Below, piece after piece: positions 1 to 64,000 of a stretch of 64,000 bases of DNA. The stretch comes from an uncultured Chloroflexia bacterium. Its GTDB lineage: Bacteria > Chloroflexota > Anaerolineae > CG2-30-64-16. Both the position numbers and the translations under genes were made by a program. The notes under the pieces are model-generated. The model saw only the letters and a list, made by a program, of their open reading frames with translations, was not told the origin of the DNA and searched no databases. The first letter of the stretch is position 1; each line of letters opens with the position of its first letter. The stretch lies in contig CAWEMM010000009.1 in NCBI GenBank assembly GCA_963810095.1, forward strand, positions 384,001 to 448,000, written 5' to 3'.

Positions 1-375
1 CGGGTGGCTTTCCAGGTTGCGCGGGAGCTGGCCGGGGGTGCTCGCCCGTTCGTGCGTCGTGACTGGGACGCGCTCGCCGCGAGTCAGCGCGCCGAGCTCG
101 ATGCCCTGTGGGCCGAACCACAAGTCGCGGACCTGCTCGACGCACCCCCTCCCACCGCCAACGAGCGCGGCGAGCTCCGCGCGGCCAGGCGCTACGCCGG
201 CCGCGTCGCCTTGGAAGCGCTGCGGGCCGGCTACGAGCGAGGCTTCAGCGCCGGCCTCGCCAACGACGCGCAGCTTTTCGGGCAGGTGACCGCCTCCCCC
301 TCGGGGCAGGAGTGGGTGGGCCGCTTCCTGGCGAAAGACCCCCGCCAATCGGCGTTCTTGACGCTGCTGGAGTGA
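1..375 (+). CDS. C-terminal part of a crotonase/enoyl-CoA hydratase-like domain protein (5' truncated by window)
   Basis: Open frame from the window edge. 'ALEALRAGYERGFSAGLANDAQLFGQVTASPSGQEWVGRFLAK' resembles the C-terminal helices of crotonase-fold enzymes. Confidence 0.5.
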   Translation, partial: RVAFQVARELAGGARPFVRRDWDALAASQRAELDALWAEPQVADLLDAPPPTANERGELRAARRYAGRVALEALRAGYERGFSAGLANDAQLFGQVTASPSGQEWVGRFLAKDPRQSAFLTLLE

Positions 376-492
376 GGTCGCCCCTTCGAGCAAATGAGAG
401 AGCTTCGCAGTTATGCGCCGGCTGTGCTGGCATTTATAACCGCGAAGCTCTGAAAGTCCCGTCAGTTGTGGTAACCCGTCTCGACTGACTGA

Positions 493-588
493 AATGGGAC
501 ACTGGTGCAACTGATTGGACTGCTCCGCACTGTCCTTCGGGAAAAGATCTTGATAGTCAGTCCAATCCGTTCAGGCAGTCCAATGTCC
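493..588. repeat. Family A periodic palindrome (AATGGGAC... with CTGAT/ATCAG units)
   Basis: Shares its left end and ~9-nt internal units with copies at 12988, 13139, 37340, 56582 and 58148. Confidence 0.65.
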
Positions 589-595
589 GATCAGG

Positions 596-1540
596 TCAGG
601 CCCGTGATGCGACGGGCTGCTGGGCCGACGCCGGTTCAGCCGCCGGCTCCCTGGCCGGCACCCGGATGGCTGCGACAAGCCCGACGACCAGCGCCGCGTC
701 CAGCAGCACCCGCACTGCGACGACGGGCTGGCTGAAGGTGAAGAACAGGACCACGAAGACCGACGCCACGGCAAGCGTCAGCGGCGCCACCCAGGGACGC
801 CGGGCCACGAACAACACGGCGGCGGCGACTCCAACCAACAGGGCGACGAACCAGAGCACCATCTCCACCGGCTCCTGGTAGGGCGGCTCGGCCCAGCCCT
901 CGGCGCGGGCCTTGATCCCGTTCATCATGCGCTGTTCCATGATGAAGGCGCCATTGCCGATGAAGAAGGCCATGACAGGGTTGTCCCCGCCGGTCATCGG
1001 CTGGATGCCGATCCGGTTAACCAGCCGGGTGCCTTTCCCGTCCGCAGTCGGCGCGATCTGCCACAACCACGTCCAGCCCATCACGTCGGGGCTGACCGCC
1101 GTAGCCAGCAGCCACTTCCCCGGCTCGAAGCGTTCCCATTTGAGCAGGCTCTGGATGATCTGCTCGCCCGCCTGTGGGTTCTGCCACTCGGGGTGGATCT
1201 CGTTCGCGTTTGTGTAGTTGACCGTATAGTCCGCGCCGCCCGTGATGGCGCCCACCCGGTCCTCGATGAAGGTGAAGCTGTAGAAGGCGCCGCGGGTGTC
1301 GCCAATTTGCGCCAGCCAGGGCCAGACCTTTTCGGGTGGCGCATTGATGGTGCGTGCGTTGGTCCAGTCGATGACCGGTGCGGACAGCGTCTCGTCGCCT
1401 GGCAGCGTGAGCGCGGCCTCGGCGGCCGTGGCGCCCCAATGGGGCATCTGGGCCTGAAAAATGGCGAAGCCGGCGACCAGCGCCACGGCCAGGACGACGA
1501 GGCCAATCAGTATGCGGAGGAGGCGGGTGCGAAGAGTCAT
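596..1540 (-). CDS. SRPBCC-domain membrane protein
   Basis: N-terminal TM helix, 'LPGDE...TINAPPEKVWPWLAQIG..RGAFYS' SRPBCC-like motif, three C-terminal TM helices. Confidence 0.75.
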   Translation of the reverse strand: MTLRTRLLRILIGLVVLAVALVAGFAIFQAQMPHWGATAAEAALTLPGDETLSAPVIDWTNARTINAPPEKVWPWLAQIGDTRGAFYSFTFIEDRVGAITGGADYTVNYTNANEIHPEWQNPQAGEQIIQSLLKWERFEPGKWLLATAVSPDVMGWTWLWQIAPTADGKGTRLVNRIGIQPMTGGDNPVMAFFIGNGAFIMEQRMMNGIKARAEGWAEPPYQEPVEMVLWFVALLVGVAAAVLFVARRPWVAPLTLAVASVFVVLFFTFSQPVVAVRVLLDAALVVGLVAAIRVPAREPAAEPASAQQPVASRA

Positions 1541-1645
1541 GGATGATACCCTCACTTTCGCACGGTACTACGCACCCGGCACGTCCCCGGTCGCGTCATG
1601 CTGCTGGGCGACAGGCGACCAGCAGCTTCGACAGCCCGCGAACCC

Positions 1646-1954
1646 TTAGGTCACGACGTTATAGAACTCGCGGCGCCCCGATTCGGTCGCCGGGACCATG
1701 CGGGCGAACCAATCCCCGAATTCGGGCAGCGCAAACTCGGCCGCCGTGAGCCGCTCCCACCCGGCAAAGTCGTCGACGAGGATCTCGGTCACGACGGTGA
1801 AGAACGGGCCGCTTGCGTCCGTCATGATGCGAAACTCGTGCATGTAGCCGCGGCCTTCGCTGCCCTCCCAGTGGCCGCTCAGCTCCCTAAAGAGGGCGAC
1901 CAGTTCGTCGCCCCTCCCATACTTCGCCTGAAACACATCGCGCACGAGCAACAC
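1646..1954 (-). CDS. NIPSNAP-like small protein
   Basis: GTG start after AGGAG. 'VRDVFQAKYGRGDELV...RIMTDASGPFFTVV...SGRREFY' fits a dimeric alpha/beta barrel. Confidence 0.7.
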   Translation of the reverse strand: MLLVRDVFQAKYGRGDELVALFRELSGHWEGSEGRGYMHEFRIMTDASGPFFTVVTEILVDDFAGWERLTAAEFALPEFGDWFARMVPATESGRREFYNVVT

Positions 1955-2133
1955 GGCTGAACTCCTTCTGCCCGGTCCCTCACCGGTGCAAAGCTCGGTT
2001 TGCGCGCTGGCAGATCGACCTGGGTTCTGAGTATGACTTTTATTACAGATCCGAGGAAACTGCAAGGAGAGCGTGGCGGAGGCGACGGCCTTCCCCGCTC
2101 ACAGAGACCGGGCGGGGAAGGCCAGGGGGACAA

Positions 2134-2670
2134 TTAGGCCCGCCGGTAGCGCAGCCGTACGACGCCGCTCGGGAAGACCTGGTGATCGACGAGTGTCAGC
2201 GCCTGCTGGAGGCTCCGGGCAGCGGGCTCGAGGAGCGGGATGCCCGCGCCGAGCACCACCGGAATGAGTGTCAGGTCGTATTCGTCGATGAGCCCGGCTG
2301 CGGCGAAGGCTGCCGCGAGCTTGCCGCCTCCGACCAGCCAGATATTTTTCTGGTGCTTCGCCTGCAGCGACCGGACGAGGTCGGCCGGCGCTTCGGAGGT
2401 GAAGCGCACGCTGCCGCCTTTCGGCTGGGGCAGGGCGCGGGAGGTCATCACGATCGACTCCAACCCTTCGTAGGGCCACTCCTCCCCCCTGTTCAGGATC
2501 CACTCATACGTCGCCGCGCCCATAATCAGCGCACCGAGCCCGGCCACCAACTCCTGATAGCCGTAGTCTTCGCCGGTGGCGTCGTATTTGAGCAGCCACG
2601 CCAGGTCGCCGCCCGGTCCTGCGATCAACCCGTCCACGCTCATGGCCAGGTAGTAAATGACTTTGCCCAA
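2134..2670 (-). CDS. Dihydrofolate reductase/RibD C-terminal family protein
   Basis: Motifs 'AMSVDGLIA', 'MGAATY', 'IWLVGGG', 'GLIDEY..PVVLGAG'. TTG start after AAGGAG. Confidence 0.88.
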   Translation of the reverse strand: MGKVIYYLAMSVDGLIAGPGGDLAWLLKYDATGEDYGYQELVAGLGALIMGAATYEWILNRGEEWPYEGLESIVMTSRALPQPKGGSVRFTSEAPADLVRSLQAKHQKNIWLVGGGKLAAAFAAAGLIDEYDLTLIPVVLGAGIPLLEPAARSLQQALTLVDHQVFPSGVVRLRYRRA

Positions 2671-2721
2671 GAGGTGCTCCTTATCGCGATGCGAGGCCAC
2701 CGACGGCAGGTGTCCGAAGCT

Positions 2722-5256
2722 TCAAGCGCAAGCCATCAAGCCGGCTCGTGTCGAAGACTCCGCCCTCCGACCAATGCGCGTCGAAGGCTGCCGCGCCGAG
2801 CCGCCACGTACGCGGGTAATCGGCGAATAAATGCGCTGCGACAAGCCGTCATCGACATGCGGCGGCTGCTCCCAGTATTCTTTCCGCTGCGCCGAAGAGG
2901 CAGGCAGCGCGGGCATCGTGAGCTGCAGGCCGGCTACGCCCGAACCCCATGAGCGAACGAGCTTCCCACCCGGAGGGCAGCCGGAGTTCCCTCACGATAC
3001 TCACGTGCTCTTGAAATAACGCTTGCGCCTCCCGCCAGTTCCCTTCGTCCAGTGCGAGACGGCCAAGGCTTGCGACGACCGCGTGCAGGCCTCGCAGATA
3101 CTGCATGCTCCGCCAGATCTGCGCACACTCCATGAGGCAAACGCGCGCCCGTGTCCAGATCGCCCTCCATGTGCGCCAGGCGTCCAAGCGACTGCAGCGC
3201 GTGCGAGGTCCAGAGCGGATAACCCTCGCGCCTGGCAATCGCCAGCGCCTCGCCATATCGCTGGCGTGCCAACTCAGCCTCGCCCTTGCCGAGCGCCAAC
3301 TCGCCCATCGTCCACAGTGCGTAGGAATAGTGGAGCAGGTTGCCGGCTTGGCGGCAGGCCGCCAGGAGCTCCTCCTCGTACTCATCCATTGCCGCAATCG
3401 AGTTGGTAGCGGTAGACTTCCACCAGGCTGAAGCGATTGAAGCACTGCGGCAAATCGTCCTGTTCCCGTGCCATGGCGAGGCTGGCCTTGATGAGCTTCT
3501 CTGCCCGCGGGTACTCGCGCATGCCAAAGACCTGATCGCCGGCGAACCAGAGCGCGGTCGCGGCGGAGTTTGCTGGGCGGCCAGGCTTCGGTCAGTGCAA
3601 GGATGACGGTCGACCAGGCGAACGAGTCATAGAGCCGCACGCTGTAGAAGGTGAAGATACTCAGCGCTTTGCCGAGGCGGATCGCCGATGCCGCGTTCCT
3701 CTCGAGCGCGACAGCCATCGCCGCTCGGAAGTTGTCGTATTCGTTGCCCAGGCGATCGATCCATGCGGTTCGACCTGCCAGGATGTGCGGTTCGCTCTCT
3801 TCGGCCAAGGCCACGTAGTAGCCCAGGTGCCGGTCGCGAACCGCATCCAGCTCGCCGTGCGCCTTGAGGTTTTCCAGGCCGTACTGTCGCACCGTTTCCA
3901 GCAACCGGTACCGGCTCTCCGCCCGCGTTTCTCGCACGATCACCAGCGAGTGCTCGACGAGGCTGGTCAGCAGGTCGAGGACCTGAGGTCGATCGATCAC
4001 GAACGTCAGTCCATGCCGAGCCTGTCCTTCAATGTAGCCCCCACCCGCGCAAACAGCCTCGACAGCTTCAAGTGCAAAGCTGCCCGCAAACACCGCCAAC
4101 CGGTTCAGCAGTGTGGCTTCTGGCCCGGTCAGCAAATCGTAGCTCCAGTCCAGCGATGCCCGCAATGTCTGTTGCCGGCGCAAGGCCGTGCGGCTGCCGT
4201 GCGTGAGCAGGCTGAACTGGTCGTCCAGGTGGGCAGCAATCTGCTGGGGCGCGAGGATGCGGATGCGCGCGGCCGCCAGTTCGATCGCCAGCGGCATGCC
4301 GTCCAGCCGGGTTACGATCTCGGCGACCGCCTGCACATTCGACCCGTCGATGCGAAAGGCCGGCTGGGCGCTGCGGCCCCGCTCCGCAAACAGCCGCATA
4401 GCCTCGTATGCCGCGGCCTCGTTGATGGGTGGAAGATGCTCAGGATCTGGCGCTTGCAGGGAGGGGACGCTGTAGCTGGTCTCGCCGCAGACGCGCAGTG
4501 GCTCCCGGCTTGTCGCCAGCACCTTGAGCCATGCAGCGCCGGCCAGAAGAGACTCGGCCAGCTCCGCACACTGCTCGATCAGGTGCTCGCAATTGTCCAG
4601 AAGCAGGAGCAGTTGGCGCCCCGCCAGGTAGTCGAGGAGTTGCTCCCGGAGGGGCGCGCTGCCGCCGTGGCGAACCCCCAGGCTCGAAGCAATCGCCTGG
4701 GGCAGGATTTCGCCGTCCTCCAGGGGCGCCAGGTCCACGAGCCAAACGCCGTCAGGAAAGACGTCGACCAGGCGACCGGCAACTTCCAGCGCAAGGCTCG
4801 TCTTGCCGCACCCGCCCGCGCCGGTGAGGGTGAGCAATCTGACGCTTTGCAGCACGCCCAGGAGCTCGGCGATCTGTGCCTCGCGGCCGACGAAGCTGCT
4901 TAGGCGGAGGGGCAGGTTGCTCCGGCGGCGACGCCCCGTAGGACCCGCCCCGCCGGTCCTGGGGTTGATATCGGTGGAGGTGGGGGGCGGGGCCATTGCG
5001 GTGGCCGCGAGCGGCACGTCCCCGCCGACAATTGCACGCGCGAAGTTGACAAACGCCTGCCTGTCGGCTGAGGGTACGTCCAGAACCGCAGCGAGGCTGA
5101 GCGCGATTTCTTCGAAGGCCGGCGCTCGCCGGACTCGATCTTCCGGAGGGTGACGAGAGCAACGCCCAGCCGGTTGGCAAGCTCGGCCTGGGTCAGGTCG
5201 CGGCTGCTGCGGTGGCGTTTCAACCAATGTCCGAACGAAGTACCGGTGTCGTCCAT
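2722..5256 (-). CDS. XRE-HTH + NB-ARC/STAND ATPase + TPR regulator (several frameshifts, 3' end approximate)
   Basis: 'SFGHWLKRHR..DLTQAELA' HTH, 'TGAGGCGKT' Walker A, 'LLLLDNCEH', 'LDGMPLAIELAA', then TPR-like helices spread over several frames. Confidence 0.8.
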
Positions 5257-5450
5257 GACGGCCTCGCAGGGTGGGGCGGCTGCTCAACCGAGATTTCGTG
5301 GTCGGGGACATTGTATCACAATTCGTATCACTTCGCGTACCAGCGCGACCACTTCACAAGCAGGTGCACGCATGATTAAATGATGGCACGACCTCGTGCA
5401 GTGGCACGGAACATTCACCTTGCGACCACCAGCGAAACGGAGGAACGACG

Positions 5451-5966
5451 ATGAAGAAGCTTTCGATTTGGCTGACTCTGCTGCTGCTCGTCCTGTTCGC
5501 CGCCGCCCCGGCCTCGGCGAACCAACCCATCGTGAGCTACCAGGAATTCGACCAGCAGTACCTCCTCGCGGTCTGTGACTATGGTGAGGTGTGGGATACC
5601 TTCCACGTCTTCGCGAGAATTACCGAGTTCCCGGAGAAGGACGGCAGCGTGCAGACGTTCGGCGCCGACATTGACGGGGCGGACTTCGTTTACCTGGCCA
5701 GCGAGTCGACCGTCCAGATTGCGTACGGCGAGGCGCACTTCCAGCAGGACTTCACGCTCGTTGGCACGAACCCCGACCTGTGGCAGGTCAAGTGGACGGG
5801 GGTACAGTACAACCTGAAGACGATGGCTGGAATGCCTTTCCTGCAAATCGCCGGGCAATCCGTCGCCTACCGGATTGACAACGACCCGAGCACTCAGTGG
5901 TATGTCAAGAGTGTGGGCCACAACAACTACGACGAAGCGGCCATCTGCGCCGCACTTGCCCCGTAA
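5451..5966 (+). CDS. Secreted hypothetical protein
   Basis: GGAGG RBS, signal peptide MKKLSIWL...ASA, biased codon usage. Confidence 0.8.
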   Translation: MKKLSIWLTLLLLVLFAAAPASANQPIVSYQEFDQQYLLAVCDYGEVWDTFHVFARITEFPEKDGSVQTFGADIDGADFVYLASESTVQIAYGEAHFQQDFTLVGTNPDLWQVKWTGVQYNLKTMAGMPFLQIAGQSVAYRIDNDPSTQWYVKSVGHNNYDEAAICAALAP

Positions 5967-6365
5967 GCGGACACTGATGTCGGCTGCCGGACGGCACGCT
6001 GTTTATCAGCGCAGGGCGCCTCGACTTCGTCCTGCACCCGGGCGTAGAGTGGGTGCTTTCTCCCGACAGTGGCAACCCGGGCAATATCGACGCTTTCTGC
6101 AAGGCGATGTCCGAGTAATCGGCCCCGCTGAGAGCAAGGCAGGGGAAGCTCCGGTCCACTTCCGCCACGTGAGTAGACCGGAGCTTTATGTCTGGCGTGG
6201 GTTCGGCTGCCAATCACTCGTCCTGCATGTAGAAGCGCTCCAGATCGTCGTGCTTTCGTCCTCGCATACACCCACCCCCGTCTACCACGAAGCCACTGCC
6301 CTTGCACCCCAGTGAAAGCGGTGACATGAAGTTGTGCGTTGACATCATGAACGGGGAGGGCGACG

Positions 6366-6944
6366 ATGTACATTGAGACGGTTGACGAGATCGATGCGAC
6401 GGGGCTGTTGAAAGACCTGTATGACGCGGACCGGCAGGCGAACGGGTACGTGCCGAACTATACGCAGGCCATGAGCCTCCACCCGGAGGTCAATGCCGCC
6501 TGGCGCGAGCTTTCCAAGGCAATTCGCTCGAAGATGCGCTTGCGGCGTTACGAATTGGTTACTTATGCGGCAGCCCGCGCGCTCGGCTGCCGGTACTGAC
6601 TGCTGGCCCACGGAGCGGTGCTCCGCAAGAACGGCTTCAGCGTCGAGCAGTTGCGGGCAATCACGACCGATTTCCGGGAGGCCGGCCTGGCGCCGGAAGA
6701 GGTTGCGATGATGGCCTACGCCGAGAAAATCGCGGTGCGGGCGTATGAGGTGACCGAAGCGGATATCGAAGGACTGCGCAGCCACGGGTTGACCGACGCG
6801 GAGATTCTCGACGTAGCATTCGCGGCCGCGGCACGCTGCTTCTTCAGCAAGACGCTGGACGCACTGGGCGCCGAACCCGACAAAACCTATGACGAGCTGG
6901 CGGACGCCCTGGACGACGTGCTGCCGAAACACCGGGCTGCCTGA
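6366..6944 (+). CDS. AhpD/carboxymuconolactone decarboxylase-like peroxidase-related protein, probable selenoprotein (UGA 6597-6599)
   Basis: Two ORFs in the same frame separated only by TGA in 'GCRY*LLAHG' (the CxxC position), with a downstream hairpin. Confidence 0.85.
6600..6642 (+). promoter_or_regulatory. Putative bacterial SECIS element
   Basis: Stem CGGAGC-GGT-GCTCCG (6611-6625). The G-initiated apical loop starts 18 nt after the UGA. Confidence 0.65.
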
Positions 6945-6959
6945 GCCGGCACCCAAGCC

Positions 6960-7847
6960 TTACGCCGCGTCGGCCAGCACCTCGCCGATCACGCGCCGCG
7001 CGACTTCGGCCTGGCGCTGGTCCGTGCCGGCGTACTCCACGAGGGTGATCAGCGCCTTCCACAGCGCCCATCCGCGGCCCCGGTCCCATGTCGCAGGGTC
7101 GAGCGCGACCGCGGTCCTGAACGCCCGCCGGCTCTTCCCTGAAAACAGCGTCCACGCGATGGCCAAGTCACAGGCCGGGTCGCCCACGCCCGAAGTGCCG
7201 AAGTCGATCACTGCAGCCAGCCGGCCGGCCCTGGTCAGCAGGTTGCCCGCTGCCACGTCGCCATGGATCCACACGGGCGGCCCGCCCCAGCGCGACTCGA
7301 GCGCAGTCTCCCACACCTCCGTCGCCCGGCCCGTGTCGACCAGGCCGTCCAATTGCTCGATGGCTCGCCGGGTCTCGCCGTCATATACTTGGGGCGGCGC
7401 GCCGCGGAAGAAGTTGTGGCTGCCGGGCGGGGGCCCGCCGGTCGGGTCGACCTGCTGCAACGCGACGAGGAAGCCGGCGAGGGTCGTGGCAAACTCCGAT
7501 AGGTCGGCAATACGCTCGACCGCGGCCGTCTCGCCCTCTAGCCAGCGATAGATGGACCACTGCCAGGGATAGCCGTGCGCCGGTTGGCCCAGCGCGATGG
7601 GGAAGGGGATCGCCAGCGGCAGGTGTGGCGCGAGGCGGGGCAGCCAGCGGTGTTCCTTTGCCACCTGCGCCACATAGCCGGCGGCGCTGGGCAAGCGCAC
7701 GGACAGTTCTGGGCCGAGGCGGAAGGTGCGGTTATCCCAGCCGTTGGGTTCGGCAGGGACGACGGGGAGATGTGCCCATTGTGGAAACTGCCCGGCGACC
7801 AGCCGCCTGACCAGCGCGGCGTCAATATCATCTCTTTTTGGATCCAT
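6960..7847 (-). CDS. Aminoglycoside phosphotransferase (APH) family protein
   Basis: 'GWDNRTFRLG', 'WIHGDVAAGNLL', 'VIDFG..GVGDPACDL'. Confidence 0.9.
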   Translation of the reverse strand: MDPKRDDIDAALVRRLVAGQFPQWAHLPVVPAEPNGWDNRTFRLGPELSVRLPSAAGYVAQVAKEHRWLPRLAPHLPLAIPFPIALGQPAHGYPWQWSIYRWLEGETAAVERIADLSEFATTLAGFLVALQQVDPTGGPPPGSHNFFRGAPPQVYDGETRRAIEQLDGLVDTGRATEVWETALESRWGGPPVWIHGDVAAGNLLTRAGRLAAVIDFGTSGVGDPACDLAIAWTLFSGKSRRAFRTAVALDPATWDRGRGWALWKALITLVEYAGTDQRQAEVARRVIGEVLADAA

Positions 7848-7959
7848 GCGGCCAGGGTACACGAGGAGCGCCGGCCAGGCAAGCGAGCGACGTCCTGTTG
7901 CGTCCGTTAAGGGCTTTCGGTGGGGCCTTGACCCCCACCGAAAGCCGGGATGTGCGAGG

Positions 7960-8823
7960 TTACTGCACGATGGGCCGGTTACATGCGTTTGGCAGCGTCA
8001 CCGGCTGCGTTTTGCCGTTGATGTTCGTCAGGTCGATGGAGATGCCGAAGTCGCCCTCGAACTTCAGCGGCTCGAACGCACCGCTGTAGTTCCCTCGGAA
8101 CGCCACCGGGAAACCCGTCTTCGCGTCGATGAACAGGTCCGCGTCTTCTGCCGACCAGAGCGAGTCGCCGAAGTCCTTGACCTTTTCGTCCTTGCTCTTC
8201 TGGGCCGCGGCCAGGAAGGCATCGCCGTCGATGACATAGTGCTTCACTGCGACCCCGTTCAGCTTCTCCTCGCCCACCAACTTGCCACGCGCGACATCGC
8301 TGCTCGTCAGCAACGTCATCAGTGCCTGCGGGCTCGTCGCGTCGAGCGTATCGGTCGCATTCAGCGCCTGCGGCTTGATGCAGATGGGGATGAGGCTGGG
8401 CACCGAGACGAAAGCGCCCTGCGGCGTCTTGAAGAGCTCAACCTTCGACGGCGTGAACAGGCCGACCATCGAGCCGCCGACCTTGGTTGCCAGCGGGCCC
8501 AGCAGCGGGCCGGAGATCGTGATCTTGCTCGTGTTGGGATCGCTGACGTTCAGCGCGCCGTTCAGTTGGCCCTGGGTCCGCTCACCGTCGATCAGGCCGT
8601 TCACATCCAGCGTGACGTTCCCGTTCAGCGAGTTGAGTTTTGCGATCGACTGGAGGGGGATCGGGTCGCCCGGAACGGGGGTTGTTGCGGCGAGCGGCGC
8701 GATGAACTTCGTCAGGGCCGACGCGGGGAAACCCGAGCCTGCGCTCTCTACGGCGAGCAGCGTAAAGACCGCGATCGCCAGCACCGCGATCCCAAAGGCA
8801 AAATTCCGAACCATCGCCTTCAT
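7960..8823 (-). CDS. Exported hypothetical protein (LppX/LolA-like fold possible)
   Basis: AGGAG RBS, N-terminal signal/TM, 'VGEEKLNGVAVKHY', 'DLFIDAKTGFPV'. Confidence 0.7.
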   Translation of the reverse strand: MKAMVRNFAFGIAVLAIAVFTLLAVESAGSGFPASALTKFIAPLAATTPVPGDPIPLQSIAKLNSLNGNVTLDVNGLIDGERTQGQLNGALNVSDPNTSKITISGPLLGPLATKVGGSMVGLFTPSKVELFKTPQGAFVSVPSLIPICIKPQALNATDTLDATSPQALMTLLTSSDVARGKLVGEEKLNGVAVKHYVIDGDAFLAAAQKSKDEKVKDFGDSLWSAEDADLFIDAKTGFPVAFRGNYSGAFEPLKFEGDFGISIDLTNINGKTQPVTLPNACNRPIVQ

Positions 8824-9063
8824 AGATGTGGGCTCCTTTCATGAGCAAGCCGCAATGGGCTGACTTGGGTGTGCAGCCCAGGTGGGGTTAGCGGCCAGGA
8901 ACGCGCCTCGCCAGCCTGAGCTTATGATAATAGTTGATGGGCGCTGGGCATACGCCCAAATGGGTGTAGTTGGGGTGTATTTCGGCGCGGGTAACTGCCG
9001 GGGGACTGCAACCAAGGGGGCGCCGCTGCGAACCAGCCGCGCCCCCTTGCCAGACACGCTTCG

Positions 9064-10056
9064 TTAGCGTGCGGCAAACCAGTCGAGGATGGCGGCGAGC
9101 GCCTGAGGGTCGAGGACGGCTGCCTCCGCATTGTAGCCCGCAGCTACCTCGGCGGGGTTCAGCGTCTCCCGGGGCTGACTCTCGTGCTTGAGCACGTGGT
9201 TCGCCTCTTCAGAATAGACAAACATGATGTCCTTGCGTCCGCCTACCGCCTGTTCCAGCCGGCCGCCGTCGGCCTGCCAATCCACCTGGATGTCCCTCTT
9301 CCCGATCACGACCAGCACGGGCACGGTGACCTCGGCCAGCCAGGCGGCCGCATCGGCGAGCCACAGCTCACGGGCGAAGGGCAGGTTCATCGGGCTGGTC
9401 AGGCCCTGCAGCAGCATCAGGACCCCTTGCGGCAGCACGGGGTCGGGTGTGACCGGCTGGTCGGACTGGAACTGTGCGATGGCCGCGTCGTAGGCCGCGA
9501 TCATCTCGGCCCCGTTCGGCACGGCCGCCAGCTGTGCGACGATCTGGCTGCGCCCGACGTCGCCCATCACCCGTCCGGGAGGTGCAGTCAGCACGAGCCC
9601 GGCAAAGGGGAGCGCGGGGTCGTGGACCTGGTAGTTCAAGGCATGCAGCGCGCCCTCACTGTTGGTCAGTGCGAAGATGCGGCTTGAATCGACGAAATCC
9701 TCGCCCGCCAGCACGCGCACCGCGCTTGCCAGCTCGTCGACATGGGTCCCAAAGCTGACCTTGCCCATCAGCTTCGGGAAGTTCTCCTGTGCATGGGGGC
9801 CCGAAGCTCGCTTGTCATAACGCAGCGATGCGATTCCCTTTTGCGCCAGCGCGCCGGCGAGGAGGCGGGCGCTGCCGTTCGTGCCGGGGAGAAGGGGCGT
9901 GTTCCAGTCCCGATCGGTCGGTCCGCTGCCGGCCACCATCACCACGGCCGGGAAAGGTCCGGCCCCTGCCGGCCTCACCACCGTCGCGTACATCGTCGTG
10001 TCGTCCAGCGGCCAGTCCACTTCGAAGCTGGTCCCGCGTGTTGCTTGTTCCGTCAT
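9064..10056 (-). CDS. Alpha/beta hydrolase
   Basis: 'AGSGPTDRD', 'LRYDKR', nucleophile elbow 'TNSEG', 'DIQV', 'NHVLK'. Confidence 0.88.
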   Translation of the reverse strand: MTEQATRGTSFEVDWPLDDTTMYATVVRPAGAGPFPAVVMVAGSGPTDRDWNTPLLPGTNGSARLLAGALAQKGIASLRYDKRASGPHAQENFPKLMGKVSFGTHVDELASAVRVLAGEDFVDSSRIFALTNSEGALHALNYQVHDPALPFAGLVLTAPPGRVMGDVGRSQIVAQLAAVPNGAEMIAAYDAAIAQFQSDQPVTPDPVLPQGVLMLLQGLTSPMNLPFARELWLADAAAWLAEVTVPVLVVIGKRDIQVDWQADGGRLEQAVGGRKDIMFVYSEEANHVLKHESQPRETLNPAEVAAGYNAEAAVLDPQALAAILDWFAAR

Positions 10057-10198
10057 TTCGTCGTCCTTCTATGTTGAAGCAGTATTGAGCGAGGTCCACT
10101 GAGTGCGGATTGTAGCACAGCGATCATGCCCGTGTCGTACCCCAAACCTGGTATCCTGATCTCCAACAATCGGCGCTTGCGCCGGCGTCTTGGCGGAC

Positions 10199-10207
10199 TG
10201 CTATACT
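10199..10207 (+). promoter_or_regulatory. Extended -10 promoter (TGcTATACT) for the leuS leader
   Basis: TGn-TATACT ends 7 nt before the leader ATG at 10214. Confidence 0.6.
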
Positions 10208-10213
10208 GGGGCC

Positions 10214-10312
10214 ATGTTGAAGCAGCATACGTTCGAGGCTCTCTTGCTTACGGCGCTCCTTGCGCAAAGGAGAGGTATCCGCCTGGGCAGGGGCGTCGGG
10301 TCGAGCGCATAA
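10214..10312 (+). CDS. Leu-rich leader peptide (MLKQHTFEALLLTALLAQRRGIRLGRGVGSSA)
   Basis: 32-aa uORF with 7 Leu codons (LLL-x-x-LL cluster), upstream of a terminator and leuS. Confidence 0.7.
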   Translation: MLKQHTFEALLLTALLAQRRGIRLGRGVGSSA

Positions 10313-10336
10313 GCTGCGACGAGTCACGCCGGATCC

Positions 10337-10366
10337 AAGACCTCCCAGGTGGGAGGTCTTTTTATT
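10337..10366 (+). terminator. Attenuator intrinsic terminator upstream of leuS
   Basis: AAGACCTCCC-AGGT-GGGAGGTCTT followed by TTTATT. Confidence 0.8.
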
Positions 10367-10397
10367 CCGGGTCAAAATCCAGAAAGGAGCGTTTCAA

Positions 10398-12966
10398 ATG
10401 GGGCTTGCGAGATGACGGAAGGAGCAACCGGGCACGAAGCGGCGGAGCGCCCAACCGGGGCGCCGCTTATGATCACACGAGCATCGAGCGTAAGTGGCAG
10501 GAGCGTTGGGCGGCCGCCGATCTCTATCGCACGCCCGAGCCCGGGCCGGACCGGCCCAAGTTTTACTGCCTGGAGTTCTTTCCCTACCCGTCAGGAAGCG
10601 GGCTGAGCGTCGGGCACGGCCGTAACTACGTGCCGAGTGATGTGATCGCCCGCTATTACCGGATGCGGGGCCGCGCCGTCCTGCACCCCATGGGCTGGGA
10701 CGCGTTCGGGCTGCCCGCCGAGAACGAGGCGATCCTGCGCGGCATTCACCCTGCGGAAACCACCGTGCGCTACTCGGCCAACTACAAGCGCCAGCTGACC
10801 CTGATGGGCTGCTCCTATGATTGGGGACGCGAAATCAACTCGAGCAGGCCCGAGTTCTACCGCTGGACCCAGTGGTTTTTCCTGCTGCTGTACCGGCGCG
10901 GCCTGGCTTACCGGGCAACCGGCCGGCAGTGGTGGTGTCCCGGCTGCAAGACCGTGCTGGCGAACGAACAGGTCGACGCGGACGGCGTTTGCTGGCGCGG
11001 CCACACGGGTGTGTACAAGCGTGACATGGAGCAGTGGTACTTCCGCATCACGGCTTATGCGGACCAACTGCTGGACGACCTGGCAACTCTGGACTGGCCT
11101 GAGCACATTGTGGCCATGCAGCGGAACTGGATCGGCCGCAGCGAGGGCGTCCAGTTCGCGTTGGCGGTGGAGGGTGACGGCGGGGCAAGCGTCGAGGTCT
11201 TTACGACCCGGCCCGACACGCTGCCCGGGGTGACCTTCGTCGCGCTGGCGCCCGAGCATCCGCTGGTCGACGTGATGACGACTGCCGGGCAGCGCGCGGC
11301 AGTGGACGAATATCGCGGCCGGGCGATCCGCCGCAGCGAGGTCGACCGGATGCAGGGGAGCCGCGAGCGCACGGGTGTGTTCACCGGCTCGCACGCGGTC
11401 AATCCCGTGACTGGCGAGCGCGTGCCCGTGTATGTGGCCGACTACGTGTTGATGTCGTACGGGGCCGGCGCGATCATGGGCGTGCCCGCGCACGACGAGC
11501 GCGATTATGACTTCGCGGTCCGCCACGGCCTGCCGGTCAAGGTCGTCGTCGCGCCGTCAGGGGCGGGCGGCAACACCTCCGGAGTCTCGGGCGGCGCGTA
11601 CACCGGGACGGGCGTCATGGTCAACGCCGGCGGGTGGGACGGGCTGGCGTCTGAGGAGGCAGGTCGCCGCATCGCCGCATTCCTGGAGGAACGCGGTGTG
11701 GGCCGGCGCACCGTGCAGTACAAGATGCGCGACTGGCTGATCTCCCGCCAGCGCTACTGGGGTGCGCCCATCCCCATCGTCTACTGCCAACGCTGCGGGA
11801 CAGTGCCCGTTCCCGAGTCAGACCTGCCCGTACTGCTGCCCCCGCTGGAGTCATGGCTGCCGGGCGACGACGGGCGCTCGCCGCTGGCCGCGCTGCCATC
11901 GTTCGTCGAAACGACGTGCCCGGTGTGCGGCGGGCCGGCACGGCGCGAGACCGACACGATGGACGGCTTTGCCTGCTCGAGCTGGTACTTCCTGCGCTTT
12001 GTCAGCCCGCATTATGGGGACGGCCCGTTCGATCCGGCCGCCCTGGCCCAGTGGGGCAGCCCCGACCTGTACACCGGCGGCGCGGAGCACGCGGTGATGC
12101 ACCTGCTCTACGCCCGGTTCTGGACGAAGGTGATGGCCGACGCGGGCATCGTACCGTTCCGCGAGCCGTTCCCTGTACTGCGAAGCCAGGGCACGATGCG
12201 GGTGCGCGACGGCGGCTCGGGCGAGCTGCGCAAGATGTCGAAGTCGGCCGGCAACGTTGTGACGCCGGACAGCGTGGCCGAATCGCACGGCGGCGACGCG
12301 CTGCGCATCTATCTGCTCTTCATGGCGCCGTTTGAGAACAGCACGGTGTGGGAAGAAGAGGGAATCAACGGCGCGCGGCGCTTCCTCGAGCGGGCGTGGC
12401 GGTTAGTCGACGACGTGGCGGCCGCGGCGCCGTCCGAGATCGGCTCGGGCGAGGGGGACCGCGCTGCCGACGAGCGGCTGGCGCGTGCCATGCACCGGGC
12501 GATCGGACAGGTGACGGGCGAGATCGAACGCCTGGAGTTCAACACCGCGGTTGCGGCGTTGATGAAGTGCCTGAACGCGATGAGTGACTACCGGGTCGAG
12601 CACGGCGTCACGCGGGCTCTGACGGGCGCGGTCCGCACCTTCGTGCTGCTGTTGGCGCCGTTTGCGCCTCACATCGCCGAGGAACTCTGGGAGCGGCTGG
12701 GAAACCCCGCCGGCGACGTGTCTAGTGTGCATATCCAGCCGTGGCCCGTGTGGGACGAGGCCCTGGCCGCGGAGGAGACCGTGACGCTGGTGGCGCAGGT
12801 TGACGGCCGGGTACGCGATCGCCTGGCATTGCCCGCGGGGGCAGAGGAGGACGCAGCGGTGAGGCTGGCGCTGGCCAGCACGGCCGTGCAAAGGGCGCTG
12901 GCTGGCCGGCCGCCGGCCCGCGTCGTTTACGTGCCCGGCCGGTTAGTCAACCTGGTGACGGGGTGA
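10398..12966 (+). CDS. leuS: Leucine--tRNA ligase (start uncertain)
   Basis: 'FPYPSGSGLSVGH' HIGH-like motif, 'GWDAFGLPAEN', editing domain 'FTTRPDTL', 'DWLISRQRYWG', 'KMSKS'. The RBS-preceded ATG at 10398 is out of frame, probably an indel. Confidence 0.97.
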
Positions 12967-15052
12967 GTCGCCGGCCAGAAGGATAAGAATGGGACGCTGA
13001 TGCGACTGATTGAACTGATCTGCACGGTCTCCGGCTAGAGATCAGGCGGATCAGTCGCATCAGTTCGATCAGCGTCCCATTATCAGAAGCCGCTGTTCGA
13101 CTCACCGGCGCCCTGCCGCCCACTGTTCGATCGTTTCGGCCGCTGATACAACTGATTGGACTGATTTGCACTGTCTCCGGAAAGAGATCAGGCGGATCAG
13201 TCGCATCAGTTCGATCAGTGTCCCATTGCAGAAGCCGGTTGGCCTCCTCCAGCAGCAGCTTGCGCTGCGCTGGCGTCGGCTGGCCGGCCGCGAAGGGCAG
13301 TTGCACGATCTCGTCGAAGATCGCGGCCAGCGCGCCCACTCGCTCGCGGCGTGTCGGCAGCTTCGCCCCCGCATCGAGCATCCGCTCGTAATGGATCACC
13401 TGTGGCGTCAGCCGCTCGGCCAGCAGCGCCTCGAACGCCTCGATGCACCCCTCGAACGGCGCGACCTGCGCCAGCCATTCCTCGCCGAGCCGGTTCCGCT
13501 GCTCCGGCGTCACCCGCCGGATGGGTTCCAGGTCGGCCGGGTCGTCGACGACGAAGTAACCGAGCGCTTCGAGCACGGCCAGGTTATTCTTAACCATCGT
13601 GCGTCGCTCGGCCTGGCCGCCGTCCGGCCCAGGGGCGTCCAGAAGCGCGGTCGCCTTCAGCTTGCCGTCGAGGCGCAGCCGCGGCACGAAAAGCGCCCGC
13701 GTCCGGCCGCCTTCCTCGGTCACGAAGATGTTCTGCGTGTGGTTCTTGATGCGGATGCCGTTGCCAAAGCGCAGGTCGTACTCGTCGTGCTCGTGGTGCG
13801 ACCGGTCCGCGTTCAACTCTTCCCAGTGCCCCGCGACCTTATCCGCGACAAAGAGCAGGTCGGCGCGGTCGCGTGCCACCCCGTCAGACGCCGCAATCTC
13901 ATAGACCGGCATTGGCCAGTCAAGCCGGGTGACCGTAACATCATCAAGGCGCGCGACCGCCCTCTGGGGCTGCGCCCTGAGCACGGGGATGTCGGGGAGC
14001 TTGAAGAACTGGTAGTGCTGGTGATAGATCGTGTTGCCCGCCCAGTGGTTGCAGACGCCGCTGACGGGCGTGGCTTCGGGGTCCGCGCCGTACCGCTCGC
14101 AGAACGCGCGTATGTCACGGTTGATGACCGATACGAGCGTAATCAGGTCGCTGAACGAGTACGACTGAGGGTCCATGTTCATGACCAGGTCGTTGATATG
14201 CGGGAAGTCCCAGGCCAGGAAATGGCACGCGGTGCGGGGGTCGCCCAGCGGCGCATAGGTGAATCCGAAGCGGTAGTTCCGCACGGTCGCGCGCACCTGC
14301 CCTTGCGGCTCACTGCCGGCGTGGACCGGCGTCGAGTGGATGGTGGCCTCCCGCGGGTTGAGCACCGCGACGGAGCAGTAATTGCACGACGACTTGTACT
14401 GGATCGTTCCCCAGATCAGCTTTCGCAGGGGCTCGTAGCGCTGTGGCAGGATCAGGGCGTCTTCGCGCAGGAGCGGCCCGTCCATCTTGACGTAGACCGG
14501 GCGCCGCGATCGCTCGATCATGCGCTTCGCCGTCGTATCCTTGAACTGGATCTGCCGGTTGTTAACGTCGGCACGGATGAGGATGCCCTGCAACTCCAGG
14601 TGGTGCAGGATGGCCGACACGTCGGCCACGGTGAAGGGGCCTCCGCCTTCAGCGTTCAGCGCGTCCAGGTCGAAACTGAACGTACCGATCAAGCCGTCCT
14701 CGTGGTAGATGAACTCGACGGGATCGGCCTTCGGGTTCATGATGTGCAGCCGGCGCAGCTCGGCCTTGTTCCCACGGATGCGCCGGATCGGGATGTGGAC
14801 GAACGCGAAGCGGTCGCCCCCGGCGGGGACCTCTGGGTCGGGGATCACTTCGATTTGCTTCTCCCCTTCCACAACCGGGATGTGTCCGATCCTCAGCCCG
14901 TGGAGGTGGGCGACCGCGACGGCGATGCCCAGACCATGCTCGGCCAGCACGTCGCGCAGCAGCTCGCCAACAACTGCCATGTTCGTTTCAGAAATCAGCC
15001 GGCAGCCGGGCGCATCGAAAAGCTGCTCCAGCACTTCCTGCAGGGTAGGCAT
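12947..15052 (-). CDS. Hypothetical protein with HIT/GalT-like HxHxQ motif (DUF4922/nucleotide phosphorylase-like); 3' end reads through repeats
   Basis: 'SSCNYC' and 'NHWAGNTIYHQHYQFF'. Good codon usage down to about 13230. Confidence 0.7.
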   Translation of the reverse strand: MPTLQEVLEQLFDAPGCRLISETNMAVVGELLRDVLAEHGLGIAVAVAHLHGLRIGHIPVVEGEKQIEVIPDPEVPAGGDRFAFVHIPIRRIRGNKAELRRLHIMNPKADPVEFIYHEDGLIGTFSFDLDALNAEGGGPFTVADVSAILHHLELQGILIRADVNNRQIQFKDTTAKRMIERSRRPVYVKMDGPLLREDALILPQRYEPLRKLIWGTIQYKSSCNYCSVAVLNPREATIHSTPVHAGSEPQGQVRATVRNYRFGFTYAPLGDPRTACHFLAWDFPHINDLVMNMDPQSYSFSDLITLVSVINRDIRAFCERYGADPEATPVSGVCNHWAGNTIYHQHYQFFKLPDIPVLRAQPQRAVARLDDVTVTRLDWPMPVYEIAASDGVARDRADLLFVADKVAGHWEELNADRSHHEHDEYDLRFGNGIRIKNHTQNIFVTEEGGRTRALFVPRLRLDGKLKATALLDAPGPDGGQAERRTMVKNNLAVLEALGYFVVDDPADLEPIRRVTPEQRNRLGEEWLAQVAPFEGCIEAFEALLAERLTPQVIHYERMLDAGAKLPTRRERVGALAAIFDEIVQLPFAAGQPTPAQRKLLLEEANRLLQWDTDRTDATDPPDLFPETVQISPISCISGRNDRTVGGRAPVSRTAASDNGTLIELMRLIRLISSRRPCRSVQSVASASHSYPSGRRLTPSPG
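12988..13227. repeat. Two tandem family A periodic palindromes (12988-13081, 13139-13227)
   Basis: Near-identical 'GAGATCAGGCGGATCAGTCGCATCAGTTCGATCAG(C/T)GTCCCATT' right arms. The first copy has termini AATGGGACGC/GCGTCCCATT. Confidence 0.85.
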
Positions 15053-15171
15053 GGTCGTCAATCCTTTCCGCCCCAAGCTTAGCACTGGGCAGACGCGGCG
15101 GGCAAGCGGTGCGCGCCGCTTGCGTTCCTGCTTCCGGGGTAGTAGAGTGGTGGCATCCCGGAGGTGACGAA

Positions 15172-16011
15172 ATGGAGCTACAGGATTTGCAGTCGATGCG
15201 TGAGAGCTTCGCGCAGACTGGGCGGATGCCCGTGCTCTTCGTGGGGCACGGCAGCCCCATGAATGCCATCGAAGATAACGAGTTTTCGCGGGCGTGGGCC
15301 GCCCTGGGCCCGGCGCTGCCCCGGCCGCGGGCCATCCTGTGCATTTCGGCGCACTGGGAGAGCCGGGGAACCCTGCTCACCGCGATGGAGCAACCGCGCA
15401 CCATCCACGACTTCGGCGGCTTCCCGCCCGAGCTGAATGCGGCGCAGTACCCCGCGCCGGGCAGCCCTTCTCTGGCAGAGGAGGCGCGCGAGCTGCTGGG
15501 GCTGGCCGGCGACGCGCTCGACCTGCGCTGGGGGCTGGATCACGGCTGCTGGAGCGTGCTGAAGCCGATGTTCCCCCTGGCCGACATCCAGGTCGTCCAG
15601 CTCAGCATGGACTACTTCAAGCCCGAGCAGGCGCATTATGAGCTGGCGCGCGGCCTCGCACCACTCCGTCGCAAGGGCGTGCTGATTCTGGGCAGCGGCA
15701 ACATGGTGCACAACCTGCGCCTGGTCCGGCTGCCCGGCGGCTGGCCCGACAGCATCAACACACCCTTTGCCTTCGATTGGGCCATCGAGGCGAATGACCT
15801 GTTCAAGAAGCTGGTCGACGATCGGAACCACGGGCCGTTGATCGATTACCCAGGGCTGGGCCGGGCCGTGCAACTGGCGGTGCCCACCCGCGAGCACTAC
15901 CTGCCCATGCTGTACGCGCTCGCGCTGCAGGAACCGGACGAGCAGGTGCGCTACTTCAACGACGTCGCGGTAGCGGGGTCATTGACCATGACCTCATTCG
16001 TGATCGCTTAA
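15172..16011 (+). CDS. ygiD: 4,5-DOPA extradiol dioxygenase family (YgiD/LigB)
   Basis: 'MPVLFVGHGSPMNA', 'ISAHW', 'GLDHG', 'GSGNMVHNL', 'PTREHYLP'. Confidence 0.9.
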   Translation: MELQDLQSMRESFAQTGRMPVLFVGHGSPMNAIEDNEFSRAWAALGPALPRPRAILCISAHWESRGTLLTAMEQPRTIHDFGGFPPELNAAQYPAPGSPSLAEEARELLGLAGDALDLRWGLDHGCWSVLKPMFPLADIQVVQLSMDYFKPEQAHYELARGLAPLRRKGVLILGSGNMVHNLRLVRLPGGWPDSINTPFAFDWAIEANDLFKKLVDDRNHGPLIDYPGLGRAVQLAVPTREHYLPMLYALALQEPDEQVRYFNDVAVAGSLTMTSFVIA

Positions 16012-16015
16012 CAGC

Positions 16016-17239
16016 GTGACCGGTCCGTCTCCCGCGCCACCCAAAGGGAGCCGCACGCTTGGCGTCCTGCGCCAGGTGGTCTTCCTCGTCTCCATGCCGT
16101 TCTTCATCCTCGGGCTGATGCTGCCGGTCTACGGGAAGGAGATCGGCGCGAGCGTGCTGCAGATCGGGCTCTTCTTCTCGGCGTTCTCGCTGGCGACGGT
16201 GTTCCTCCGGCCCGTCGTCGGTTGGGGACTCGACCGGTTCGGGCGGCGCGGTTTCTTTCTGGTCGGCGTCGCGGGCTATGCCATCACGATGTTCGGGTTC
16301 GCGTTCATCGACCAGATCTGGGCGGTGGTCGCAGCCCGGGTGGTGCAGGGAATTGCGTCGTCGTTTTTGTGGTTGGCCTCCAGCGCAATGGTTGCAGACA
16401 GCGCCGGAGAGCAGGAGCGCGGCGTCTCGTTCGGGGGCATTACGGAGGCCAGCAGCCGGGGCTCCATCGTCGGGACCTTCATCGGCTTCACCCTGCTGAG
16501 CACGCCGTTTGGCAAAGATGGATTCGGCTTGCCGTTCAGCAGCTGGACCGCCCTCTTCGTCCTCTTCGGGCTGGTCAACCTGGCCGCCCTGGCCGTCGCG
16601 CTGCGCAAGCTGCCCGAAACCCGGCCCGCTCGTCACCTGGAGGAGGATTCGCGCATCCGGTGGTCGCAGACCTGGGTGCTTCTGCTCCTCGTGACGCTGG
16701 TCACCGGCGCGTCGGCCGCAATGATCTCTCCGATCGTGATCATCTTCCTCCAGGAGAAGCTCGGGGTGGGGCCTTCGACGCTGGGCTGGGCTTTCCTGCC
16801 GACGGGCCTCGTCTGGGCGCTGCTCCCCTCCAGGCTGGGTAAGTTGGCAGATCGCTTCGGGCGCAAGCCGCTGATGCTGCTCGCCTTGGTGGCGGCCGCG
16901 GCAACTTCATTCATTGTGCCTTCGATCGCGACCGTCGTGGGGCTTGCGCTGCTCTGGGCGTTCCAGGCCGCGTGCTACGCCGCGGGCGACCCTGCCGAGC
17001 AGGCGCTGGTGGCAGACCTGACTGGGCGACAGCAGCGAGGCCGGGCTTACGGGCTGTATGTAATGTGCGCGGACCTGGGCGCGACGATTGGGCCGCTGGG
17101 GGGCGCGTGGCTGTACCAGACCTATGGCCCGCAGGCGCCCTTCTATGCCAACGGCGTCATCCTGGCGCTGTGTGCCCTGGTGCTGCTGATCTTCCTGAAA
17201 ATTCCGCCGGTCGCTCGACCCGCACCTGCCCCAGCCTGA
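16016..17239 (+). CDS. MFS transporter
   Basis: About 12 TM helices, motif A 'GWGLDRFGRR' and 'GKLADRFGRK'. Confidence 0.9.
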   Translation: MTGPSPAPPKGSRTLGVLRQVVFLVSMPFFILGLMLPVYGKEIGASVLQIGLFFSAFSLATVFLRPVVGWGLDRFGRRGFFLVGVAGYAITMFGFAFIDQIWAVVAARVVQGIASSFLWLASSAMVADSAGEQERGVSFGGITEASSRGSIVGTFIGFTLLSTPFGKDGFGLPFSSWTALFVLFGLVNLAALAVALRKLPETRPARHLEEDSRIRWSQTWVLLLLVTLVTGASAAMISPIVIIFLQEKLGVGPSTLGWAFLPTGLVWALLPSRLGKLADRFGRKPLMLLALVAAAATSFIVPSIATVVGLALLWAFQAACYAAGDPAEQALVADLTGRQQRGRAYGLYVMCADLGATIGPLGGAWLYQTYGPQAPFYANGVILALCALVLLIFLKIPPVARPAPAPA

Positions 17240-17266
17240 AGCGCCCGGGTCCACCGGCTCAGCCCC

Positions 17267-17761
17267 TCATCTCCTGGCGCGTAAGAACGTGATCACATCC
17301 AGGTCGCCCGGCGACAATCCATACGTGGTGAGCAGGACCGCCGCCTCAGAGCGGTGCTGCGTGCCATGGTTCAGCACGTGGAGCAGGAGATGCCAGAGCA
17401 CGTCCGACTGCGGCACGCCCTTGGTCGTCTTGTAGTCGACCGGCGCGTTCAATTTGGTGTCCGTTAAGCCCGCCACGGTCTCCTGTAGCGCCGCCGCCTC
17501 GACTGCCCAGCGCTTCTGCAGGCCCTCAAAGGCCGGTAGGTCGGCTTCCTTCAAGACGGTAGTCGGGGATTCGCCCTCGAACCTCGTCCGCCAGACGATT
17601 TCGGCGGACAGCGCATGCACGAGCGTGCCGCGCAGGCTTCCGTGGGGCACCGGTGCGAGCGCAACGTACTGGTCTTCGGTCACGCGGGCGGCTTGGGTCA
17701 GCACCCGATCCCAAGCCCAGGCGTGGTAACGGAACAGCGTGACGATATCGTCCCGGTTCAT
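17267..17761 (-). CDS. DinB family protein
   Basis: 'SLRGTLVH', 'HVLNHGTQHRSE'. Confidence 0.9.
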   Translation of the reverse strand: MNRDDIVTLFRYHAWAWDRVLTQAARVTEDQYVALAPVPHGSLRGTLVHALSAEIVWRTRFEGESPTTVLKEADLPAFEGLQKRWAVEAAALQETVAGLTDTKLNAPVDYKTTKGVPQSDVLWHLLLHVLNHGTQHRSEAAVLLTTYGLSPGDLDVITFLRARR

Positions 17762-17899
17762 ACAGCATCTCCTTCACGACGTCGATCGCGCAGGCTGGCC
17801 CGCGCCGGTTCGCGTCGCCTCAAGCAGAAATGAACAGCCCCACCGTTACTGGTGGGGCCTCATCCTCTCGCTCACGGGCCGCCGCCCCGCCGTGTGGCG

Positions 17900-18328
17900 C
17901 TACTGGCGCGTCTCGCCCGTGTCCAGGCTCATCTGCCAGGGGAGGCCGAACTTGTCGGTCACCATGCCGTACAACGGCGTCCAGAACGTCTGCTGCAGGT
18001 CCATGTTCACCCGGCCGCCTTCTTTCAGGCCGTTGAATGCCCGAACGAGTTCGTCGCGGTCCTTGCTGACCAGCGTCAGGCTGATGTTGTTGCCCACCGT
18101 CAGCGGCATGCCGGGGAAGGTGTCTGAGAACATCAGCGTCGACCCGCCGACCTCGATCTCCGAGTGCATGATCAGGTTCTTCGCCGCCTCGGGCATGGGA
18201 TGTGCCGGGTCGCTCGGGCCCTGCCCGAAGGTCATCGTGCCCCGGGGCTCGGTATTGAAGACCTTGGCATAGAATTCGATCGCTTCGCGGCAGTTGCCCG
18301 GGAAGTTGATATACGGATTGATCGCCAT
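17900..18328 (-). CDS. VOC/PhnB (YjdN) family protein
   Basis: 'PYINFPGNCREAIEFY', 'IMHSEI', 'TDKFGLPWQ'. Confidence 0.9.
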   Translation of the reverse strand: MAINPYINFPGNCREAIEFYAKVFNTEPRGTMTFGQGPSDPAHPMPEAAKNLIMHSEIEVGGSTLMFSDTFPGMPLTVGNNISLTLVSKDRDELVRAFNGLKEGGRVNMDLQQTFWTPLYGMVTDKFGLPWQMSLDTGETRQ

Positions 18329-18469
18329 TCGTGTGCTCCTTGCTCGTGGGCTCGGCCGCGCCCGTCTGGTCGGGGGCCGGCCGACCAGACGACTATACGC
18401 CGCGCGACGCGGCGCTGTTTGTAAGTGATCGTCCCTTACTGCGGCGCTGCGACAAAGGCGATGCCGCGC

Positions 18470-19234
18470 CTAGCCCGGCGCGGCGGCGGCCATCGCTTGC
18501 GCCGCGCTGCGTCGCCGGCACTCGGGACAGAGGCCCCAGCGGTCATCGCCCGTGCCGGTCAAACCCGCCAGGAACGCCATGGGCTCCGGCGCGTAGGGGC
18601 GTCCGCAGCCCGGACACGGCTTGAGCGGTACGACGGTGTCCCAGAGCCGCAGCCGGCGTTCTCCTGCCCCATCCTCGACTCGAACTGCGCCGGTCGGGCA
18701 GACCGCCGCGCACGCGCCGCACCCGATGCAGGCGTCTGACTGGACGTGGAACGGCGCTGCAACCTCCCGGCCCGGGCCTCGGCCCATGAACCCGATTGCG
18801 GCCGCGCCCACCAGGTCACGGCATACCCGCACACAGAGCCCGCACAGCACGCACAACTCGTCCGGCTTGCCGCTGCTTGCAAAGCGGGTCGAGTTGAGCC
18901 CTGCCTCCGCGGCCAGGTCTTGGATGAGGCTCGACGTGGGGCAGCGGGCGAGCAGGAACTCCAGCATCATCGTGCGGGCCGCCACCGCGGCCGGTGCGCG
19001 GGTGTCCACCACCAGGCCCTCGGCTGCAGGATGGGTGCAGGCGGCCGCGACCTGCCCCGGCCCCTCCTCCGCGGCACGCGTTTCGACCAGGCATAGGCGG
19101 CACGCGCCGTAGGCCGGCAGGCCCTCCCAGTGACACAAGGTCGGCAGGTGGACGCCTGCGAGACGGACAGCATGCAGGACGGTCGCGCCGGGCGGGACGG
19201 TGACGGGTTGGCCGTTTACGATCAGCGTTGGCAT
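18470..19234 (-). CDS. Fe-S subunit, NuoG-N/HoxU-like (2Fe-2S + 4Fe-4S)
   Basis: 'LPTLCH...GACRLCLVE...AAC', 'CVLCGLCVRVC', 'CIGCGACAAVCP'. Confidence 0.88.
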   Translation of the reverse strand: MPTLIVNGQPVTVPPGATVLHAVRLAGVHLPTLCHWEGLPAYGACRLCLVETRAAEEGPGQVAAACTHPAAEGLVVDTRAPAAVAARTMMLEFLLARCPTSSLIQDLAAEAGLNSTRFASSGKPDELCVLCGLCVRVCRDLVGAAAIGFMGRGPGREVAAPFHVQSDACIGCGACAAVCPTGAVRVEDGAGERRLRLWDTVVPLKPCPGCGRPYAPEPMAFLAGLTGTGDDRWGLCPECRRRSAAQAMAAAAPG

Positions 19235-19246
19235 CTCCGCACCTCC

Positions 19247-20989
19247 TCAACTCACGCCCGGCCCTGCCGGAGCGCACTTGCCCGCGGGGCACCGGTGCTC
19301 TATCACGTGCGCCTCGTACTCGTCGCGGAAATAGCGCAGGGTTGAGAGAACCGGGTTCGGGGCGGTCTGGCCCAGGCCGCAAAGCGAGCCGGCCTGCACC
19401 GCCGCGCTCACCTCCTCCAGCAAGTCCAGGTCCGCGGGTCTGCCCTGTCCTTGCGTGATCCGCGTGAGGATTTCGCGGAGGTGCCGCGTGCCCTCGCGGC
19501 AAGCCGTGCACTTGCCGCACGACTCGGCCTGCGTGAACTCCAGGAAGTAGCGTGCGACATCTACCATGCATGCCGTCTCGTCGAGCACGACCATGCCGCC
19601 CGAGCCCATGATCGAGCCCGCCGCCTTCATGCCCTCGTAGGTGACCGGCCGGTCGAAGAGGCTGGCTGGCAGGCAGCCTCCCGACGGGCCCCCGGTTTGA
19701 ACCGCCTTGATGCGGCGGCCGTCTCGCCCACCGCCACCGATGTCCTCGAGCAGCGTCCGCAAGGGCATGCCCAGCGGCACCTCCACCAGGCCGGTGTTGG
19801 CCACCTGGCCGACGAGCGAGAACACGACCGTCCCCGCATTTGCGGGCGCGCCGATCGAAGCGTACCACTCGGCGCCTCGGGCGAGGATGACCGGGACGGT
19901 CGCCCATGTCTTGACGTTGTTGATGACCGTCGGGCGGCCCCACAGCCCGCTCTCCGCGGGATACGGCGGCTTCGGCCGGGGCTCGCCCAGTCCGCCTTCG
20001 ATGGAGGCCAGCAGCGCGGTCTCCTCGCCGCACACGAACGCGCCCGCGCCGCGTACGAGCTTGAGGCTGAAGCTAAAGCCCGAGCCGAGGATGTTCTCGC
20101 CGAGCAATCCGTTGGCTTCGGCTTGCTCGATGGCCCTGGCAAAACGCTCGACGGCGAGTGGGTACTCGTCGCGAATGTAGGCGAAGCCGAGCGTCGCGCC
20201 GGCTCCGTACGCGCCGATAATCATCCCTTCGATCACGCTGTGCGGGTCCGACTCCAGCACCGTGCGGTCCATGTAGGCGCCGGGGTCGCCCTCGTCGCCG
20301 TTGCAGACCAGGTACTTCACGTCGCCGGCCGCAATCCGGGCGAGGCGCCACTTGCGCCCCGTGGGAAAGCCCCCGCCGCCTCGCCCCCGCAGCCCAGACG
20401 CGACGATCTCGTCGACGACCTGGTCGGGGGCGACGTGTGCCAGGGTGCGCTCGAGCGCGGCGTACCCGCCCCGCGCGACGTATTCGGCCAGGCTGCCCGG
20501 GTCGACGTACCCGCAGTTCCGGAGCACGATCTTCTGCTGGCACTCGAAGAAGGGGATGGCCGCCAGCGACGCCAGGGCCGCGCTGCCCTCGGGCCTGGGG
20601 AAACGGTGCGGGGGGCCAACCGGCGGCGTGCGTTCCTCGTCGATCACGGCCCAGGCGCGTTCGGTGGGGAGATCACCCCGTGCGAGCGAGTCGACCACCG
20701 CTCGGGCAGTTGCCCGGGTGACCGACTTGTACAGAACGCGGCCGCAGCCGGGCATCCGCACGTCGACCAGCGGCTCGCCCTGGCAGTAGCCGATGCAGCC
20801 GGTAGTCGACAGGACGGCGTCGAGCCCGCGCTGCGCGATCCGCTGTGCCAACGCCTCGTAAACCGCCCCGGCGCCCGCGGCCCGGCCGCAGGTCGCCATC
20901 CCAACCGTGATCTTGATGCGATCGGGGTACAGGGTCGCGTCGCCCGTTGCGGCCAGTTCCGACAGGGTCGGGTGGACTGCCGCGTTCAT
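19247..20989 (-). CDS. NADH/FMN-binding subunit, NuoF/HoxF-like
   Basis: 'GLRGRGGGGFPTG', 'CNGDEGDPGAYMDR', 'GAFVCGEETAL', 'ESCGKCTACREG'. N-terminal thioredoxin-like 2Fe-2S domain. Confidence 0.92.
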   Translation of the reverse strand: MNAAVHPTLSELAATGDATLYPDRIKITVGMATCGRAAGAGAVYEALAQRIAQRGLDAVLSTTGCIGYCQGEPLVDVRMPGCGRVLYKSVTRATARAVVDSLARGDLPTERAWAVIDEERTPPVGPPHRFPRPEGSAALASLAAIPFFECQQKIVLRNCGYVDPGSLAEYVARGGYAALERTLAHVAPDQVVDEIVASGLRGRGGGGFPTGRKWRLARIAAGDVKYLVCNGDEGDPGAYMDRTVLESDPHSVIEGMIIGAYGAGATLGFAYIRDEYPLAVERFARAIEQAEANGLLGENILGSGFSFSLKLVRGAGAFVCGEETALLASIEGGLGEPRPKPPYPAESGLWGRPTVINNVKTWATVPVILARGAEWYASIGAPANAGTVVFSLVGQVANTGLVEVPLGMPLRTLLEDIGGGGRDGRRIKAVQTGGPSGGCLPASLFDRPVTYEGMKAAGSIMGSGGMVVLDETACMVDVARYFLEFTQAESCGKCTACREGTRHLREILTRITQGQGRPADLDLLEEVSAAVQAGSLCGLGQTAPNPVLSTLRYFRDEYEAHVIEHRCPAGKCAPAGPGVS

Positions 20990-21426
20990 CGCCGGTACCT
21001 GGCCAGGATCTCGTCCAGCCCGCTGGGCGTGAGCTGTCCGTACGTATCCTCGTCGACGCGGACCACCGGCGCCAGCCCGCACGAGCCCACGCAGCGCACG
21101 CGCTTGAGCGTGAATTCGTTGTCCGCCGTCGTTTGGTCGGGGCCGATGCCGAGGCCCGCCTCGAGCCGTGCCAGCAGCTCGGCCGAGCCCCGCACGTAGC
21201 ACGCCGTGCCCTCGCACACGTGGATCTTGTGCCTGCCGCAGGGGCGGAACGTGAATGCGGCATAGAACGAGGCCGCGCTCACCATTTGGCTCAGCGGCAC
21301 GCCCAACTCGGACGCCGCGGCGCGCACCGCCTCGACGGGCAAGTAACCGTGCTGCGCCGTGATCTCGTGGAGCGCGGCCAGGACGGCGCCCGGTTCAGGT
21401 ATCTGGTAGGCCTGGCTTGGGAGCAT
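20986..21426 (-). CDS. 2Fe-2S subunit, NuoE/HoxE-like
   Basis: 'GYLP', 'VCEGTACYVRG', 'RCVGSCGLAP'. Confidence 0.92.
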   Translation of the reverse strand: MLPSQAYQIPEPGAVLAALHEITAQHGYLPVEAVRAAASELGVPLSQMVSAASFYAAFTFRPCGRHKIHVCEGTACYVRGSAELLARLEAGLGIGPDQTTADNEFTLKRVRCVGSCGLAPVVRVDEDTYGQLTPSGLDEILARYRR

Positions 21427-21443
21427 GGAAGGCCTCCTGGTGG

Positions 21444-23183
21444 CTATGGGTTCATCTCATACTGTCCGGCCAGCCCATACACGGAGCCGCGCCACACCCG
21501 GTCGAAACGCGCCGGGTTCGCGACCGGCTTGCGGACCATCTTCAGGCACAGTTCCATCTGCGCCGCGGTGCTGCTCGGCTTGCCGTAGAGCTGCACGGCG
21601 TACTTCGAAAAGTCGCGCACCATGAAATCGAAGATCTGGTCGACGGTGTCGCCGTCAATCGCGTAGAGCCTGGCGTTTTCGAGGACCAACTGGCCGTAGA
21701 CCACCAACGTGAACAGCTCGCCCAGCGCCAGCAGGAAGTCTGTGTCCTGTTGCTGCGCGTCGCTGGGTGTGGCCGTGGCCAGGAGCGTCTTGAGCGCCCG
21801 GATCTGCTCCTTGAAGACGGCTGTATTGGGGACGTCGTACAGGTCATAGGCCGGGCCGTAGTCGTGGAAACGGATTTTGCCCAGGCCGTGCGCCGGCCCC
21901 TGGTCGAACAGGAAGTCGTCGTTGCGGGGCTCGTTTACCGTCGGCACGGGCGGATACTCGGCCGGTGCGAAGAAGTAGTTCGCCATGAACTTGACGATCA
22001 GGGCGATGTTGACGTGCACCGTGCCCTCGAGCTTGGGCAGCGCCCGGATGTCGCGGGCCGCCATCTCGAAATACATGTCCCGCTCGAAGCCCTTGGCTGC
22101 GATGACGTCCCACAGCAGGTTGATAACCTCCTCCCCCTGGGTGGTCACCTTCATCTTGACGGTCGGGTTATAGAGCAGGTAGCGCCGGTCGAGGGGCGAC
22201 GCGACCCGCATATAGTCGGCGGCCCGCAGCGCAAACAGCTTCATCGCCAGCAGCCGGGCATACGCGTCGGTGAACATCTGGCGCACGTGGGGGAAGTCGG
22301 TGACTGACATGCCGTAGAGGCGCCGGCCCGCTGCATGGTTGATTGCTTCGTAGAGCGCGTGCGTGCAGATGCCGATCGAGGCCCACCCCAGGTTGTACTT
22401 CCCGATGTTCACCGTGTTCAGCGCGGCGTCCCAGGCCGCATCGCCCCGGGAGAGGATATCGGCCTCCGTTACCGGATAGTCGCGCAGGGCGAAGTTCGCA
22501 ACGTAGTTCTGGCTGTCGGTCACATTTGCGATCAGGTCGTAGCCCCGGTTGCGGTAGTCGGCTGCAAAGAAGACGTACTCGCCCGTTCCGGCCAGCTTGC
22601 CGAAGGTCGACACCATGGGCGCAGCGTTGCCGTTGCCGATGTAGTACTTCTCGCCGTTCGCCAGATAGGTTCCATCGGACTGCGGCGTCAGGCACATCTC
22701 GGTCGAGTAGACGTCCGCGCCGTGCGCTCGCTCAGAGAGGCCGAACGCGAAAACCTCGCCTTCCTTCAGCAGCCGGGCCGCCCTGCGCTTGGCGTCCTCG
22801 TTGCGGCTCTGCCAGATGGGGCCAAGGCCCAGGATCGACACCTGCCACGTATACCAGTAGGCCAGCCCGTAGAAGCCGAGGATTTCGTTGAACTCGCAGA
22901 TGCGCCAGGTGTCCCAGCGGGCGTGCGGCCCACCATAGCTCGCGGGCGTCAGCAGGTCCGCGAACAGCCCGGCGCGCTTCTGGAACTCGATGAAGTCGGC
23001 GTACCACACCCGCTTCTGGTCGTCGGCCTTGAGCCGGCGCTTGCCCTTATCTTCGAAAAACGCGATCGTCTCGCGCATGATCTCGGACGAGCGCTCGTCA
23101 GGGTAGGGCCGGGTATGCGCCTTGGGATTGAGCAGGAGCGCACCACCCGTTAATGGCGCACCATTGGTAAATGGCGTAGTCAT
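21444..23183 (-). CDS. Acyl-CoA dehydrogenase family protein
   Basis: 'AFGLSERAHGAD', 'NGEKYYIGNG', 'LPKLEGTVHVN'. Its ATG overlaps the cooS stop. Confidence 0.9.
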   Translation of the reverse strand: MTTPFTNGAPLTGGALLLNPKAHTRPYPDERSSEIMRETIAFFEDKGKRRLKADDQKRVWYADFIEFQKRAGLFADLLTPASYGGPHARWDTWRICEFNEILGFYGLAYWYTWQVSILGLGPIWQSRNEDAKRRAARLLKEGEVFAFGLSERAHGADVYSTEMCLTPQSDGTYLANGEKYYIGNGNAAPMVSTFGKLAGTGEYVFFAADYRNRGYDLIANVTDSQNYVANFALRDYPVTEADILSRGDAAWDAALNTVNIGKYNLGWASIGICTHALYEAINHAAGRRLYGMSVTDFPHVRQMFTDAYARLLAMKLFALRAADYMRVASPLDRRYLLYNPTVKMKVTTQGEEVINLLWDVIAAKGFERDMYFEMAARDIRALPKLEGTVHVNIALIVKFMANYFFAPAEYPPVPTVNEPRNDDFLFDQGPAHGLGKIRFHDYGPAYDLYDVPNTAVFKEQIRALKTLLATATPSDAQQQDTDFLLALGELFTLVVYGQLVLENARLYAIDGDTVDQIFDFMVRDFSKYAVQLYGKPSSTAAQMELCLKMVRKPVANPARFDRVWRGSVYGLAGQYEMNP

Positions 23184-25078
23184 ATCCCCAGCCCCGCCCG
23201 CCGTTCCTTGAGCGCCATAACCAGCTTCTGCGCCGCGCAGATCGGGTCCGGCTCGACGATGAAGTAGCCGCCGAGCAGGTCCTTGGCAGTCTGCGTCAGC
23301 ACTTTGACTACGAGCGGGCTGCCGGTGACCGGCGGCACCACGCCGACATGGGTCGGCAGGCCCAGGGCGACGGCCCAGGTGCCGATCGAGACGGCCTTTT
23401 CCATCGCGGCCTCGGGCGCGGTGGCCACCACGGGGAGCTGGCTCACATCCACGCCGAGCTTGTTCGCGAGCGCGGTGGCGATGGCGGCGGCCCGGGTGTT
23501 GTCCACGCACGAACCCGTGTGCAAAGTCATCGGGAGGGGCGCGCCCAGGCCCGCGGCGTTGCCCAGCGCCGTCAGCACCGCCTTCAACCCGGGGCCGGCG
23601 TATTTCTCGGTGGCAGCCGGGGTCATCAAGCCGTGGCGTGCGAAGGTGCCGGCCGCGCAGCCCGTGCAGAGGATCAGCACGTTCTCGCGGACGAGTTCCT
23701 TCACGAGCGTCACGAAGGTCTTGTCCTGCGTGATCTTCACGTCGTTGCAGCCCGCGAACAGGCACACGCCCAGGATATTGCCGTTGACGATGTTGTCGAT
23801 CAGCGGCTTCAGCGGGTCGGCCGGGTCGACCAGGGACAACACCTTCACGATGGTTTCGACGGACATGCCGGCGAGCGCGTCGTTGGTGACGGGCGGGATA
23901 TTGATTTTGTTTGGATCCCGACGACCGTATGCCTCGATGGCGAGCCGCAGGATGTCTTGCGCCCGTTCGCCGGCGTGCGCCTCGTCGAACTCGACGTGCG
24001 TCGCGCCGGGGATCTTCGCAATGGACATGGTGGTGACGATCGCCGTGTGATAGCGCTTCGCGACCTCGGGCAGGCTGGGCATGATGCACTGGTAGTCGAC
24101 GACGGCCGCGTCGAGCGCGCCCGTCACGATGGCCAACTCTTGCGAGAGCGAGTTCGTCGCGCTCGGAATGCCGTGGCGCATCATCACCTCGTTGCCCGTA
24201 CAGCAGATGCCGACGATGTTGAATCCTTCGGGCGCGCCTGCCGCGACGGCCGCGTCCTTCATTCGGGCGGCTTCGGCGACGATGATTTCGCTGAGCACGG
24301 GGTTGTGGCCGTGCACGGCAACGTTGACCGCGTCCGCTTTCAGGCAGCCGAGATTAGCGCGGGCCATGACGGGCGCCGGCGTGCCGAAGAGGATGTCTGA
24401 CAGATCGGTGGCCAGGTACATGCCCGTGTAGTCGCCGACCGCGCACTTGATCGCGCCGAGCAGGATATTTACCGGGTCGGCGTCGACGCCGTTGGTTGTC
24501 CGGTGCATGACCTCGGCGACGGCCGAATCGAGGCCGGGCGGAACCAGCCCGAACTGCTCCAGCTTTGCAAAGCGCTGGGCGGTGACCGTGGTTTTGAGCC
24601 AGACTGGGGGCGTCTCGCGTTCGGAGAACTCGTCGAGCGCCAGCCGGGCTAACTCGCCGGCGAGGGCTTGATCGCTCTTGCCGTCCCTGGCAATGCCGAC
24701 TCGGGCGAGCACGGCGGCGAACTTGTCTTGGTCTTTGATGCCGTAGTCGGGCGCTTCCCCCCGGCTCCACTTGAGCAGGGTGTGCGCCAGGTGCTTGGCG
24801 TGGGCCGAGTGGGACGATGTGCCGCCGGCAATGCTCCGGGCCAGGCCGCGGGCGACGATGGTGTCGGCGTTCGCGCCGCAGATGCCGAGCTGAGGGCCGG
24901 TCGTGCCGAACGGGTCGATGCGACACGGCCCTTGCAGGCAGTGGCGGCAGCAGAGCCCTGTCTCACCGAAGCCGCACTGGGGCAACTGCGCCTCGTAGCG
25001 ATCCCAGGCCAAGTTGATTCCCGCCGATTGCGCGGACTTGAGCATGAGGATGGAATCGGGACTGATCGAGCGTTCCAT
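23180..25078 (-). CDS. cooS: Anaerobic Ni-containing carbon monoxide dehydrogenase catalytic subunit
   Basis: D/B-cluster 'CGFGETGLCCRHCLQGPC..CGA'. C-cluster ligand motifs HGHNP, GICCTG, DYQC, AGCN, TGCA, GSCVDN, plus 'EKA' lysine. Confidence 0.96.
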   Translation of the reverse strand: MERSISPDSILMLKSAQSAGINLAWDRYEAQLPQCGFGETGLCCRHCLQGPCRIDPFGTTGPQLGICGANADTIVARGLARSIAGGTSSHSAHAKHLAHTLLKWSRGEAPDYGIKDQDKFAAVLARVGIARDGKSDQALAGELARLALDEFSERETPPVWLKTTVTAQRFAKLEQFGLVPPGLDSAVAEVMHRTTNGVDADPVNILLGAIKCAVGDYTGMYLATDLSDILFGTPAPVMARANLGCLKADAVNVAVHGHNPVLSEIIVAEAARMKDAAVAAGAPEGFNIVGICCTGNEVMMRHGIPSATNSLSQELAIVTGALDAAVVDYQCIMPSLPEVAKRYHTAIVTTMSIAKIPGATHVEFDEAHAGERAQDILRLAIEAYGRRDPNKINIPPVTNDALAGMSVETIVKVLSLVDPADPLKPLIDNIVNGNILGVCLFAGCNDVKITQDKTFVTLVKELVRENVLILCTGCAAGTFARHGLMTPAATEKYAGPGLKAVLTALGNAAGLGAPLPMTLHTGSCVDNTRAAAIATALANKLGVDVSQLPVVATAPEAAMEKAVSIGTWAVALGLPTHVGVVPPVTGSPLVVKVLTQTAKDLLGGYFIVEPDPICAAQKLVMALKERRAGLGI

Positions 25079-25092
25079 TCGTTTGCCTCCGG

Positions 25093-25671
25093 TCAGCTAT
25101 TCTCTTGGGCGCTGAGAAGCACATCCTCGCGCACCTGCCGCGCCGACGCCAGCACCTCACCGGCGCGCTCGCGCGACGCCCGTGCAAAGTCGTCGCCTTC
25201 CTGGAAGAGGAGAGCGCCCGTGGGGCACGCCGACACGCAGGCCGGCACGGGGCGATCGGGACACAGGTCGCACTTGACGGCCATGACCCGGGAGCCGGCC
25301 GGCGCATTGGCATCGGTGACCGCGGCCCGGCCGATCATGCCGAACGGGCAGGTCATCACGCACATGCCGCACGCGATACACGCGTGCTTGCCGCCGGCAT
25401 TGGTGACTTCGTCGCGCGGGCCGCGATGCATCACTTGCGGAATGCACGCGGCGATGCACGGCGCGGGATCACAGTGGCGGCAGGTCATGGGTAGCTTGGT
25501 GACTTCGAAGGGGGCAGCGGCGACGGCGTGGACGTAAATGCGGGTGTGCGGCGGGGGCGACTCAATCATGGCCCCCAGGAGGTTTTGGCTGCTGGAGTGC
25601 GCGACAGCGCAAGCCAGCTCGCAGGTTTTGCAGCCTGTGCAAAGCTCAGGACGGACGAAGAGTTTCTTCAT
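25093..25671 (-). CDS. cooF: CooF-like 4x[4Fe-4S] electron transfer protein
   Basis: 'CTGCKTCELAC', 'CRHCDPAPCIAAC', 'CIACGMCVMTCP', 'KCDLC..PACVSACP'. Lies directly upstream of cooS. Confidence 0.88.
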   Translation of the reverse strand: MKKLFVRPELCTGCKTCELACAVAHSSSQNLLGAMIESPPPHTRIYVHAVAAAPFEVTKLPMTCRHCDPAPCIAACIPQVMHRGPRDEVTNAGGKHACIACGMCVMTCPFGMIGRAAVTDANAPAGSRVMAVKCDLCPDRPVPACVSACPTGALLFQEGDDFARASRERAGEVLASARQVREDVLLSAQENS

Positions 25672-25789
25672 TGACAACCCTCCTGTGAACGCGGTGCGGG
25701 CTTCGTTGGCGAAGCGCGCACGATAGAGGCGGAGGACGCCGGTCGGAGGAATGGTTCACAGCACAGTCAGTGTGCGATTGTCTGGCAGG

Positions 25790-25818
25790 AGTATACTGCA
25801 GGTTTTTAGAGCGGGCAA
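25790..25818 (-). promoter_or_regulatory. Sigma70-type promoter of the coo operon
   Basis: TTGCCC-17 bp-TATACT on the minus strand. Confidence 0.5.
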
Positions 25819-25870
25819 AGGCGCGTTGATAGGCAGAGGTGATGACGGTGCGGGCCGCGCCCGTCACGCA

Positions 25871-26177
25871 TCAAGCATAGCCGGTCACCTCGTAATGCAG
25901 GACCCCCGGCTCGAACTCCAGCAGGTAGCCGGCATCCTCGGGATAGTACTTCGCGGCGGAAGGATCGTCACCCGCAAAGGCCCGGATCGACGCCAGGTTC
26001 TCCCAGAATGTGAGCGTGACGAAGTGCGTGACGTCTCCCTCCTCCCGCTCCAGAATGTAGGCGTTCATGTTCCCGGGGATGGACCGGTAGTCGGGGAGCG
26101 CCCACTGGATGAGGAATTGGCGGTACTCGGCCGCCTTCGCCTTCGCGAACGCGCCCATGCCACATGCGCATGATCAT
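25871..26177 (-). CDS. Antibiotic biosynthesis monooxygenase-like protein (frameshift near start)
   Basis: 'MIMRMWHG' joined to 'AEYRQFL..DYRSIPGN..TFWENLASIRAFAG..AKYYPED'. Confidence 0.75.
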
Positions 26178-26300
26178 CTTAACCTCCCCCGGCCCGTATC
26201 GAAGGCTTGCGCTGCCGCCGGCCTTCGGGTTGTCGCTTTCCCCTAGACCACTATACTACGGACGGCGCGTCGAAGTCCACTCGGGTTTACCTGTTCCCGG

Positions 26301-27153
26301 TCACGCGCGCTCCGCGACAAATGCCACGCCCAGCATCCCCGTGCCGGTGTGCACTGACAGCCCCGCGGTGAGGCCGGTGAAGATGATCTCAGGGCAGGGC
26401 AAGGTCGCGCTCAGCGTCTCGGCAAACGCCTTCGCCTCGTCCAGGGCGTCGACGTGCACGACCGCCAGCCGCTCGATGCGGCGCTCGCCGAGCGTGCTCT
26501 TGGTCAGTTCCACCACTCGGGCCAGCGCCTTGCTGCGGGTGCGCACCTTTTCCAGCAGGTCGAGCTTGCCGTCGCGCAGCGTCAGCACCGGCTTGACCCC
26601 GAGCAAGTTGCCCATGCCCGCGGCCAGGTAACCCACCCGGCCGCTCATGGCGAGATACTTGAGCGTGGCGAGCGCCCCGTACACGTACGCCCGCTGCCCC
26701 ACGTCGCGCGCCGCTCCGACAACCTGCTCGACCGTCGCGCCCGCCTGCGCGGCCTCAGCTGCGGCGAGGCACATGAAACCCTGCGCCATCGTCACGCTCT
26801 GCGTGTCCAGCACCACGATCTGGCATTCGGGCAGCAGATCGCGCGCAGCCAGCGCCGCGTTGAAGGTCGCGCTCGATGGCCGAGCTGACGCAAAGGCACA
26901 CGATCGCATCCGCGCCCCCGGCAATGGCGTCCTGGAACGCCTGGAGGAACTGCCCAACGCTGGGGGCCGATGTGGTGGGCAGCTTGCCCTCCCGGTCGAC
27001 CCGCGCGAACAGTTCGGCGTCGCTGATGTCGACCTCGGTGAGGAAGCTCTCCTGTCCGAAGAGGACGCTGATCGGCACCTGCCGGATGCCGTATTGGGCG
27101 GCCAGGCCAGCGGGAAGGCTAGCGTCGGTATCCGTCACGATGGCGATCTTCAT
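26301..27153 (-). CDS. DegV family fatty acid-binding protein (frameshift near 26870)
   Basis: 'KIAIVTDTDASL', 'PTTSAPS', 'LKYLAMSGR', 'VHTG'. Confidence 0.88.
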
Positions 27154-27377
27154 AATTCCTCCAGGCCCGATGAAAAACACGAGTGGGCGCAGTCCCCGAT
27201 TGAGAAGCATGGGAACGCTGCTCGTGGATAGATTGTATCATACCTCCGGGCAAAGGCAGCGCGCGGGCTCGTGGTGGGCGCCGCCCACGCGCCTCGTCGC
27301 TGCTAATGGAAGTGGCACAGCGGGGGAAAACAAAAAAACCCCACCGTAAAGGTGAGGTTACGGGCTTACGCCCAGAA

Positions 27378-27450
27378 CGGGGACGACGGGGCTCGAACCC
27401 GCGATCTTCGGCTTGACAGGCCGACATGTTGACCACTACACTACGTCCCC
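27378..27450 (-). tRNA. tRNA-Asp (GTC), CCA not encoded
   Basis: GGGGACG/CGTCCCC acceptor stem, TCGGC-CTGTCAA-GCCGA anticodon arm, GGTTCGAGCCC T-arm. Confidence 0.96.
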
Positions 27451-27557
27451 AGTTGTCTGACCGCTCACGTCTTTGTGACCGCCGACACTCTGTTTATATC
27501 ATACCCCCATTTAACCGTCAAATTACGCACCCGGTTCTCTTGTCAGGGGAGTGTTCA

Positions 27558-28469
27558 TTGCTTGCAACCTATGCCGGCGAACTCGCCGCGCTCGCCGCGG
27601 CGACGCTGTGGGTCTTCTCTTCGCTCTTCTTCACCATCGGCGGCCGGCGGGTCGGCGCGTTTGCCGTCAACCGGATGCGCCTGGTCTTTGCCGTCCTGCT
27701 GGTCGGGACCGCGCACTGGCTGATCTACGGGCAGCCCTTCCCCACCGGTGCACCGCCGTACCGGGTCTTCTGGCTCGGTCTGTCCGCGATCGTGGGGCTG
27801 GTCATCGGCGACACCCTGCTGTTCCAGTGCTACGTGCTGGTGGGCACGCGCATCGGGGTGCTCATGTTCGTCCTCGGACCGCCGTTCGGCGCGCTGCTCA
27901 GCTGGCTTTTCCTTGGCGAGAGCATGGCGCCAATTGAGTTGGTCGCGATGGCGTTGGTCCTCGGCGGCGTGCTGTGGGTCGTGCTCGAGCGGCAGGCAGG
28001 CATGAGCGAAACGCCGGCCGCCCGCCGGAACTACGCGCTGGGCATCCTCTTCGGCGTCCTGGCTCAACTGTGCCAACAGGCTAACCTGGTCATGTCCAAG
28101 CAGGGGCTCGCGGGCGGTTATCCCGCCCTCTCAGGCGTGATGATCCGCATGGTCACCGGCATGATTGCGATCTGGCTGCTCGCCATCGTCCAGCGCGAGG
28201 CGCTGCACACCATTCGCCAGGTCCGCGCGGACGGTCGGGCGGCCGGGGCCATCTTCGGGGGCGCGTTCTCCGGTCCGTTCCTCGGCGTATGGATGTCGAT
28301 GATCGCGGTGCAGTCCTCGCGCATCGGCGTCGCCTCCACCCTGATGGCACTGACGCCGGTGATATCCTTGCCGGTGGTTCACTTCGTGTTGAAGGAGCGC
28401 ATCTCGCCTCGCGCCATCTTTGGAACGCTGGTGGCCATGTCAGGCGTGGCGCTGATGGTACTGCACTAG
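27558..28469 (+). CDS. DMT/EamA family transporter
   Basis: About 10 TM helices, 'GELAALAAA..W', 'GLVIGD', 'LKERIS'. Confidence 0.9.
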   Translation: MLATYAGELAALAAATLWVFSSLFFTIGGRRVGAFAVNRMRLVFAVLLVGTAHWLIYGQPFPTGAPPYRVFWLGLSAIVGLVIGDTLLFQCYVLVGTRIGVLMFVLGPPFGALLSWLFLGESMAPIELVAMALVLGGVLWVVLERQAGMSETPAARRNYALGILFGVLAQLCQQANLVMSKQGLAGGYPALSGVMIRMVTGMIAIWLLAIVQREALHTIRQVRADGRAAGAIFGGAFSGPFLGVWMSMIAVQSSRIGVASTLMALTPVISLPVVHFVLKERISPRAIFGTLVAMSGVALMVLH

Positions 28470-28574
28470 GGCACGCGCTTCCCGCTTCAGGACGAATTGC
28501 CCATTGATTCCCGTGCCAAAATGCACTATGATCTTGGCTGAGGGGAATTGGACCCCAACGAGAGGAAGTGCAGT

Positions 28575-29726
28575 ATGACCGCGCCAGACAAGCCGACCTT
28601 CTCGGACCTCCTCAACATCGCCCTTGATGCACTGAAGATGTGGCCGCCGGACTACGTCCGGTCGATCCTCGGACCGGTGAGCACGTGGCTCCCGCCGCAG
28701 AATCCGTATTCCGAGTTCACCGTGCTCGATCCCTGGCGCCTGCGTCGGGCGCTCAAGTACCTCGTCGACGTGACCGTGCCCTCATTCTCGGGCGCGCCAC
28801 CGCCGTTCCTCGCCACTCTCATGCCGCCCTTCCTCGAAGACCTGTTCTTCGTGCAAACCGAGGTCCTGCATCGCCCGGACTACTATGCCGACTACACGAG
28901 CTTCCCGCGCGAGAAGTGGTTCTTCATCAACGGCATCCTGACGAACGGCGACGTGGCACAACTCAACGCGGCTTGCATCTCCTGGCTGTTCCACCGGCCG
29001 GTCACCTTGATCCAGAACGCGACCGACGGCGCAGTGCGCGACCTGTACGAATGTGCACTCGGCAAGGAGTGGTACCGGGATACCTCAAACACCGAGGCGG
29101 CGCGGATTGCGTTTCCGGCCATCTACGATGCCCTGACCGACCCGTCCAAGGACAAGGTAGTCGTCATCTGCCATTCGCAGGGCACCATCATCATGGCGGT
29201 TGTGCTGGCCGCGCTCGAGATGCTGCACCGCGCCGGGGACGGATCCCGCGGGCTGGACGAGGGCGCGCCCCTGCCGATTCCGCTGGACGAGGCGGACCTG
29301 GATTTGGGCGACTTTGCTGCACTGACCCCCGAGCAGTGGGAGAAGCTAGAGGTCTACTTCTTCGCGACGTGCGCGAACGAAATCCGTCATCATGCCTGCG
29401 TGGCCGGGCCGCGCCCAGTGCCGTGGCTCGAGCATTTCGGCAACGAGCGCGATCTCGTCGCTCGGCTGGGCATGTTCGCGCCCGAGGCTGACAAGTGCGG
29501 CGTCCACATTGAAGGGGCAACTTATATTCGCCGCAGCGCCTGGGGCCACCTGCTGAACATCGACTACCTGCTGCCGATTGCCGCGGAGCAGAAGCGAGGG
29601 CGGCGACGCGGCGGCCGGTGCGATTCCGAGCCCTTCAGCCTCGTCGAGGCAGAGCCGTACGGGTACACGGACATGCCGCGCCTCTTCGATTACATCAACG
29701 GGGGCTCACCGCCCGACTGGCCGTAG
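28575..29726 (+). CDS. Hypothetical alpha/beta hydrolase-like protein
   Basis: 'WFFINGI', nucleophile elbow 'CHSQG', 'NERDLV', 'GHLLN'. Confidence 0.7.
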   Translation: MTAPDKPTFSDLLNIALDALKMWPPDYVRSILGPVSTWLPPQNPYSEFTVLDPWRLRRALKYLVDVTVPSFSGAPPPFLATLMPPFLEDLFFVQTEVLHRPDYYADYTSFPREKWFFINGILTNGDVAQLNAACISWLFHRPVTLIQNATDGAVRDLYECALGKEWYRDTSNTEAARIAFPAIYDALTDPSKDKVVVICHSQGTIIMAVVLAALEMLHRAGDGSRGLDEGAPLPIPLDEADLDLGDFAALTPEQWEKLEVYFFATCANEIRHHACVAGPRPVPWLEHFGNERDLVARLGMFAPEADKCGVHIEGATYIRRSAWGHLLNIDYLLPIAAEQKRGRRRGGRCDSEPFSLVEAEPYGYTDMPRLFDYINGGSPPDWP

Positions 29727-29755
29727 CGCGCTACGACCCTGCGGCGCGGTGACTC

Positions 29756-30043
29756 CTACAGCATTTCGATCGTGTAGTCGACCAGCTCTGCGTCCAGCCG
29801 CCAGGCTTCTATCGCCTCGGCGACCCGCTGCAGCAGGCCGTGCACGTAGTCGGCGCTGACGGAGACGGCGGCGACGCCAATGACCATGTGGCCGAGTTGG
29901 TCCATGTCCTCCACTTCGGCGACCGAGACGTTGAACTCCTTGCGAATGCGGGCGATGATGGGCTTGATGTTGCCCCGTTTCTCCTTGAGCGAGCCCACGC
30001 CGGGGATGTAGATCTCGAGGGTGAGCAAACCGACCGAGGCCAT
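29756..30043 (-). CDS. DUF503 (YlxP-like) protein
   Basis: 'SLKEKR..KEFNVSVAEV..D'. Confidence 0.9.
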   Translation of the reverse strand: MASVGLLTLEIYIPGVGSLKEKRGNIKPIIARIRKEFNVSVAEVEDMDQLGHMVIGVAAVSVSADYVHGLLQRVAEAIEAWRLDAELVDYTIEML

Positions 30044-30044
30044 G

Positions 30045-30557
30045 TCAGGCGGGGCCGGCTGCTGCCGCAGCGTCTGTTGCAGGGCCCGTGGCCGGCGGGG
30101 CCGCGAGATGGGCGCGCGCCCGAGCGGCAAATTCCTTCTCTGAGCCGTAAGTCAAGACGCGCTCGGCCTCGTCCAGGCCCGATACCCACCTCGGATTGAA
30201 GCGGGCTTCGTCCGCGCTCTGGAAGTTTGGCTCGCTGCGATGCGCGTCGGCCAGGCGCATGAGGTAGTAGCGCTCGGTGCGGCGCACGTGCTCGCCCTCG
30301 GCGTCGAGGTGCTTGTCGAACTCGGTGACGGTTGTGCCCAGGTCGGCCAGCACGTGCAGGCTGCAGTAGCCCGACTCTTCGCACGTCTCGCGCAGCGCGG
30401 CCTGTTCGTCCGTTTCGCCCGGTTCGACGTGGCCCTTGGGCAGGCGCACTTCGTGGACGATCTGGCCGTCGCGCTCCACCCAGCGCTCGATGAGCAGCAC
30501 CCGGCCCCCATCGTCCATCACCACCCCGCCCGCCGCGGTATATTCCCGTCGCCGCAT
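30045..30557 (-). CDS. NUDIX hydrolase
   Basis: Nudix box 'PKGHVEPGETDEQAALRETCEESG'. Confidence 0.92.
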   Translation of the reverse strand: MRRREYTAAGGVVMDDGGRVLLIERWVERDGQIVHEVRLPKGHVEPGETDEQAALRETCEESGYCSLHVLADLGTTVTEFDKHLDAEGEHVRRTERYYLMRLADAHRSEPNFQSADEARFNPRWVSGLDEAERVLTYGSEKEFAARARAHLAAPPATGPATDAAAAAGPA

Positions 30558-30570
30558 AGAGATCTCCCTG

Positions 30571-30660
30571 CCACGCATTACACGAATGGTGCGAATTCAA
30601 CCAATTCCGGAGCCCGCCGGGGCAATCCGTTCAATTCGTGCCATTCGTCGCCGCTTCGTC
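30571..30660. repeat. Periodic imperfect palindrome (CACGAAT/ATTCGTG units)
   Basis: 'cacgcatta cacgaatgg tgcgaattc' ... 'caattcgtg ccattcgt'. Confidence 0.55.
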
Positions 30661-31465
30661 AGGCTCGCATCGTCCACACATCGTTCTGGTACTTGTCGCG
30701 CACGAGCTCGAGAGTCCAGGCCCGCTCCTGCTCGGTCAGCTCGCCCGCCACCAGCTCGATGCCCAGCGCCTCGGCCATGCCCGCTGTGAGAGCCTCGACC
30801 GCCTCTTCGTAGCGCACCACCCGGCCCAGGAGTTCCTCGACCGTGGCGGCATGTCCCTGTAACGACGCGCGTAGGGCCTCGCGTTCCGCCTCATCCTCAA
30901 AGTAGAGGCAGTCCACCACCCGGGTCAGGTCGCCCACCAGGGGCAGCGAGCCGTGCTGAAGCACGGAGGAGCTGCGCCGGGCCTGCGCGCTGCCGAGCAC
31001 CTTGCGAGTGCCCGACACGATCTCGTAGGCCGAGGGCACCTCGAAGCAGGCCGCAGACACGTCTGGCCCCGCACGGTTCGTGCCGGGCGCCTCCTGTGCC
31101 TCGATCCCCAGGCGCTGCAACCCGGCGACCAGGCCGTGACTGATGCGAAGGTAGCTGTCGAGTACGTACCCTTGCATGAGCGGATCGTCGGGCGCGGCGA
31201 CGATGGAGTAGGTCATCTCGTCGGTATGGAGGATGGCACGCCCTCCCGTCGGCCGGCGCACGACCTCGTAGCCGCGGGCGGCGCACCGGGCGAGGTCCAC
31301 GCCAGACGCGGCCTGGTTCCGGCCCAACGAGACACAGGGCGGGTCCCACGCATAGAAGCGCAGGGTGGGTGGGACGAGCCGTGCAGCAATTGCCTGGCTG
31401 ATCGCCTCGTCCACCGCCATGTTATGCGCGCCCGGCGCGGCCCGGTCAACAATCAAACGCCACAC
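30659..31465 (-). CDS. Lipoate-protein ligase/octanoyltransferase (LipM/LplA family)
   Basis: 'NMAVDEA', 'VRRPTGGRAILH', 'KVLGSAQ', 'LQHGS'. Confidence 0.9.
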   Translation of the reverse strand: MWRLIVDRAAPGAHNMAVDEAISQAIAARLVPPTLRFYAWDPPCVSLGRNQAASGVDLARCAARGYEVVRRPTGGRAILHTDEMTYSIVAAPDDPLMQGYVLDSYLRISHGLVAGLQRLGIEAQEAPGTNRAGPDVSAACFEVPSAYEIVSGTRKVLGSAQARRSSSVLQHGSLPLVGDLTRVVDCLYFEDEAEREALRASLQGHAATVEELLGRVVRYEEAVEALTAGMAEALGIELVAGELTEQERAWTLELVRDKYQNDVWTMRA

Positions 31466-31494
31466 AAATACCTCGCGTTATTGAGGTTCTCGTT

Positions 31495-31582
31495 CACACG
31501 AAGAACCAAAGAACACAAAGTCGCACAAAGAGGGATCAAAAAGCCTTTGTGAGCCTTGGTGTTCTTCGGTTCTTCCTGTTGC
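31495..31582. repeat. Family B periodic palindrome (CACAAAG/CTTTGTG units)
   Basis: 'cacgaagaa ccaaagaa cacaaag..cacaaag' ... 'ctttgtg..cttggtg ttcttcgg ttcttc'. Confidence 0.7.
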
Positions 31583-31584
31583 CG

Positions 31585-32697
31585 TTACTGCTCCCAGAGC
31601 AGGTACTTGCCGTCCTTGGCGAACAGCTCGCCGTCGACCGTCACCTCGCCCCCGCGGCGCAGATCGCAGAGCATGTCCCAGTGGATGGCCGACCGGTTGG
31701 TGGAGCCGGTCTCGGGATAGCCCGCGCCGAACGCCATGTGAACCGTGCCGCCGATCTTCTCGTCGAAGAGCATGTTCTTGATGAAGCGCTGGATGCCGAA
31801 ATTGGTGCCGAACGCGAACTCGCCCAGCCGCCGGCTGCCCTCATCCGTGGTCAGAATCTTGGTCAGGAACTCCTCGTTCTTGGCCGCGGTCCACTTGACC
31901 GCCACGCCGTCTTCGAACCACACCTGGACGCCCGCAACCTCGCGGCCCCCATAAATGGCCGGGAAGCTGAAGGAGACATGCCCGTTGATCTTCGTCTCTT
32001 CCGGCCCGGTAAACACCTCGCCGTCCGGCATGTTCTTGTCGCCTTCGCAGTTGACGAACGACCGGCCCTCGATGCCCACGGTGATGTCGGTGCCTTCGCC
32101 CACCAGGTGGACTTCCTTCTTGCCCTTGAGATAGTCAATCAGCATCTGCTGCTTGCGGCCGACTTCCTGCCACGCTGCGACCGGGTCGGGCTGGTCGCAC
32201 AGGCACGCGCCGTAGACGAAATCCTCGAAGTCGCTCAGCGACATCTCGGCGTCCTGGGCGTACGCGTCCGTCGGGAACATACACACGTTCCAGCGGAGCT
32301 CGCCGGCCGCGCTGCGTTGCATGAAGGTCTGCATTAACTTGCCCAGGGCTGCGCCCCGCAGCGCCTGCTTCGCCGGGTCCACTGCAGAGAGTTCCCTGGT
32401 GTTTACGGCGCTGGCGATGGAAACCCGAATGTCGAACGTCTCGACCGCCAACTTGTACGGCTCGGGAACCCACTGTAGCTGCTCATCCGAACCGGATTCG
32501 TAGAGAATCGGGTCCATGCCGGGGAGCATGACGACGGGGAAGACATGGGCTCCGCACTTAAGAAACGCCCGGTACAACTCCTGGATCAAGGGTGCGGCGA
32601 CGGGGCCGGCTTGAATGTATACCTTGTCGCCCTTTTTGGTCTGCACCGAGTACTCGGCAATGAGTCGGGCCAGCTTTGAAAGACGTGGGTCAGCCAT
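31585..32697 (-). CDS. Aminopeptidase, M29 (AmpS/aminopeptidase T) family
   Basis: 'NMPDGEVFT', 'LGEFAFG', 'LFDEKIGGTVHMAFG', 'SAIHWD'. Confidence 0.93.
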   Translation of the reverse strand: MADPRLSKLARLIAEYSVQTKKGDKVYIQAGPVAAPLIQELYRAFLKCGAHVFPVVMLPGMDPILYESGSDEQLQWVPEPYKLAVETFDIRVSIASAVNTRELSAVDPAKQALRGAALGKLMQTFMQRSAAGELRWNVCMFPTDAYAQDAEMSLSDFEDFVYGACLCDQPDPVAAWQEVGRKQQMLIDYLKGKKEVHLVGEGTDITVGIEGRSFVNCEGDKNMPDGEVFTGPEETKINGHVSFSFPAIYGGREVAGVQVWFEDGVAVKWTAAKNEEFLTKILTTDEGSRRLGEFAFGTNFGIQRFIKNMLFDEKIGGTVHMAFGAGYPETGSTNRSAIHWDMLCDLRRGGEVTVDGELFAKDGKYLLWEQ

Positions 32698-32715
32698 GAC
32701 GGATGAAATCCTTTC

Positions 32716-33729
32716 TCAGTTTACGGCGTTAGGAATGAAGGGCAGACCCCGGACGGTCGCCTTCACGGTTTGTTCTTCGAACACAACTTCGACCTGTGTG
32801 CCGGGCTGTGCCAGCTCGCGCGGGACGACGGCAAGGGCAATGATCTTGGCCAAGGTGGGCGAGTAGGCCGCGCTGCCCACAAAGCCACCCCGCCCCGGGC
32901 CGAGCACGCGCGCATTAAGAAACCTGGTTTCTGCACGAAGCCTGGTTTCCGCGTCCGCAAGCTCCAGCCCAACCAGGTTACGGGTGACCTTGTCGTAGTT
33001 GGTCTGGCGGGCGATGACCTCCTGGCCGGTGTAGCAGCCTTTTGTGAAGCTGATGGCCGGGAGCAGACCCGTCTCGAGCGGGGTGACCTGGTCGCTCAGC
33101 TCGCGCTCCCACAGCGGCAGGCCGGCCTCGATCCGAAGCACGTCGGCGGTCTCGCCGTCGAGCTGCGGCATGGTCGCCGCGAGGGCGTCGTGGACGAGTT
33201 GATAGTCCTCAGCCCGCGCCTCCAGCAACCAGCCGAAGGGCTGGAGCGGGCCGCCACGCTGCACCGAGACGGGTGCACCTTCGACCGTAGCAGTGCGCCA
33301 GCCGTAAGCGGGCAGCTCTGAAACATCGCCGGCCAGCGACGTCAGGACCGCGGGGGCTTCCGGTCCATAGAGGGCAAACTGGACGAAGCTCGCGCTCAGG
33401 TCGGCAACCTCCGCCTGGTCTTGCCAAAAGATCATGCTCTGCAGGTAACGCGCCACGCCGGGGCCCTGGCGCCGCATGGTGCGAACGAAAACCTCGTCCT
33501 GGCCCGCGCACACGATCAGGAAGGCCATCACTCGGCCCATCGCGTTTGCCAGCACCGTGGGCGCGCCCTCGCCCGGCTGAAGCTTCTTCACGTCGTTCGT
33601 CGAGATGCGGTGCAGCAGGTCCAGGCGGTCGCGGCCGGTCAGGCGGACCACGCCCAATTCGGCCGGTTCGGCGAACGCAGCCCGCTCGTGAGCCGCGTGA
33701 TAGGCGGCAAGCCGTTGTTCGTCAATCAT
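32716..33729 (-). CDS. ygfZ: YgfZ/GcvT-like folate-binding protein
   Basis: Signature 'KGCYTGQE'. Confidence 0.85.
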   Translation of the reverse strand: MIDEQRLAAYHAAHERAAFAEPAELGVVRLTGRDRLDLLHRISTNDVKKLQPGEGAPTVLANAMGRVMAFLIVCAGQDEVFVRTMRRQGPGVARYLQSMIFWQDQAEVADLSASFVQFALYGPEAPAVLTSLAGDVSELPAYGWRTATVEGAPVSVQRGGPLQPFGWLLEARAEDYQLVHDALAATMPQLDGETADVLRIEAGLPLWERELSDQVTPLETGLLPAISFTKGCYTGQEVIARQTNYDKVTRNLVGLELADAETRLRAETRFLNARVLGPGRGGFVGSAAYSPTLAKIIALAVVPRELAQPGTQVEVVFEEQTVKATVRGLPFIPNAVN

Positions 33730-33885
33730 GGGGCGGAATTATAGCATTTGTGTCAAGCACGAGCCATCGGGCGCCGCGCCCGCGCATCACACAGCCGGAA
33801 TAGCCGGGTTCGCTGGCCCCGTTGCGCCCGCCGGCCTCATTGCACCGGCGCACTCTTACTGCTAGAATCGCTGTGGGGGCTTATC

Positions 33886-34548
33886 ATGAACGAGACGGTA
33901 GCGTGGCCGGGACCTGCCGATATCGAGTATCAGAGCGAGGCCCAGGCCGGCGGCTTCGGCCAAACCCTGGCAAGTTTCCTCAAGTTTCTGGACCTGCCCT
34001 TGGGCGGGGTTGTGCTTGACGTGGGCACCGGTCCGGGTCTGGCAGTGCGACTGCTCGCGGGCAGGATGCGTTTCGTGGTCGGCAGCGACCTATCGCCCAC
34101 CATGCTGGACCATCCGCGGGGGCTCTCGGCCGGTAGTGACCCGTTCGCCGGCGCCTGGGTGACGTCCGACGCGCTTCGCTTGCCCTTCGCCCGCGGCACG
34201 TTCGACGCGGTCCTCGCCACCAATCTGCTATTCCTCCTGTCCGATCCCGGGCAGGGCGTTGCCGAGTTAGCACGTGTCGTGCATCCCGGTGGAACGGTTG
34301 GCTGGTTGAATCCCTCTGCCGAACTGAACCGGGCCAGCGCGGCGGCGTTCGCCGACGAGCGAGGGCTCACCGGCTTCGGACGTTTTTCGCTCATCAATTA
34401 CGGCCGTATTGCCGAGCAGTACCACCGCCTGAGCGACGAACAGTGGGCCGCCAGCGCGGGCGAATGCGGCCTGGGCGATGTGCGGGTGGAGCGCCGGGGC
34501 GGAGGGCTGATGACGATTCTCAAGGGAAGGAAGCGCCAGGATGGCTGA
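33886..34548 (+). CDS. Class I SAM-dependent methyltransferase
   Basis: 'VLDVGTGPG', 'DALRLPF..FDAV'. Confidence 0.85.
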   Translation: MNETVAWPGPADIEYQSEAQAGGFGQTLASFLKFLDLPLGGVVLDVGTGPGLAVRLLAGRMRFVVGSDLSPTMLDHPRGLSAGSDPFAGAWVTSDALRLPFARGTFDAVLATNLLFLLSDPGQGVAELARVVHPGGTVGWLNPSAELNRASAAAFADERGLTGFGRFSLINYGRIAEQYHRLSDEQWAASAGECGLGDVRVERRGGGLMTILKGRKRQDG

Positions 34549-35893
34549 TCCACTTCTCTCGGGCAAGAAAGTGATCCTCGGGGTCACCGGCGGGATCGCG
34601 GCATACAAGGCCGCTGACCTGTGCAGCAAGCTGGTGCAGGCCGGGGCGCAGGTGGACGTGGTCCTGACCGACGCGGCGGCCCGCTTCATCGCGCCGCTGA
34701 CCTTCGCCGCGCTGAGCGGACGGGCAGCGCGGGTCGACATGTGGACCTCCCCGGGCGGCGAGCCGATTCCGCACGTCCAGATGGCGGCCGAGGCCGACTT
34801 GGTGATCGTCGCGCCGCTTAGCGCAAACACCCTGGCCAAGCTGGCGCTGGGCCTGGCGGACAACCTGCTCACGGCCACGCTCCTTGCGACGCCGGTGAGG
34901 TCGAGCGGGGGCGGTTTGGAACGCGCAGAGGGTTTGGAACGCGAAGGCGCGAGGGTGGATGAAGGGCCGAAGAGAGCGCGAAGCACGGAGCGCAAAGGGC
35001 GCGAAGCACGCGAAGCCGGCGTACCGTGGGTGCTGGCGCCGGCCATGGAATCGCACATGTGGAGCAACCCGGTGACGCAGGCTCACATGGCGGCGCTGGC
35101 CGCACGGGGCGCGGTGCAGGTCGGGCCGGGGGTCGGGCGGCTGGCCTCGGGTGCATCGGGCGCGGGGCGAATGGCCGAGCCGGCGGAAATCCTGGCCGCG
35201 GCGCGGCTGGCCTTGGCCGCGGGCGGTCCTCTGGCGGGGCGGCAAGTCGTCGTCACCGCCGGCGGCACGCAGGAGCCGCTCGACCCCGTGCGTTACATAA
35301 CGAACGCTTCGTCTGGCAAGATGGGGGTGGCGCTGGCCGAGGCGGCGCGCGATCTGGGCGCGCAGGTTGCCCTGGTGCACGCGCCCCTTGCCGTGCCCGT
35401 GCCGTTCGGCGTCGAGAGCGTGAAGGTGCGGACGGCGTTGGAAATGTGCGAAGCGGTGCTGGGCCGGCTGGGGCAGACCGACGTCCTGATTGGTGCGGCT
35501 GCCGTCGCGGATTTTCGCCCCGCCGAGCCGGCCAGTCAGAAGATCAAGAAGACGCCGGGTCAGGATGAGCTGACCGTGCGGCTGGTGCGGAATCCCGATA
35601 TCCTGGGGGAGGTGGCCCGACGGCGCGCCGGGGGCGACGGGCCGAAGGCAGTGATCGGCTTCGCAGCCGAGACCCAGGACCTCATCGAGAATGCCGCGGC
35701 GAAGCTGGCGGCAAAGAAGCTCGACATCATCGTTGCGAACGACGTGACCGAGGCGGGCAGCGGCTTCGGCGCCGACGATAACCGGGTGACGCTCCTGTAT
35801 GCGGGCGGGAGGCGCGAATCGTTGCCTATCATGTCCAAGGGCGACGTCGCCCGCCGGGTGCTCGAAGCGGTGTTGCCCTTGTTGGAGAAGTGA
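34541..35893 (+). CDS. coaBC: Bifunctional phosphopantothenoylcysteine decarboxylase/ligase, with an in-frame repeat-derived insertion
   Basis: 'GVTGGIAAYK', 'APAME', 'TAGGTQEPLDPVRYITNASSGKMG', 'AAAVADF', 'GFAAET'. Confidence 0.95.
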   Translation: MADPLLSGKKVILGVTGGIAAYKAADLCSKLVQAGAQVDVVLTDAAARFIAPLTFAALSGRAARVDMWTSPGGEPIPHVQMAAEADLVIVAPLSANTLAKLALGLADNLLTATLLATPVRSSGGGLERAEGLEREGARVDEGPKRARSTERKGREAREAGVPWVLAPAMESHMWSNPVTQAHMAALAARGAVQVGPGVGRLASGASGAGRMAEPAEILAAARLALAAGGPLAGRQVVVTAGGTQEPLDPVRYITNASSGKMGVALAEAARDLGAQVALVHAPLAVPVPFGVESVKVRTALEMCEAVLGRLGQTDVLIGAAAVADFRPAEPASQKIKKTPGQDELTVRLVRNPDILGEVARRRAGGDGPKAVIGFAAETQDLIENAAAKLAAKKLDIIVANDVTEAGSGFGADDNRVTLLYAGGRRESLPIMSKGDVARRVLEAVLPLLEK

Positions 35894-35905
35894 AGGAAGG
35901 TTCGC

Positions 35906-36103
35906 ATGGCACGTGTGAAGCCGGTCGAGTTGTTCGACCATTTCAACCCACAGATGCGAGCGGCGCTCGACGAGGCCATCGGCAAGGCCTTGCCCGACGC
36001 CGACCTGGACAAGCGAATGCTGTACCTGGAGTTCCGGTTGGCCCTGAACAAGAAGGTCAAGCAGTGGGAGAACGTGCCCAACTCGGCCGTGGATTCGGAC
36101 TAA
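35906..36103 (+). CDS. Small hypothetical protein
   Basis: GGAAGG RBS, high-GC3 codon usage, 65 aa. Confidence 0.65.
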   Translation: MARVKPVELFDHFNPQMRAALDEAIGKALPDADLDKRMLYLEFRLALNKKVKQWENVPNSAVDSD

Positions 36104-36136
36104 GTGCAACCAAGGAGAAAGTGCGCGATGTCCCGG

Positions 36137-36254
36137 CGTCCTTCGACTGCGGCCCCTGACGGGGCCTCCGCTCAGGATGCCTGCGTGCGCTTACAAGGCG
36201 CATCCTGAGCGGAGCGAGCGCCAGCGCAGCTGGCGGAGCGAAGTCGAAGGAGCG
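36137..36254. repeat. REP-like palindrome (CCTTCGAC...CTCAGGATG / CATCCTGAG...GTCGAAGG)
   Basis: Nested inverted repeats in an intergenic region. Confidence 0.7.
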
Positions 36255-36432
36255 CCGGCATCCAGCAGTTTCACTTTGTTTGTACTTAAACGAGTCGCAG
36301 CGTGAAAATGTCCGCTGGGGCCGGTCTCTGACCGTGCCCCCTGGCTCGGGCGCCAGCTCCGCTGGCGTAGCAGACCGGCCAGAGCAATTTCGCCTGGCGC
36401 TTGGTTTGGGTCGTTTTGCGAAGGGGTGAGCT

Positions 36433-37305
36433 ATGTCCGACCAGCCGATGGCGGGGATTCGGGTCGTCTCGCTCGCGGTCAACCTGCCGGGCCCGTTGAC
36501 CGCAGCACGCTACGTGGAGCTCGGGGCACACGTCACGAAGATCGTGCCGCCCGGCGGCGACCCGCTGCAGTGGGTCAGCCCGGAGTGGCATGACAACCTG
36601 AAAGAGGACCAGGAAGTTCTGACGCTGGACCTCAAGTCGGAGGCGGGGCAGGCGCAGTTGGCCCAGCTTCTCTGCGACACCGACCTCTTGCTCACTGCGA
36701 CCCGGCCCGCAGCGCTGGCGCGGCTCGGGCTCGACTGGGATACGCTCCATGCGAACTACCCGAAGCTGTGCCAGGTGGCAATCGTCGGCTACGGCCCGCC
36801 CGACGAGAATCGAGCCGGACACGATCTGACCTACCAGGCGAGCGCGGGAATGCTCGAGTTGCCCGCTGGTTCGGGCGCACAGCCCGCGTTCCCGCGCATC
36901 CCACTGGCCGACTATGCCGGTTCGGAGCGGGCCGTCAGCGCGGCGCTGGCCCTACTTTGGGCCCGTGACCGGACCGGGGCGGGCGGCCTCGACGTGGTAT
37001 CGATGGTGGACGCGCTCCGACCCTACGCGCACGCGTTGTGTTACGGCTTGCTGGCGCCTGGCACGCTGCTCGGCGGCGCCTCGCCCCTGTACGGGCTCTA
37101 CCGCACGCGCGACGGCTGGGTTGCCCTGGCCGCGCTCGAGCCGCACTTTCGCGAACGCATCAAGGCCGGGCTTGGCATCGAGAGCCTGACAGGCGCGGCG
37201 CTGGGTGCCGCATTCGCCACCCGCACTTCGGCCGAATGGGACCAGTGGGCCAAGGCTCAGGATGTGCCGATGTCGGCAGTGTACGATCCGGTCTGCCCGA
37301 AATAG
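36433..37305 (+). CDS. Class III CoA-transferase (CaiB/BaiF family)
   Basis: 'LAVNLPGP', 'LDLKS', 'RPAALARLGL', 'AGHDLTY'. Confidence 0.9.
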   Translation: MSDQPMAGIRVVSLAVNLPGPLTAARYVELGAHVTKIVPPGGDPLQWVSPEWHDNLKEDQEVLTLDLKSEAGQAQLAQLLCDTDLLLTATRPAALARLGLDWDTLHANYPKLCQVAIVGYGPPDENRAGHDLTYQASAGMLELPAGSGAQPAFPRIPLADYAGSERAVSAALALLWARDRTGAGGLDVVSMVDALRPYAHALCYGLLAPGTLLGGASPLYGLYRTRDGWVALAALEPHFRERIKAGLGIESLTGAALGAAFATRTSAEWDQWAKAQDVPMSAVYDPVCPK

Positions 37306-37339
37306 ACGTTCAAACTGCGTTGCGGGCCACGAGGCGTGA

Positions 37340-37435
37340 AATTGGACGCTGATTGAACGGATCCGAATGATTATCACGATCTTTTCCTGGGGGACAGAGC
37401 GGATCAGTTCAATCAGTTGCATCAGCGTCCCGTTT
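37340..37435. repeat. Family A periodic palindrome
   Basis: AATTGGACGCTGAT ... GGATCAGTTCAATCAGTTGCATCAGCGTCCCGTT. Confidence 0.75.
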
Positions 37436-37504
37436 CATCCATCGTTGCCCTGACAACGCGGGGGCGAACGTCCATTTCCGATCGGGTCAGGGGGAAGGCA
37501 AACG

Positions 37505-38506
37505 ATGAACTCAACCCTTACGGCTGTCCCCGGCATCAAGGTCGGTCATGCGGAGGACCGCGGCGGCATGACGGGCTGCACGGCCATCCTGTGCGAGGGC
37601 GGCGCGGTGGGCGGGGTCGACCAGCGCGGGGGTGCGCCCGGCACGCGTGAAACCGATCTGCTGCGGCCCATGCACCTGGTCACGCAAGTGCACGCGGTCG
37701 TGCTCGCCGGCGGCAGTGCGTTCGGCTTGGCCGCCGCGGACGGCGTCGTGCGTTACCTGCGCGAGCGCAACGTCGGGTACAAGACCGGCAAGATACGGGT
37801 TCCGATTGTGCCGGCCGCCATCTTGTTCGACCTGGGCATTGGCAGCGCGGACGTATTTCCCGATGCGGAGATGGGCTATCGGGCGGCGGTAGCCGCGACG
37901 GCGGCGCCGGTCGTGGAGGGGAATGCCGGAGCGGGCATGGGGTGCAGCGCGGGCAAGATCCTGGGGCCCGGACACGCGACCAAGACCGGCCTCGGCAGCG
38001 CAGCCGTGTCGCTCGGCGCCGGGCTGGTCGTCGCCGCTCTCATTGCCGTCAATCCGTTCGGCGACGTCGTGGACGAGCACGGTAACATCATCGCCGGCAC
38101 ACGGCGCAACGGAGCGTTCGTGAACACGCTCGACATGATGCGGTCTGTCACCGGGCGGTTGGCCCTGCGGGTAGGCGGCGCCACGGTGATCGGCGTGGTC
38201 GCAACCAACGCAAAACTGAACAAAGAACAGGCAAACAAGATGGCGCAGATGGCCCACGATGGACTGGGGCGCAGCATCCGCCCTGCACACACCATGTTCG
38301 ACGGCGACACCATCTTTAGCCTGGCGACGGGCCAGGTGCGGGCAAGCCCCACGCTGGTGGGCGCGTATGCCGCGGAAGTAGTGGCCGCAGCCATCGTCCG
38401 GGCCGCTCGCGCCGCCGAAGCCGCCGGCGGCCTGCCGGCCGGGGTTGCCGACGCGGCGCAGCGGATACGCGCCGAATCGTCCGAGGGCAATTTGCCCGCC
38501 AACTAA
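37505..38506 (+). CDS. P1 (S58/DmpA) family peptidase
   Basis: 'GIKVGH', 'RGGAPGTRET', 'GGSAFGL', 'HTMFDGD'. Confidence 0.9.
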   Translation: MNSTLTAVPGIKVGHAEDRGGMTGCTAILCEGGAVGGVDQRGGAPGTRETDLLRPMHLVTQVHAVVLAGGSAFGLAAADGVVRYLRERNVGYKTGKIRVPIVPAAILFDLGIGSADVFPDAEMGYRAAVAATAAPVVEGNAGAGMGCSAGKILGPGHATKTGLGSAAVSLGAGLVVAALIAVNPFGDVVDEHGNIIAGTRRNGAFVNTLDMMRSVTGRLALRVGGATVIGVVATNAKLNKEQANKMAQMAHDGLGRSIRPAHTMFDGDTIFSLATGQVRASPTLVGAYAAEVVAAAIVRAARAAEAAGGLPAGVADAAQRIRAESSEGNLPAN

Positions 38507-38597
38507 CCCGTTCATCCGGTGCGGCAGAGCCGCCGGTCTTTGCATACGTTGGTTTAAATGCTAACATCGCCGCAGCACATCAGGCACGGGGAGCAGT

Positions 38598-39275
38598 ATG
38601 ACCGAGAAGATCTTGCTTGTCGACGACGAGCCGACGCTGCTGGCTACGCTGGCGCTGAACCTGCGCGCCAGCGGCTATGACGTCATCACGGCTCCCGACG
38701 GCGCAGCAGCCCTGGAAATTGCGAAGGCCGAAGCGCCCGACCTGATCGTGCTCGACCTGATGATGCCCGAACTGGATGGGCTGACCGTCTGTCGGACGCT
38801 GCGTCAGGTGTCAGATACCCCCATTCTTGTCCTCACCGCCCGCACAGGCGAGCTTGACAAGATCATTGGCCTCGAGAGCGGCGCAGACGACTACATGACG
38901 AAGCCCTTCAGCCTGGGCGAACTCCAGGCGCGCCTGCGCGCACTGCTGCGTCGCGCAGGACCCCGGCGCACGAGCGACGAAATCAGGTCCGAAGACCTCA
39001 TGCTGAACCTCGTCAGCCGCCGTGCCTTTTTGGGCGATAAGGAACTGGTGCTCAGCCCCAAGGAATTCAGTCTCCTGGCCGAGTTGATGCGCCATCAGGG
39101 CGCTGTTCTCTCGCGCGATTTGTTGTTGACCCGGGTGTGGGGATATGACTTTTACGGGGACAGCCGGACCGTGGATGTCCATGTGCGGTGGCTGCGTGAG
39201 AAGATCGAAGACAACCCCTCCCAGCCGAGCCGGATAACGACGGTGCGCGGCATCGGCTATCGCTTCGAAGGCTGA
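38598..39275 (+). CDS. OmpR/PhoB-family response regulator (PhoP/PhoB-like)
   Basis: REC domain plus winged helix 'RTVDVHVRWLREK..TVRGIGY'. Located near pho/pst genes. Confidence 0.92.
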   Translation: MTEKILLVDDEPTLLATLALNLRASGYDVITAPDGAAALEIAKAEAPDLIVLDLMMPELDGLTVCRTLRQVSDTPILVLTARTGELDKIIGLESGADDYMTKPFSLGELQARLRALLRRAGPRRTSDEIRSEDLMLNLVSRRAFLGDKELVLSPKEFSLLAELMRHQGAVLSRDLLLTRVWGYDFYGDSRTVDVHVRWLREKIEDNPSQPSRITTVRGIGYRFEG

Positions 39276-39281
39276 CCCGGC

Positions 39282-40460
39282 GTGACGAGCCTGGACCTCG
39301 CGTTTTTGCTTGCCCTGGTGGCGCTGACCGGCGTGATCGTCGCGCTGGGCGTCGACTTGCGCCGGGCCCGGCAGCAGGGGCTCGCGGCGTACGCCGCTCG
39401 TGCTGAGGCTGTCGCCGTGCGCGGCGCACTCGAGGCGCGCCTGCAGCGCGGCCAGGAACACCTCGATGCCCTGGGCGAATCGACCTCCGACGCGCTGGTG
39501 CTCCTCGACGACAACCGGCAGGTGGTGTGGGCTAACCAGGCCACTTGGGATCTGTTCAGCGGCGGCCAGCCCTCCATCGGGCAGCCCTTCATTGCGCTGA
39601 TCCGTGACTTCGAGCTTAACCAAGCCTTGACCGACGCATTGGCCGGGCACCGGGCGATGATGCGGCAGGCCGGGGTGGGCGAACGCACCCTCCGGATTTG
39701 GGTTACGCCGGTGCAGATCGTCCAGGGCAGCACAGTCGATGGGGCCGCAGTGGGCATCGAGGATGTGACCGAGCTCCAGCGGCTGGGACGTGCGCGGCGC
39801 GATTTCGTCGCCAACCTCTCCCACGAAATCCGCACACCACTTTCGAACATTGACCTCGCCGCTCAGACGCTGCGAAGTGCTGGCGAACGCGACGCGGAGC
39901 TGACCCGCCGCATGCTGGATCAGATACAGGTGCAGGTGCAAATTCTCAGTCAACTGAGCCAGGAGATGATGGAACTGGCGCAGATCGAGTCGGGCCAGGT
40001 GCTGCTCAAGCTGGAAAGCGCGGAGCTCGAGCCCATGGTGCGCCGTGTCGTCACCAACCTCATGCCACAGGCTGAGATGAAGCAGCAGCAGCTGGCGGTC
40101 CTCGTGCCGGCCGGCCTGACCGCGCTCATCGACGAGGCGGCGATCGGCCGTGTGATCAACAACCTGGTCCACAATGCGATCAAGTTCACGCCCGTCGGTG
40201 GCATCGTCACCGTGACTGCCGAGGCGAGCGGCGAAGACGTCCAGATATCCGTCGCCGACAACGGCCCAGGGATACCCAAGGAAGACCAGTCCCGCGTCTT
40301 CGAGCGGTTCTACAAAGCGGATCGTGCGCGCAGCCGGGGCGGCACGGGGTTGGGCCTGGCGATCGCCCGGCACATCGTTGAAGGACACGGCGGGCAGATA
40401 TGGGTTGCGAGCACGCCCGGCAAGGGCGCGACCTTTTGCTTCACCGTGCCCAGGGCTTAA
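39282..40460 (+). CDS. phoR: PhoR-like sensor histidine kinase (TM-PAS-HisKA-HATPase)
   Basis: 'DFVANLSHEIRTP', 'NLVHNAIKF', 'FERFYK.D.AR..GGTGLGL'. Confidence 0.82.
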   Translation: MTSLDLAFLLALVALTGVIVALGVDLRRARQQGLAAYAARAEAVAVRGALEARLQRGQEHLDALGESTSDALVLLDDNRQVVWANQATWDLFSGGQPSIGQPFIALIRDFELNQALTDALAGHRAMMRQAGVGERTLRIWVTPVQIVQGSTVDGAAVGIEDVTELQRLGRARRDFVANLSHEIRTPLSNIDLAAQTLRSAGERDAELTRRMLDQIQVQVQILSQLSQEMMELAQIESGQVLLKLESAELEPMVRRVVTNLMPQAEMKQQQLAVLVPAGLTALIDEAAIGRVINNLVHNAIKFTPVGGIVTVTAEASGEDVQISVADNGPGIPKEDQSRVFERFYKADRARSRGGTGLGLAIARHIVEGHGGQIWVASTPGKGATFCFTVPRA

Positions 40461-40502
40461 GCACAACCGCAGGAAAATCACCAGCGGATGCCTGATAGAC
40501 GG

Positions 40503-40820
40503 TTTGGCGGGGGCGCTCTTGCCCCCGCCGCCCCCGACCAGGGGCTGCGCCCCTTGGAACCCCAAAGGTAACGCTGTGGGTACTCGTTCGCCCGGCCAAG
40601 TCACTGTGCGGGGGATGAGGCAGGGGCGGCAGGAACCATGCGTGTATTTCACTGTCCTTGAGTAAGCAGTAGGCATGGCCGCGCCCGGCACTGCCAGGGG
40701 GCCAACAGTCGAGAGCCAGCCCGCCCGCCGGGAGCGTTGCCATTGGGGGTTTCGGGGGCATCGCCCCCGAAGCGGGAGCCGCGGCAGCCGGGCGGCGGGG
40801 GCCAGCCGGCCCTCGCCAAG
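40503..40820. repeat. ~320-bp MITE/REPIN-like element with ~30-bp imperfect terminal inverted repeats
   Basis: TTTGGCGGGGGCGCTCTTGCCCCCGCCGCCC at the left. The reverse complement of the right end is CTTGGCGAGGGCCGGCTGGCCCCCGCCGCCC. Internal GGGGCTGCGCCCC hairpin. Confidence 0.55.
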
Positions 40821-40930
40821 GAGCCTGACCTACCTTTGCGGCGCACGAACTGCGGCCAGGATCGCTGTCCTCCTTTCGCTCTTCCTGTTATCATTCCGCG
40901 AATGGATGGCTGAGTACAGGAGGGCAGACC

Positions 40931-42058
40931 ATGGCGTCTGGCAACCGGGATGGTGCAAACGGCGCGCTGCAGGCCAACGTGTCGGGGGTGCAGCGCAGCC
41001 GAGCGGAGACTTACGTTCTCATCACGCTGATCGCCCTGGCGTTCTCAGTGATCGCTACCCGCCTGTTTCTCCAGCTTACCGGCTATCCCCAACTGGGCAA
41101 CGGCACGCTGCACATCGCGCACGCGATTTGGGGCGGTCTCCTGCTCTACGCCGCCGCGCTGCTGCCGCTGGTCTTGTCCAACCGCTGGGCGCTGTATCTG
41201 AGTGCGGGGCTGAACGGGCTCGGGGCAGGGCTCTTCATCGACGAAGTCGGTAAGTTCATCACTCGCGACCTGAACTACTTCTATCCCCCCGCCGCACCCC
41301 TGGTCTATGCGTTCTTCCTGCTGAGCGTGCTCCTGTACCAGTACGTCCGGCGCATGAAGCGAGAGGCGCCTCGAACGCAGCTCTATCACGCGTTGGAGGA
41401 AATGCAGGAGGTTCTGGACGGCGACCTGGACCAGCGCGAGTACGAGCGGATCATGGGCTGGCTGCGCAGCGCACGACGCAGCGACTCGGAGAACCTCGCG
41501 CGACTCGCGGACACGCTCGAAGATTTCCTGCGGCACGACGGCACTCGGGTCCTGCCGGTCAAGCCTACGGTGTGGAGCCGGATGCAGGCGCGTGCAGAAA
41601 GCCTCGGGAAGCGGTTCAGCCCCCGCGCCCATTGGATCAGCGTACTGCTCGCGCTCGGCTCGTTGGCCGTCCTTGCGGCCGCGGGCGCGGCCCTCCTGCT
41701 CTGGTCCGCCTTCCAGCCCGGCCCATTCCGCCAGACGTTCGAGGCGGTCCTGATGGCGCGCGGGAATGTGCAGGACATGACCGATGTAGGCTGGCGGCTG
41801 TTTCGCATCGGGTTGGAAGGCGCAGTGGGCCTCATCGCGCTGGTCGCGTTCATTTATCTCCTATTAGGGCGGGTTGAGATGGGCACCCGGCTGGGCGTCT
41901 TCGCTTTCATCCTCTCGCTCACGACGGTCAACCTCCTGAACTTCTACCTGGACCAGTTTCGGGCCGTGATCACCGCGCTGGTGGAGTTTGCCGGCCTCCT
42001 CATCCTGCTCTCCTACCGGCAGTGGCGCCTCCGGCAATCCGCAGGCAAGGTGACGTGA
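40931..42058 (+). CDS. Conserved membrane protein
   Basis: Multiple TM helices, 'GYPQLG..LHIAH..WGG', 'GLFIDEVGKFIT..NYFY'. Confidence 0.8.
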   Translation: MASGNRDGANGALQANVSGVQRSRAETYVLITLIALAFSVIATRLFLQLTGYPQLGNGTLHIAHAIWGGLLLYAAALLPLVLSNRWALYLSAGLNGLGAGLFIDEVGKFITRDLNYFYPPAAPLVYAFFLLSVLLYQYVRRMKREAPRTQLYHALEEMQEVLDGDLDQREYERIMGWLRSARRSDSENLARLADTLEDFLRHDGTRVLPVKPTVWSRMQARAESLGKRFSPRAHWISVLLALGSLAVLAAAGAALLLWSAFQPGPFRQTFEAVLMARGNVQDMTDVGWRLFRIGLEGAVGLIALVAFIYLLLGRVEMGTRLGVFAFILSLTTVNLLNFYLDQFRAVITALVEFAGLLILLSYRQWRLRQSAGKVT

Positions 42059-42198
42059 ACAAAAAGGGCGCACGCGGGCGCCTCTGTGCAGACGCACGAT
42101 CGTCCTGGCACAATCGAGCAAAAGTCGCTAGGCGTGCTTGACAGATCGCGGTATGATGAACGCACCTTAAGGGCTGATCGGAGAGATAAGGCTAAATT

Positions 42199-42864
42199 AT
42201 GAGTCCACTCCTGCGCTCACACTTCGACCTGGAGCTGGTGCGGCTTAACGAGAGCGTTCTGGATATGGGGAGCCGCGCACGCCAGGCCGTGGCAGCCAGC
42301 GTCCGCGCGCTGCTGGACAACGATCTCGACCTGGCATCAGAGGTCGTCGCCGGCGACTTGACCATCGACGAGGCGCGGCGCCGCATCGAGAAGCAGTGTT
42401 ACGCACTCCTGGTCATGGAGCAGCCCGTCGCCGGCGACATGCGCAACATCGTGGCCGCGCTGACCGTCGCCGGCGAGCTCGAGCGCGTCGGCGATCACGG
42501 CAAGCGCATTGCGAAGCTGCAGCAGCGGCAGAGTATGCTGCCCGATTCGCTTCCCATGACCGGCGTGATGCAGATGTGCGAGCTCTCGCTTCGGCTGGTC
42601 GACCGGGCCCTTCAAGCATTCGCCGGCCGGGACGTCGAGAGCGCGCGAGAGATTTGCAAGGATGACGACGAGATCGACCACCTGTACAAGCAGACCTTCA
42701 ACGTCACGCTGAGCTACATGCTCGAAAACACCCGCGCGATCGGGCCGGGCACCTACTTGATCCAGGTGGCCCACGAGCTGGAACGCGTCGGCGATCGCGC
42801 CACCAACATCGCCGAGCGGACGATCTACGCTCAGACTGGCGAGTTGATGGAACTCAATCTCTAG
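42199..42864 (+). CDS. phoU: Phosphate signaling complex protein PhoU
   Basis: 'QPVAGDMR', 'ELERVGDH', 'ELERVGDRATNIAE'. Confidence 0.95.
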   Translation: MSPLLRSHFDLELVRLNESVLDMGSRARQAVAASVRALLDNDLDLASEVVAGDLTIDEARRRIEKQCYALLVMEQPVAGDMRNIVAALTVAGELERVGDHGKRIAKLQQRQSMLPDSLPMTGVMQMCELSLRLVDRALQAFAGRDVESAREICKDDDEIDHLYKQTFNVTLSYMLENTRAIGPGTYLIQVAHELERVGDRATNIAERTIYAQTGELMELNL

Positions 42865-42883
42865 CCACCCCCCGACATTGTCG

Positions 42884-43360
42884 ATGCGCTCGCTGGTCGT
42901 CTATGATTCCCAGTTCGGGAACACCGAACACGTCGCGCAGGTCATCGCGAAGGTGTTGGGTGACTACGGTCCCGCGCGCGCCGCGCACATTCACGAGACC
43001 TCGCTGACCCAACTGCGTGACATCGATCTGCTTGTCGTCGGGTCGCCCACCCAGGGCGGCCATGCGACCGCTGACATACGCGACTTCATCAAACGCCTCC
43101 CGCCCGATGCTCTCCGGCGCCCCAAGATCGCCTGCTTTGACACTCGTATGCGGGCGCCGCGCTGGCTCGGACGGTTTGCCGCACCGCAGCTTGCCCGGCA
43201 GTTCAGGCACCTCGATATTGCGCTCGTCGCGCCGCCCGAGGGCTTCATCGTGAAGGAGCGGGCAGGTCCGCTGGCGGATGGAGAGGCGGAGCGGGCCGCC
43301 GAGTGGGGACGCGCAATCGCCCGGGATATTGCACCGCAGGGTGCCCGGCCTCAGCCTTAG
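42884..43360 (+). CDS. Flavodoxin family protein
   Basis: 'VYDSQFGNTE', 'VVGSPTQ', 'CFDTR'. Confidence 0.88.
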   Translation: MRSLVVYDSQFGNTEHVAQVIAKVLGDYGPARAAHIHETSLTQLRDIDLLVVGSPTQGGHATADIRDFIKRLPPDALRRPKIACFDTRMRAPRWLGRFAAPQLARQFRHLDIALVAPPEGFIVKERAGPLADGEAERAAEWGRAIARDIAPQGARPQP

Positions 43361-43480
43361 TCGCCGCTGACCATCCTCGTATCCCCGCTCGAACAGGGAC
43401 TGCCGCCGGGCGACATGTTCTGAAGCACCACGCCTTGTTGTCCTCTATGCCCATGCCGGACCCATTAAGGCGCCCGCTTT

Positions 43481-43557
43481 GTTATCTCCTCTTAATTCCC
43501 ATGCTAAGACCTCTTAACAGTACGATAACTGTACCTTAAGCGCCTTGGCCGTATACT
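43481..43557 (+). promoter_or_regulatory. pstS promoter with Pho-box-like ~11-bp periodic (Y)TAA repeats and -10 TATACT
   Basis: TAA cores at 43493, 43505, 43515, 43526 and 43537. TATACT at 43552-43557. Confidence 0.6.
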
Positions 43558-43598
43558 CTTCTCTTGGTTCGTACATTCAAGAGGGGGGGAGTAGTTTC

Positions 43599-44501
43599 AT
43601 GCGGGGAAAAGCGATCGCCGGGGTGTTGGCAGTCTTGCTGCTGGCTGCCATCGCGACCGCCGGGTGTGTGGGCCGCAGTGCATCCGCGCAGGCAAGCGGT
43701 CAGGGCACGGGCGCGGCCGATGCGATCGAGAACAAGGGCTCGGACACCTTGGTGAATTTGGCGCTGGCGTGGGCCGAAGCGTACATGAAGGAACACCCTA
43801 ACGCACGCATCTCCGTTACGGGCGGCGGGTCGGGCACCGGCATCGCGGCTATGATCAACGGCACGGTCGATATTGCCAACGCGTCGCGGGAAATGAAAAA
43901 GGAAGAGATCGACGCGGCGAAGAAGAACGGGATCGACCCCGTCGAGCACACGGTCGCCAAGGACGCCATCGCCGTGGTCGTCCACCCCTCCAACCCCGTC
44001 GACGGGCTAACCCTGCAGCAGATTTCCGATATCTACACGGGCAAGATCACGAACTGGAAAGAGGTTGGTGGCGAAGACCGGCCCATCGTGCTTCTATCGC
44101 GTGAGTCCAACTCCGGAACCTACGTCTATTTCCTCGAAGAGGTGATCCGGTTGGGCAAGAAGAGCGACCTACTCTTCTCGCCCGACACCTTGCTTATGCC
44201 GTCGTCCGAAGGGATCAGCACGGAAGTGCGCCAGAACCCCAATGCCATCGGCTACGATGGTCTCGGCTACGTGACGAGCGATCAGAAGATGCTGGGCGTG
44301 GCGAAGGACGCGGGCTCACCGTACGTCTTGCCCGCCGTCGAAACCGTCAACAACGACACCTATCCGATCTCGCGCGGCCTGTATATGTACACAGCTGGCG
44401 AGCCGCAGGGCTCCGTCAAGGCCTATCTTGACTACATCCTGGGACCTGTTGGTCAGGCGCTCGTGCCAACGTTGGGTTTCGTGCCGTTGAATGGGAAATA
44501 G
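43599..44501 (+). CDS. pstS: Phosphate ABC transporter substrate-binding lipoprotein
   Basis: Lipobox 'TAGC', 'KGSDT', 'GGGSGTG', 'SRESNSGT', 'YPISR'. Confidence 0.95.
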   Translation: MRGKAIAGVLAVLLLAAIATAGCVGRSASAQASGQGTGAADAIENKGSDTLVNLALAWAEAYMKEHPNARISVTGGGSGTGIAAMINGTVDIANASREMKKEEIDAAKKNGIDPVEHTVAKDAIAVVVHPSNPVDGLTLQQISDIYTGKITNWKEVGGEDRPIVLLSRESNSGTYVYFLEEVIRLGKKSDLLFSPDTLLMPSSEGISTEVRQNPNAIGYDGLGYVTSDQKMLGVAKDAGSPYVLPAVETVNNDTYPISRGLYMYTAGEPQGSVKAYLDYILGPVGQALVPTLGFVPLNGK

Positions 44502-44595
44502 GACGGCGCTAACGCTGAGAAGGTGGATCGGCGCAGTCTCTCTGCCCTGATCCTGTGGCTCTGCGCTCGCAGATCAGCGGCGTCTGCCTCCCATT
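44490..44595. repeat. Degenerate family A-like palindrome between pstS and pstC
   Basis: AATGGGA...TCCCATT termini with internal CGCTGA/TCAGCG. Confidence 0.45.
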
Positions 44596-44616
44596 CTTCA
44601 ATCCGGAGGATTGATC

Positions 44617-45527
44617 TTGGCTGTTAATGCTGAAGCGCCGCGGGCGCGCCGGGGTGGTCCGAGTTCGCGCTCGAATCGCTGGTGCGGATTGCCGGGTTCT
44701 CCACGATTGGTTTCGTGGTGCTGATCTTCCTGTTCCTGCTGCGCGAGGGCGTGCCGTTCTTCATCAAGACGCCGCTCACCGGCTGGGTTTCGGAGAGTTG
44801 GTATCCGACGTTCGGCAAGTTCGGCGCCCTGCCGCTGATCCTCGGTTCGCTCCTGGTCACGTTCACCTCGATCCTGATCGCCCTGCCGCTCGGCGTAGCA
44901 ACCGCGGTTTTCGTGCGTGAGGTGGCGCCGGGATGGGCCCGCGACGTCCTGAAGCCGCTCATCGAGGTGCTTGCGGGGATTCCCTCGGTCGTGTTGGGCT
45001 TCTTCGGCATGACGCTCCTGGCGCCCACCGTGCGCGACGTGCTCGGCGCGCCGACGGGTCTGACGGCCTTTACCGGCGCGCTCATCCTGGCCTACATGGC
45101 GCTACCGACCATCATTTCGGTCGCCGAGGATGCGCTGGACGCCGTGCCCAAGAGCTATCGGGATGCCAGCCTGGCGATGGGCGCCACGCAATGGCAGACC
45201 ATTTGGCGTGTGGTGGTGCCTGCAGCGAAGTCGGGCATCCTCACCGCGGTCATGCTGGGCATGGGCCGGGCGATCGGCGAGACGATGGCCGTGATGATGG
45301 TGACCGGCAACGCGGCCCGCATGCCCATCACCCTCGACTCGCTGGTGCGCCCCGTGCGCACCATGACTGCGACCATTGCCGCGGAGATGGGCGAGGTGGC
45401 CCAGGGCAGCACGCACTACCAGGCGCTCTTCGGCATCGGCATCCTCCTGTTTGTCGTGACGTTCCTGATTAACCTGGCCGCGGCATCCGCCATATTCCAG
45501 AAGCGGCGGCGGGGAGGGTTGCGCTGA
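44617..45527 (+). CDS. pstC: Phosphate ABC transporter permease (frameshift near start)
   Basis: 'EVLAGIPSVVLG', 'GRAIGETMAV', 'TATIAAEMGE'. Confidence 0.92.
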
Positions 45528-46414
45528 TGTTAGGCGCCGAACGCATTCAACCCGCGAACGCAGGCTCGGCCCGGCGTTACCTGGTCCAGCGGCTCGGGTT
45601 CGCGCTGCTCGTGGTGGCGACGTTGGCTGTGGTGATTCCGATCCTGTTCGTCATCATCACGATTGTCGTGCGCGGTCTGCCCGCGATCTCGCTAGAGTTC
45701 ATCTTCGGCGCGCCGAAGGAGGGCATGAAGGCGGGCGGGATCTGGCCCGCCATCGTCGGCACCCTGCTGCTGACCTTGGGAACGGCAGTGGTCGCGATCC
45801 CACTCGGCGTCGGGGGCGGAATTTACCTGTCGGAGTATGCGGGCGACACGGCGTTCACCCGGGCGATCCGGTTGTCGATCGTCAACCTGGCCGGCATCCC
45901 GTCCGTCGTCTACGGATTGTTTGGCCTGGGCTTGTTCGTCCTGTTCCTTAATTTCGGCACCTCCATCATCGCGGGCGCGCTGACGCTGTCGATTATGACC
46001 CTGCCGGTCATCATCAGCACGGCCGAAGAGGCGCTGCGTGCCGTGCCGGTGGAGTTCCGCACGGTGAGCGCATCGCTGGGCGGCACGCGCTGGCAGGGCG
46101 TTCGCAACATCGTGCTGCCACAAGCGCTGCCCGGCATCATCACCGGGGCCATCTTGGGGCTGCTGCGTGCGGTGGGAGAGACTGCAGCGATCCTGTTCAC
46201 CGCGGTCGCATTCTACTTGCCTAGCTTGCCCCATTCGCCTTTTGACCAGACGATGGCGCTGCCCTATCACCTGTACGTCATCAGTACCCAGATCCCCGGC
46301 ATGCCGCAGGACATCCAGTACGGCACGGCGCTCGTGCTGCTAGTGTTCGTGCTGTCGCTGAACCTGATTGCATCCCTGATCCGCGGCTACTATCGCCGCA
46401 AGCGGCAATGGTAA
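45527..46414 (+). CDS. pstA: Phosphate ABC transporter permease
   Basis: 'NLAGIPSVVYGLFG', 'RAVGETA'. Confidence 0.94.
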   Translation: MLGAERIQPANAGSARRYLVQRLGFALLVVATLAVVIPILFVIITIVVRGLPAISLEFIFGAPKEGMKAGGIWPAIVGTLLLTLGTAVVAIPLGVGGGIYLSEYAGDTAFTRAIRLSIVNLAGIPSVVYGLFGLGLFVLFLNFGTSIIAGALTLSIMTLPVIISTAEEALRAVPVEFRTVSASLGGTRWQGVRNIVLPQALPGIITGAILGLLRAVGETAAILFTAVAFYLPSLPHSPFDQTMALPYHLYVISTQIPGMPQDIQYGTALVLLVFVLSLNLIASLIRGYYRRKRQW

Positions 46415-46426
46415 GGCCCGGTTCCC

Positions 46427-47194
46427 ATGAACGCTGACACCCCCACCAAGATTCAGTTCGACCATCTCTCGTACTGGTACGAGCAGCAGCAGGTGCTGAA
46501 GGACATCTCGCTCGCGGTGCCCGAGCACTCCGTGACCGTATTTCTCGGCCCCGCCGGCAGCGGCAAGTCGACACTCCTGCGGCTGATCAACCGCTTGAAC
46601 GACCTGCTCGATAGCACCCGTATGGAGGGGAAGGTCCTGCTCGACGGCGAGGACGTTTACGGGCGTGGCGTCTCGGTCACGCAGCTGCGCCGGCGGGTGG
46701 GCATGGTCTTCGCCCTGCCGCTCCCGATTCCGGGCACGATCCGCGAAAACATCCTTTACGGCCCCAAGCTTGCCGGTATGCGCGATCGCGCGTACCTGGA
46801 AGAACTGGTGGTGCGGACCTTGCAACAGGCGGCCTTGTGGGACGAGGTCAAGGACCGGCTGGATCAGCCCTCAACGTCGCTCTCGGGCGGGCAGCAGCAG
46901 CGCTTGTGCATCGCGCGCAGCCTCGCGCTCGAACCCGAGGTGCTGCTCCTGGATGAGCCGACCTCCGGATTGGACCCGATTTCGACCGGCAAGGTTGAAG
47001 AGTCGCTGCTGGAGCTGAAGAAGCAGTACACGATCATCATCGCGCCGCACAGCGTGCAGCAGGCGGCCCGGGTGGCCGACCACGCGGCCTTCTTCCTGCT
47101 GGGCGAGCTGATCGAGTACCGCGAAGGCGGCGAGTTGTTCACCTCGCCCAAGGATAAGCGCACCGAGGACTACATCACGGGTCGCTTCGGTTGA
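46427..47194 (+). CDS. pstB: Phosphate ABC transporter ATP-binding protein (copy 1)
   Basis: 'GPAGSGKS', 'LSGGQQQRL', 'DYITGRFG'. Confidence 0.9.
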   Translation: MNADTPTKIQFDHLSYWYEQQQVLKDISLAVPEHSVTVFLGPAGSGKSTLLRLINRLNDLLDSTRMEGKVLLDGEDVYGRGVSVTQLRRRVGMVFALPLPIPGTIRENILYGPKLAGMRDRAYLEELVVRTLQQAALWDEVKDRLDQPSTSLSGGQQQRLCIARSLALEPEVLLLDEPTSGLDPISTGKVEESLLELKKQYTIIIAPHSVQQAARVADHAAFFLLGELIEYREGGELFTSPKDKRTEDYITGRFG

Positions 47195-47208
47195 TCAACG
47201 AACTCCTT

Positions 47209-47290
47209 GCACCACAAAGGCACGAAGGCACGGAGCTTCGCAAAGCCCTTGATCTTTCGTAAGCCTTTGTGTCTCAGTGTCTTTGTGGTT
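47209..47290. repeat. Family B periodic palindrome
   Basis: ACCACAAAGG CACGAAGG CACGGAG ... CTTTGTG TCTCAGTG TCTTTGTGGT. Confidence 0.75.
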
Positions 47291-47306
47291 AATCCACGGG
47301 TGGGTC

Positions 47307-48077
47307 ATGGCGGAAATTGACGTCGAACATCTGGAATTCTACTATGGCGCGAAGAAGGCGCTGACGGATGTCAACCTGGCGGTGCCCGCGCGGCAGATCA
47401 CCGCGCTCATCGGGCCCTCAGGCTGCGGCAAGTCCACCTTCCTGCGCTGCCTGAACCGCATGAATGACACGATCAAGGGGACGCGGGTCGAGGGCTGCGT
47501 GCGGCTCAGCGGGCAGGACATTTACGCGGCCGGAATGGACGTGGTCGACCTGCGCCGCCGAGTTGGGATGGTGTTCCAACGGCCCAACCCGTTCCCCCAG
47601 TCCGTCTTTGACAACGTCGCATTCGGCCCCCGCGTGCTGGGCTTGACGCGCGAGCGGGACATCCCGCGGATCGTCGAGGAGAGCCTGCGCGGTGCCGACC
47701 TGTGGGACGAGGTCAAGGATGGCCTGAAGAAGGATGCCCTCAGCTTCTCGCTCGGCCAGCAGCAGCGCCTGTGCATCGCACGCGTGATTGCGGTCAAGCC
47801 CGAGGTGATCCTGATGGATGAGCCGGCCTCTGCGCTCGACCCCATCAGCACGCTGCGCATCGAAGACCTCATGCGCCGCCTGTGCGCGGATTACACCATC
47901 GTGATCGTGACCCACAACATGCAGCAGGCCGCCCGGGCCTCCGATTTTACGGCCATGATGATGCTGACCGATGACAAGAAGTCGGGTACGGTGATCGAGG
48001 CTGGGCCCACGGCTGAGATGTTTGTTAAGCCAAAGGACCCCCGCACGGAAGGGTACGTCACGGGCCGCTACGGGTAA
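47307..48077 (+). CDS. pstB: Phosphate ABC transporter ATP-binding protein (copy 2)
   Basis: 'GPSGCGKST', 'FQRPNPFP', 'DEPASALDP', 'YVTGRYG'. Confidence 0.92.
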
Positions 48078-48099
48078 GCGCGCGGCTTAAGTCGGATCG

Positions 48100-48133
48100 A
48101 GAAACCGGGTTCTTCCAGAAGCCCGGTTTTTTT
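48100..48133 (+). terminator. Intrinsic terminator of the pst operon (AAACCGGGT-type palindrome)
   Basis: AAACCGGGTTCT-TCC-AGAAGCCCGGTTTTTTT. Confidence 0.75.
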
Positions 48134-48224
48134 GATGTCGGACGACTCTCCCCAAATCTGCATAATCTGCGAAATGTCGTTATAATCGCGGGGCATCTCT
48201 CAACGGAAGCGGGATTCTCACTCA

Positions 48225-49961
48225 ATGAAGGCCATCAAACGGCTCTTGATTTATCTACGCCCCTACTGGCGCGGGCTTGCAGTCACCACGGTCCTCATCC
48301 TTGCCACGACGATCCTGGGGCTCTTGCCGCCCCTCTTCAGCCGCTCAATCATCGACAATGTCATCGGCCAGAAGCAGCTGCAGCTGCTCCTGCCGCTGCT
48401 AGGCGGGCTGGTGGTCGTTTACGCGCTCGTCGCGGTCACCGATTTCGGCGACCAGTACATGCGGCACACCATCGGCGAGAAGATCCTGTATGACCTGCGC
48501 GTGGGTCTGTACGATCACCTGCAGCGCCTGTCGTTGTCGTTCTACGAACGCACTTCGACCGGCGAACTCATGTCGCGCGTCTCGAACGACGTCAACGCAC
48601 TCGAACAGTTCATGACCCACGGCACCATTCTGGCCGGCGTCGCGGTCGTCCGGCTGGTGGGCGCCACGATCCTCCTGTTGTTCCTCGATTGGCGGCTGGC
48701 GTTGATTGCCCTGCTGCCGGTGCCCATTATTGCAGGCGGCTTGCGTTGGTTCAACAGGAAGACGCGGCCGATATACCGGCGGGTGCGCGACCGGCTGGGC
48801 GATGTGAATACACGCCTCCAGGACGACCTCGCGGGCATCCGCGTCATCCAGGCGTTCGGGCAGGAAGGCTCGGAACTGGAGCGGTTCCAGGTGGCCAGCG
48901 CGGCCTACATGAAGGAGCGGATCGCGTCGATCCGGATGTGGTCCACGGTCTTTCCGGGGCTGGGCTTCTTTGTCGATCTTGGCGGCGTGCTCGTGCTGGG
49001 CGTCGGCGCCTACATGGCCGTCCTGGGGCAGATCACGGTGGGCACCCTCGTCGCATTCATGGCCTACATGGTCTCGTTCTACGAGCCCATCCGGCGCCTG
49101 ACCGACATCGACAATATCATCCAGCAGGCGGTCGCGGCCGCCGACCGCATTTTCGAGCTGCTTGACGTAACGCCCGACATCAAGGATGAACCGGGCGCGG
49201 TCGCCGTGCCCGAGGTTCGCGGCGAGCTGCTTTTCGAGGACGTACACTTCCGCTATGGCGATGGCGAAGAGGTCTTGCACGATGTGGATTTCGCGGTCAA
49301 GGCCGGCGAGGTGGTCGCGCTCGTGGGTCCGAGCGGCGCGGGGAAGACGAGTATCGCCAACCTGTTGTGCCGCTTCTACGATCCGACCCACGGGCGCATT
49401 CTCCTCGACGGGCATGACCTGCGCGAGCTGCAGGTTGCCTCACTGCGCAGCCACGTCGCCGTCGTCCTCCAGGACACATTTCTGTTCAACGGTACGGTCA
49501 GGCGTAACCTGCTGTACGGAAAGCCTGACGCGTCGCCCGAGGAGCTCGAGGCTGCTGCCAAAGCGGCGTACGCCCATGATTTCATTATGGGCATGGCCGA
49601 CGGCTATGACACGGAGATCGGCGAGCGGGGGGTCAAGCTGAGCGGGGGCCAGCGCCAGCGCCTGGCCCTGGCCCGGGCCATTCTGGCCGACCCGCGCATT
49701 CTGATCCTGGATGAAGCCACGTCGTCTGTCGACGCAGAGGCGGAGTACCTGATTCAGCAGGCGTTGGAAGAGGTGCTGAAGGGCCGCACGGCGCTGGTCA
49801 TCGCGCACCGGCTCAGCACCATCCGCAATGCCAATAAGATCATCGCGCTGGAAAACGGGCGCATACGCGAGATTGGCCGGCATGGTGAACTGCTTGCCGC
49901 CAACGGGCTGTACAGCCAGCTCTACCAGCGACAGCTGGAACTGGCCGCGGAGCGGAGCTGA
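48225..49961 (+). CDS. ABC exporter, fused permease/ATP-binding (MsbA-like)
   Basis: TM domain plus 'GPSGAGKT', 'LSGGQRQR', 'LDEATS'. Confidence 0.93.
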   Translation: MKAIKRLLIYLRPYWRGLAVTTVLILATTILGLLPPLFSRSIIDNVIGQKQLQLLLPLLGGLVVVYALVAVTDFGDQYMRHTIGEKILYDLRVGLYDHLQRLSLSFYERTSTGELMSRVSNDVNALEQFMTHGTILAGVAVVRLVGATILLLFLDWRLALIALLPVPIIAGGLRWFNRKTRPIYRRVRDRLGDVNTRLQDDLAGIRVIQAFGQEGSELERFQVASAAYMKERIASIRMWSTVFPGLGFFVDLGGVLVLGVGAYMAVLGQITVGTLVAFMAYMVSFYEPIRRLTDIDNIIQQAVAAADRIFELLDVTPDIKDEPGAVAVPEVRGELLFEDVHFRYGDGEEVLHDVDFAVKAGEVVALVGPSGAGKTSIANLLCRFYDPTHGRILLDGHDLRELQVASLRSHVAVVLQDTFLFNGTVRRNLLYGKPDASPEELEAAAKAAYAHDFIMGMADGYDTEIGERGVKLSGGQRQRLALARAILADPRILILDEATSSVDAEAEYLIQQALEEVLKGRTALVIAHRLSTIRNANKIIALENGRIREIGRHGELLAANGLYSQLYQRQLELAAERS

Positions 49962-50093
49962 ATCAACCCCGGGGGTGTGCGGATCGTGTGGGACGAATTG
50001 CAGTGAAGGGCGGGTTGGAATATCATTCTCACCGGGCCAACGGCTGCTTCCTGCAGCCGCGGCCCGTGGTCTTTGCGCATTCGGGGGGCGGCG

Positions 50094-50270
50094 TTACTTC
50101 CGCTGGCCCCGGTTGAGCGTGCGGGCGATTTCGCTGGGCAAGGCATTGCGCCTGCCAAACACGTCGCGCTGCACTATACTTTCGCCGTAAAGCTTACGGA
50201 GCTCCTCCAACAGCGCCTCTGTCGGCGTTGTGGCTGGAGCACCGCGGTCGGGCTTGCGATACTTAGCCAA
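50094..50270 (-). CDS. Small hypothetical protein (58 aa)
   Basis: TTG start after GGAG. MAKYRKPD...LLEELRKLYG. Confidence 0.45.
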   Translation of the reverse strand: MAKYRKPDRGAPATTPTEALLEELRKLYGESIVQRDVFGRRNALPSEIARTLNRGQRK

Positions 50271-50523
50271 GGAACACTCCAGTGGCCGGTTGACGCCGGC
50301 CGTTTTCACAGTCTCGGCTGCCTCGCACCGGCGCGGCAGCGACCGCGCTTGTGGTGCTTTACACCTATTGTAACGTCGGCAGCTTAACCTTTTGTTTCAT
50401 TCGTGTATGTATTGCGTTAATTTACCGTAAAACTCCCTGAACGCAAGTCGTGCTTGCGCCGCCGGTCGTCGCGGTGCTGGGTTTCGCCCTACTCGTCGAC
50501 CTACCTGAGAGGACTCTTCCGCC

Positions 50524-51579
50524 GTGGATGTCGTCTCGACGATCTTGTTGTTCCTGCCCATCCTGCTCGTGCTCTGGCTGGCCAACTTCAGTCACAGGAA
50601 GCGTATCGAAGGGGACGTTCGCAACGAGCGTACTTTCAAGCTGCTTAGCTACGGCGTGCTGTTCCTGCTGTACGCGGTCGCGATGCTCCTGGGCCTCGCG
50701 CTGGGCGGCATTGGCCTGGCCGGCGTTCTCGCCCCGCAAGCTTTTGACGCCGCGCCCGTCACCGGGTTCCCCATCGACCGGCTGCCCTGGATGGGCCTCG
50801 GGTTGATCGTCTTTTCATTGCTGGGTCTGGTCTTGCTCACCCGGCCCGCCCGGCGCTTCTTTGCGCGTTTCACGCCGATCGACCCATCGCACCCGGTCCA
50901 TGCGGTCGCACTCTCGCTCACCGCGATGATCCTCATCAACCTGTCGTTCACGGTCGCGATTGGGCTCGACAACCTCGCCAACATGCTCCAGTCCTCGGGG
51001 CAGACCGGCGCGAATGCTAACCCCGCGCCCGGCTTGTGGGGCCAGAACCTGCTCTTCGTCGTGATGGGCCTGGTGGGGGTAGGCTTCCTGGCGCGGCGAT
51101 CGTTCCGCGCATCGCTGATTCGGCTGGGTATCGTGGTGCCGACCCTCCGCCAGGTCGCGCTCGGGCTCGGCGTCGCGGTCATCCTGGTGCCTGTGGTCAT
51201 CGCCGCGGAGGCTTTAGCCAGCAAGCTGGGCCTCGGCGCGAGCGCCGGCGTGGAGCGGTTGACCGAGCAGTTGGTCGGGCCGCTGACTCAGAACATCGCG
51301 GGCATCCTGACACTCGGGCTGGCCGCCGCGCTGGGCGAGGAGACCGTGTTCCGCGGCGCGCTCCATCCACGCTTCGGGCTCGTGTTCACCGCGCTGCTCT
51401 TTGCCCTGCTGCACAGTCAGTATGGGTTGAGCTTTTCGACGGTGGCGGTGTTCGTGGTCGGGTTGGTCCTGGGGCTGCTGCGGGCGCGGGCAAACACGAC
51501 AACTTCGATGATCACGCACGCGACGTATAACATGCTGCTGGGGTTGATCACGTACCTGGGGATTATGCAGAACACCTGA
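50524..51579 (+). CDS. CPBP/Abi family intramembrane metalloprotease
   Basis: 'GEETVFRG', 'LFALLH', 'HATYN'. Confidence 0.9.
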   Translation: MDVVSTILLFLPILLVLWLANFSHRKRIEGDVRNERTFKLLSYGVLFLLYAVAMLLGLALGGIGLAGVLAPQAFDAAPVTGFPIDRLPWMGLGLIVFSLLGLVLLTRPARRFFARFTPIDPSHPVHAVALSLTAMILINLSFTVAIGLDNLANMLQSSGQTGANANPAPGLWGQNLLFVVMGLVGVGFLARRSFRASLIRLGIVVPTLRQVALGLGVAVILVPVVIAAEALASKLGLGASAGVERLTEQLVGPLTQNIAGILTLGLAAALGEETVFRGALHPRFGLVFTALLFALLHSQYGLSFSTVAVFVVGLVLGLLRARANTTTSMITHATYNMLLGLITYLGIMQNT

Positions 51580-51600
51580 GGCAATGAAGCTCGGCGACGT

Positions 51601-51635
51601 AACAAACCAGGTTTCCAGCAGAAACCTGGTTTGTT
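51601..51635. terminator. Hairpin between convergent genes (AAACC(A/T)GGTTT-type palindrome)
   Basis: AACAAACCAGGTTTC-CAGCA-GAAACCTGGTTTGTT, perfect 15-bp stem. Confidence 0.65.
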
Positions 51636-51645
51636 GCTTCTGATC

Positions 51646-52491
51646 CTAGAAAAGCACCGACGCCAGCTTGTTGCGGTACTCGCGCACGAGCGGGCTTTCC
51701 TCGCCCAGCACGCCGAAGATCGCCAGCATGACCTGCCGGGCTTCGCCGTTGCGGAACTTCTTGTCCTGGCGTAGCACGTCGAGCAGGGCATCCATCGCGC
51801 CGCGCATGTCGCCCGCCGCGATCTTCTGGCCTGCCGTGTGATACAGCCCGTCGAGGCCGCCCGCCCCGTTGGTGCCGCCGGTCGACTCGAGCAGGAGTGC
51901 GGCCAGGGGACGCAGCGCAGTTGCCTGCGCGGCTTCGGGGCCTTCGTTGACCTTGTTAAGGATCTCGTTCGCTTCGGCGGCCTTCCCCTGCGCCAGCAGC
52001 GCACGGGCCAGGTTCACCTTCACAGCAGGTTCGGCGCCGTTGGTTGCTCCCATCTGGCGCAGCGCCATTTCTGCTTCAATCCACTTGCCCGCGGCCAAGA
52101 GCGTGACCGGGTCGGGCACATTGCCGGCCGGCGCCCCCGCCCCGACGTTGACGCCAAGCTTTTGCAGGAACGCCCTGACCTGCGGCTCGGGGACCGCGCC
52201 GACGAACTCTGCTGCCAACCGGCCGTCCTTGAACCCTTTTACGGCCGGGATGCCCTGGACGCCGTACTGCATCGCGGCCCGCTGGTCCTCGTCCGTGTTG
52301 ATCTTGGCCAGGATAAAACCGCCCTTATACTCGTTGGCGAGCTTCTCCAGCACAGGCCCCAACATCCGACACGGGCCGCACCACGGCGCCCAAAAATCCA
52401 CCACCACCGGCACTTGCCTGGAGCGCTCGAGCACGTCCGACTGGAACGAGCTGTCGGTTACTTCTATCACCCATTCTGACTTCGCCATCAT
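51646..52491 (-). CDS. Thioredoxin-TPR chaperedoxin (YbbN/CnoX-like)
   Basis: 'DFWAPWCGPC' plus C-terminal TPR ending 'YRNKLASVLF'. Confidence 0.9.
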   Translation of the reverse strand: MMAKSEWVIEVTDSSFQSDVLERSRQVPVVVDFWAPWCGPCRMLGPVLEKLANEYKGGFILAKINTDEDQRAAMQYGVQGIPAVKGFKDGRLAAEFVGAVPEPQVRAFLQKLGVNVGAGAPAGNVPDPVTLLAAGKWIEAEMALRQMGATNGAEPAVKVNLARALLAQGKAAEANEILNKVNEGPEAAQATALRPLAALLLESTGGTNGAGGLDGLYHTAGQKIAAGDMRGAMDALLDVLRQDKKFRNGEARQVMLAIFGVLGEESPLVREYRNKLASVLF

Positions 52492-52691
52492 TGCCCCTTG
52501 TGTGCGTCGACCGGAGTAAATCAAGTGATATGTTTATTATATCATGGGATGGGACCCCGATCAATTCGGGACCCCCGGCGTAACGCCAACGTATCTAATT
52601 GGATGCTGCGAGCGGACCCCGCGTTACATGGGCCGCAACTCAGGCAGCAGCCGAGCGTACCACTGAGGAGACCACGGGGCAGGTGACTACC

Positions 52692-53630
52692 ATGAGCGAA
52701 ACTTCGGGTATCGGCGGGCGGCCGGTTACGGGCGACAATGACTTCTGGCGGGTGCGCGGCCTGTTGACCCGCACCGTAGGCGCGGCTCCCCCCGGCCACA
52801 ACTGGGATATGCGGCGCTGGGACGGCAAATACTTCTACAACCGCTCGGGGCGGTGGGAGGACGGCTGGGAGCAGGCCGTACGGCTGTGGGAGACCCCGGC
52901 AGGGCGGCTGGTCGGCTGCGTCAACCGGGAGGGCGCGGGCGATGCGTGGATCCAGATTGACCCGGCGTATCGCTTCCTCGAAGGCGAGATGATCGGGTGG
53001 GCCGAGTCGCACCTGGCGGTGAGCGATCCGGACTCCGGCGCCCGGGTGCTCGAGTTTCAGGTGTTTGAATATGACGCGCTCAGGCAGCAGTTGCTGGCCG
53101 AGCGGGGTTACGAGAAGATGGAATGCGGCGGCATGTATCGGCACATGCGTCTGCCCGCACACACGCTGCCCCCTGCGACCCTTGCCGAGCCTTATCACCT
53201 CCGAACGGTCGACGCAGAGGACGGCGCAGACTGCCAGCGCATCGCCGATCTGCTCAACGCGGCGTTCGGCCGCACGTTCCACAACGGGCCCGAATTCCGG
53301 TCGTTTGCGGCGCTCGCGCCGTGCTACGTGCGCGAGCTTGACCTTGTCGCAGTCGCGCCCGACGGCTCGTTTGCGGCCTACGTTGGCATGCCCTACGACC
53401 GGGAGAACCGCCGCGGGATCTTCGAACCGGTGTGCACCCATCCCCAGCACCGGCGCTGCGGGCTGGCGGCGGCGCTGATGCGCGAAGCGCTGCACCGGGT
53501 GCAGGCAATGGGCGCCGTCGACGTGACCGTAGACACCGGCGACATGGTCCCCGCGAACGCCCTTTATGATGCGTTGGGGTTCGGCGAGGCATACCGCGCG
53601 TTCGCCTGGCGCAAATGCTGGGCAGGTTGA
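52692..53630 (+). CDS. GNAT family acetyltransferase
   Basis: 'EPVCTHPQHRRCGLA', 'ANALYDALGF'. Confidence 0.85.
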   Translation: MSETSGIGGRPVTGDNDFWRVRGLLTRTVGAAPPGHNWDMRRWDGKYFYNRSGRWEDGWEQAVRLWETPAGRLVGCVNREGAGDAWIQIDPAYRFLEGEMIGWAESHLAVSDPDSGARVLEFQVFEYDALRQQLLAERGYEKMECGGMYRHMRLPAHTLPPATLAEPYHLRTVDAEDGADCQRIADLLNAAFGRTFHNGPEFRSFAALAPCYVRELDLVAVAPDGSFAAYVGMPYDRENRRGIFEPVCTHPQHRRCGLAAALMREALHRVQAMGAVDVTVDTGDMVPANALYDALGFGEAYRAFAWRKCWAG

Positions 53631-53660
53631 CACGGACGGCCGAATGCGGACAATAGGGCC

Positions 53661-54211
53661 ATGCAAGTCGTGCCCTTGAACGCCGAACAGGCCGTGGCCC
53701 TGGTGTCCCAGTTCGCAGACGTGTACCGTGCGGCCTTCGCTCCTGCGCCCTACCAGCGCCAGGAGCACGAGGTCGACGAGTTCGCCGCGCGCTGCCCTTG
53801 CAGGCTCGCCGCCAGGGGTTTCGGTCGGTGGTGGCCCGCGCCGACACGGGAGACTTTGTCGGCATCGCATACGGTTATCGCAGCCAGCCGGGCCAGTGGT
53901 GGCATGACAACGTTTCTCGTGCCCTGGGTGACCACGCCGCGCAGCTCTGGCTGGCGAGCGCGTTCCAGGTGACCGAGGTGGCCGTCGTGCCCCGGCACCA
54001 GCGCCAGGGCATCGGCAAGAGCCTGCTCGACGCGCTGCTCGAGGAACTGCCCTACGAACGGGCCGTGCTGTCGACGCTTGACGCCGAAACCGTGGGCCGA
54101 GCCATGTATCGGGCGCGCGGCTGGCAAGACCTCCTGGCCGGATTCTACTTCCCCGGCGTCCCCCGGCGATACGCGATCATGGGCCGTCTCCTGACGAACG
54201 GCGCGGACTAA
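53661..54211 (+). CDS. GNAT family acetyltransferase (frameshift near 53800)
   Basis: 'VYRAAF..APY' joined to 'GIAYGY..PGQWW', 'HQRQGIG', 'MYRARGW'. Confidence 0.78.
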
Positions 54212-54238
54212 GCCAAGCGGACAATAGCCAACAGGTAA

Positions 54239-54291
54239 GAGACCGGACTTCTGCCACCAGCCTCGCTGGCGCAGAAGTCCGGTCTCTATTT
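54239..54291 (+). terminator. Terminator-like hairpin upstream of the BMC operon promoter
   Basis: GAGACCGGACTTCTGC...GCAGAAGTCCGGTCTC followed by TATTT. Confidence 0.6.
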
Positions 54292-54334
54292 CACTTACGT
54301 TACACGCCTATTCACATTCTATCTTAAAGAATCG

Positions 54335-54426
54335 TGTTCAAACGTGTTTTGGGTGATTGACAAACGTGAGCAGTGGTGCTAATCTGTGCATGCAAATAGT
54401 GAATAGCATGATTCACAAACGTGAAT
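54335..54426 (+). promoter_or_regulatory. Sigma70 promoter with overlapping operator repeats for the BMC operon
   Basis: TTGACA (54357)-17 bp-TAATCT with extended TG. Palindrome ATTCAC-AAAC-GTGAAT (54411-54426) and two more CAAACGTG copies. Confidence 0.75.
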
Positions 54427-54468
54427 GACCTCTTCCATTCATCGGCGTCTCACGGAGATTACACCACT

Positions 54469-56581
54469 ATGGATATTGCCACCGCAGAGATGACGCAGGA
54501 CGCGGCCCACCGCGACGGCGGGCCACGAGAATCGAACCTTTCCCGCGAGCGTCTCCTGGAGCTGTTCTACAAGATGACCCTCACGCGTGCCTTCGAAGAG
54601 GCCGCGTGGAGCCAGTACGGCCTCGGTAAGGTACACGGGACGATGCACCTGTGCATCGGCCAGGAGGCTGTAGGCATTGGAGCCATTGCCGCGATCCGGC
54701 CCGACGACTACATCGTTTCCACCCACCGCGGCCATGCCCACGCCATCGGCAAGGGGCAAGACGTGCGCGAGATGATGGCCGAGCTGCTGGGCAAAGAGAA
54801 CGGCGTCTGCCACGGCCGGGGCGGCTCGATGCACATGGCCGACGTGAACCTGGGCAGCCTGGGCGCGAACGGCGTGGTGGGCGGGGGCTTGCCGCTGTCG
54901 GTCGGTGCGGGCCTTGCACTCAAGCTGAAGCACCCGACGGGTGATTCGCCGGTGGTGATCTGCTTCTTCGGCGACGGCGCCTCAAACGAGGGCGCGTTCC
55001 ACGAGTCGATCAACATGGCTTCCGTGTGGAAGCTCCCCGTGATCTACCTCTGCGAAAACAACCAGTACGGCATGTCGAACTCGGTCAAGAACGCCATGAG
55101 CGCCCGCCAGATGATCGACCGGGCCCCGGGCTACGGCATTCCCGGCAAGCAGGTTGACGGGATGGACGTGCTGGCGGTCTACGAGGCGATCAGCGAAGCG
55201 GCCGAGTACGTGCGAGCGGGCAACGGCCCCATCCTGATCGACGCGCTCACTTACCGCTACCTGGGGCACTCGAAGAGCGACCGGCAGCTTTATCGGACGA
55301 AGGACGAGGTCGAGGCCTGGAAGCAGCGCGATGCGATCGCCGCCTTCGAGCGTTACTTGCTGAGCGCCGGCGTTGCCTCACAGGACGAACTGGACGCCCT
55401 CAAGACGAAGGCGGACGCGGCCATCGAAGAAGCCATCGCGTACGGCGACGCCGGGCCCGAGCCGCAGGTGGCCCACCTCATGCGCGACGTATACGCCGAA
55501 GACCCGGCCGTACTGGCACAGCCGGAGCGGGTCTTGCCCAAGTGGGCGTCCGCGACATTCGGAACCGCGACCCGCATCAACCCGCCCGCAGGCGAGCGGG
55601 TGATCACCTACTCGGAGGCGCTGCGCGAGGCGATGGCCCAGGCGCTGTCCTCTGACCCGAAGGTATTCATGCTGGGCGAGGATATCGGCGTGTACGGCGG
55701 TGCATTCGGCGTCACAAAGGACCTGGTGGAGGAGTTCGGCCGCGACCGCGTGCGCGACACGCCGATCTCGGAAAACGCGATCATCGGGGCTGCCACCGGC
55801 GCGGCGGTGCTGGGCATGCGGCCGATCGCCGAAATGCAGTTCCAGGACTTCATCACGCTGGGTATGGAGCAGACGGTGCTCCAGGCCGCCAAGATTCGCT
55901 ACATGTTCGGCGGCAAGGCGACCGTGCCGATGGTCGTGCGGATGCCGGCCGGCTCGGGCACGGGCGCGGCTGCGCAACACTCGGAGAGCCTCGAATCCTG
56001 GTTCCTGAGCGTGCCGGGCATCAAGGTGGTGGCGCCTGCGAGCGCGTACGATGCCAAGGGGCTGCTGCTGGCCGCGCTGGCCGACGACAACCCGGTGATG
56101 TTCGTCGAGAACAAGCTGCTGTACAAGAGTAAGGGCGCAGTGCCCGTCGAGCCCTACATCGTGCCGCTGGGCAAGGCCGCGGTGCGCCGCCAGGGCCAGC
56201 ACGTGAGCATTGCGGCGACGTCGATCATGGTGCACCGGGCGCTCGAAGCGGCCAAGCAGCTGGAAGCCGAGGGCGATCGAGCTCGAGGTCATCGACCTGC
56301 GCACGCTGAAGCCGCTCGACAACGAGACGATCATCGCCTCGGTCAAGAAGACCGGGCGCCTGCTGGTGGTGCACGAGGCGCCGCTGTTCGGCGGCTTTGG
56401 CGGCGAAATTGCGGCCATGATTGCCCAAAGCGAGGCCTTCGCGTACCTGGAAGCGCCCATCGTGCGCCTCGGCGGCGAAGACGTGCCGATCCCGTACAAC
56501 CCGAAGCTGGAAAAGGCCGCCGTACCGCAGGTCGATAACATCGTCGCCGCCGCACGCAAGCTCGCCCGGACCGAGATCTAG
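54469..56581 (+). CDS. Fused E1 alpha/beta ThDP-dependent dehydrogenase (acetoin/pyruvate dehydrogenase-like; frameshift near 56275)
   Basis: 'STHRGH', 'GRGGSMH', '[12 protein letters not shown]', 'YRYLGHS'. Beta part 'GEDIG.YGG', 'DTPISE', 'AAQHS'. Confidence 0.9.
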
Positions 56582-56675
56582 AATGGGACGCAGATTGAAC
56601 TGATTCACTGATCTTCCTGATTTTATCAGCGAGGTCATGCGAATCGACTCAGTCAGTTAGATCAGGCGTCCTATT
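56582..56675. repeat. Family A periodic palindrome
   Basis: AATGGGACGCAGAT ... ATCAGGCGTCCTATT. Starts right after the stop codon. Confidence 0.75.
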
Positions 56676-56686
56676 AGGGGTACGAA

Positions 56687-58141
56687 ATGCCAACACCCGT
56701 GATTATGCCCAAGTTCGAGATGACCCAGGAGACGGGCAAGGTCCTTGCGTGGCTCAAGCGTGAGGGCGAGCACGTGAACAAGGGCGAAGCACTTCTCGAA
56801 GTCGAGACCGACAAGGTCAACCAGGAAGTCGAGTCGCCTGCTACGGGCGTGCTCACCGGCATTTGCGCCGCGCCCGGGCAGGTAGTGCCGATCGCCGCTC
56901 CCATCGCCTACATTCTCAAGCCAGGGGAAACCGCTTCAGGTTTCTCTTCTCCTTCCTTGGGTGCGGCTGAGACGACCCCTGGCTCGGGCCGGGGCCCGGA
57001 GTCGTCCCAGCCGGCGCCGAGTCAGGCGGCCGACGATGCCCCGAAAGTCACACCGCTGGCCGCCCGCCTCGCGCAAGAGTATGGCGTCGACCTGTCCAAG
57101 GTCACGGGTACCGGCCCGATGGGGCGGATCACCCGGGAAGACGTGACGGCTGCATCCGCGGCGCAAGCTGAGGCCGGGCCCACGCCGCCCGTGGCCGACG
57201 GCAAGGTGCGCGCGGTTCCGGCAGCGCGACGGGTGGCTCGCGAGATGGGTGTCGACCTGCGCACGGTAAAGGGCACGGGGCCCGAGGGTCGGGTTCAACC
57301 GGAAGACGTGGCGGCCACGGGCGCGGCGCCGTCGACCCTGGCTGCATCCCAGCCCGTCGCTCCCGCCGTGCAGCCGGAACCGGCCGCTCCAGCGCTTCTG
57401 GACGCGAGTGCCGGGGGTCCCAAGGTGCGCAGGGTCGTGCCGCTCACAAATATCCGCAAGACGATTGCCGAGCGGATGGTGGCCAGCGTGCGCGAGGCGC
57501 CGCAGTTCAGCGTCAGCCTCGATGTGGACATGACCCGCAGCCTCGGCATCGTGGAAGATGTCAAGTCCGTCGTGCAAGGGCTGGCGCCGGACCCCAGCCG
57601 GCCGAAAATCACGCTCACTGCGCTGGTCGTCAAGGCCGTCGCCTATGGGCTGGCGGCACACCCGGCCGCAAACGCCTCGTATAGCACTGAAGGGATTGTC
57701 GAATACGAGGACGTCAACGTCGGCGTGGCCACCGCAATCGACTCTGGCCTCATTGTTCCGGTGGTACGCTCGGCAAACATTCTCGGCTTGCGGGGCATCG
57801 CCGTCGCATTGGGCGACCTGACGACCCGGGCACGTGAGGGCAGGCTGAAGCTGGACGACCTGACCGGCGGCACCTTCACCGTGTCCAACCTCGGAATGTT
57901 CGGGATCGAGACGTTCACCGCGATCCTGAATCCGCCGCAGGCCGCGATTCTGGCGGTCGGCAAGGTGACCAAGCGGGCTGTCGTGGTTTCGGCCCCCTCC
58001 GGGGAAGACAAGGTCGAGATCAAGCCCATGGCCTCGCTGACGCTCACCGCGGACCACCGCGTGCTCGACGGCGCCTCCGCAGCCCGGCTGCTGGCAACGA
58101 TCCAAAGCGTCCTGGAACACCCGGGACTCCTGCTGGAATAA
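56687..58141 (+). CDS. Dihydrolipoamide acyltransferase E2
   Basis: Lipoyl domain 'VETDKV', two subunit-binding domains ('GTGPMGRI', 'GTGPEGRV'), catalytic 'DHRVLDG'. Confidence 0.93.
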   Translation: MPTPVIMPKFEMTQETGKVLAWLKREGEHVNKGEALLEVETDKVNQEVESPATGVLTGICAAPGQVVPIAAPIAYILKPGETASGFSSPSLGAAETTPGSGRGPESSQPAPSQAADDAPKVTPLAARLAQEYGVDLSKVTGTGPMGRITREDVTAASAAQAEAGPTPPVADGKVRAVPAARRVAREMGVDLRTVKGTGPEGRVQPEDVAATGAAPSTLAASQPVAPAVQPEPAAPALLDASAGGPKVRRVVPLTNIRKTIAERMVASVREAPQFSVSLDVDMTRSLGIVEDVKSVVQGLAPDPSRPKITLTALVVKAVAYGLAAHPAANASYSTEGIVEYEDVNVGVATAIDSGLIVPVVRSANILGLRGIAVALGDLTTRAREGRLKLDDLTGGTFTVSNLGMFGIETFTAILNPPQAAILAVGKVTKRAVVVSAPSGEDKVEIKPMASLTLTADHRVLDGASAARLLATIQSVLEHPGLLLE

Positions 58142-58147
58142 GACAGG

Positions 58148-58255
58148 AACAGGACGCAGATTCAACTGATCGAACTGATCTACATGATCCTTCCTGCATA
58201 GGCTATCAGAAAGATCAGTTGAAATCAGTCATATCAGTCAGATCAGCGTCCCATT
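58148..58255. repeat. Family A periodic palindrome
   Basis: GGACGCAGAT TCAACTGAT CGAACTGAT ... ATCAGTTGA AATCAGTCA TATCAGTCA GATCAGCGTCCCATT. Confidence 0.8.
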
Positions 58256-58275
58256 CCACATCAGTGAGGGGAATT

Positions 58276-59361
58276 ATGGCCGTACCTATGCTCCAGGTGG
58301 CGATGGACTACATCTCGCTGCCGCCCGCGCTCGCGATGGCCGTCAAGGTCGCGCCCGAGGTTGATATCATCGAGATCGGCACCCCGCTATGCAAGGCGGT
58401 CGGGCTAGACGGGATCCGCGCGATCCGCGACCTGGTCGGTCCAGACAAGCTGATCCTGGCCGACTTCAAAAGCCCCGACGTGGGTGGGCTGGAAGCGAAG
58501 ATGGCGTTCGATGCCGGCGCGGACATGATGACCGTGATCGGCGGCGCAGCCCTCGCTACGGTCGAGTCCGCATTGCAGGCGGCCAAGGAAGCACGCAAGG
58601 AAATGCTGATGGAGCTCACCGGCGTGCGCGATATCGTGGCCCGGGCAAAGGAATGGCGCCAGATCGGCGTGGAGCGGATGGTGTACCACCGGGGCTGGGA
58701 CGAGCAAACGTTCAACCGCCAGTGGGGCGACGACGACCGCAAGACGGTCCAGACGCTCATCGACATGGGCTTCAAGATCACCGTTACCGGCGGCATCAAC
58801 AAGAGCATGCTGCCCTTTTTCGCCTCGCTGGCCGTGTCCGTCGTCATCTGCGGTCGTGGCATTCGCGAGACGCCCGACCCGCGTCAGTCGGCGCACGAGT
58901 TCAAGGCGGAGATGACCCGCTTGTGGGGGAGCGGCGCCGCGGCGGCGCCTGCGTTTCCCGGTGGAAAAGTGGCCGCAGCCAGCGCCGCTGAAAACGCAGC
59001 CAAGGCCATCCGGTGGGGCGTGAGCGAAATGGGCTTGCTGCTGACCGCGGATGGTCGGGAGTGCCCGGGCTGTGATTCGTCGCAGCGCGTCTGCTGGGGC
59101 ACGCGCACCGAAGTCGTCGCACCGCAAGGCACACGGGCGGACGACCTCGTCAGCCGCATCGGCCAGTCCTTCGGACGCAGCGCGGCCTTCGGCAAAGTGA
59201 ATGACGCCGTCATCTTCCTCGACCCGGCCCAACTGCAGACGGGATCGATCAACGAGGTGCTCGAGTTGCTCCGTGCAGCGGGCAACGCAGCCCGGTCGGC
59301 CGGCGCAGCCATAGATGTGAGCGCCGGCGTGAATGTGGCAGACAAGATTCTGCGGAACTAA
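58276..59361 (+). CDS. HPS/KGPDC-family (OMPDC suprafamily) enzyme fused to an extra C-terminal domain
   Basis: 'LQVAMD', 'IIEIGTPL', 'ADFKSPDVG', 'YHRGWD', 'TGG', 'CGRGI', then an Ala-rich linker and a ~120-aa extension. Confidence 0.85.
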   Translation: MAVPMLQVAMDYISLPPALAMAVKVAPEVDIIEIGTPLCKAVGLDGIRAIRDLVGPDKLILADFKSPDVGGLEAKMAFDAGADMMTVIGGAALATVESALQAAKEARKEMLMELTGVRDIVARAKEWRQIGVERMVYHRGWDEQTFNRQWGDDDRKTVQTLIDMGFKITVTGGINKSMLPFFASLAVSVVICGRGIRETPDPRQSAHEFKAEMTRLWGSGAAAAPAFPGGKVAAASAAENAAKAIRWGVSEMGLLLTADGRECPGCDSSQRVCWGTRTEVVAPQGTRADDLVSRIGQSFGRSAAFGKVNDAVIFLDPAQLQTGSINEVLELLRAAGNAARSAGAAIDVSAGVNVADKILRN

Positions 59362-59370
59362 GCGGGCGCC

Positions 59371-59408
59371 GGACCTTCGGGGCCGGAACGGCCCCGAAGG
59401 TCCTTTAT
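59371..59408 (+). terminator. Intra-operon hairpin or weak terminator
   Basis: GGACCTTCGGGGCCG-GAA-CGGCCCCGAAGGTCC followed by TTTAT. Confidence 0.5.
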
Positions 59409-59477
59409 CCGCTTTGAGAAACCGGTTGCTCAACACTCGTTCGACGCCGTAGTCACCCCACACCGATGGAGGTCAAG

Positions 59478-59894
59478 ATGAGCCAGTCCAATATCGACCT
59501 GGTCCGCCGCTACTACCAGGTCACGAGCGGCGATCTCGCTGGGATCGAGGAGATCGTTTCCCCCGACTTCATCGACCATCACTTCCCCCCGACCCTGCCG
59601 CAGGGTCCTGAGGGCGTCAAGGCGTTCTTCAACGACGTCCTCGGCGCCTTCACCCACCGCCGAATTGACATCTTCGACATCTTCGCGGCGGAAGACCGCG
59701 TCGGCGTGCGCTTCGAGCTTGTCGCCAACCACAGCAGCGAGTTTGCCGGCTACAAGCCGTCTGGACAGCAGATTACATGCGGCGCCATGAGCATGTTTCG
59801 GGTAGAGGACGGCAAGCTGGCCGAGGGCTGGGAAACAGCCGACCTGTTCGGCCTGTTCAAGCAGCTCCAAGCCCTGCAGACCGTAGCCGCCTAG
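59478..59894 (+). CDS. SnoaL-like/ester cyclase (NTF2-like) protein
   Basis: 'SPDFIDH', 'AAEDRV', 'FRVEDGKLAEGW..D'. Confidence 0.88.
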   Translation: MSQSNIDLVRRYYQVTSGDLAGIEEIVSPDFIDHHFPPTLPQGPEGVKAFFNDVLGAFTHRRIDIFDIFAAEDRVGVRFELVANHSSEFAGYKPSGQQITCGAMSMFRVEDGKLAEGWETADLFGLFKQLQALQTVAA

Positions 59895-59898
59895 GGAT

Positions 59899-59962
59899 TC
59901 AATACAAAGGCACAAAGGCACGACGGCATAGATAACCTTTGTGACGTAGTGTCGCCGTGTTG
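59899..59962. repeat. Family B periodic palindrome
   Basis: CAATACAAAGG CACAAAGG CACGACGG ... CTTTGTG ACGTAGTG TCGCCGTGTTG. Confidence 0.65.
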
Positions 59963-59989
59963 AGCGCTGCCGACGAAGGAAGGTCGAAG

Positions 59990-61093
59990 ATGATCAAGGT
60001 TTTTGAAGCACCTCGCAAGTATGTCCAGGGCGTGGGCGTGATGGCCGAGGCCGGCAGGTGGGTGGCTCCGCTGGGGAAGCGCGCGCTGATCGTGTGGGGC
60101 GCGACGGTCAAGCAGCAGGTCGGCGACACCCTTGTCGAGTCGCTGCTCGGCGCGGGCGTCGAGCCGATTTCGTACGAGTGTCGCGGCAACTGCACCCGCT
60201 CTCAGATTGCGGACGGCGTCGCGCTGGCCAAGGCCGAGCGCGCCGAAGTCGTCCTTGGCGTCGGCGGCGGCCGGTCCATCGACATGGCCAAAGCGATCGC
60301 CTGGGAGACGTGCAGCAAGGTCGTCTCCATCCCCACTGTCGCATCCAACGATGCCCCCACGAGCGCCGAAACGGTCTACTACACAGACGAGGGCGCGATG
60401 GACGGGTGGGGTGTTTGGCCCTACAACCCCGACGTCGTGTTGGTCGACACGCAGGTGGTCGTGGACGCACCGGTGGAATGGCTGGTGTCGGGCATGGGCG
60501 ATGCGGTCGCGACCTGGTTCGAGGCCGAGGCTGCGTACAAGGGCCGCCGCACGGCCATTGCGGGCGGCGTGTCCACCATCACAGCGCTTAAGCTGGCCGA
60601 GCTCTGCTACGACCTGCTGATGGAATACGGCGTGCAGGCCCGCCAGGACGCGGCCAACCACGTGGTCACCCCGGCCGTCGAGCGAATCGTGGAAGCCAAC
60701 ACCCTCCTTTCGGGTTTGGGCTTCGAGAGTTCGGGCGTGTGCACGGCCCACGCGGTGGCGAACGGGCTGACCGTCCGCAAGGAAACCGCCGGCTGCTCGC
60801 ACGGCCAGAAGGTTGCTTTTGGCCTGGCTGCCCAGCTCTGCCTGGACGAGGACATTACGCAGGCAGAGCGGCTCAAGGTCATCGACTGGATGGTGGCGGT
60901 GGGCTTGCCTGTCACCTTTGAAGAACTGGGCCTGGGGCACATCAGCCGCCAGGAAATCATGGACCTGGCGAGCCAGTTCGCCGGCGACGGCTCGATCGCG
61001 CATAACCACGTTCAGCAGGTCACGGCATTCGACATGTACAGCGCGCTCGTCGCGGCCGACTCGCTCGGCCACCAGCGACGCGCCTTGCAGTAA
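59990..61093 (+). CDS. gldA: Glycerol/1,2-diol dehydrogenase
   Basis: 'APRKYVQG', 'GGGRSID.AK', 'PTVASNDAP', 'GDAVATWFEA', 'SGLGFESSG..AH', 'HGQKV'. Confidence 0.85.
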   Translation: MIKVFEAPRKYVQGVGVMAEAGRWVAPLGKRALIVWGATVKQQVGDTLVESLLGAGVEPISYECRGNCTRSQIADGVALAKAERAEVVLGVGGGRSIDMAKAIAWETCSKVVSIPTVASNDAPTSAETVYYTDEGAMDGWGVWPYNPDVVLVDTQVVVDAPVEWLVSGMGDAVATWFEAEAAYKGRRTAIAGGVSTITALKLAELCYDLLMEYGVQARQDAANHVVTPAVERIVEANTLLSGLGFESSGVCTAHAVANGLTVRKETAGCSHGQKVAFGLAAQLCLDEDITQAERLKVIDWMVAVGLPVTFEELGLGHISRQEIMDLASQFAGDGSIAHNHVQQVTAFDMYSALVAADSLGHQRRALQ

Positions 61094-61153
61094 GCGCGTT
61101 CGGCTTGGCGCCGGGCACAGCCCCGTGCCAAGCCGAACAATACAGGAGGAAGA

Positions 61154-61474
61154 ATGGCACCAACACAGGTACAGATGACGGCGTTGGGGATGGTGGAGAC
61201 TCGCGGGCTCGTGGCCTCCATCGAGGCAGCCGACGCGATGAGCAAGGTCGCCTATGTCCGGCTCGTGGCGCAAGAGGAGATTGGGGGCGGATACGTCACC
61301 ATCTTCGTACGGGGCGAGGTGGGCGCGGTGCAGGCCGCAGTCGATGCCGGGGTGGCGGCTGCTAAGCGGGCCGGCGAGCTGGTGACGGCGCACGTGATCG
61401 CCAGGCCCCATGCGCTGGTCGAGAAGCTGCTGCCGACTGGCGAAACCAAAGTGGTTCGCGCGCTGGCAGACTGA
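61154..61474 (+). CDS. BMC-H shell protein
   Basis: '[18 protein letters not shown]', 'RGEVGAV', 'HVIARPH'. Confidence 0.95.
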
Positions 61475-61485
61475 GAGGCTGACTC

Positions 61486-62118
61486 ATGGACCTACGGACT
61501 TACGTGCTTATCGATTCCATGCAGCCGCAATATGCCGCATTGACAGGCATCCTGCTGCAGGGTGACACGCCGGTCGAGGGCATGGCGGAGATCTTCATGG
61601 AGCTTGCCCCTGCCAGCGACGTGTACGAAGTGCTCGACGCGGCGCTCAAGACCACCGACGTGCGCCCCGGCCTGCTCCGGGTAGAGCGCGAATACGGCAC
61701 GCTGGAAGTGCACGGGTTCTTCCAGGAAAACGTCAAGGTGGCCGGCCGCGAGGCGCTTGCCAAGTTCGGCCTGACCGAGGCGGACCGGTGGAAGCCGGAA
61801 GTCGTCTCTGTCAAGACCGTCACCGGGGTCGATCCCTGGGAGGCCCAGCTGGTGAACCAGGCCAGCCGCGGCGGCCTGCTGCTGAAGGGGCAGACGCTGT
61901 GCGTGATCGAGGTGGTGCCGGCGGCGTACGTCATGCTGGCGGCCAACGAGGCGGAAAAGGCTTCGAATATCACCCTCGTGCATTATCAGCCGGCGGGCAA
62001 GTTCGGCCGGCTCTACATCTCGGGCACCGAGTCTGCAGTACGGGTGGCGCGTGACGCGGCGGTAACGGCAGTCAACAGCCTGCCGGGCACTGTGCGGAGC
62101 GGCAAGGGCGCGGCCTAG
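61486..62118 (+). CDS. BMC-T shell protein (CcmP/CsoS1D-like permuted trimer)
   Basis: 'LRTYVLIDSMQPQ', 'VEREYG.LEVH', 'AANEAEKA', 'GKFGRLY'. Confidence 0.9.
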   Translation: MDLRTYVLIDSMQPQYAALTGILLQGDTPVEGMAEIFMELAPASDVYEVLDAALKTTDVRPGLLRVEREYGTLEVHGFFQENVKVAGREALAKFGLTEADRWKPEVVSVKTVTGVDPWEAQLVNQASRGGLLLKGQTLCVIEVVPAAYVMLAANEAEKASNITLVHYQPAGKFGRLYISGTESAVRVARDAAVTAVNSLPGTVRSGKGAA

Positions 62119-62174
62119 GCCGCACGCCAGCGTGGCTGGCGTTGGCGGAAGCGTCGACTCCGGAGGAGTCAATC

Positions 62175-62531
62175 GTGAAGACATTTATCACTGCTGAGGA
62201 CATCGAGACGCTGGCCGCTCAGGGCGTGCACGAGCTGACCGTGGATGAAGACACCGTGCTGACCGCCGTCGCTCGCGAGGCAGCGGCCCAGCGAGGGATC
62301 AGGCTGGTGGCGCCTGGCGCCAACAAGCCGGGTTTCTCTACTGCGGGCGAAGCCGGCGCGGAACCTGGTCTGGCTCCGGCGGCGGTGTCTGGCAAACCCA
62401 AAGGCTGCCAGCACGGCCCGCTCAGTGCGGGTGGCGGTGCGCCCCGCAGTGCAGCCGCGGCAGGCAGCCCGGTCGTGGACGAACTGATCGGCGCCGTCAA
62501 GCAGATGGCGCGTGTGCAGAGCACACGTTAG
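62175..62531 (+). CDS. BMC-associated small protein (EutQ-N-like domain + possible encapsulation peptide)
   Basis: 'KTFITAEDIE...TVLTAVAREAA..GI', flexible linker, C-terminal amphipathic 'VVDELIGAVKQM'. Confidence 0.75.
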   Translation: MKTFITAEDIETLAAQGVHELTVDEDTVLTAVAREAAAQRGIRLVAPGANKPGFSTAGEAGAEPGLAPAAVSGKPKGCQHGPLSAGGGAPRSAAAAGSPVVDELIGAVKQMARVQSTR

Positions 62532-62562
62532 CGCTCCACGAGGCATAGACGGAGGCTTAAAC

Positions 62563-62865
62563 GTGATTATCGCAAAGGTCGTTGGCTCGGCCGTCGCTTC
62601 GATCAAGCTCGATGCGCTCCAATCCACCAAGCTCCTGGTAGTCCGTCCGGCGGACGCCCAGGGGAACGCAACCGGCGCGCCGCTGCTTGCAGTGGACCTG
62701 GTGGGTGCGGGCGAAGACGAGCTGGTCATGGTCAGCGAGGGCTCTTCGGCCCGGATGGCGTGTGCGGGCGCCCAGGGTAGTGATCGTTCGCCCGCCGACG
62801 CAGCCATTATCGGCATTCTTGATTCCCTGCGCTACTACGGGGATTTGGTTTACAGGAAGGCATGA
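62563..62865 (+). CDS. BMC-P vertex protein (EutN/CcmL family)
   Basis: 'AKVVGSAVAS.K', 'AVDLVGAG..ELV', 'GSSAR', 'DAAIIGILD'. Confidence 0.95.
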   Translation: MIIAKVVGSAVASIKLDALQSTKLLVVRPADAQGNATGAPLLAVDLVGAGEDELVMVSEGSSARMACAGAQGSDRSPADAAIIGILDSLRYYGDLVYRKA

Positions 62866-62868
62866 CGC

Positions 62869-63186
62869 ATGACGCAACCGAATGACACCCAGACCGAGAT
62901 GGACCCGGGCATGCGGGCGCTCGGCATGATCGAAACCAAGGGACTGATCCCCTGCATCGAGGCCGCAGACGCCATGGTGAAGGCGGCGAACGTCAAGCTG
63001 CTTCAGCGCCGGGCGATCGGCGCGGGTTACATGACCGTGATGGTGCGTGGAGACGTGGGCGCGGTGCGGACTGCGCTGGAAGCGGGCAGCCAGGCCGCCC
63101 GGCGGTTGGGCCAGGTCGTTTCCGTGCGCATCTTGCCAAGTCCGCATCTGGATCTCGAGCAGATCCTGCCCGAGAGCGTGGAGTAA
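62869..63186 (+). CDS. BMC-H shell protein
   Basis: 'ALGMIETKG..CIEAADAMVKAANV', 'RGDVGAV'. Confidence 0.95.
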   Translation: MTQPNDTQTEMDPGMRALGMIETKGLIPCIEAADAMVKAANVKLLQRRAIGAGYMTVMVRGDVGAVRTALEAGSQAARRLGQVVSVRILPSPHLDLEQILPESVE

Positions 63187-63190
63187 GGTC

Positions 63191-64000
63191 GTGGCAACCC
63201 CTCACGTGACACCGTCGGCTCTGCGGGCCAAAAAGAACCGCGGTCAGAAGATCGTGATGCTGACCGCATACGACTTCCCGATGGCCTCGTTCATCGAGCA
63301 GGCGGGCGCGGACATCGTCTTGGTCAGCGACGCGGTCGGCACGGTGGGCAACGGTCGTGGCGAGGCGGTGTCGGTGTCGGTCGACGAGATGATCTACCAC
63401 ACGCGCTCGGTTCGCAACGGCTGCAAGCGCTGCATGGTCATCACGACGATGCCGTTCGCCTCGTACAACACGCCTGACGACGCGCTGCGCACGGCGTCCC
63501 GGCTGATGAAGGAAGGCGGCGCGGACGGCGTCCATCTCGAAGGAACGCGCCGCGAAGCCTGCTGGATCGGCGACATGACGGCCGCGGGGATTCCGGTCAT
63601 GGGCCACGTGGGCGTCACCAAGCAGAAGATCATCGCGACCGGTCGAATCAAGCTGCCGGGGCAGGACGCCGCGAGCGCACGGGAGATCATCGCCGACTCG
63701 GTCGAGATGGCGCGCCAGGGTGCGTTTGCGCTCGTGCTCGAGTGCCTGCCCGTGGCGCTGGGCCGGATCATCACCGGCAGCCTGGACATCCCGACCATCG
63801 GGATCGGTTCCGGGCCTGACTGCGACGGACAAGCGCTGGTGACACAGGACATGCTGGGACTGTTCAAGGAACTGTCGCCGCGCTTCCTGAAGGTCTATGC
63901 GGACCTGGCCGGTGTCACTGTCTCGGCGCTGACCCAGTTCCGCAAGGAAGTCGAAGGCGGAACCTTCCCGGCGCCCGAACACACGTATGCGATCGACGAA
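63191..64000 (+). CDS. PanB-like hydroxymethyltransferase, divergent paralog (3' truncated by window)
   Basis: My own translation gives 'KIVMLTAYD', 'VLECLP', 'IPTIGIGSGPDCDGQALV..DMLG', 'PRFLKVY'. Absent from the ORF track because there is no stop in the window. Confidence 0.88.
   Translation, partial: MATPHVTPSALRAKKNRGQKIVMLTAYDFPMASFIEQAGADIVLVSDAVGTVGNGRGEAVSVSVDEMIYHTRSVRNGCKRCMVITTMPFASYNTPDDALRTASRLMKEGGADGVHLEGTRREACWIGDMTAAGIPVMGHVGVTKQKIIATGRIKLPGQDAASAREIIADSVEMARQGAFALVLECLPVALGRIITGSLDIPTIGIGSGPDCDGQALVTQDMLGLFKELSPRFLKVYADLAGVTVSALTQFRKEVEGGTFPAPEHTYAIDE

Follow-up and report, generated by a model that had tools for sequence, protein, structure and literature searches.

A CO dehydrogenase operon of Chloroflexota with a Bfu-type module that lacks the B3/B4 ferredoxin domain

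Organization of the operon

The window, which is the whole stretch of 64,000 nucleotides analysed here, contains six successive minus-strand open reading frames. In the direction of transcription, cooF (25093..25671; Fer4 Pfam and PDB matches) encodes a 192 aa electron-transfer subunit of the WorS/HycB type with 4x[4Fe-4S] and a C-terminal extension, and cooS (23180..25078; TIGR01702, ligand columns) a Ni-CODH of 632 aa, putatively clade F-like. They are followed by the gene of an acyl-CoA dehydrogenase (ACAD; 579 aa, 21444..23183; PF00441) and by bfuC (NuoE/HydC-like, 146 aa, 20986..21426; PF01257), bfuB (NuoF/HydB-like without B3/B4, 580 aa, 19247..20989; Pfam and PDB matches) and bfuA (nuoG(N)-like, WorA type, 254 aa, 18470..19234; PDB match 9mqx_A). 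The order cooF-cooS-ACAD-nuoE-nuoF-nuoG(N)-like of the original prediction could be confirmed, as could the ATGA overlaps of cooS/ACAD (23183-23180) and nuoE/nuoF (20989-20986). A 221-base contig of run X1, possibly the source sample, bridges the cooS/ACAD junction (22998-23218) with 0 differences, and as far as this one test shows the junction is not an assembly artefact.

Upstream of cooF a candidate sigma-70-like promoter, TTGCCC-17-TATACT (25790..25818, minus strand), was assigned by consensus match only, at 9 of 12 positions; its -10 hexamer and the next bases are also found upstream of cooF in two other loci (L042 and L035). The terminator scan gave 5 candidates, about as many as the 4.3 expected by chance. 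The operon is flanked upstream by an ABM-like ORF, which scores below the Pfam cut-off, and DegV, and downstream by VOC/glyoxalase and DinB. Profile searches of the neighbouring ORFs agree with the original prediction that no ACS, hydrogenase, cooC, cooA or Etf genes are adjacent.

Other contigs of the genome encode NiFe hydrogenases, ACS together with a further CODH, and ETF at two loci. Within the ACS cluster lies a putative CooC/AcsF-like ATPase (C6:929146-929892), a type of protein of which we take the CxC motif to be a mark; NCBIfam gave no CooC name for it. The genome, which is 88.5% complete, contains two acidic 2x[4Fe-4S] ferredoxin-like ORFs and no RnfC match above the cut-off.

CooS and CooF

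CooS matches TIGR01702 with 706 bits (cut-off 478), and the ligand-column alignment bears out the earlier claim that all cluster ligands are intact: C35/C43 for the D-cluster, C44/C47/C52/C67 for the B-cluster and H258/C293/C331/C444/C474/C524 for the C-cluster, with H90/H93 and K561 also kept. The complete set of D, B and C cluster ligands and His/Lys catalysts is what group F-1 in the published table of Ni-CODH groups requires (PMC6344411). The best PDB matches, on which the placement depends, are CODH-II with 822 bits and 1jqk with 796, followed by 6t7j/6b6v/6ytt with at most 570, and they suggest a clade F-like enzyme with C. hydrogenoformans CODH-II as its closest solved relative. For CooF the best PDB matches are HycB4, WorS (9mqx_E) and HycB3. 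Its 16 Cys are invariant across 19 orthologues.

The Bfu subunits

BfuB carries PF01512, PF10589 and PF10531 with the FMN/NAD site, and its top PDB matches are B subunits from Bfu family members (9n5u, 9bov, 7t2r, 8oh5). The B1 [4Fe-4S] ligands C491/C494/C497/C537 are conserved. A B2/Zn site (C474, H561, C567, C572), the kind of metal being assigned from sequence only, aligns to 9n5u, and its C-terminal motif is found in 110/110 short BfuB homologues. At the N-terminus Cys 34/65/69 would form a B5-type site such as the Nfn-type B subunits 9n5u, 9bov and 8oh5 possess; such three-Cys sites bind [2Fe-2S] or Zn according to the available text of PMC12018979.

The chain stops 8 residues past C572. 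The C-terminal 2x[4Fe-4S] domain, whose absence had been predicted, is indeed missing, here and in 110 of the best 120 BfuB homologues, and in 12/12 loci the gaps between bfuB and bfuA (-20 to 79 nt) leave no room for a split-off B3/B4 gene. All three bifurcation motifs are present (A238-x-M240, F318 and GGPSG 433-437), and among the same best 120 homologues they are kept in 110/110 short and 10/10 long forms. The corresponding residues A/E232-x-M234, F367 and GGPSG mark the bifurcating beta subunit by the Losey 2020 criteria, as given in the available text of PMC7311640. The B5 domain is more basic in the short forms (mean net charge +0.7 vs -2.5 in the long ones), with E50R in 107/110 and P92R as a further basic substitution.

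BfuC possesses the C1 [2Fe-2S] ligands C71, C76, C112 and C116 (PF01257; alignment). The net charge of its C-terminal domain lies between +2 and +7 in 9/9 B3/B4-bearing loci, a set from which L266 was excluded as its BfuB is a GltD-type fusion, and between -4 and +3 (mean -0.5) in 17 short-clade loci; since one evolutionary event underlies the charge shifts, these counts are not independent. In NfnABC, ferredoxin docks between the BfuC-type C-terminal domain and B3/B4, as described in the accessible part of PMC12018979.

BfuA contains one [2Fe-2S] and two [4Fe-4S] motifs, with A1, A2 and A4 present and the A3 cluster absent, and ends in a Zn finger (C207/210/236/239) and an adaptor helix without any catalytic domain. 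Its best full-length PDB match is 9mqx_A (E 2.6e-47). By these features it is of the WorA type (Type 2), following the definition in the available text of PMC12318220. The CooF-BfuA docking model scores 0.70 and the best of 3 controls 0.00; at least 61% of the contacts agree between runs and the partner pLDDT is at least 80. In the calibration the docking mark was reached by 116/157 solved and 2/215 mismatched pairs. The pass may come from resemblance to the solved WorA-WorS pair.

Conservation and history of the operon

The conserved unit comprises five genes, cooF-cooS-bfuC-bfuB-bfuA. Among the 18 other orthologous loci whose interval is visible, 17 place cooS at 4-292 nt from nuoE; the set omits L060, whose operon is broken after cooS, and L035/L046, whose contigs end within cooS. 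Frameshifts occur in the records of L049 (bfuB) and L048 (bfuA).

The short BfuBs form one clade (support 100/99 on 19 sampled short rows), which is sister to the long forms. The long sisters L255-L259 and L280 share the gene order and have full B3/B4; their BfuB is 65-67% and their CooS 47-48% identical to that of the operon, and the best PDB match of their clade E-like CooS is 6t7j. Short and long sisters join in the BfuB and BfuA trees (99 and 96) and stand apart in the CooS and CooF trees. In the CooS tree, six rows tagged as lacking Bfu came from short loci; one of them, L010, does have Bfu genes. Both forms occur in one Chloroflexota genus, with the full-length, clade E-like sister in G005. 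Trees and synteny suggest that the lineage derives from a full Codh-Bfu operon by a single B3/B4 loss, and that a clade E-like CooS/CooF was probably swapped for a clade F-like pair. The CooS relatives of the latter mostly reside in cooS-cooF-FNOR operons, and 5/6 of the genes tested 3' of related cooS-cooF pairs are FNOR-like.

The acyl-CoA dehydrogenase

With 63.5 bits to PF00441 the ACAD is above the cut-off and appears as an ordinary member of a widespread subfamily of about 565 aa without extra FeS or ETF domain; one Atlas cluster of that subfamily bears the name FadE4. PKLEGT occurs in 119/120 homologues. In an alignment with solved ACADs the putative catalytic residue E386 falls on their EG motif, the Glu of which is presumably the catalytic base. 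The N-terminus is 14 residues longer than in most homologues, which places the start at the ATG within the cooS stop.

The ACAD had been proposed as a general partner of the CODH, which does not hold: it is present in 0/18 other orthologous operons with a visible cooS-nuoE slot, and the genome search did not find it in 16/20 genomes holding the operon or parts of it. One slot (L047) contains four unrelated ORFs. Synteny rules out a conserved subunit. The opposite extreme, an accident of one genome, is ruled out by G026, which belongs to another genus and in which the ACAD adjoins nuoE with operon-like divergence, and by L123, in which it adjoins a nuoE 5' fragment. Chance insertion, which absence from orthologous operons was meant to reveal, is therefore largely though not fully sustained: the gene is missing there, but it is kept beside nuoE in G026. 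The ACADs of the operon, G026 and L123 form one clade (support 98). A dN/dS of 0.11 indicates purifying selection, dS and dN/dS resemble those of the operon genes, and the gene was retained in the operon over a dS of about 0.75-0.96, which is long for a neutral passenger. Three genomes (G002, G035, G006) nest among the ACAD carriers in the CooS tree, and neither their operons nor a genome search yielded an ACAD, which was hence lost or never fixed there. The ACAD is a lineage-restricted insertion.

Elsewhere, operon genes are absent near the ACAD in 79/80 metagenome and 25/25 class-level loci, where its neighbours are mixed. Protein records give two pairs of ACAD and short BfuB on contigs of equal size (405,490 and 61,895 bases); the DNA context of P0233/P0003 was not found in 401 genomes of the phylum. 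No etfAB stands beside the ACAD as in complexes of the Bcd-EtfAB/CarCDE type. All 4 ETF matches lie on contig C6, where they stand next to other ACADs, and the enzyme probably uses such an ETF encoded elsewhere.

Proposed function

The original prediction that CooS, CooF and the NuoEFG-like trio make up a CO:NAD(P)+ oxidoreductase is supported by the conserved unit, the likeness to WorABCSL and the CooF-BfuA model. We lean towards a soluble five-subunit complex of the CodhABCSF type that acts as a non-bifurcating CO:NAD+ oxidoreductase with no ferredoxin branch. CO would be oxidised at the CooS C-cluster, a known chemistry for which the ligands are present, and the electrons would pass via the B/D clusters to CooF. 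In the model, the Zn-finger helix of BfuA recruits CooF as WorA does WorS; by analogy to 9MQX the path may then continue over A4-A2-A1 to B1, FMN and NAD+. The ACAD would be a co-transcribed passenger of one sub-lineage that gives its electrons to an ETF encoded elsewhere. The step from CO to NAD+ was computed as -39 kJ/mol; as this is downhill, the enzyme would scavenge CO in one direction only and supply NADH to a cell with a separate ACS/CODH.

The three motifs and the B2/Zn and B5-type ligands kept in all 110 short BfuBs count against this reading; characterised non-bifurcating enzymes deviate there. So does the report that Synechocystis HoxEFUYH bifurcates without a C-terminal ferredoxin domain (preprint bioRxiv 10.64898/2026.06.25.734504), by which the missing domain no longer proves non-bifurcation. 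Bifurcation in the manner of Hox may accordingly persist, which we regard as possible but clearly less probable: the electrons of CO would part at FMN, B1 and C1, some reducing NAD+ and others a free ferredoxin in transient contact near B5/C1, without tethered B3/B4. The preprint describes basic patches near E1/F2, the short-clade B5 domain has gained E50R and P92R and could provide a new ferredoxin site, and the two acidic ferredoxin-like ORFs are candidate acceptors. Against this stands that the basic surface is gone from the BfuC C-terminal domain, that BfuB may have become more basic merely to match a more acidic BfuC, and that the motifs, which lie along the FMN/NAD pocket, may owe their retention to that alone. 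HydABC of S. wolfei, which has no B3/B4, is non-bifurcating in the available text of PMC11406978, the Hox precedent is a single preprint, and no RnfC above the cut-off was found to consume extra reduced ferredoxin.

A bolder version, a second and independent origin of tether-less bifurcation through the newly basic B5 domain with the NADH drained into enoyl-CoA reduction in the ACAD sub-lineage, seems somewhat less likely still. It is improbable that the ACAD, though not a subunit, is coupled physiologically to the complex as a CO-driven electron sink of this sub-lineage, i.e. CO to NADH to ETF to an ACAD working as enoyl-CoA reductase. Such a role would be favourable (-98 kJ/mol from CO to crotonyl-CoA, computed) and is suggested by the translational coupling to cooS, by the neighbourhood of nuoE in G026 and L123, by the single clade with operon-like dS and dN/dS and by the two contig pairs. 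However, the three nested genomes, the foreign ORFs in L047, the metagenome and class-level loci without operon genes and the operon's want of etf argue against it, and the substrate is putative. That the ACAD is a genuine sixth subunit, fed with electrons directly by CooF/BfuABC in place of ferredoxin or ETF, or that it oxidises acyl-CoA to reduce CO2, is very improbable despite the ATGA coupling inside the operon: the ACAD is an ordinary subfamily member, operons without it share the B3/B4 loss, so that it is no replacement for that arm, and the coupling of acyl-CoA oxidation to CO2 reduction, also part of the original prediction, is ruled out by thermodynamics (+98 kJ/mol, with potentials taken from PMC5861303 and PMC9304861).

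Comparison with known systems

CodhABCSF/Codh-Bfu was predicted in print and never purified (Schut 2022, PMC9304861; Feng 2025, PMC12318220). The published set was chosen by the 4Fe-4S domain and consists of 4 sequences, all from Firmicutes. Our operon resembles it in the clustering of CooS, CooF and BfuABC and in a BfuA of the WorA type, equipped with Zn finger and adaptor helix, but its BfuB has no B3/B4, its host belongs to the Chloroflexota, its CooS is apparently clade F-like and some members contain an ACAD, the least general part of the operon. Among the Bfu family criteria (Schut 2022), which include coupled reduction of NAD+ and ferredoxin, FMN/NAD with B1, B2 and C1 are present and B3/B4 absent. 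The literature search, with most subscription journals and supplements outside its range, returned no B3/B4-less CODH-Bfu and no ACAD in a cooS operon. New are a BfuB without B3/B4 that keeps the bifurcation motifs, the apparently clade F-like CooS/CooF and the less basic BfuC. The range of Codh-Bfu widens from a few Firmicutes to the Chloroflexota, in which the operon points to an NAD+-linked CO sink; a CODH-II-like enzyme linked to NAD+ would also serve CO-driven cofactor regeneration.

Identity with BamGHI is rejected by context only, as no bam or hdr genes are adjacent. HoxEFU identity is rejected as well (HoxE 130.8 of 224 bits, HoxU 112.5 of 333, no adjacent hydrogenase). Cyanobacterial HoxEFU(YH) shares the B subunit without C-terminal ferredoxin domain, the three motifs and putatively the N-terminal [2Fe-2S] domain, whereas the operon has CO input through CooF, a WorA-type BfuA and no adjacent hoxYH. 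CooS-CooF-FNOR operons (PMC6344411), which hold close relatives of our CooS, likely have the same net CO:NAD+ reaction, but in the present operon NAD+ would be reduced by an FMN/FeS trio instead of a single FAD enzyme. WorABCSL of Acetomicrobium mobile (PDB 9MQX) is similar in the BfuA architecture, the WorS-like FeS subunit, the Zn-type B2 and the predicted adaptor-helix docking; it differs in that a tungsten aldehyde oxidoreductase takes the place of CooS, and WorB, which possesses B3/B4, requires both NAD+ and ferredoxin at once. The non-bifurcating NADH-dependent HydABC of S. wolfei likewise has no B3/B4; in the available text of PMC7311640, however, such enzymes show T/S-x-K/S/A, Tyr367 and no GGPSG, while the short BfuB clade keeps the bifurcating-type residues. 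The bifurcation mechanism of the Bfu core and its need for B3/B4 are still debated, and the short clade is a natural B3/B4 deletion with every other hallmark, which together with its full-length sister makes a pair for testing the role of B3/B4.

Gene organization and carbon monoxide dehydrogenase

Six minus-strand genes are confirmed in the window where the original prediction placed them: cooF (25093–25671), cooS (23180–25078), an acyl-CoA dehydrogenase (ACAD) gene (21444–23183), and a module consisting of bfuC (nuoE-like, 20986–21426), bfuB (nuoF-like, 19247–20989) and bfuA (nuoG-like, 18470–19234). The ATGA overlaps claimed at cooS/ACAD and nuoE/nuoF are both present, and in the ligand columns checked CooS indeed keeps all cluster ligands as well as the catalytic His and Lys. 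The protein scores above the NCBIfam CODH cut-off and its closest solved structure is CODH-II from C. hydrogenoformans (822 bits). Since CODH-II, a clade F enzyme, is described as producible without maturases (PMC13056359), the lack of cooC in the operon is not odd. One contig of sequencing run X1 spans the cooS/ACAD junction with zero differences. Elsewhere the window's own genome, G000, encodes ACS and a second CODH as well as NiFe hydrogenases; searches of this genome gave four matches for ETF, seven for ACAD and no RnfC above the cut-off.

For the comparison of operons the best 80 of 551 CooS matches on genome contigs were used, and a search of 61 related genomes supplied further loci. The count took in 18 distinct genomes, not including L060 (broken operon) and L035 (contig end), that belong to the CooS clade of the window and show the cooS-nuoE interval. 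In 17 of them the order is cooF-cooS-nuoE with a gap of 4–292 nt, and in the remaining one (L047) the slot is filled by four unrelated ORFs. ACAD had been proposed as an operon partner to be looked for in a gene-neighbourhood survey; none of these 18 other orthologous operons carries it. The conserved unit comprises five genes and excludes ACAD. Inspection of the genes flanking the compared loci revealed no common pattern. Behind cooS in L060 (10928–14894) lie an unrelated ORF of 678 aa, a second copy of the cooS 3' end and an ORF resembling a transposase, and an insertion seems to have disrupted the operon.

Some other ORFs of the window gave no Pfam match at E 1e-5. One of 712 aa (12947–15085, minus strand) contains an HxHxQ-like motif (HQHYQ), which presumably resembles that of HIT/GalT nucleotidyl hydrolases, one of 392 aa (28548–29726, plus strand) a GxSxG-like motif (CHSQG), and a further one comprises 506 aa (59891–61411, minus strand). 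A DegV gene seemingly extends over two frames (26301–27210, minus strand; ORFs of 218 and 151 aa), probably due to a frameshift or sequencing error. Genes for a 2-oxoacid dehydrogenase E1 (fused alpha/beta) and E2 lie at 54421–58141 (plus strand).

A BfuB clade without the ferredoxin domain

The NuoF-like subunit is identified as BfuB by its top PDB matches (9n5u, 9bov, 7t2r and 8oh5) and ends just past the B2/Zn ligands. Among its 120 closest homologues, ranks 1–110 are short (544–593 aa) and without the C-terminal ferredoxin domain B3/B4, while ranks 111–120 are long (626–628 aa) and contain it. All 110 short proteins keep A-x-M, the F367 equivalent, GGPSG, the B2 motif and the B5-type Cys, the first three of which are assigned to bifurcating enzymes (PMC7311640). 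Nineteen sampled short proteins form one clade (100/99), sister to the long forms. A class-wide search, with matches at E 1e-200 or better in 21 of 401 genomes, located these long sisters within their operons.

Six loci (L255–L259 and L280, the last from the window's own genus) show the order cooF-cooS-bfuC-bfuB(long)-bfuA. Their CooS is only 47–48% identical to that of the window, with 6t7j as best PDB match, which we take to be a Thermococcus clade E enzyme. The Thermococcus enzymes are placed in clade E (PMC13056359). Full-length Codh-Bfu with B3/B4 and clade E-like CooS is seen in Chloroflexota at L255–L259, L262 and L280 (genomes G044, G090, G132, G180, G133, G120 and G005). Quick trees join the short and long sisters for BfuB (99) and BfuA (96) and separate them for CooS and CooF. 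Downstream of related cooS-cooF pairs, five of six genes tested are FNOR-like and one encodes an ECH-type membrane subunit. We infer that one lineage shed B3/B4 and swapped its CODH head, no order of events being implied. A clade F-like CooS is not in general linked to truncation, since three more distant loci (L096, L102 and L119) combine it with full BfuB.

These three records, two deltaproteobacterial and one Firmicutes, all contain full BfuABC; L096 and L102 carry M and S at two positions (229, 320) where others have C. In the cooS-bfuC-bfuB clusters L264 (G050) and L266 (G267) BfuB carries an extension in place of plain B3/B4, making it a long fusion (about 1,100 aa in L264, GltD/DPD-like in L266); this is a third output type of CODH-Bfu that may be NADP-linked. 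ORF inspection of contig C10 of G000 revealed two more NuoE/F/G-like clusters (52816–61851 and 71101–83939) with BfuB fusions of ~1,065 aa, one with a NiFe hydrogenase pair, the other with a gene resembling formate dehydrogenase and, close by, Hdr/Mvh-like genes.

Does the short form bifurcate?

B3/B4 is the ferredoxin-reducing arm, and T. sibiricus NfnABC binds ferredoxin between B3/B4 and the BfuC C-terminal domain (PMC12018979). In all nine loci that have B3/B4, this BfuC domain carries a net charge of +2 to +7, compared with -4 to +3 (mean -0.5) in 17 loci of the short clade; this less positive charge counts against bifurcation. Electron transfer from CO to NAD+, computed at -39 kJ/mol, is favourable enough to need no coupling. 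We lean slightly towards a five-gene complex that oxidizes CO with NAD+ only, without bifurcation. That electrons also reach ferredoxin although B3/B4 is missing appears rather doubtful to us; it would have a precedent in HoxEFUYH, which according to a 2026 preprint (10.64898/2026.06.25.734504) bifurcates though HoxF, with the three motifs kept, has no such C-terminal ferredoxin domain, and for which slow NAD+-only uptake is described. Also in favour of such bifurcation, the B5 domain turned basic in the short clade (+0.7 versus -2.5), with E50R in 107 and P92R in 106 of 110 proteins, each compared with 15 long ones; the charge and substitution counts are not independent, since all stem from one event.

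The acyl-CoA dehydrogenase

The ACAD subfamily is large, with proteins of ~565 aa (at E 1e-100, 7,994 of the 8,000 candidates scored), and is also found in Atlas. It is present in 25 of 401 class genomes, three of 61 relatives and two of 37 order genomes (G000 counted in each), with mixed neighbours (80 ORFs scanned). Among 80 metagenome loci, many on short contigs, only L123 has an operon gene beside ACAD. There (2165–2553) ACAD is followed, spaced as in the window, by a 36-codon nuoE start running into nitroreductase-like sequence; upstream lies a glycosyl hydrolase, not cooS. The locus reads as a copy of the ACAD-nuoE junction that has decayed or been rearranged. Of 20 distinct genomes with all or part of the operon, 16 have no ACAD match and four carry ACAD at other loci.

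Against a pure accident stands G026, a genome of a different genus in which ACAD-nuoE and cooF-cooS lie on separate contigs; its cooS-ACAD join is deduced, because both contigs end inside the genes. Between window and G026 the dS of ACAD (0.75) is operon-like (cooS 0.84, cooF 0.90, nuoE 0.96) and its dN/dS is 0.11, and the three nuoE-adjacent ACADs fall into one clade of 11 sequences (98). As indirect evidence, two members of this clade lie on contigs equal in length to those of short BfuBs. In the CooS tree the ACAD-less G035, G002 and G006 are nested within carriers (97/95 and 100/100), which indicates ACAD loss or recombination; the NuoE tree, unlike the CooS tree, groups the window weakly with G026 (90). 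The ACAD thus appears to be one old insertion, functional, retained by some and dispensable for others. Of the proposed refutation, the absence from orthologous operons (0 of 18) stood, but the chance insertion is opposed by ACAD-nuoE in G026. The ACAD electrons would pass to ETF, an established acceptor (PMC5861303), encoded in trans in G000. A coupling of acyl-CoA oxidation to CO2 reduction, as formerly suggested, has to be abandoned at a computed cost of +98 kJ/mol.

Comparison with known systems

A CODH with BfuABC is already in print as a prediction, and BfuBs without B3/B4 are published for hydrogenases (PMC11406978). In the available parts of PMC6344411 Nuo-like genes near CODH are noted only within the Wood-Ljungdahl group. 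Codh-Bfu of Schut 2022 comprises four sequences, Firmicutes only, and B2–B5 are taken there as defining for Bfu (PMC9304861). In the main-text literature we found neither a B3/B4-less CODH-Bfu nor a Chloroflexota Codh-Bfu, although the Schut table, selected by the 4Fe-4S domain, may hold related entries, nor an ACAD in a cooS operon. New, at the level of sequence, is a BfuB clade cut after the B2/Zn ligands, with bifurcation motifs kept, within a Codh-Bfu-type operon.

The best full-length PDB match of BfuA is WorA of the solved tungsten enzyme WorABCSL (9mqx_A), and CooF matches WorS and HycB3/4. WorA possesses A1, A2 and A4 and lacks A3, and recruits WorS by a C-terminal Zn finger and helix; its authors predicted a CodhABCSF of like build, stated as not purified (PMC12318220). 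The same pattern is found in the window's BfuA, in which all 17 listed Cys are conserved over the short-clade sequences compared. A predicted CooF-BfuA model scored 0.70 (best control 0.00), with an interface including BfuA residues 237–250, contacts agreeing to at least 61% and a partner pLDDT of at least 80; among solved pairs 116 of 157 reach the score mark, among mismatched pairs two of 215. The model is to be read as likeness and not as binding, because a like complex is already solved. Compared with CodhABCSF, the complex of the window would be like it in working, but falls outside Bfu by its missing B3/B4.
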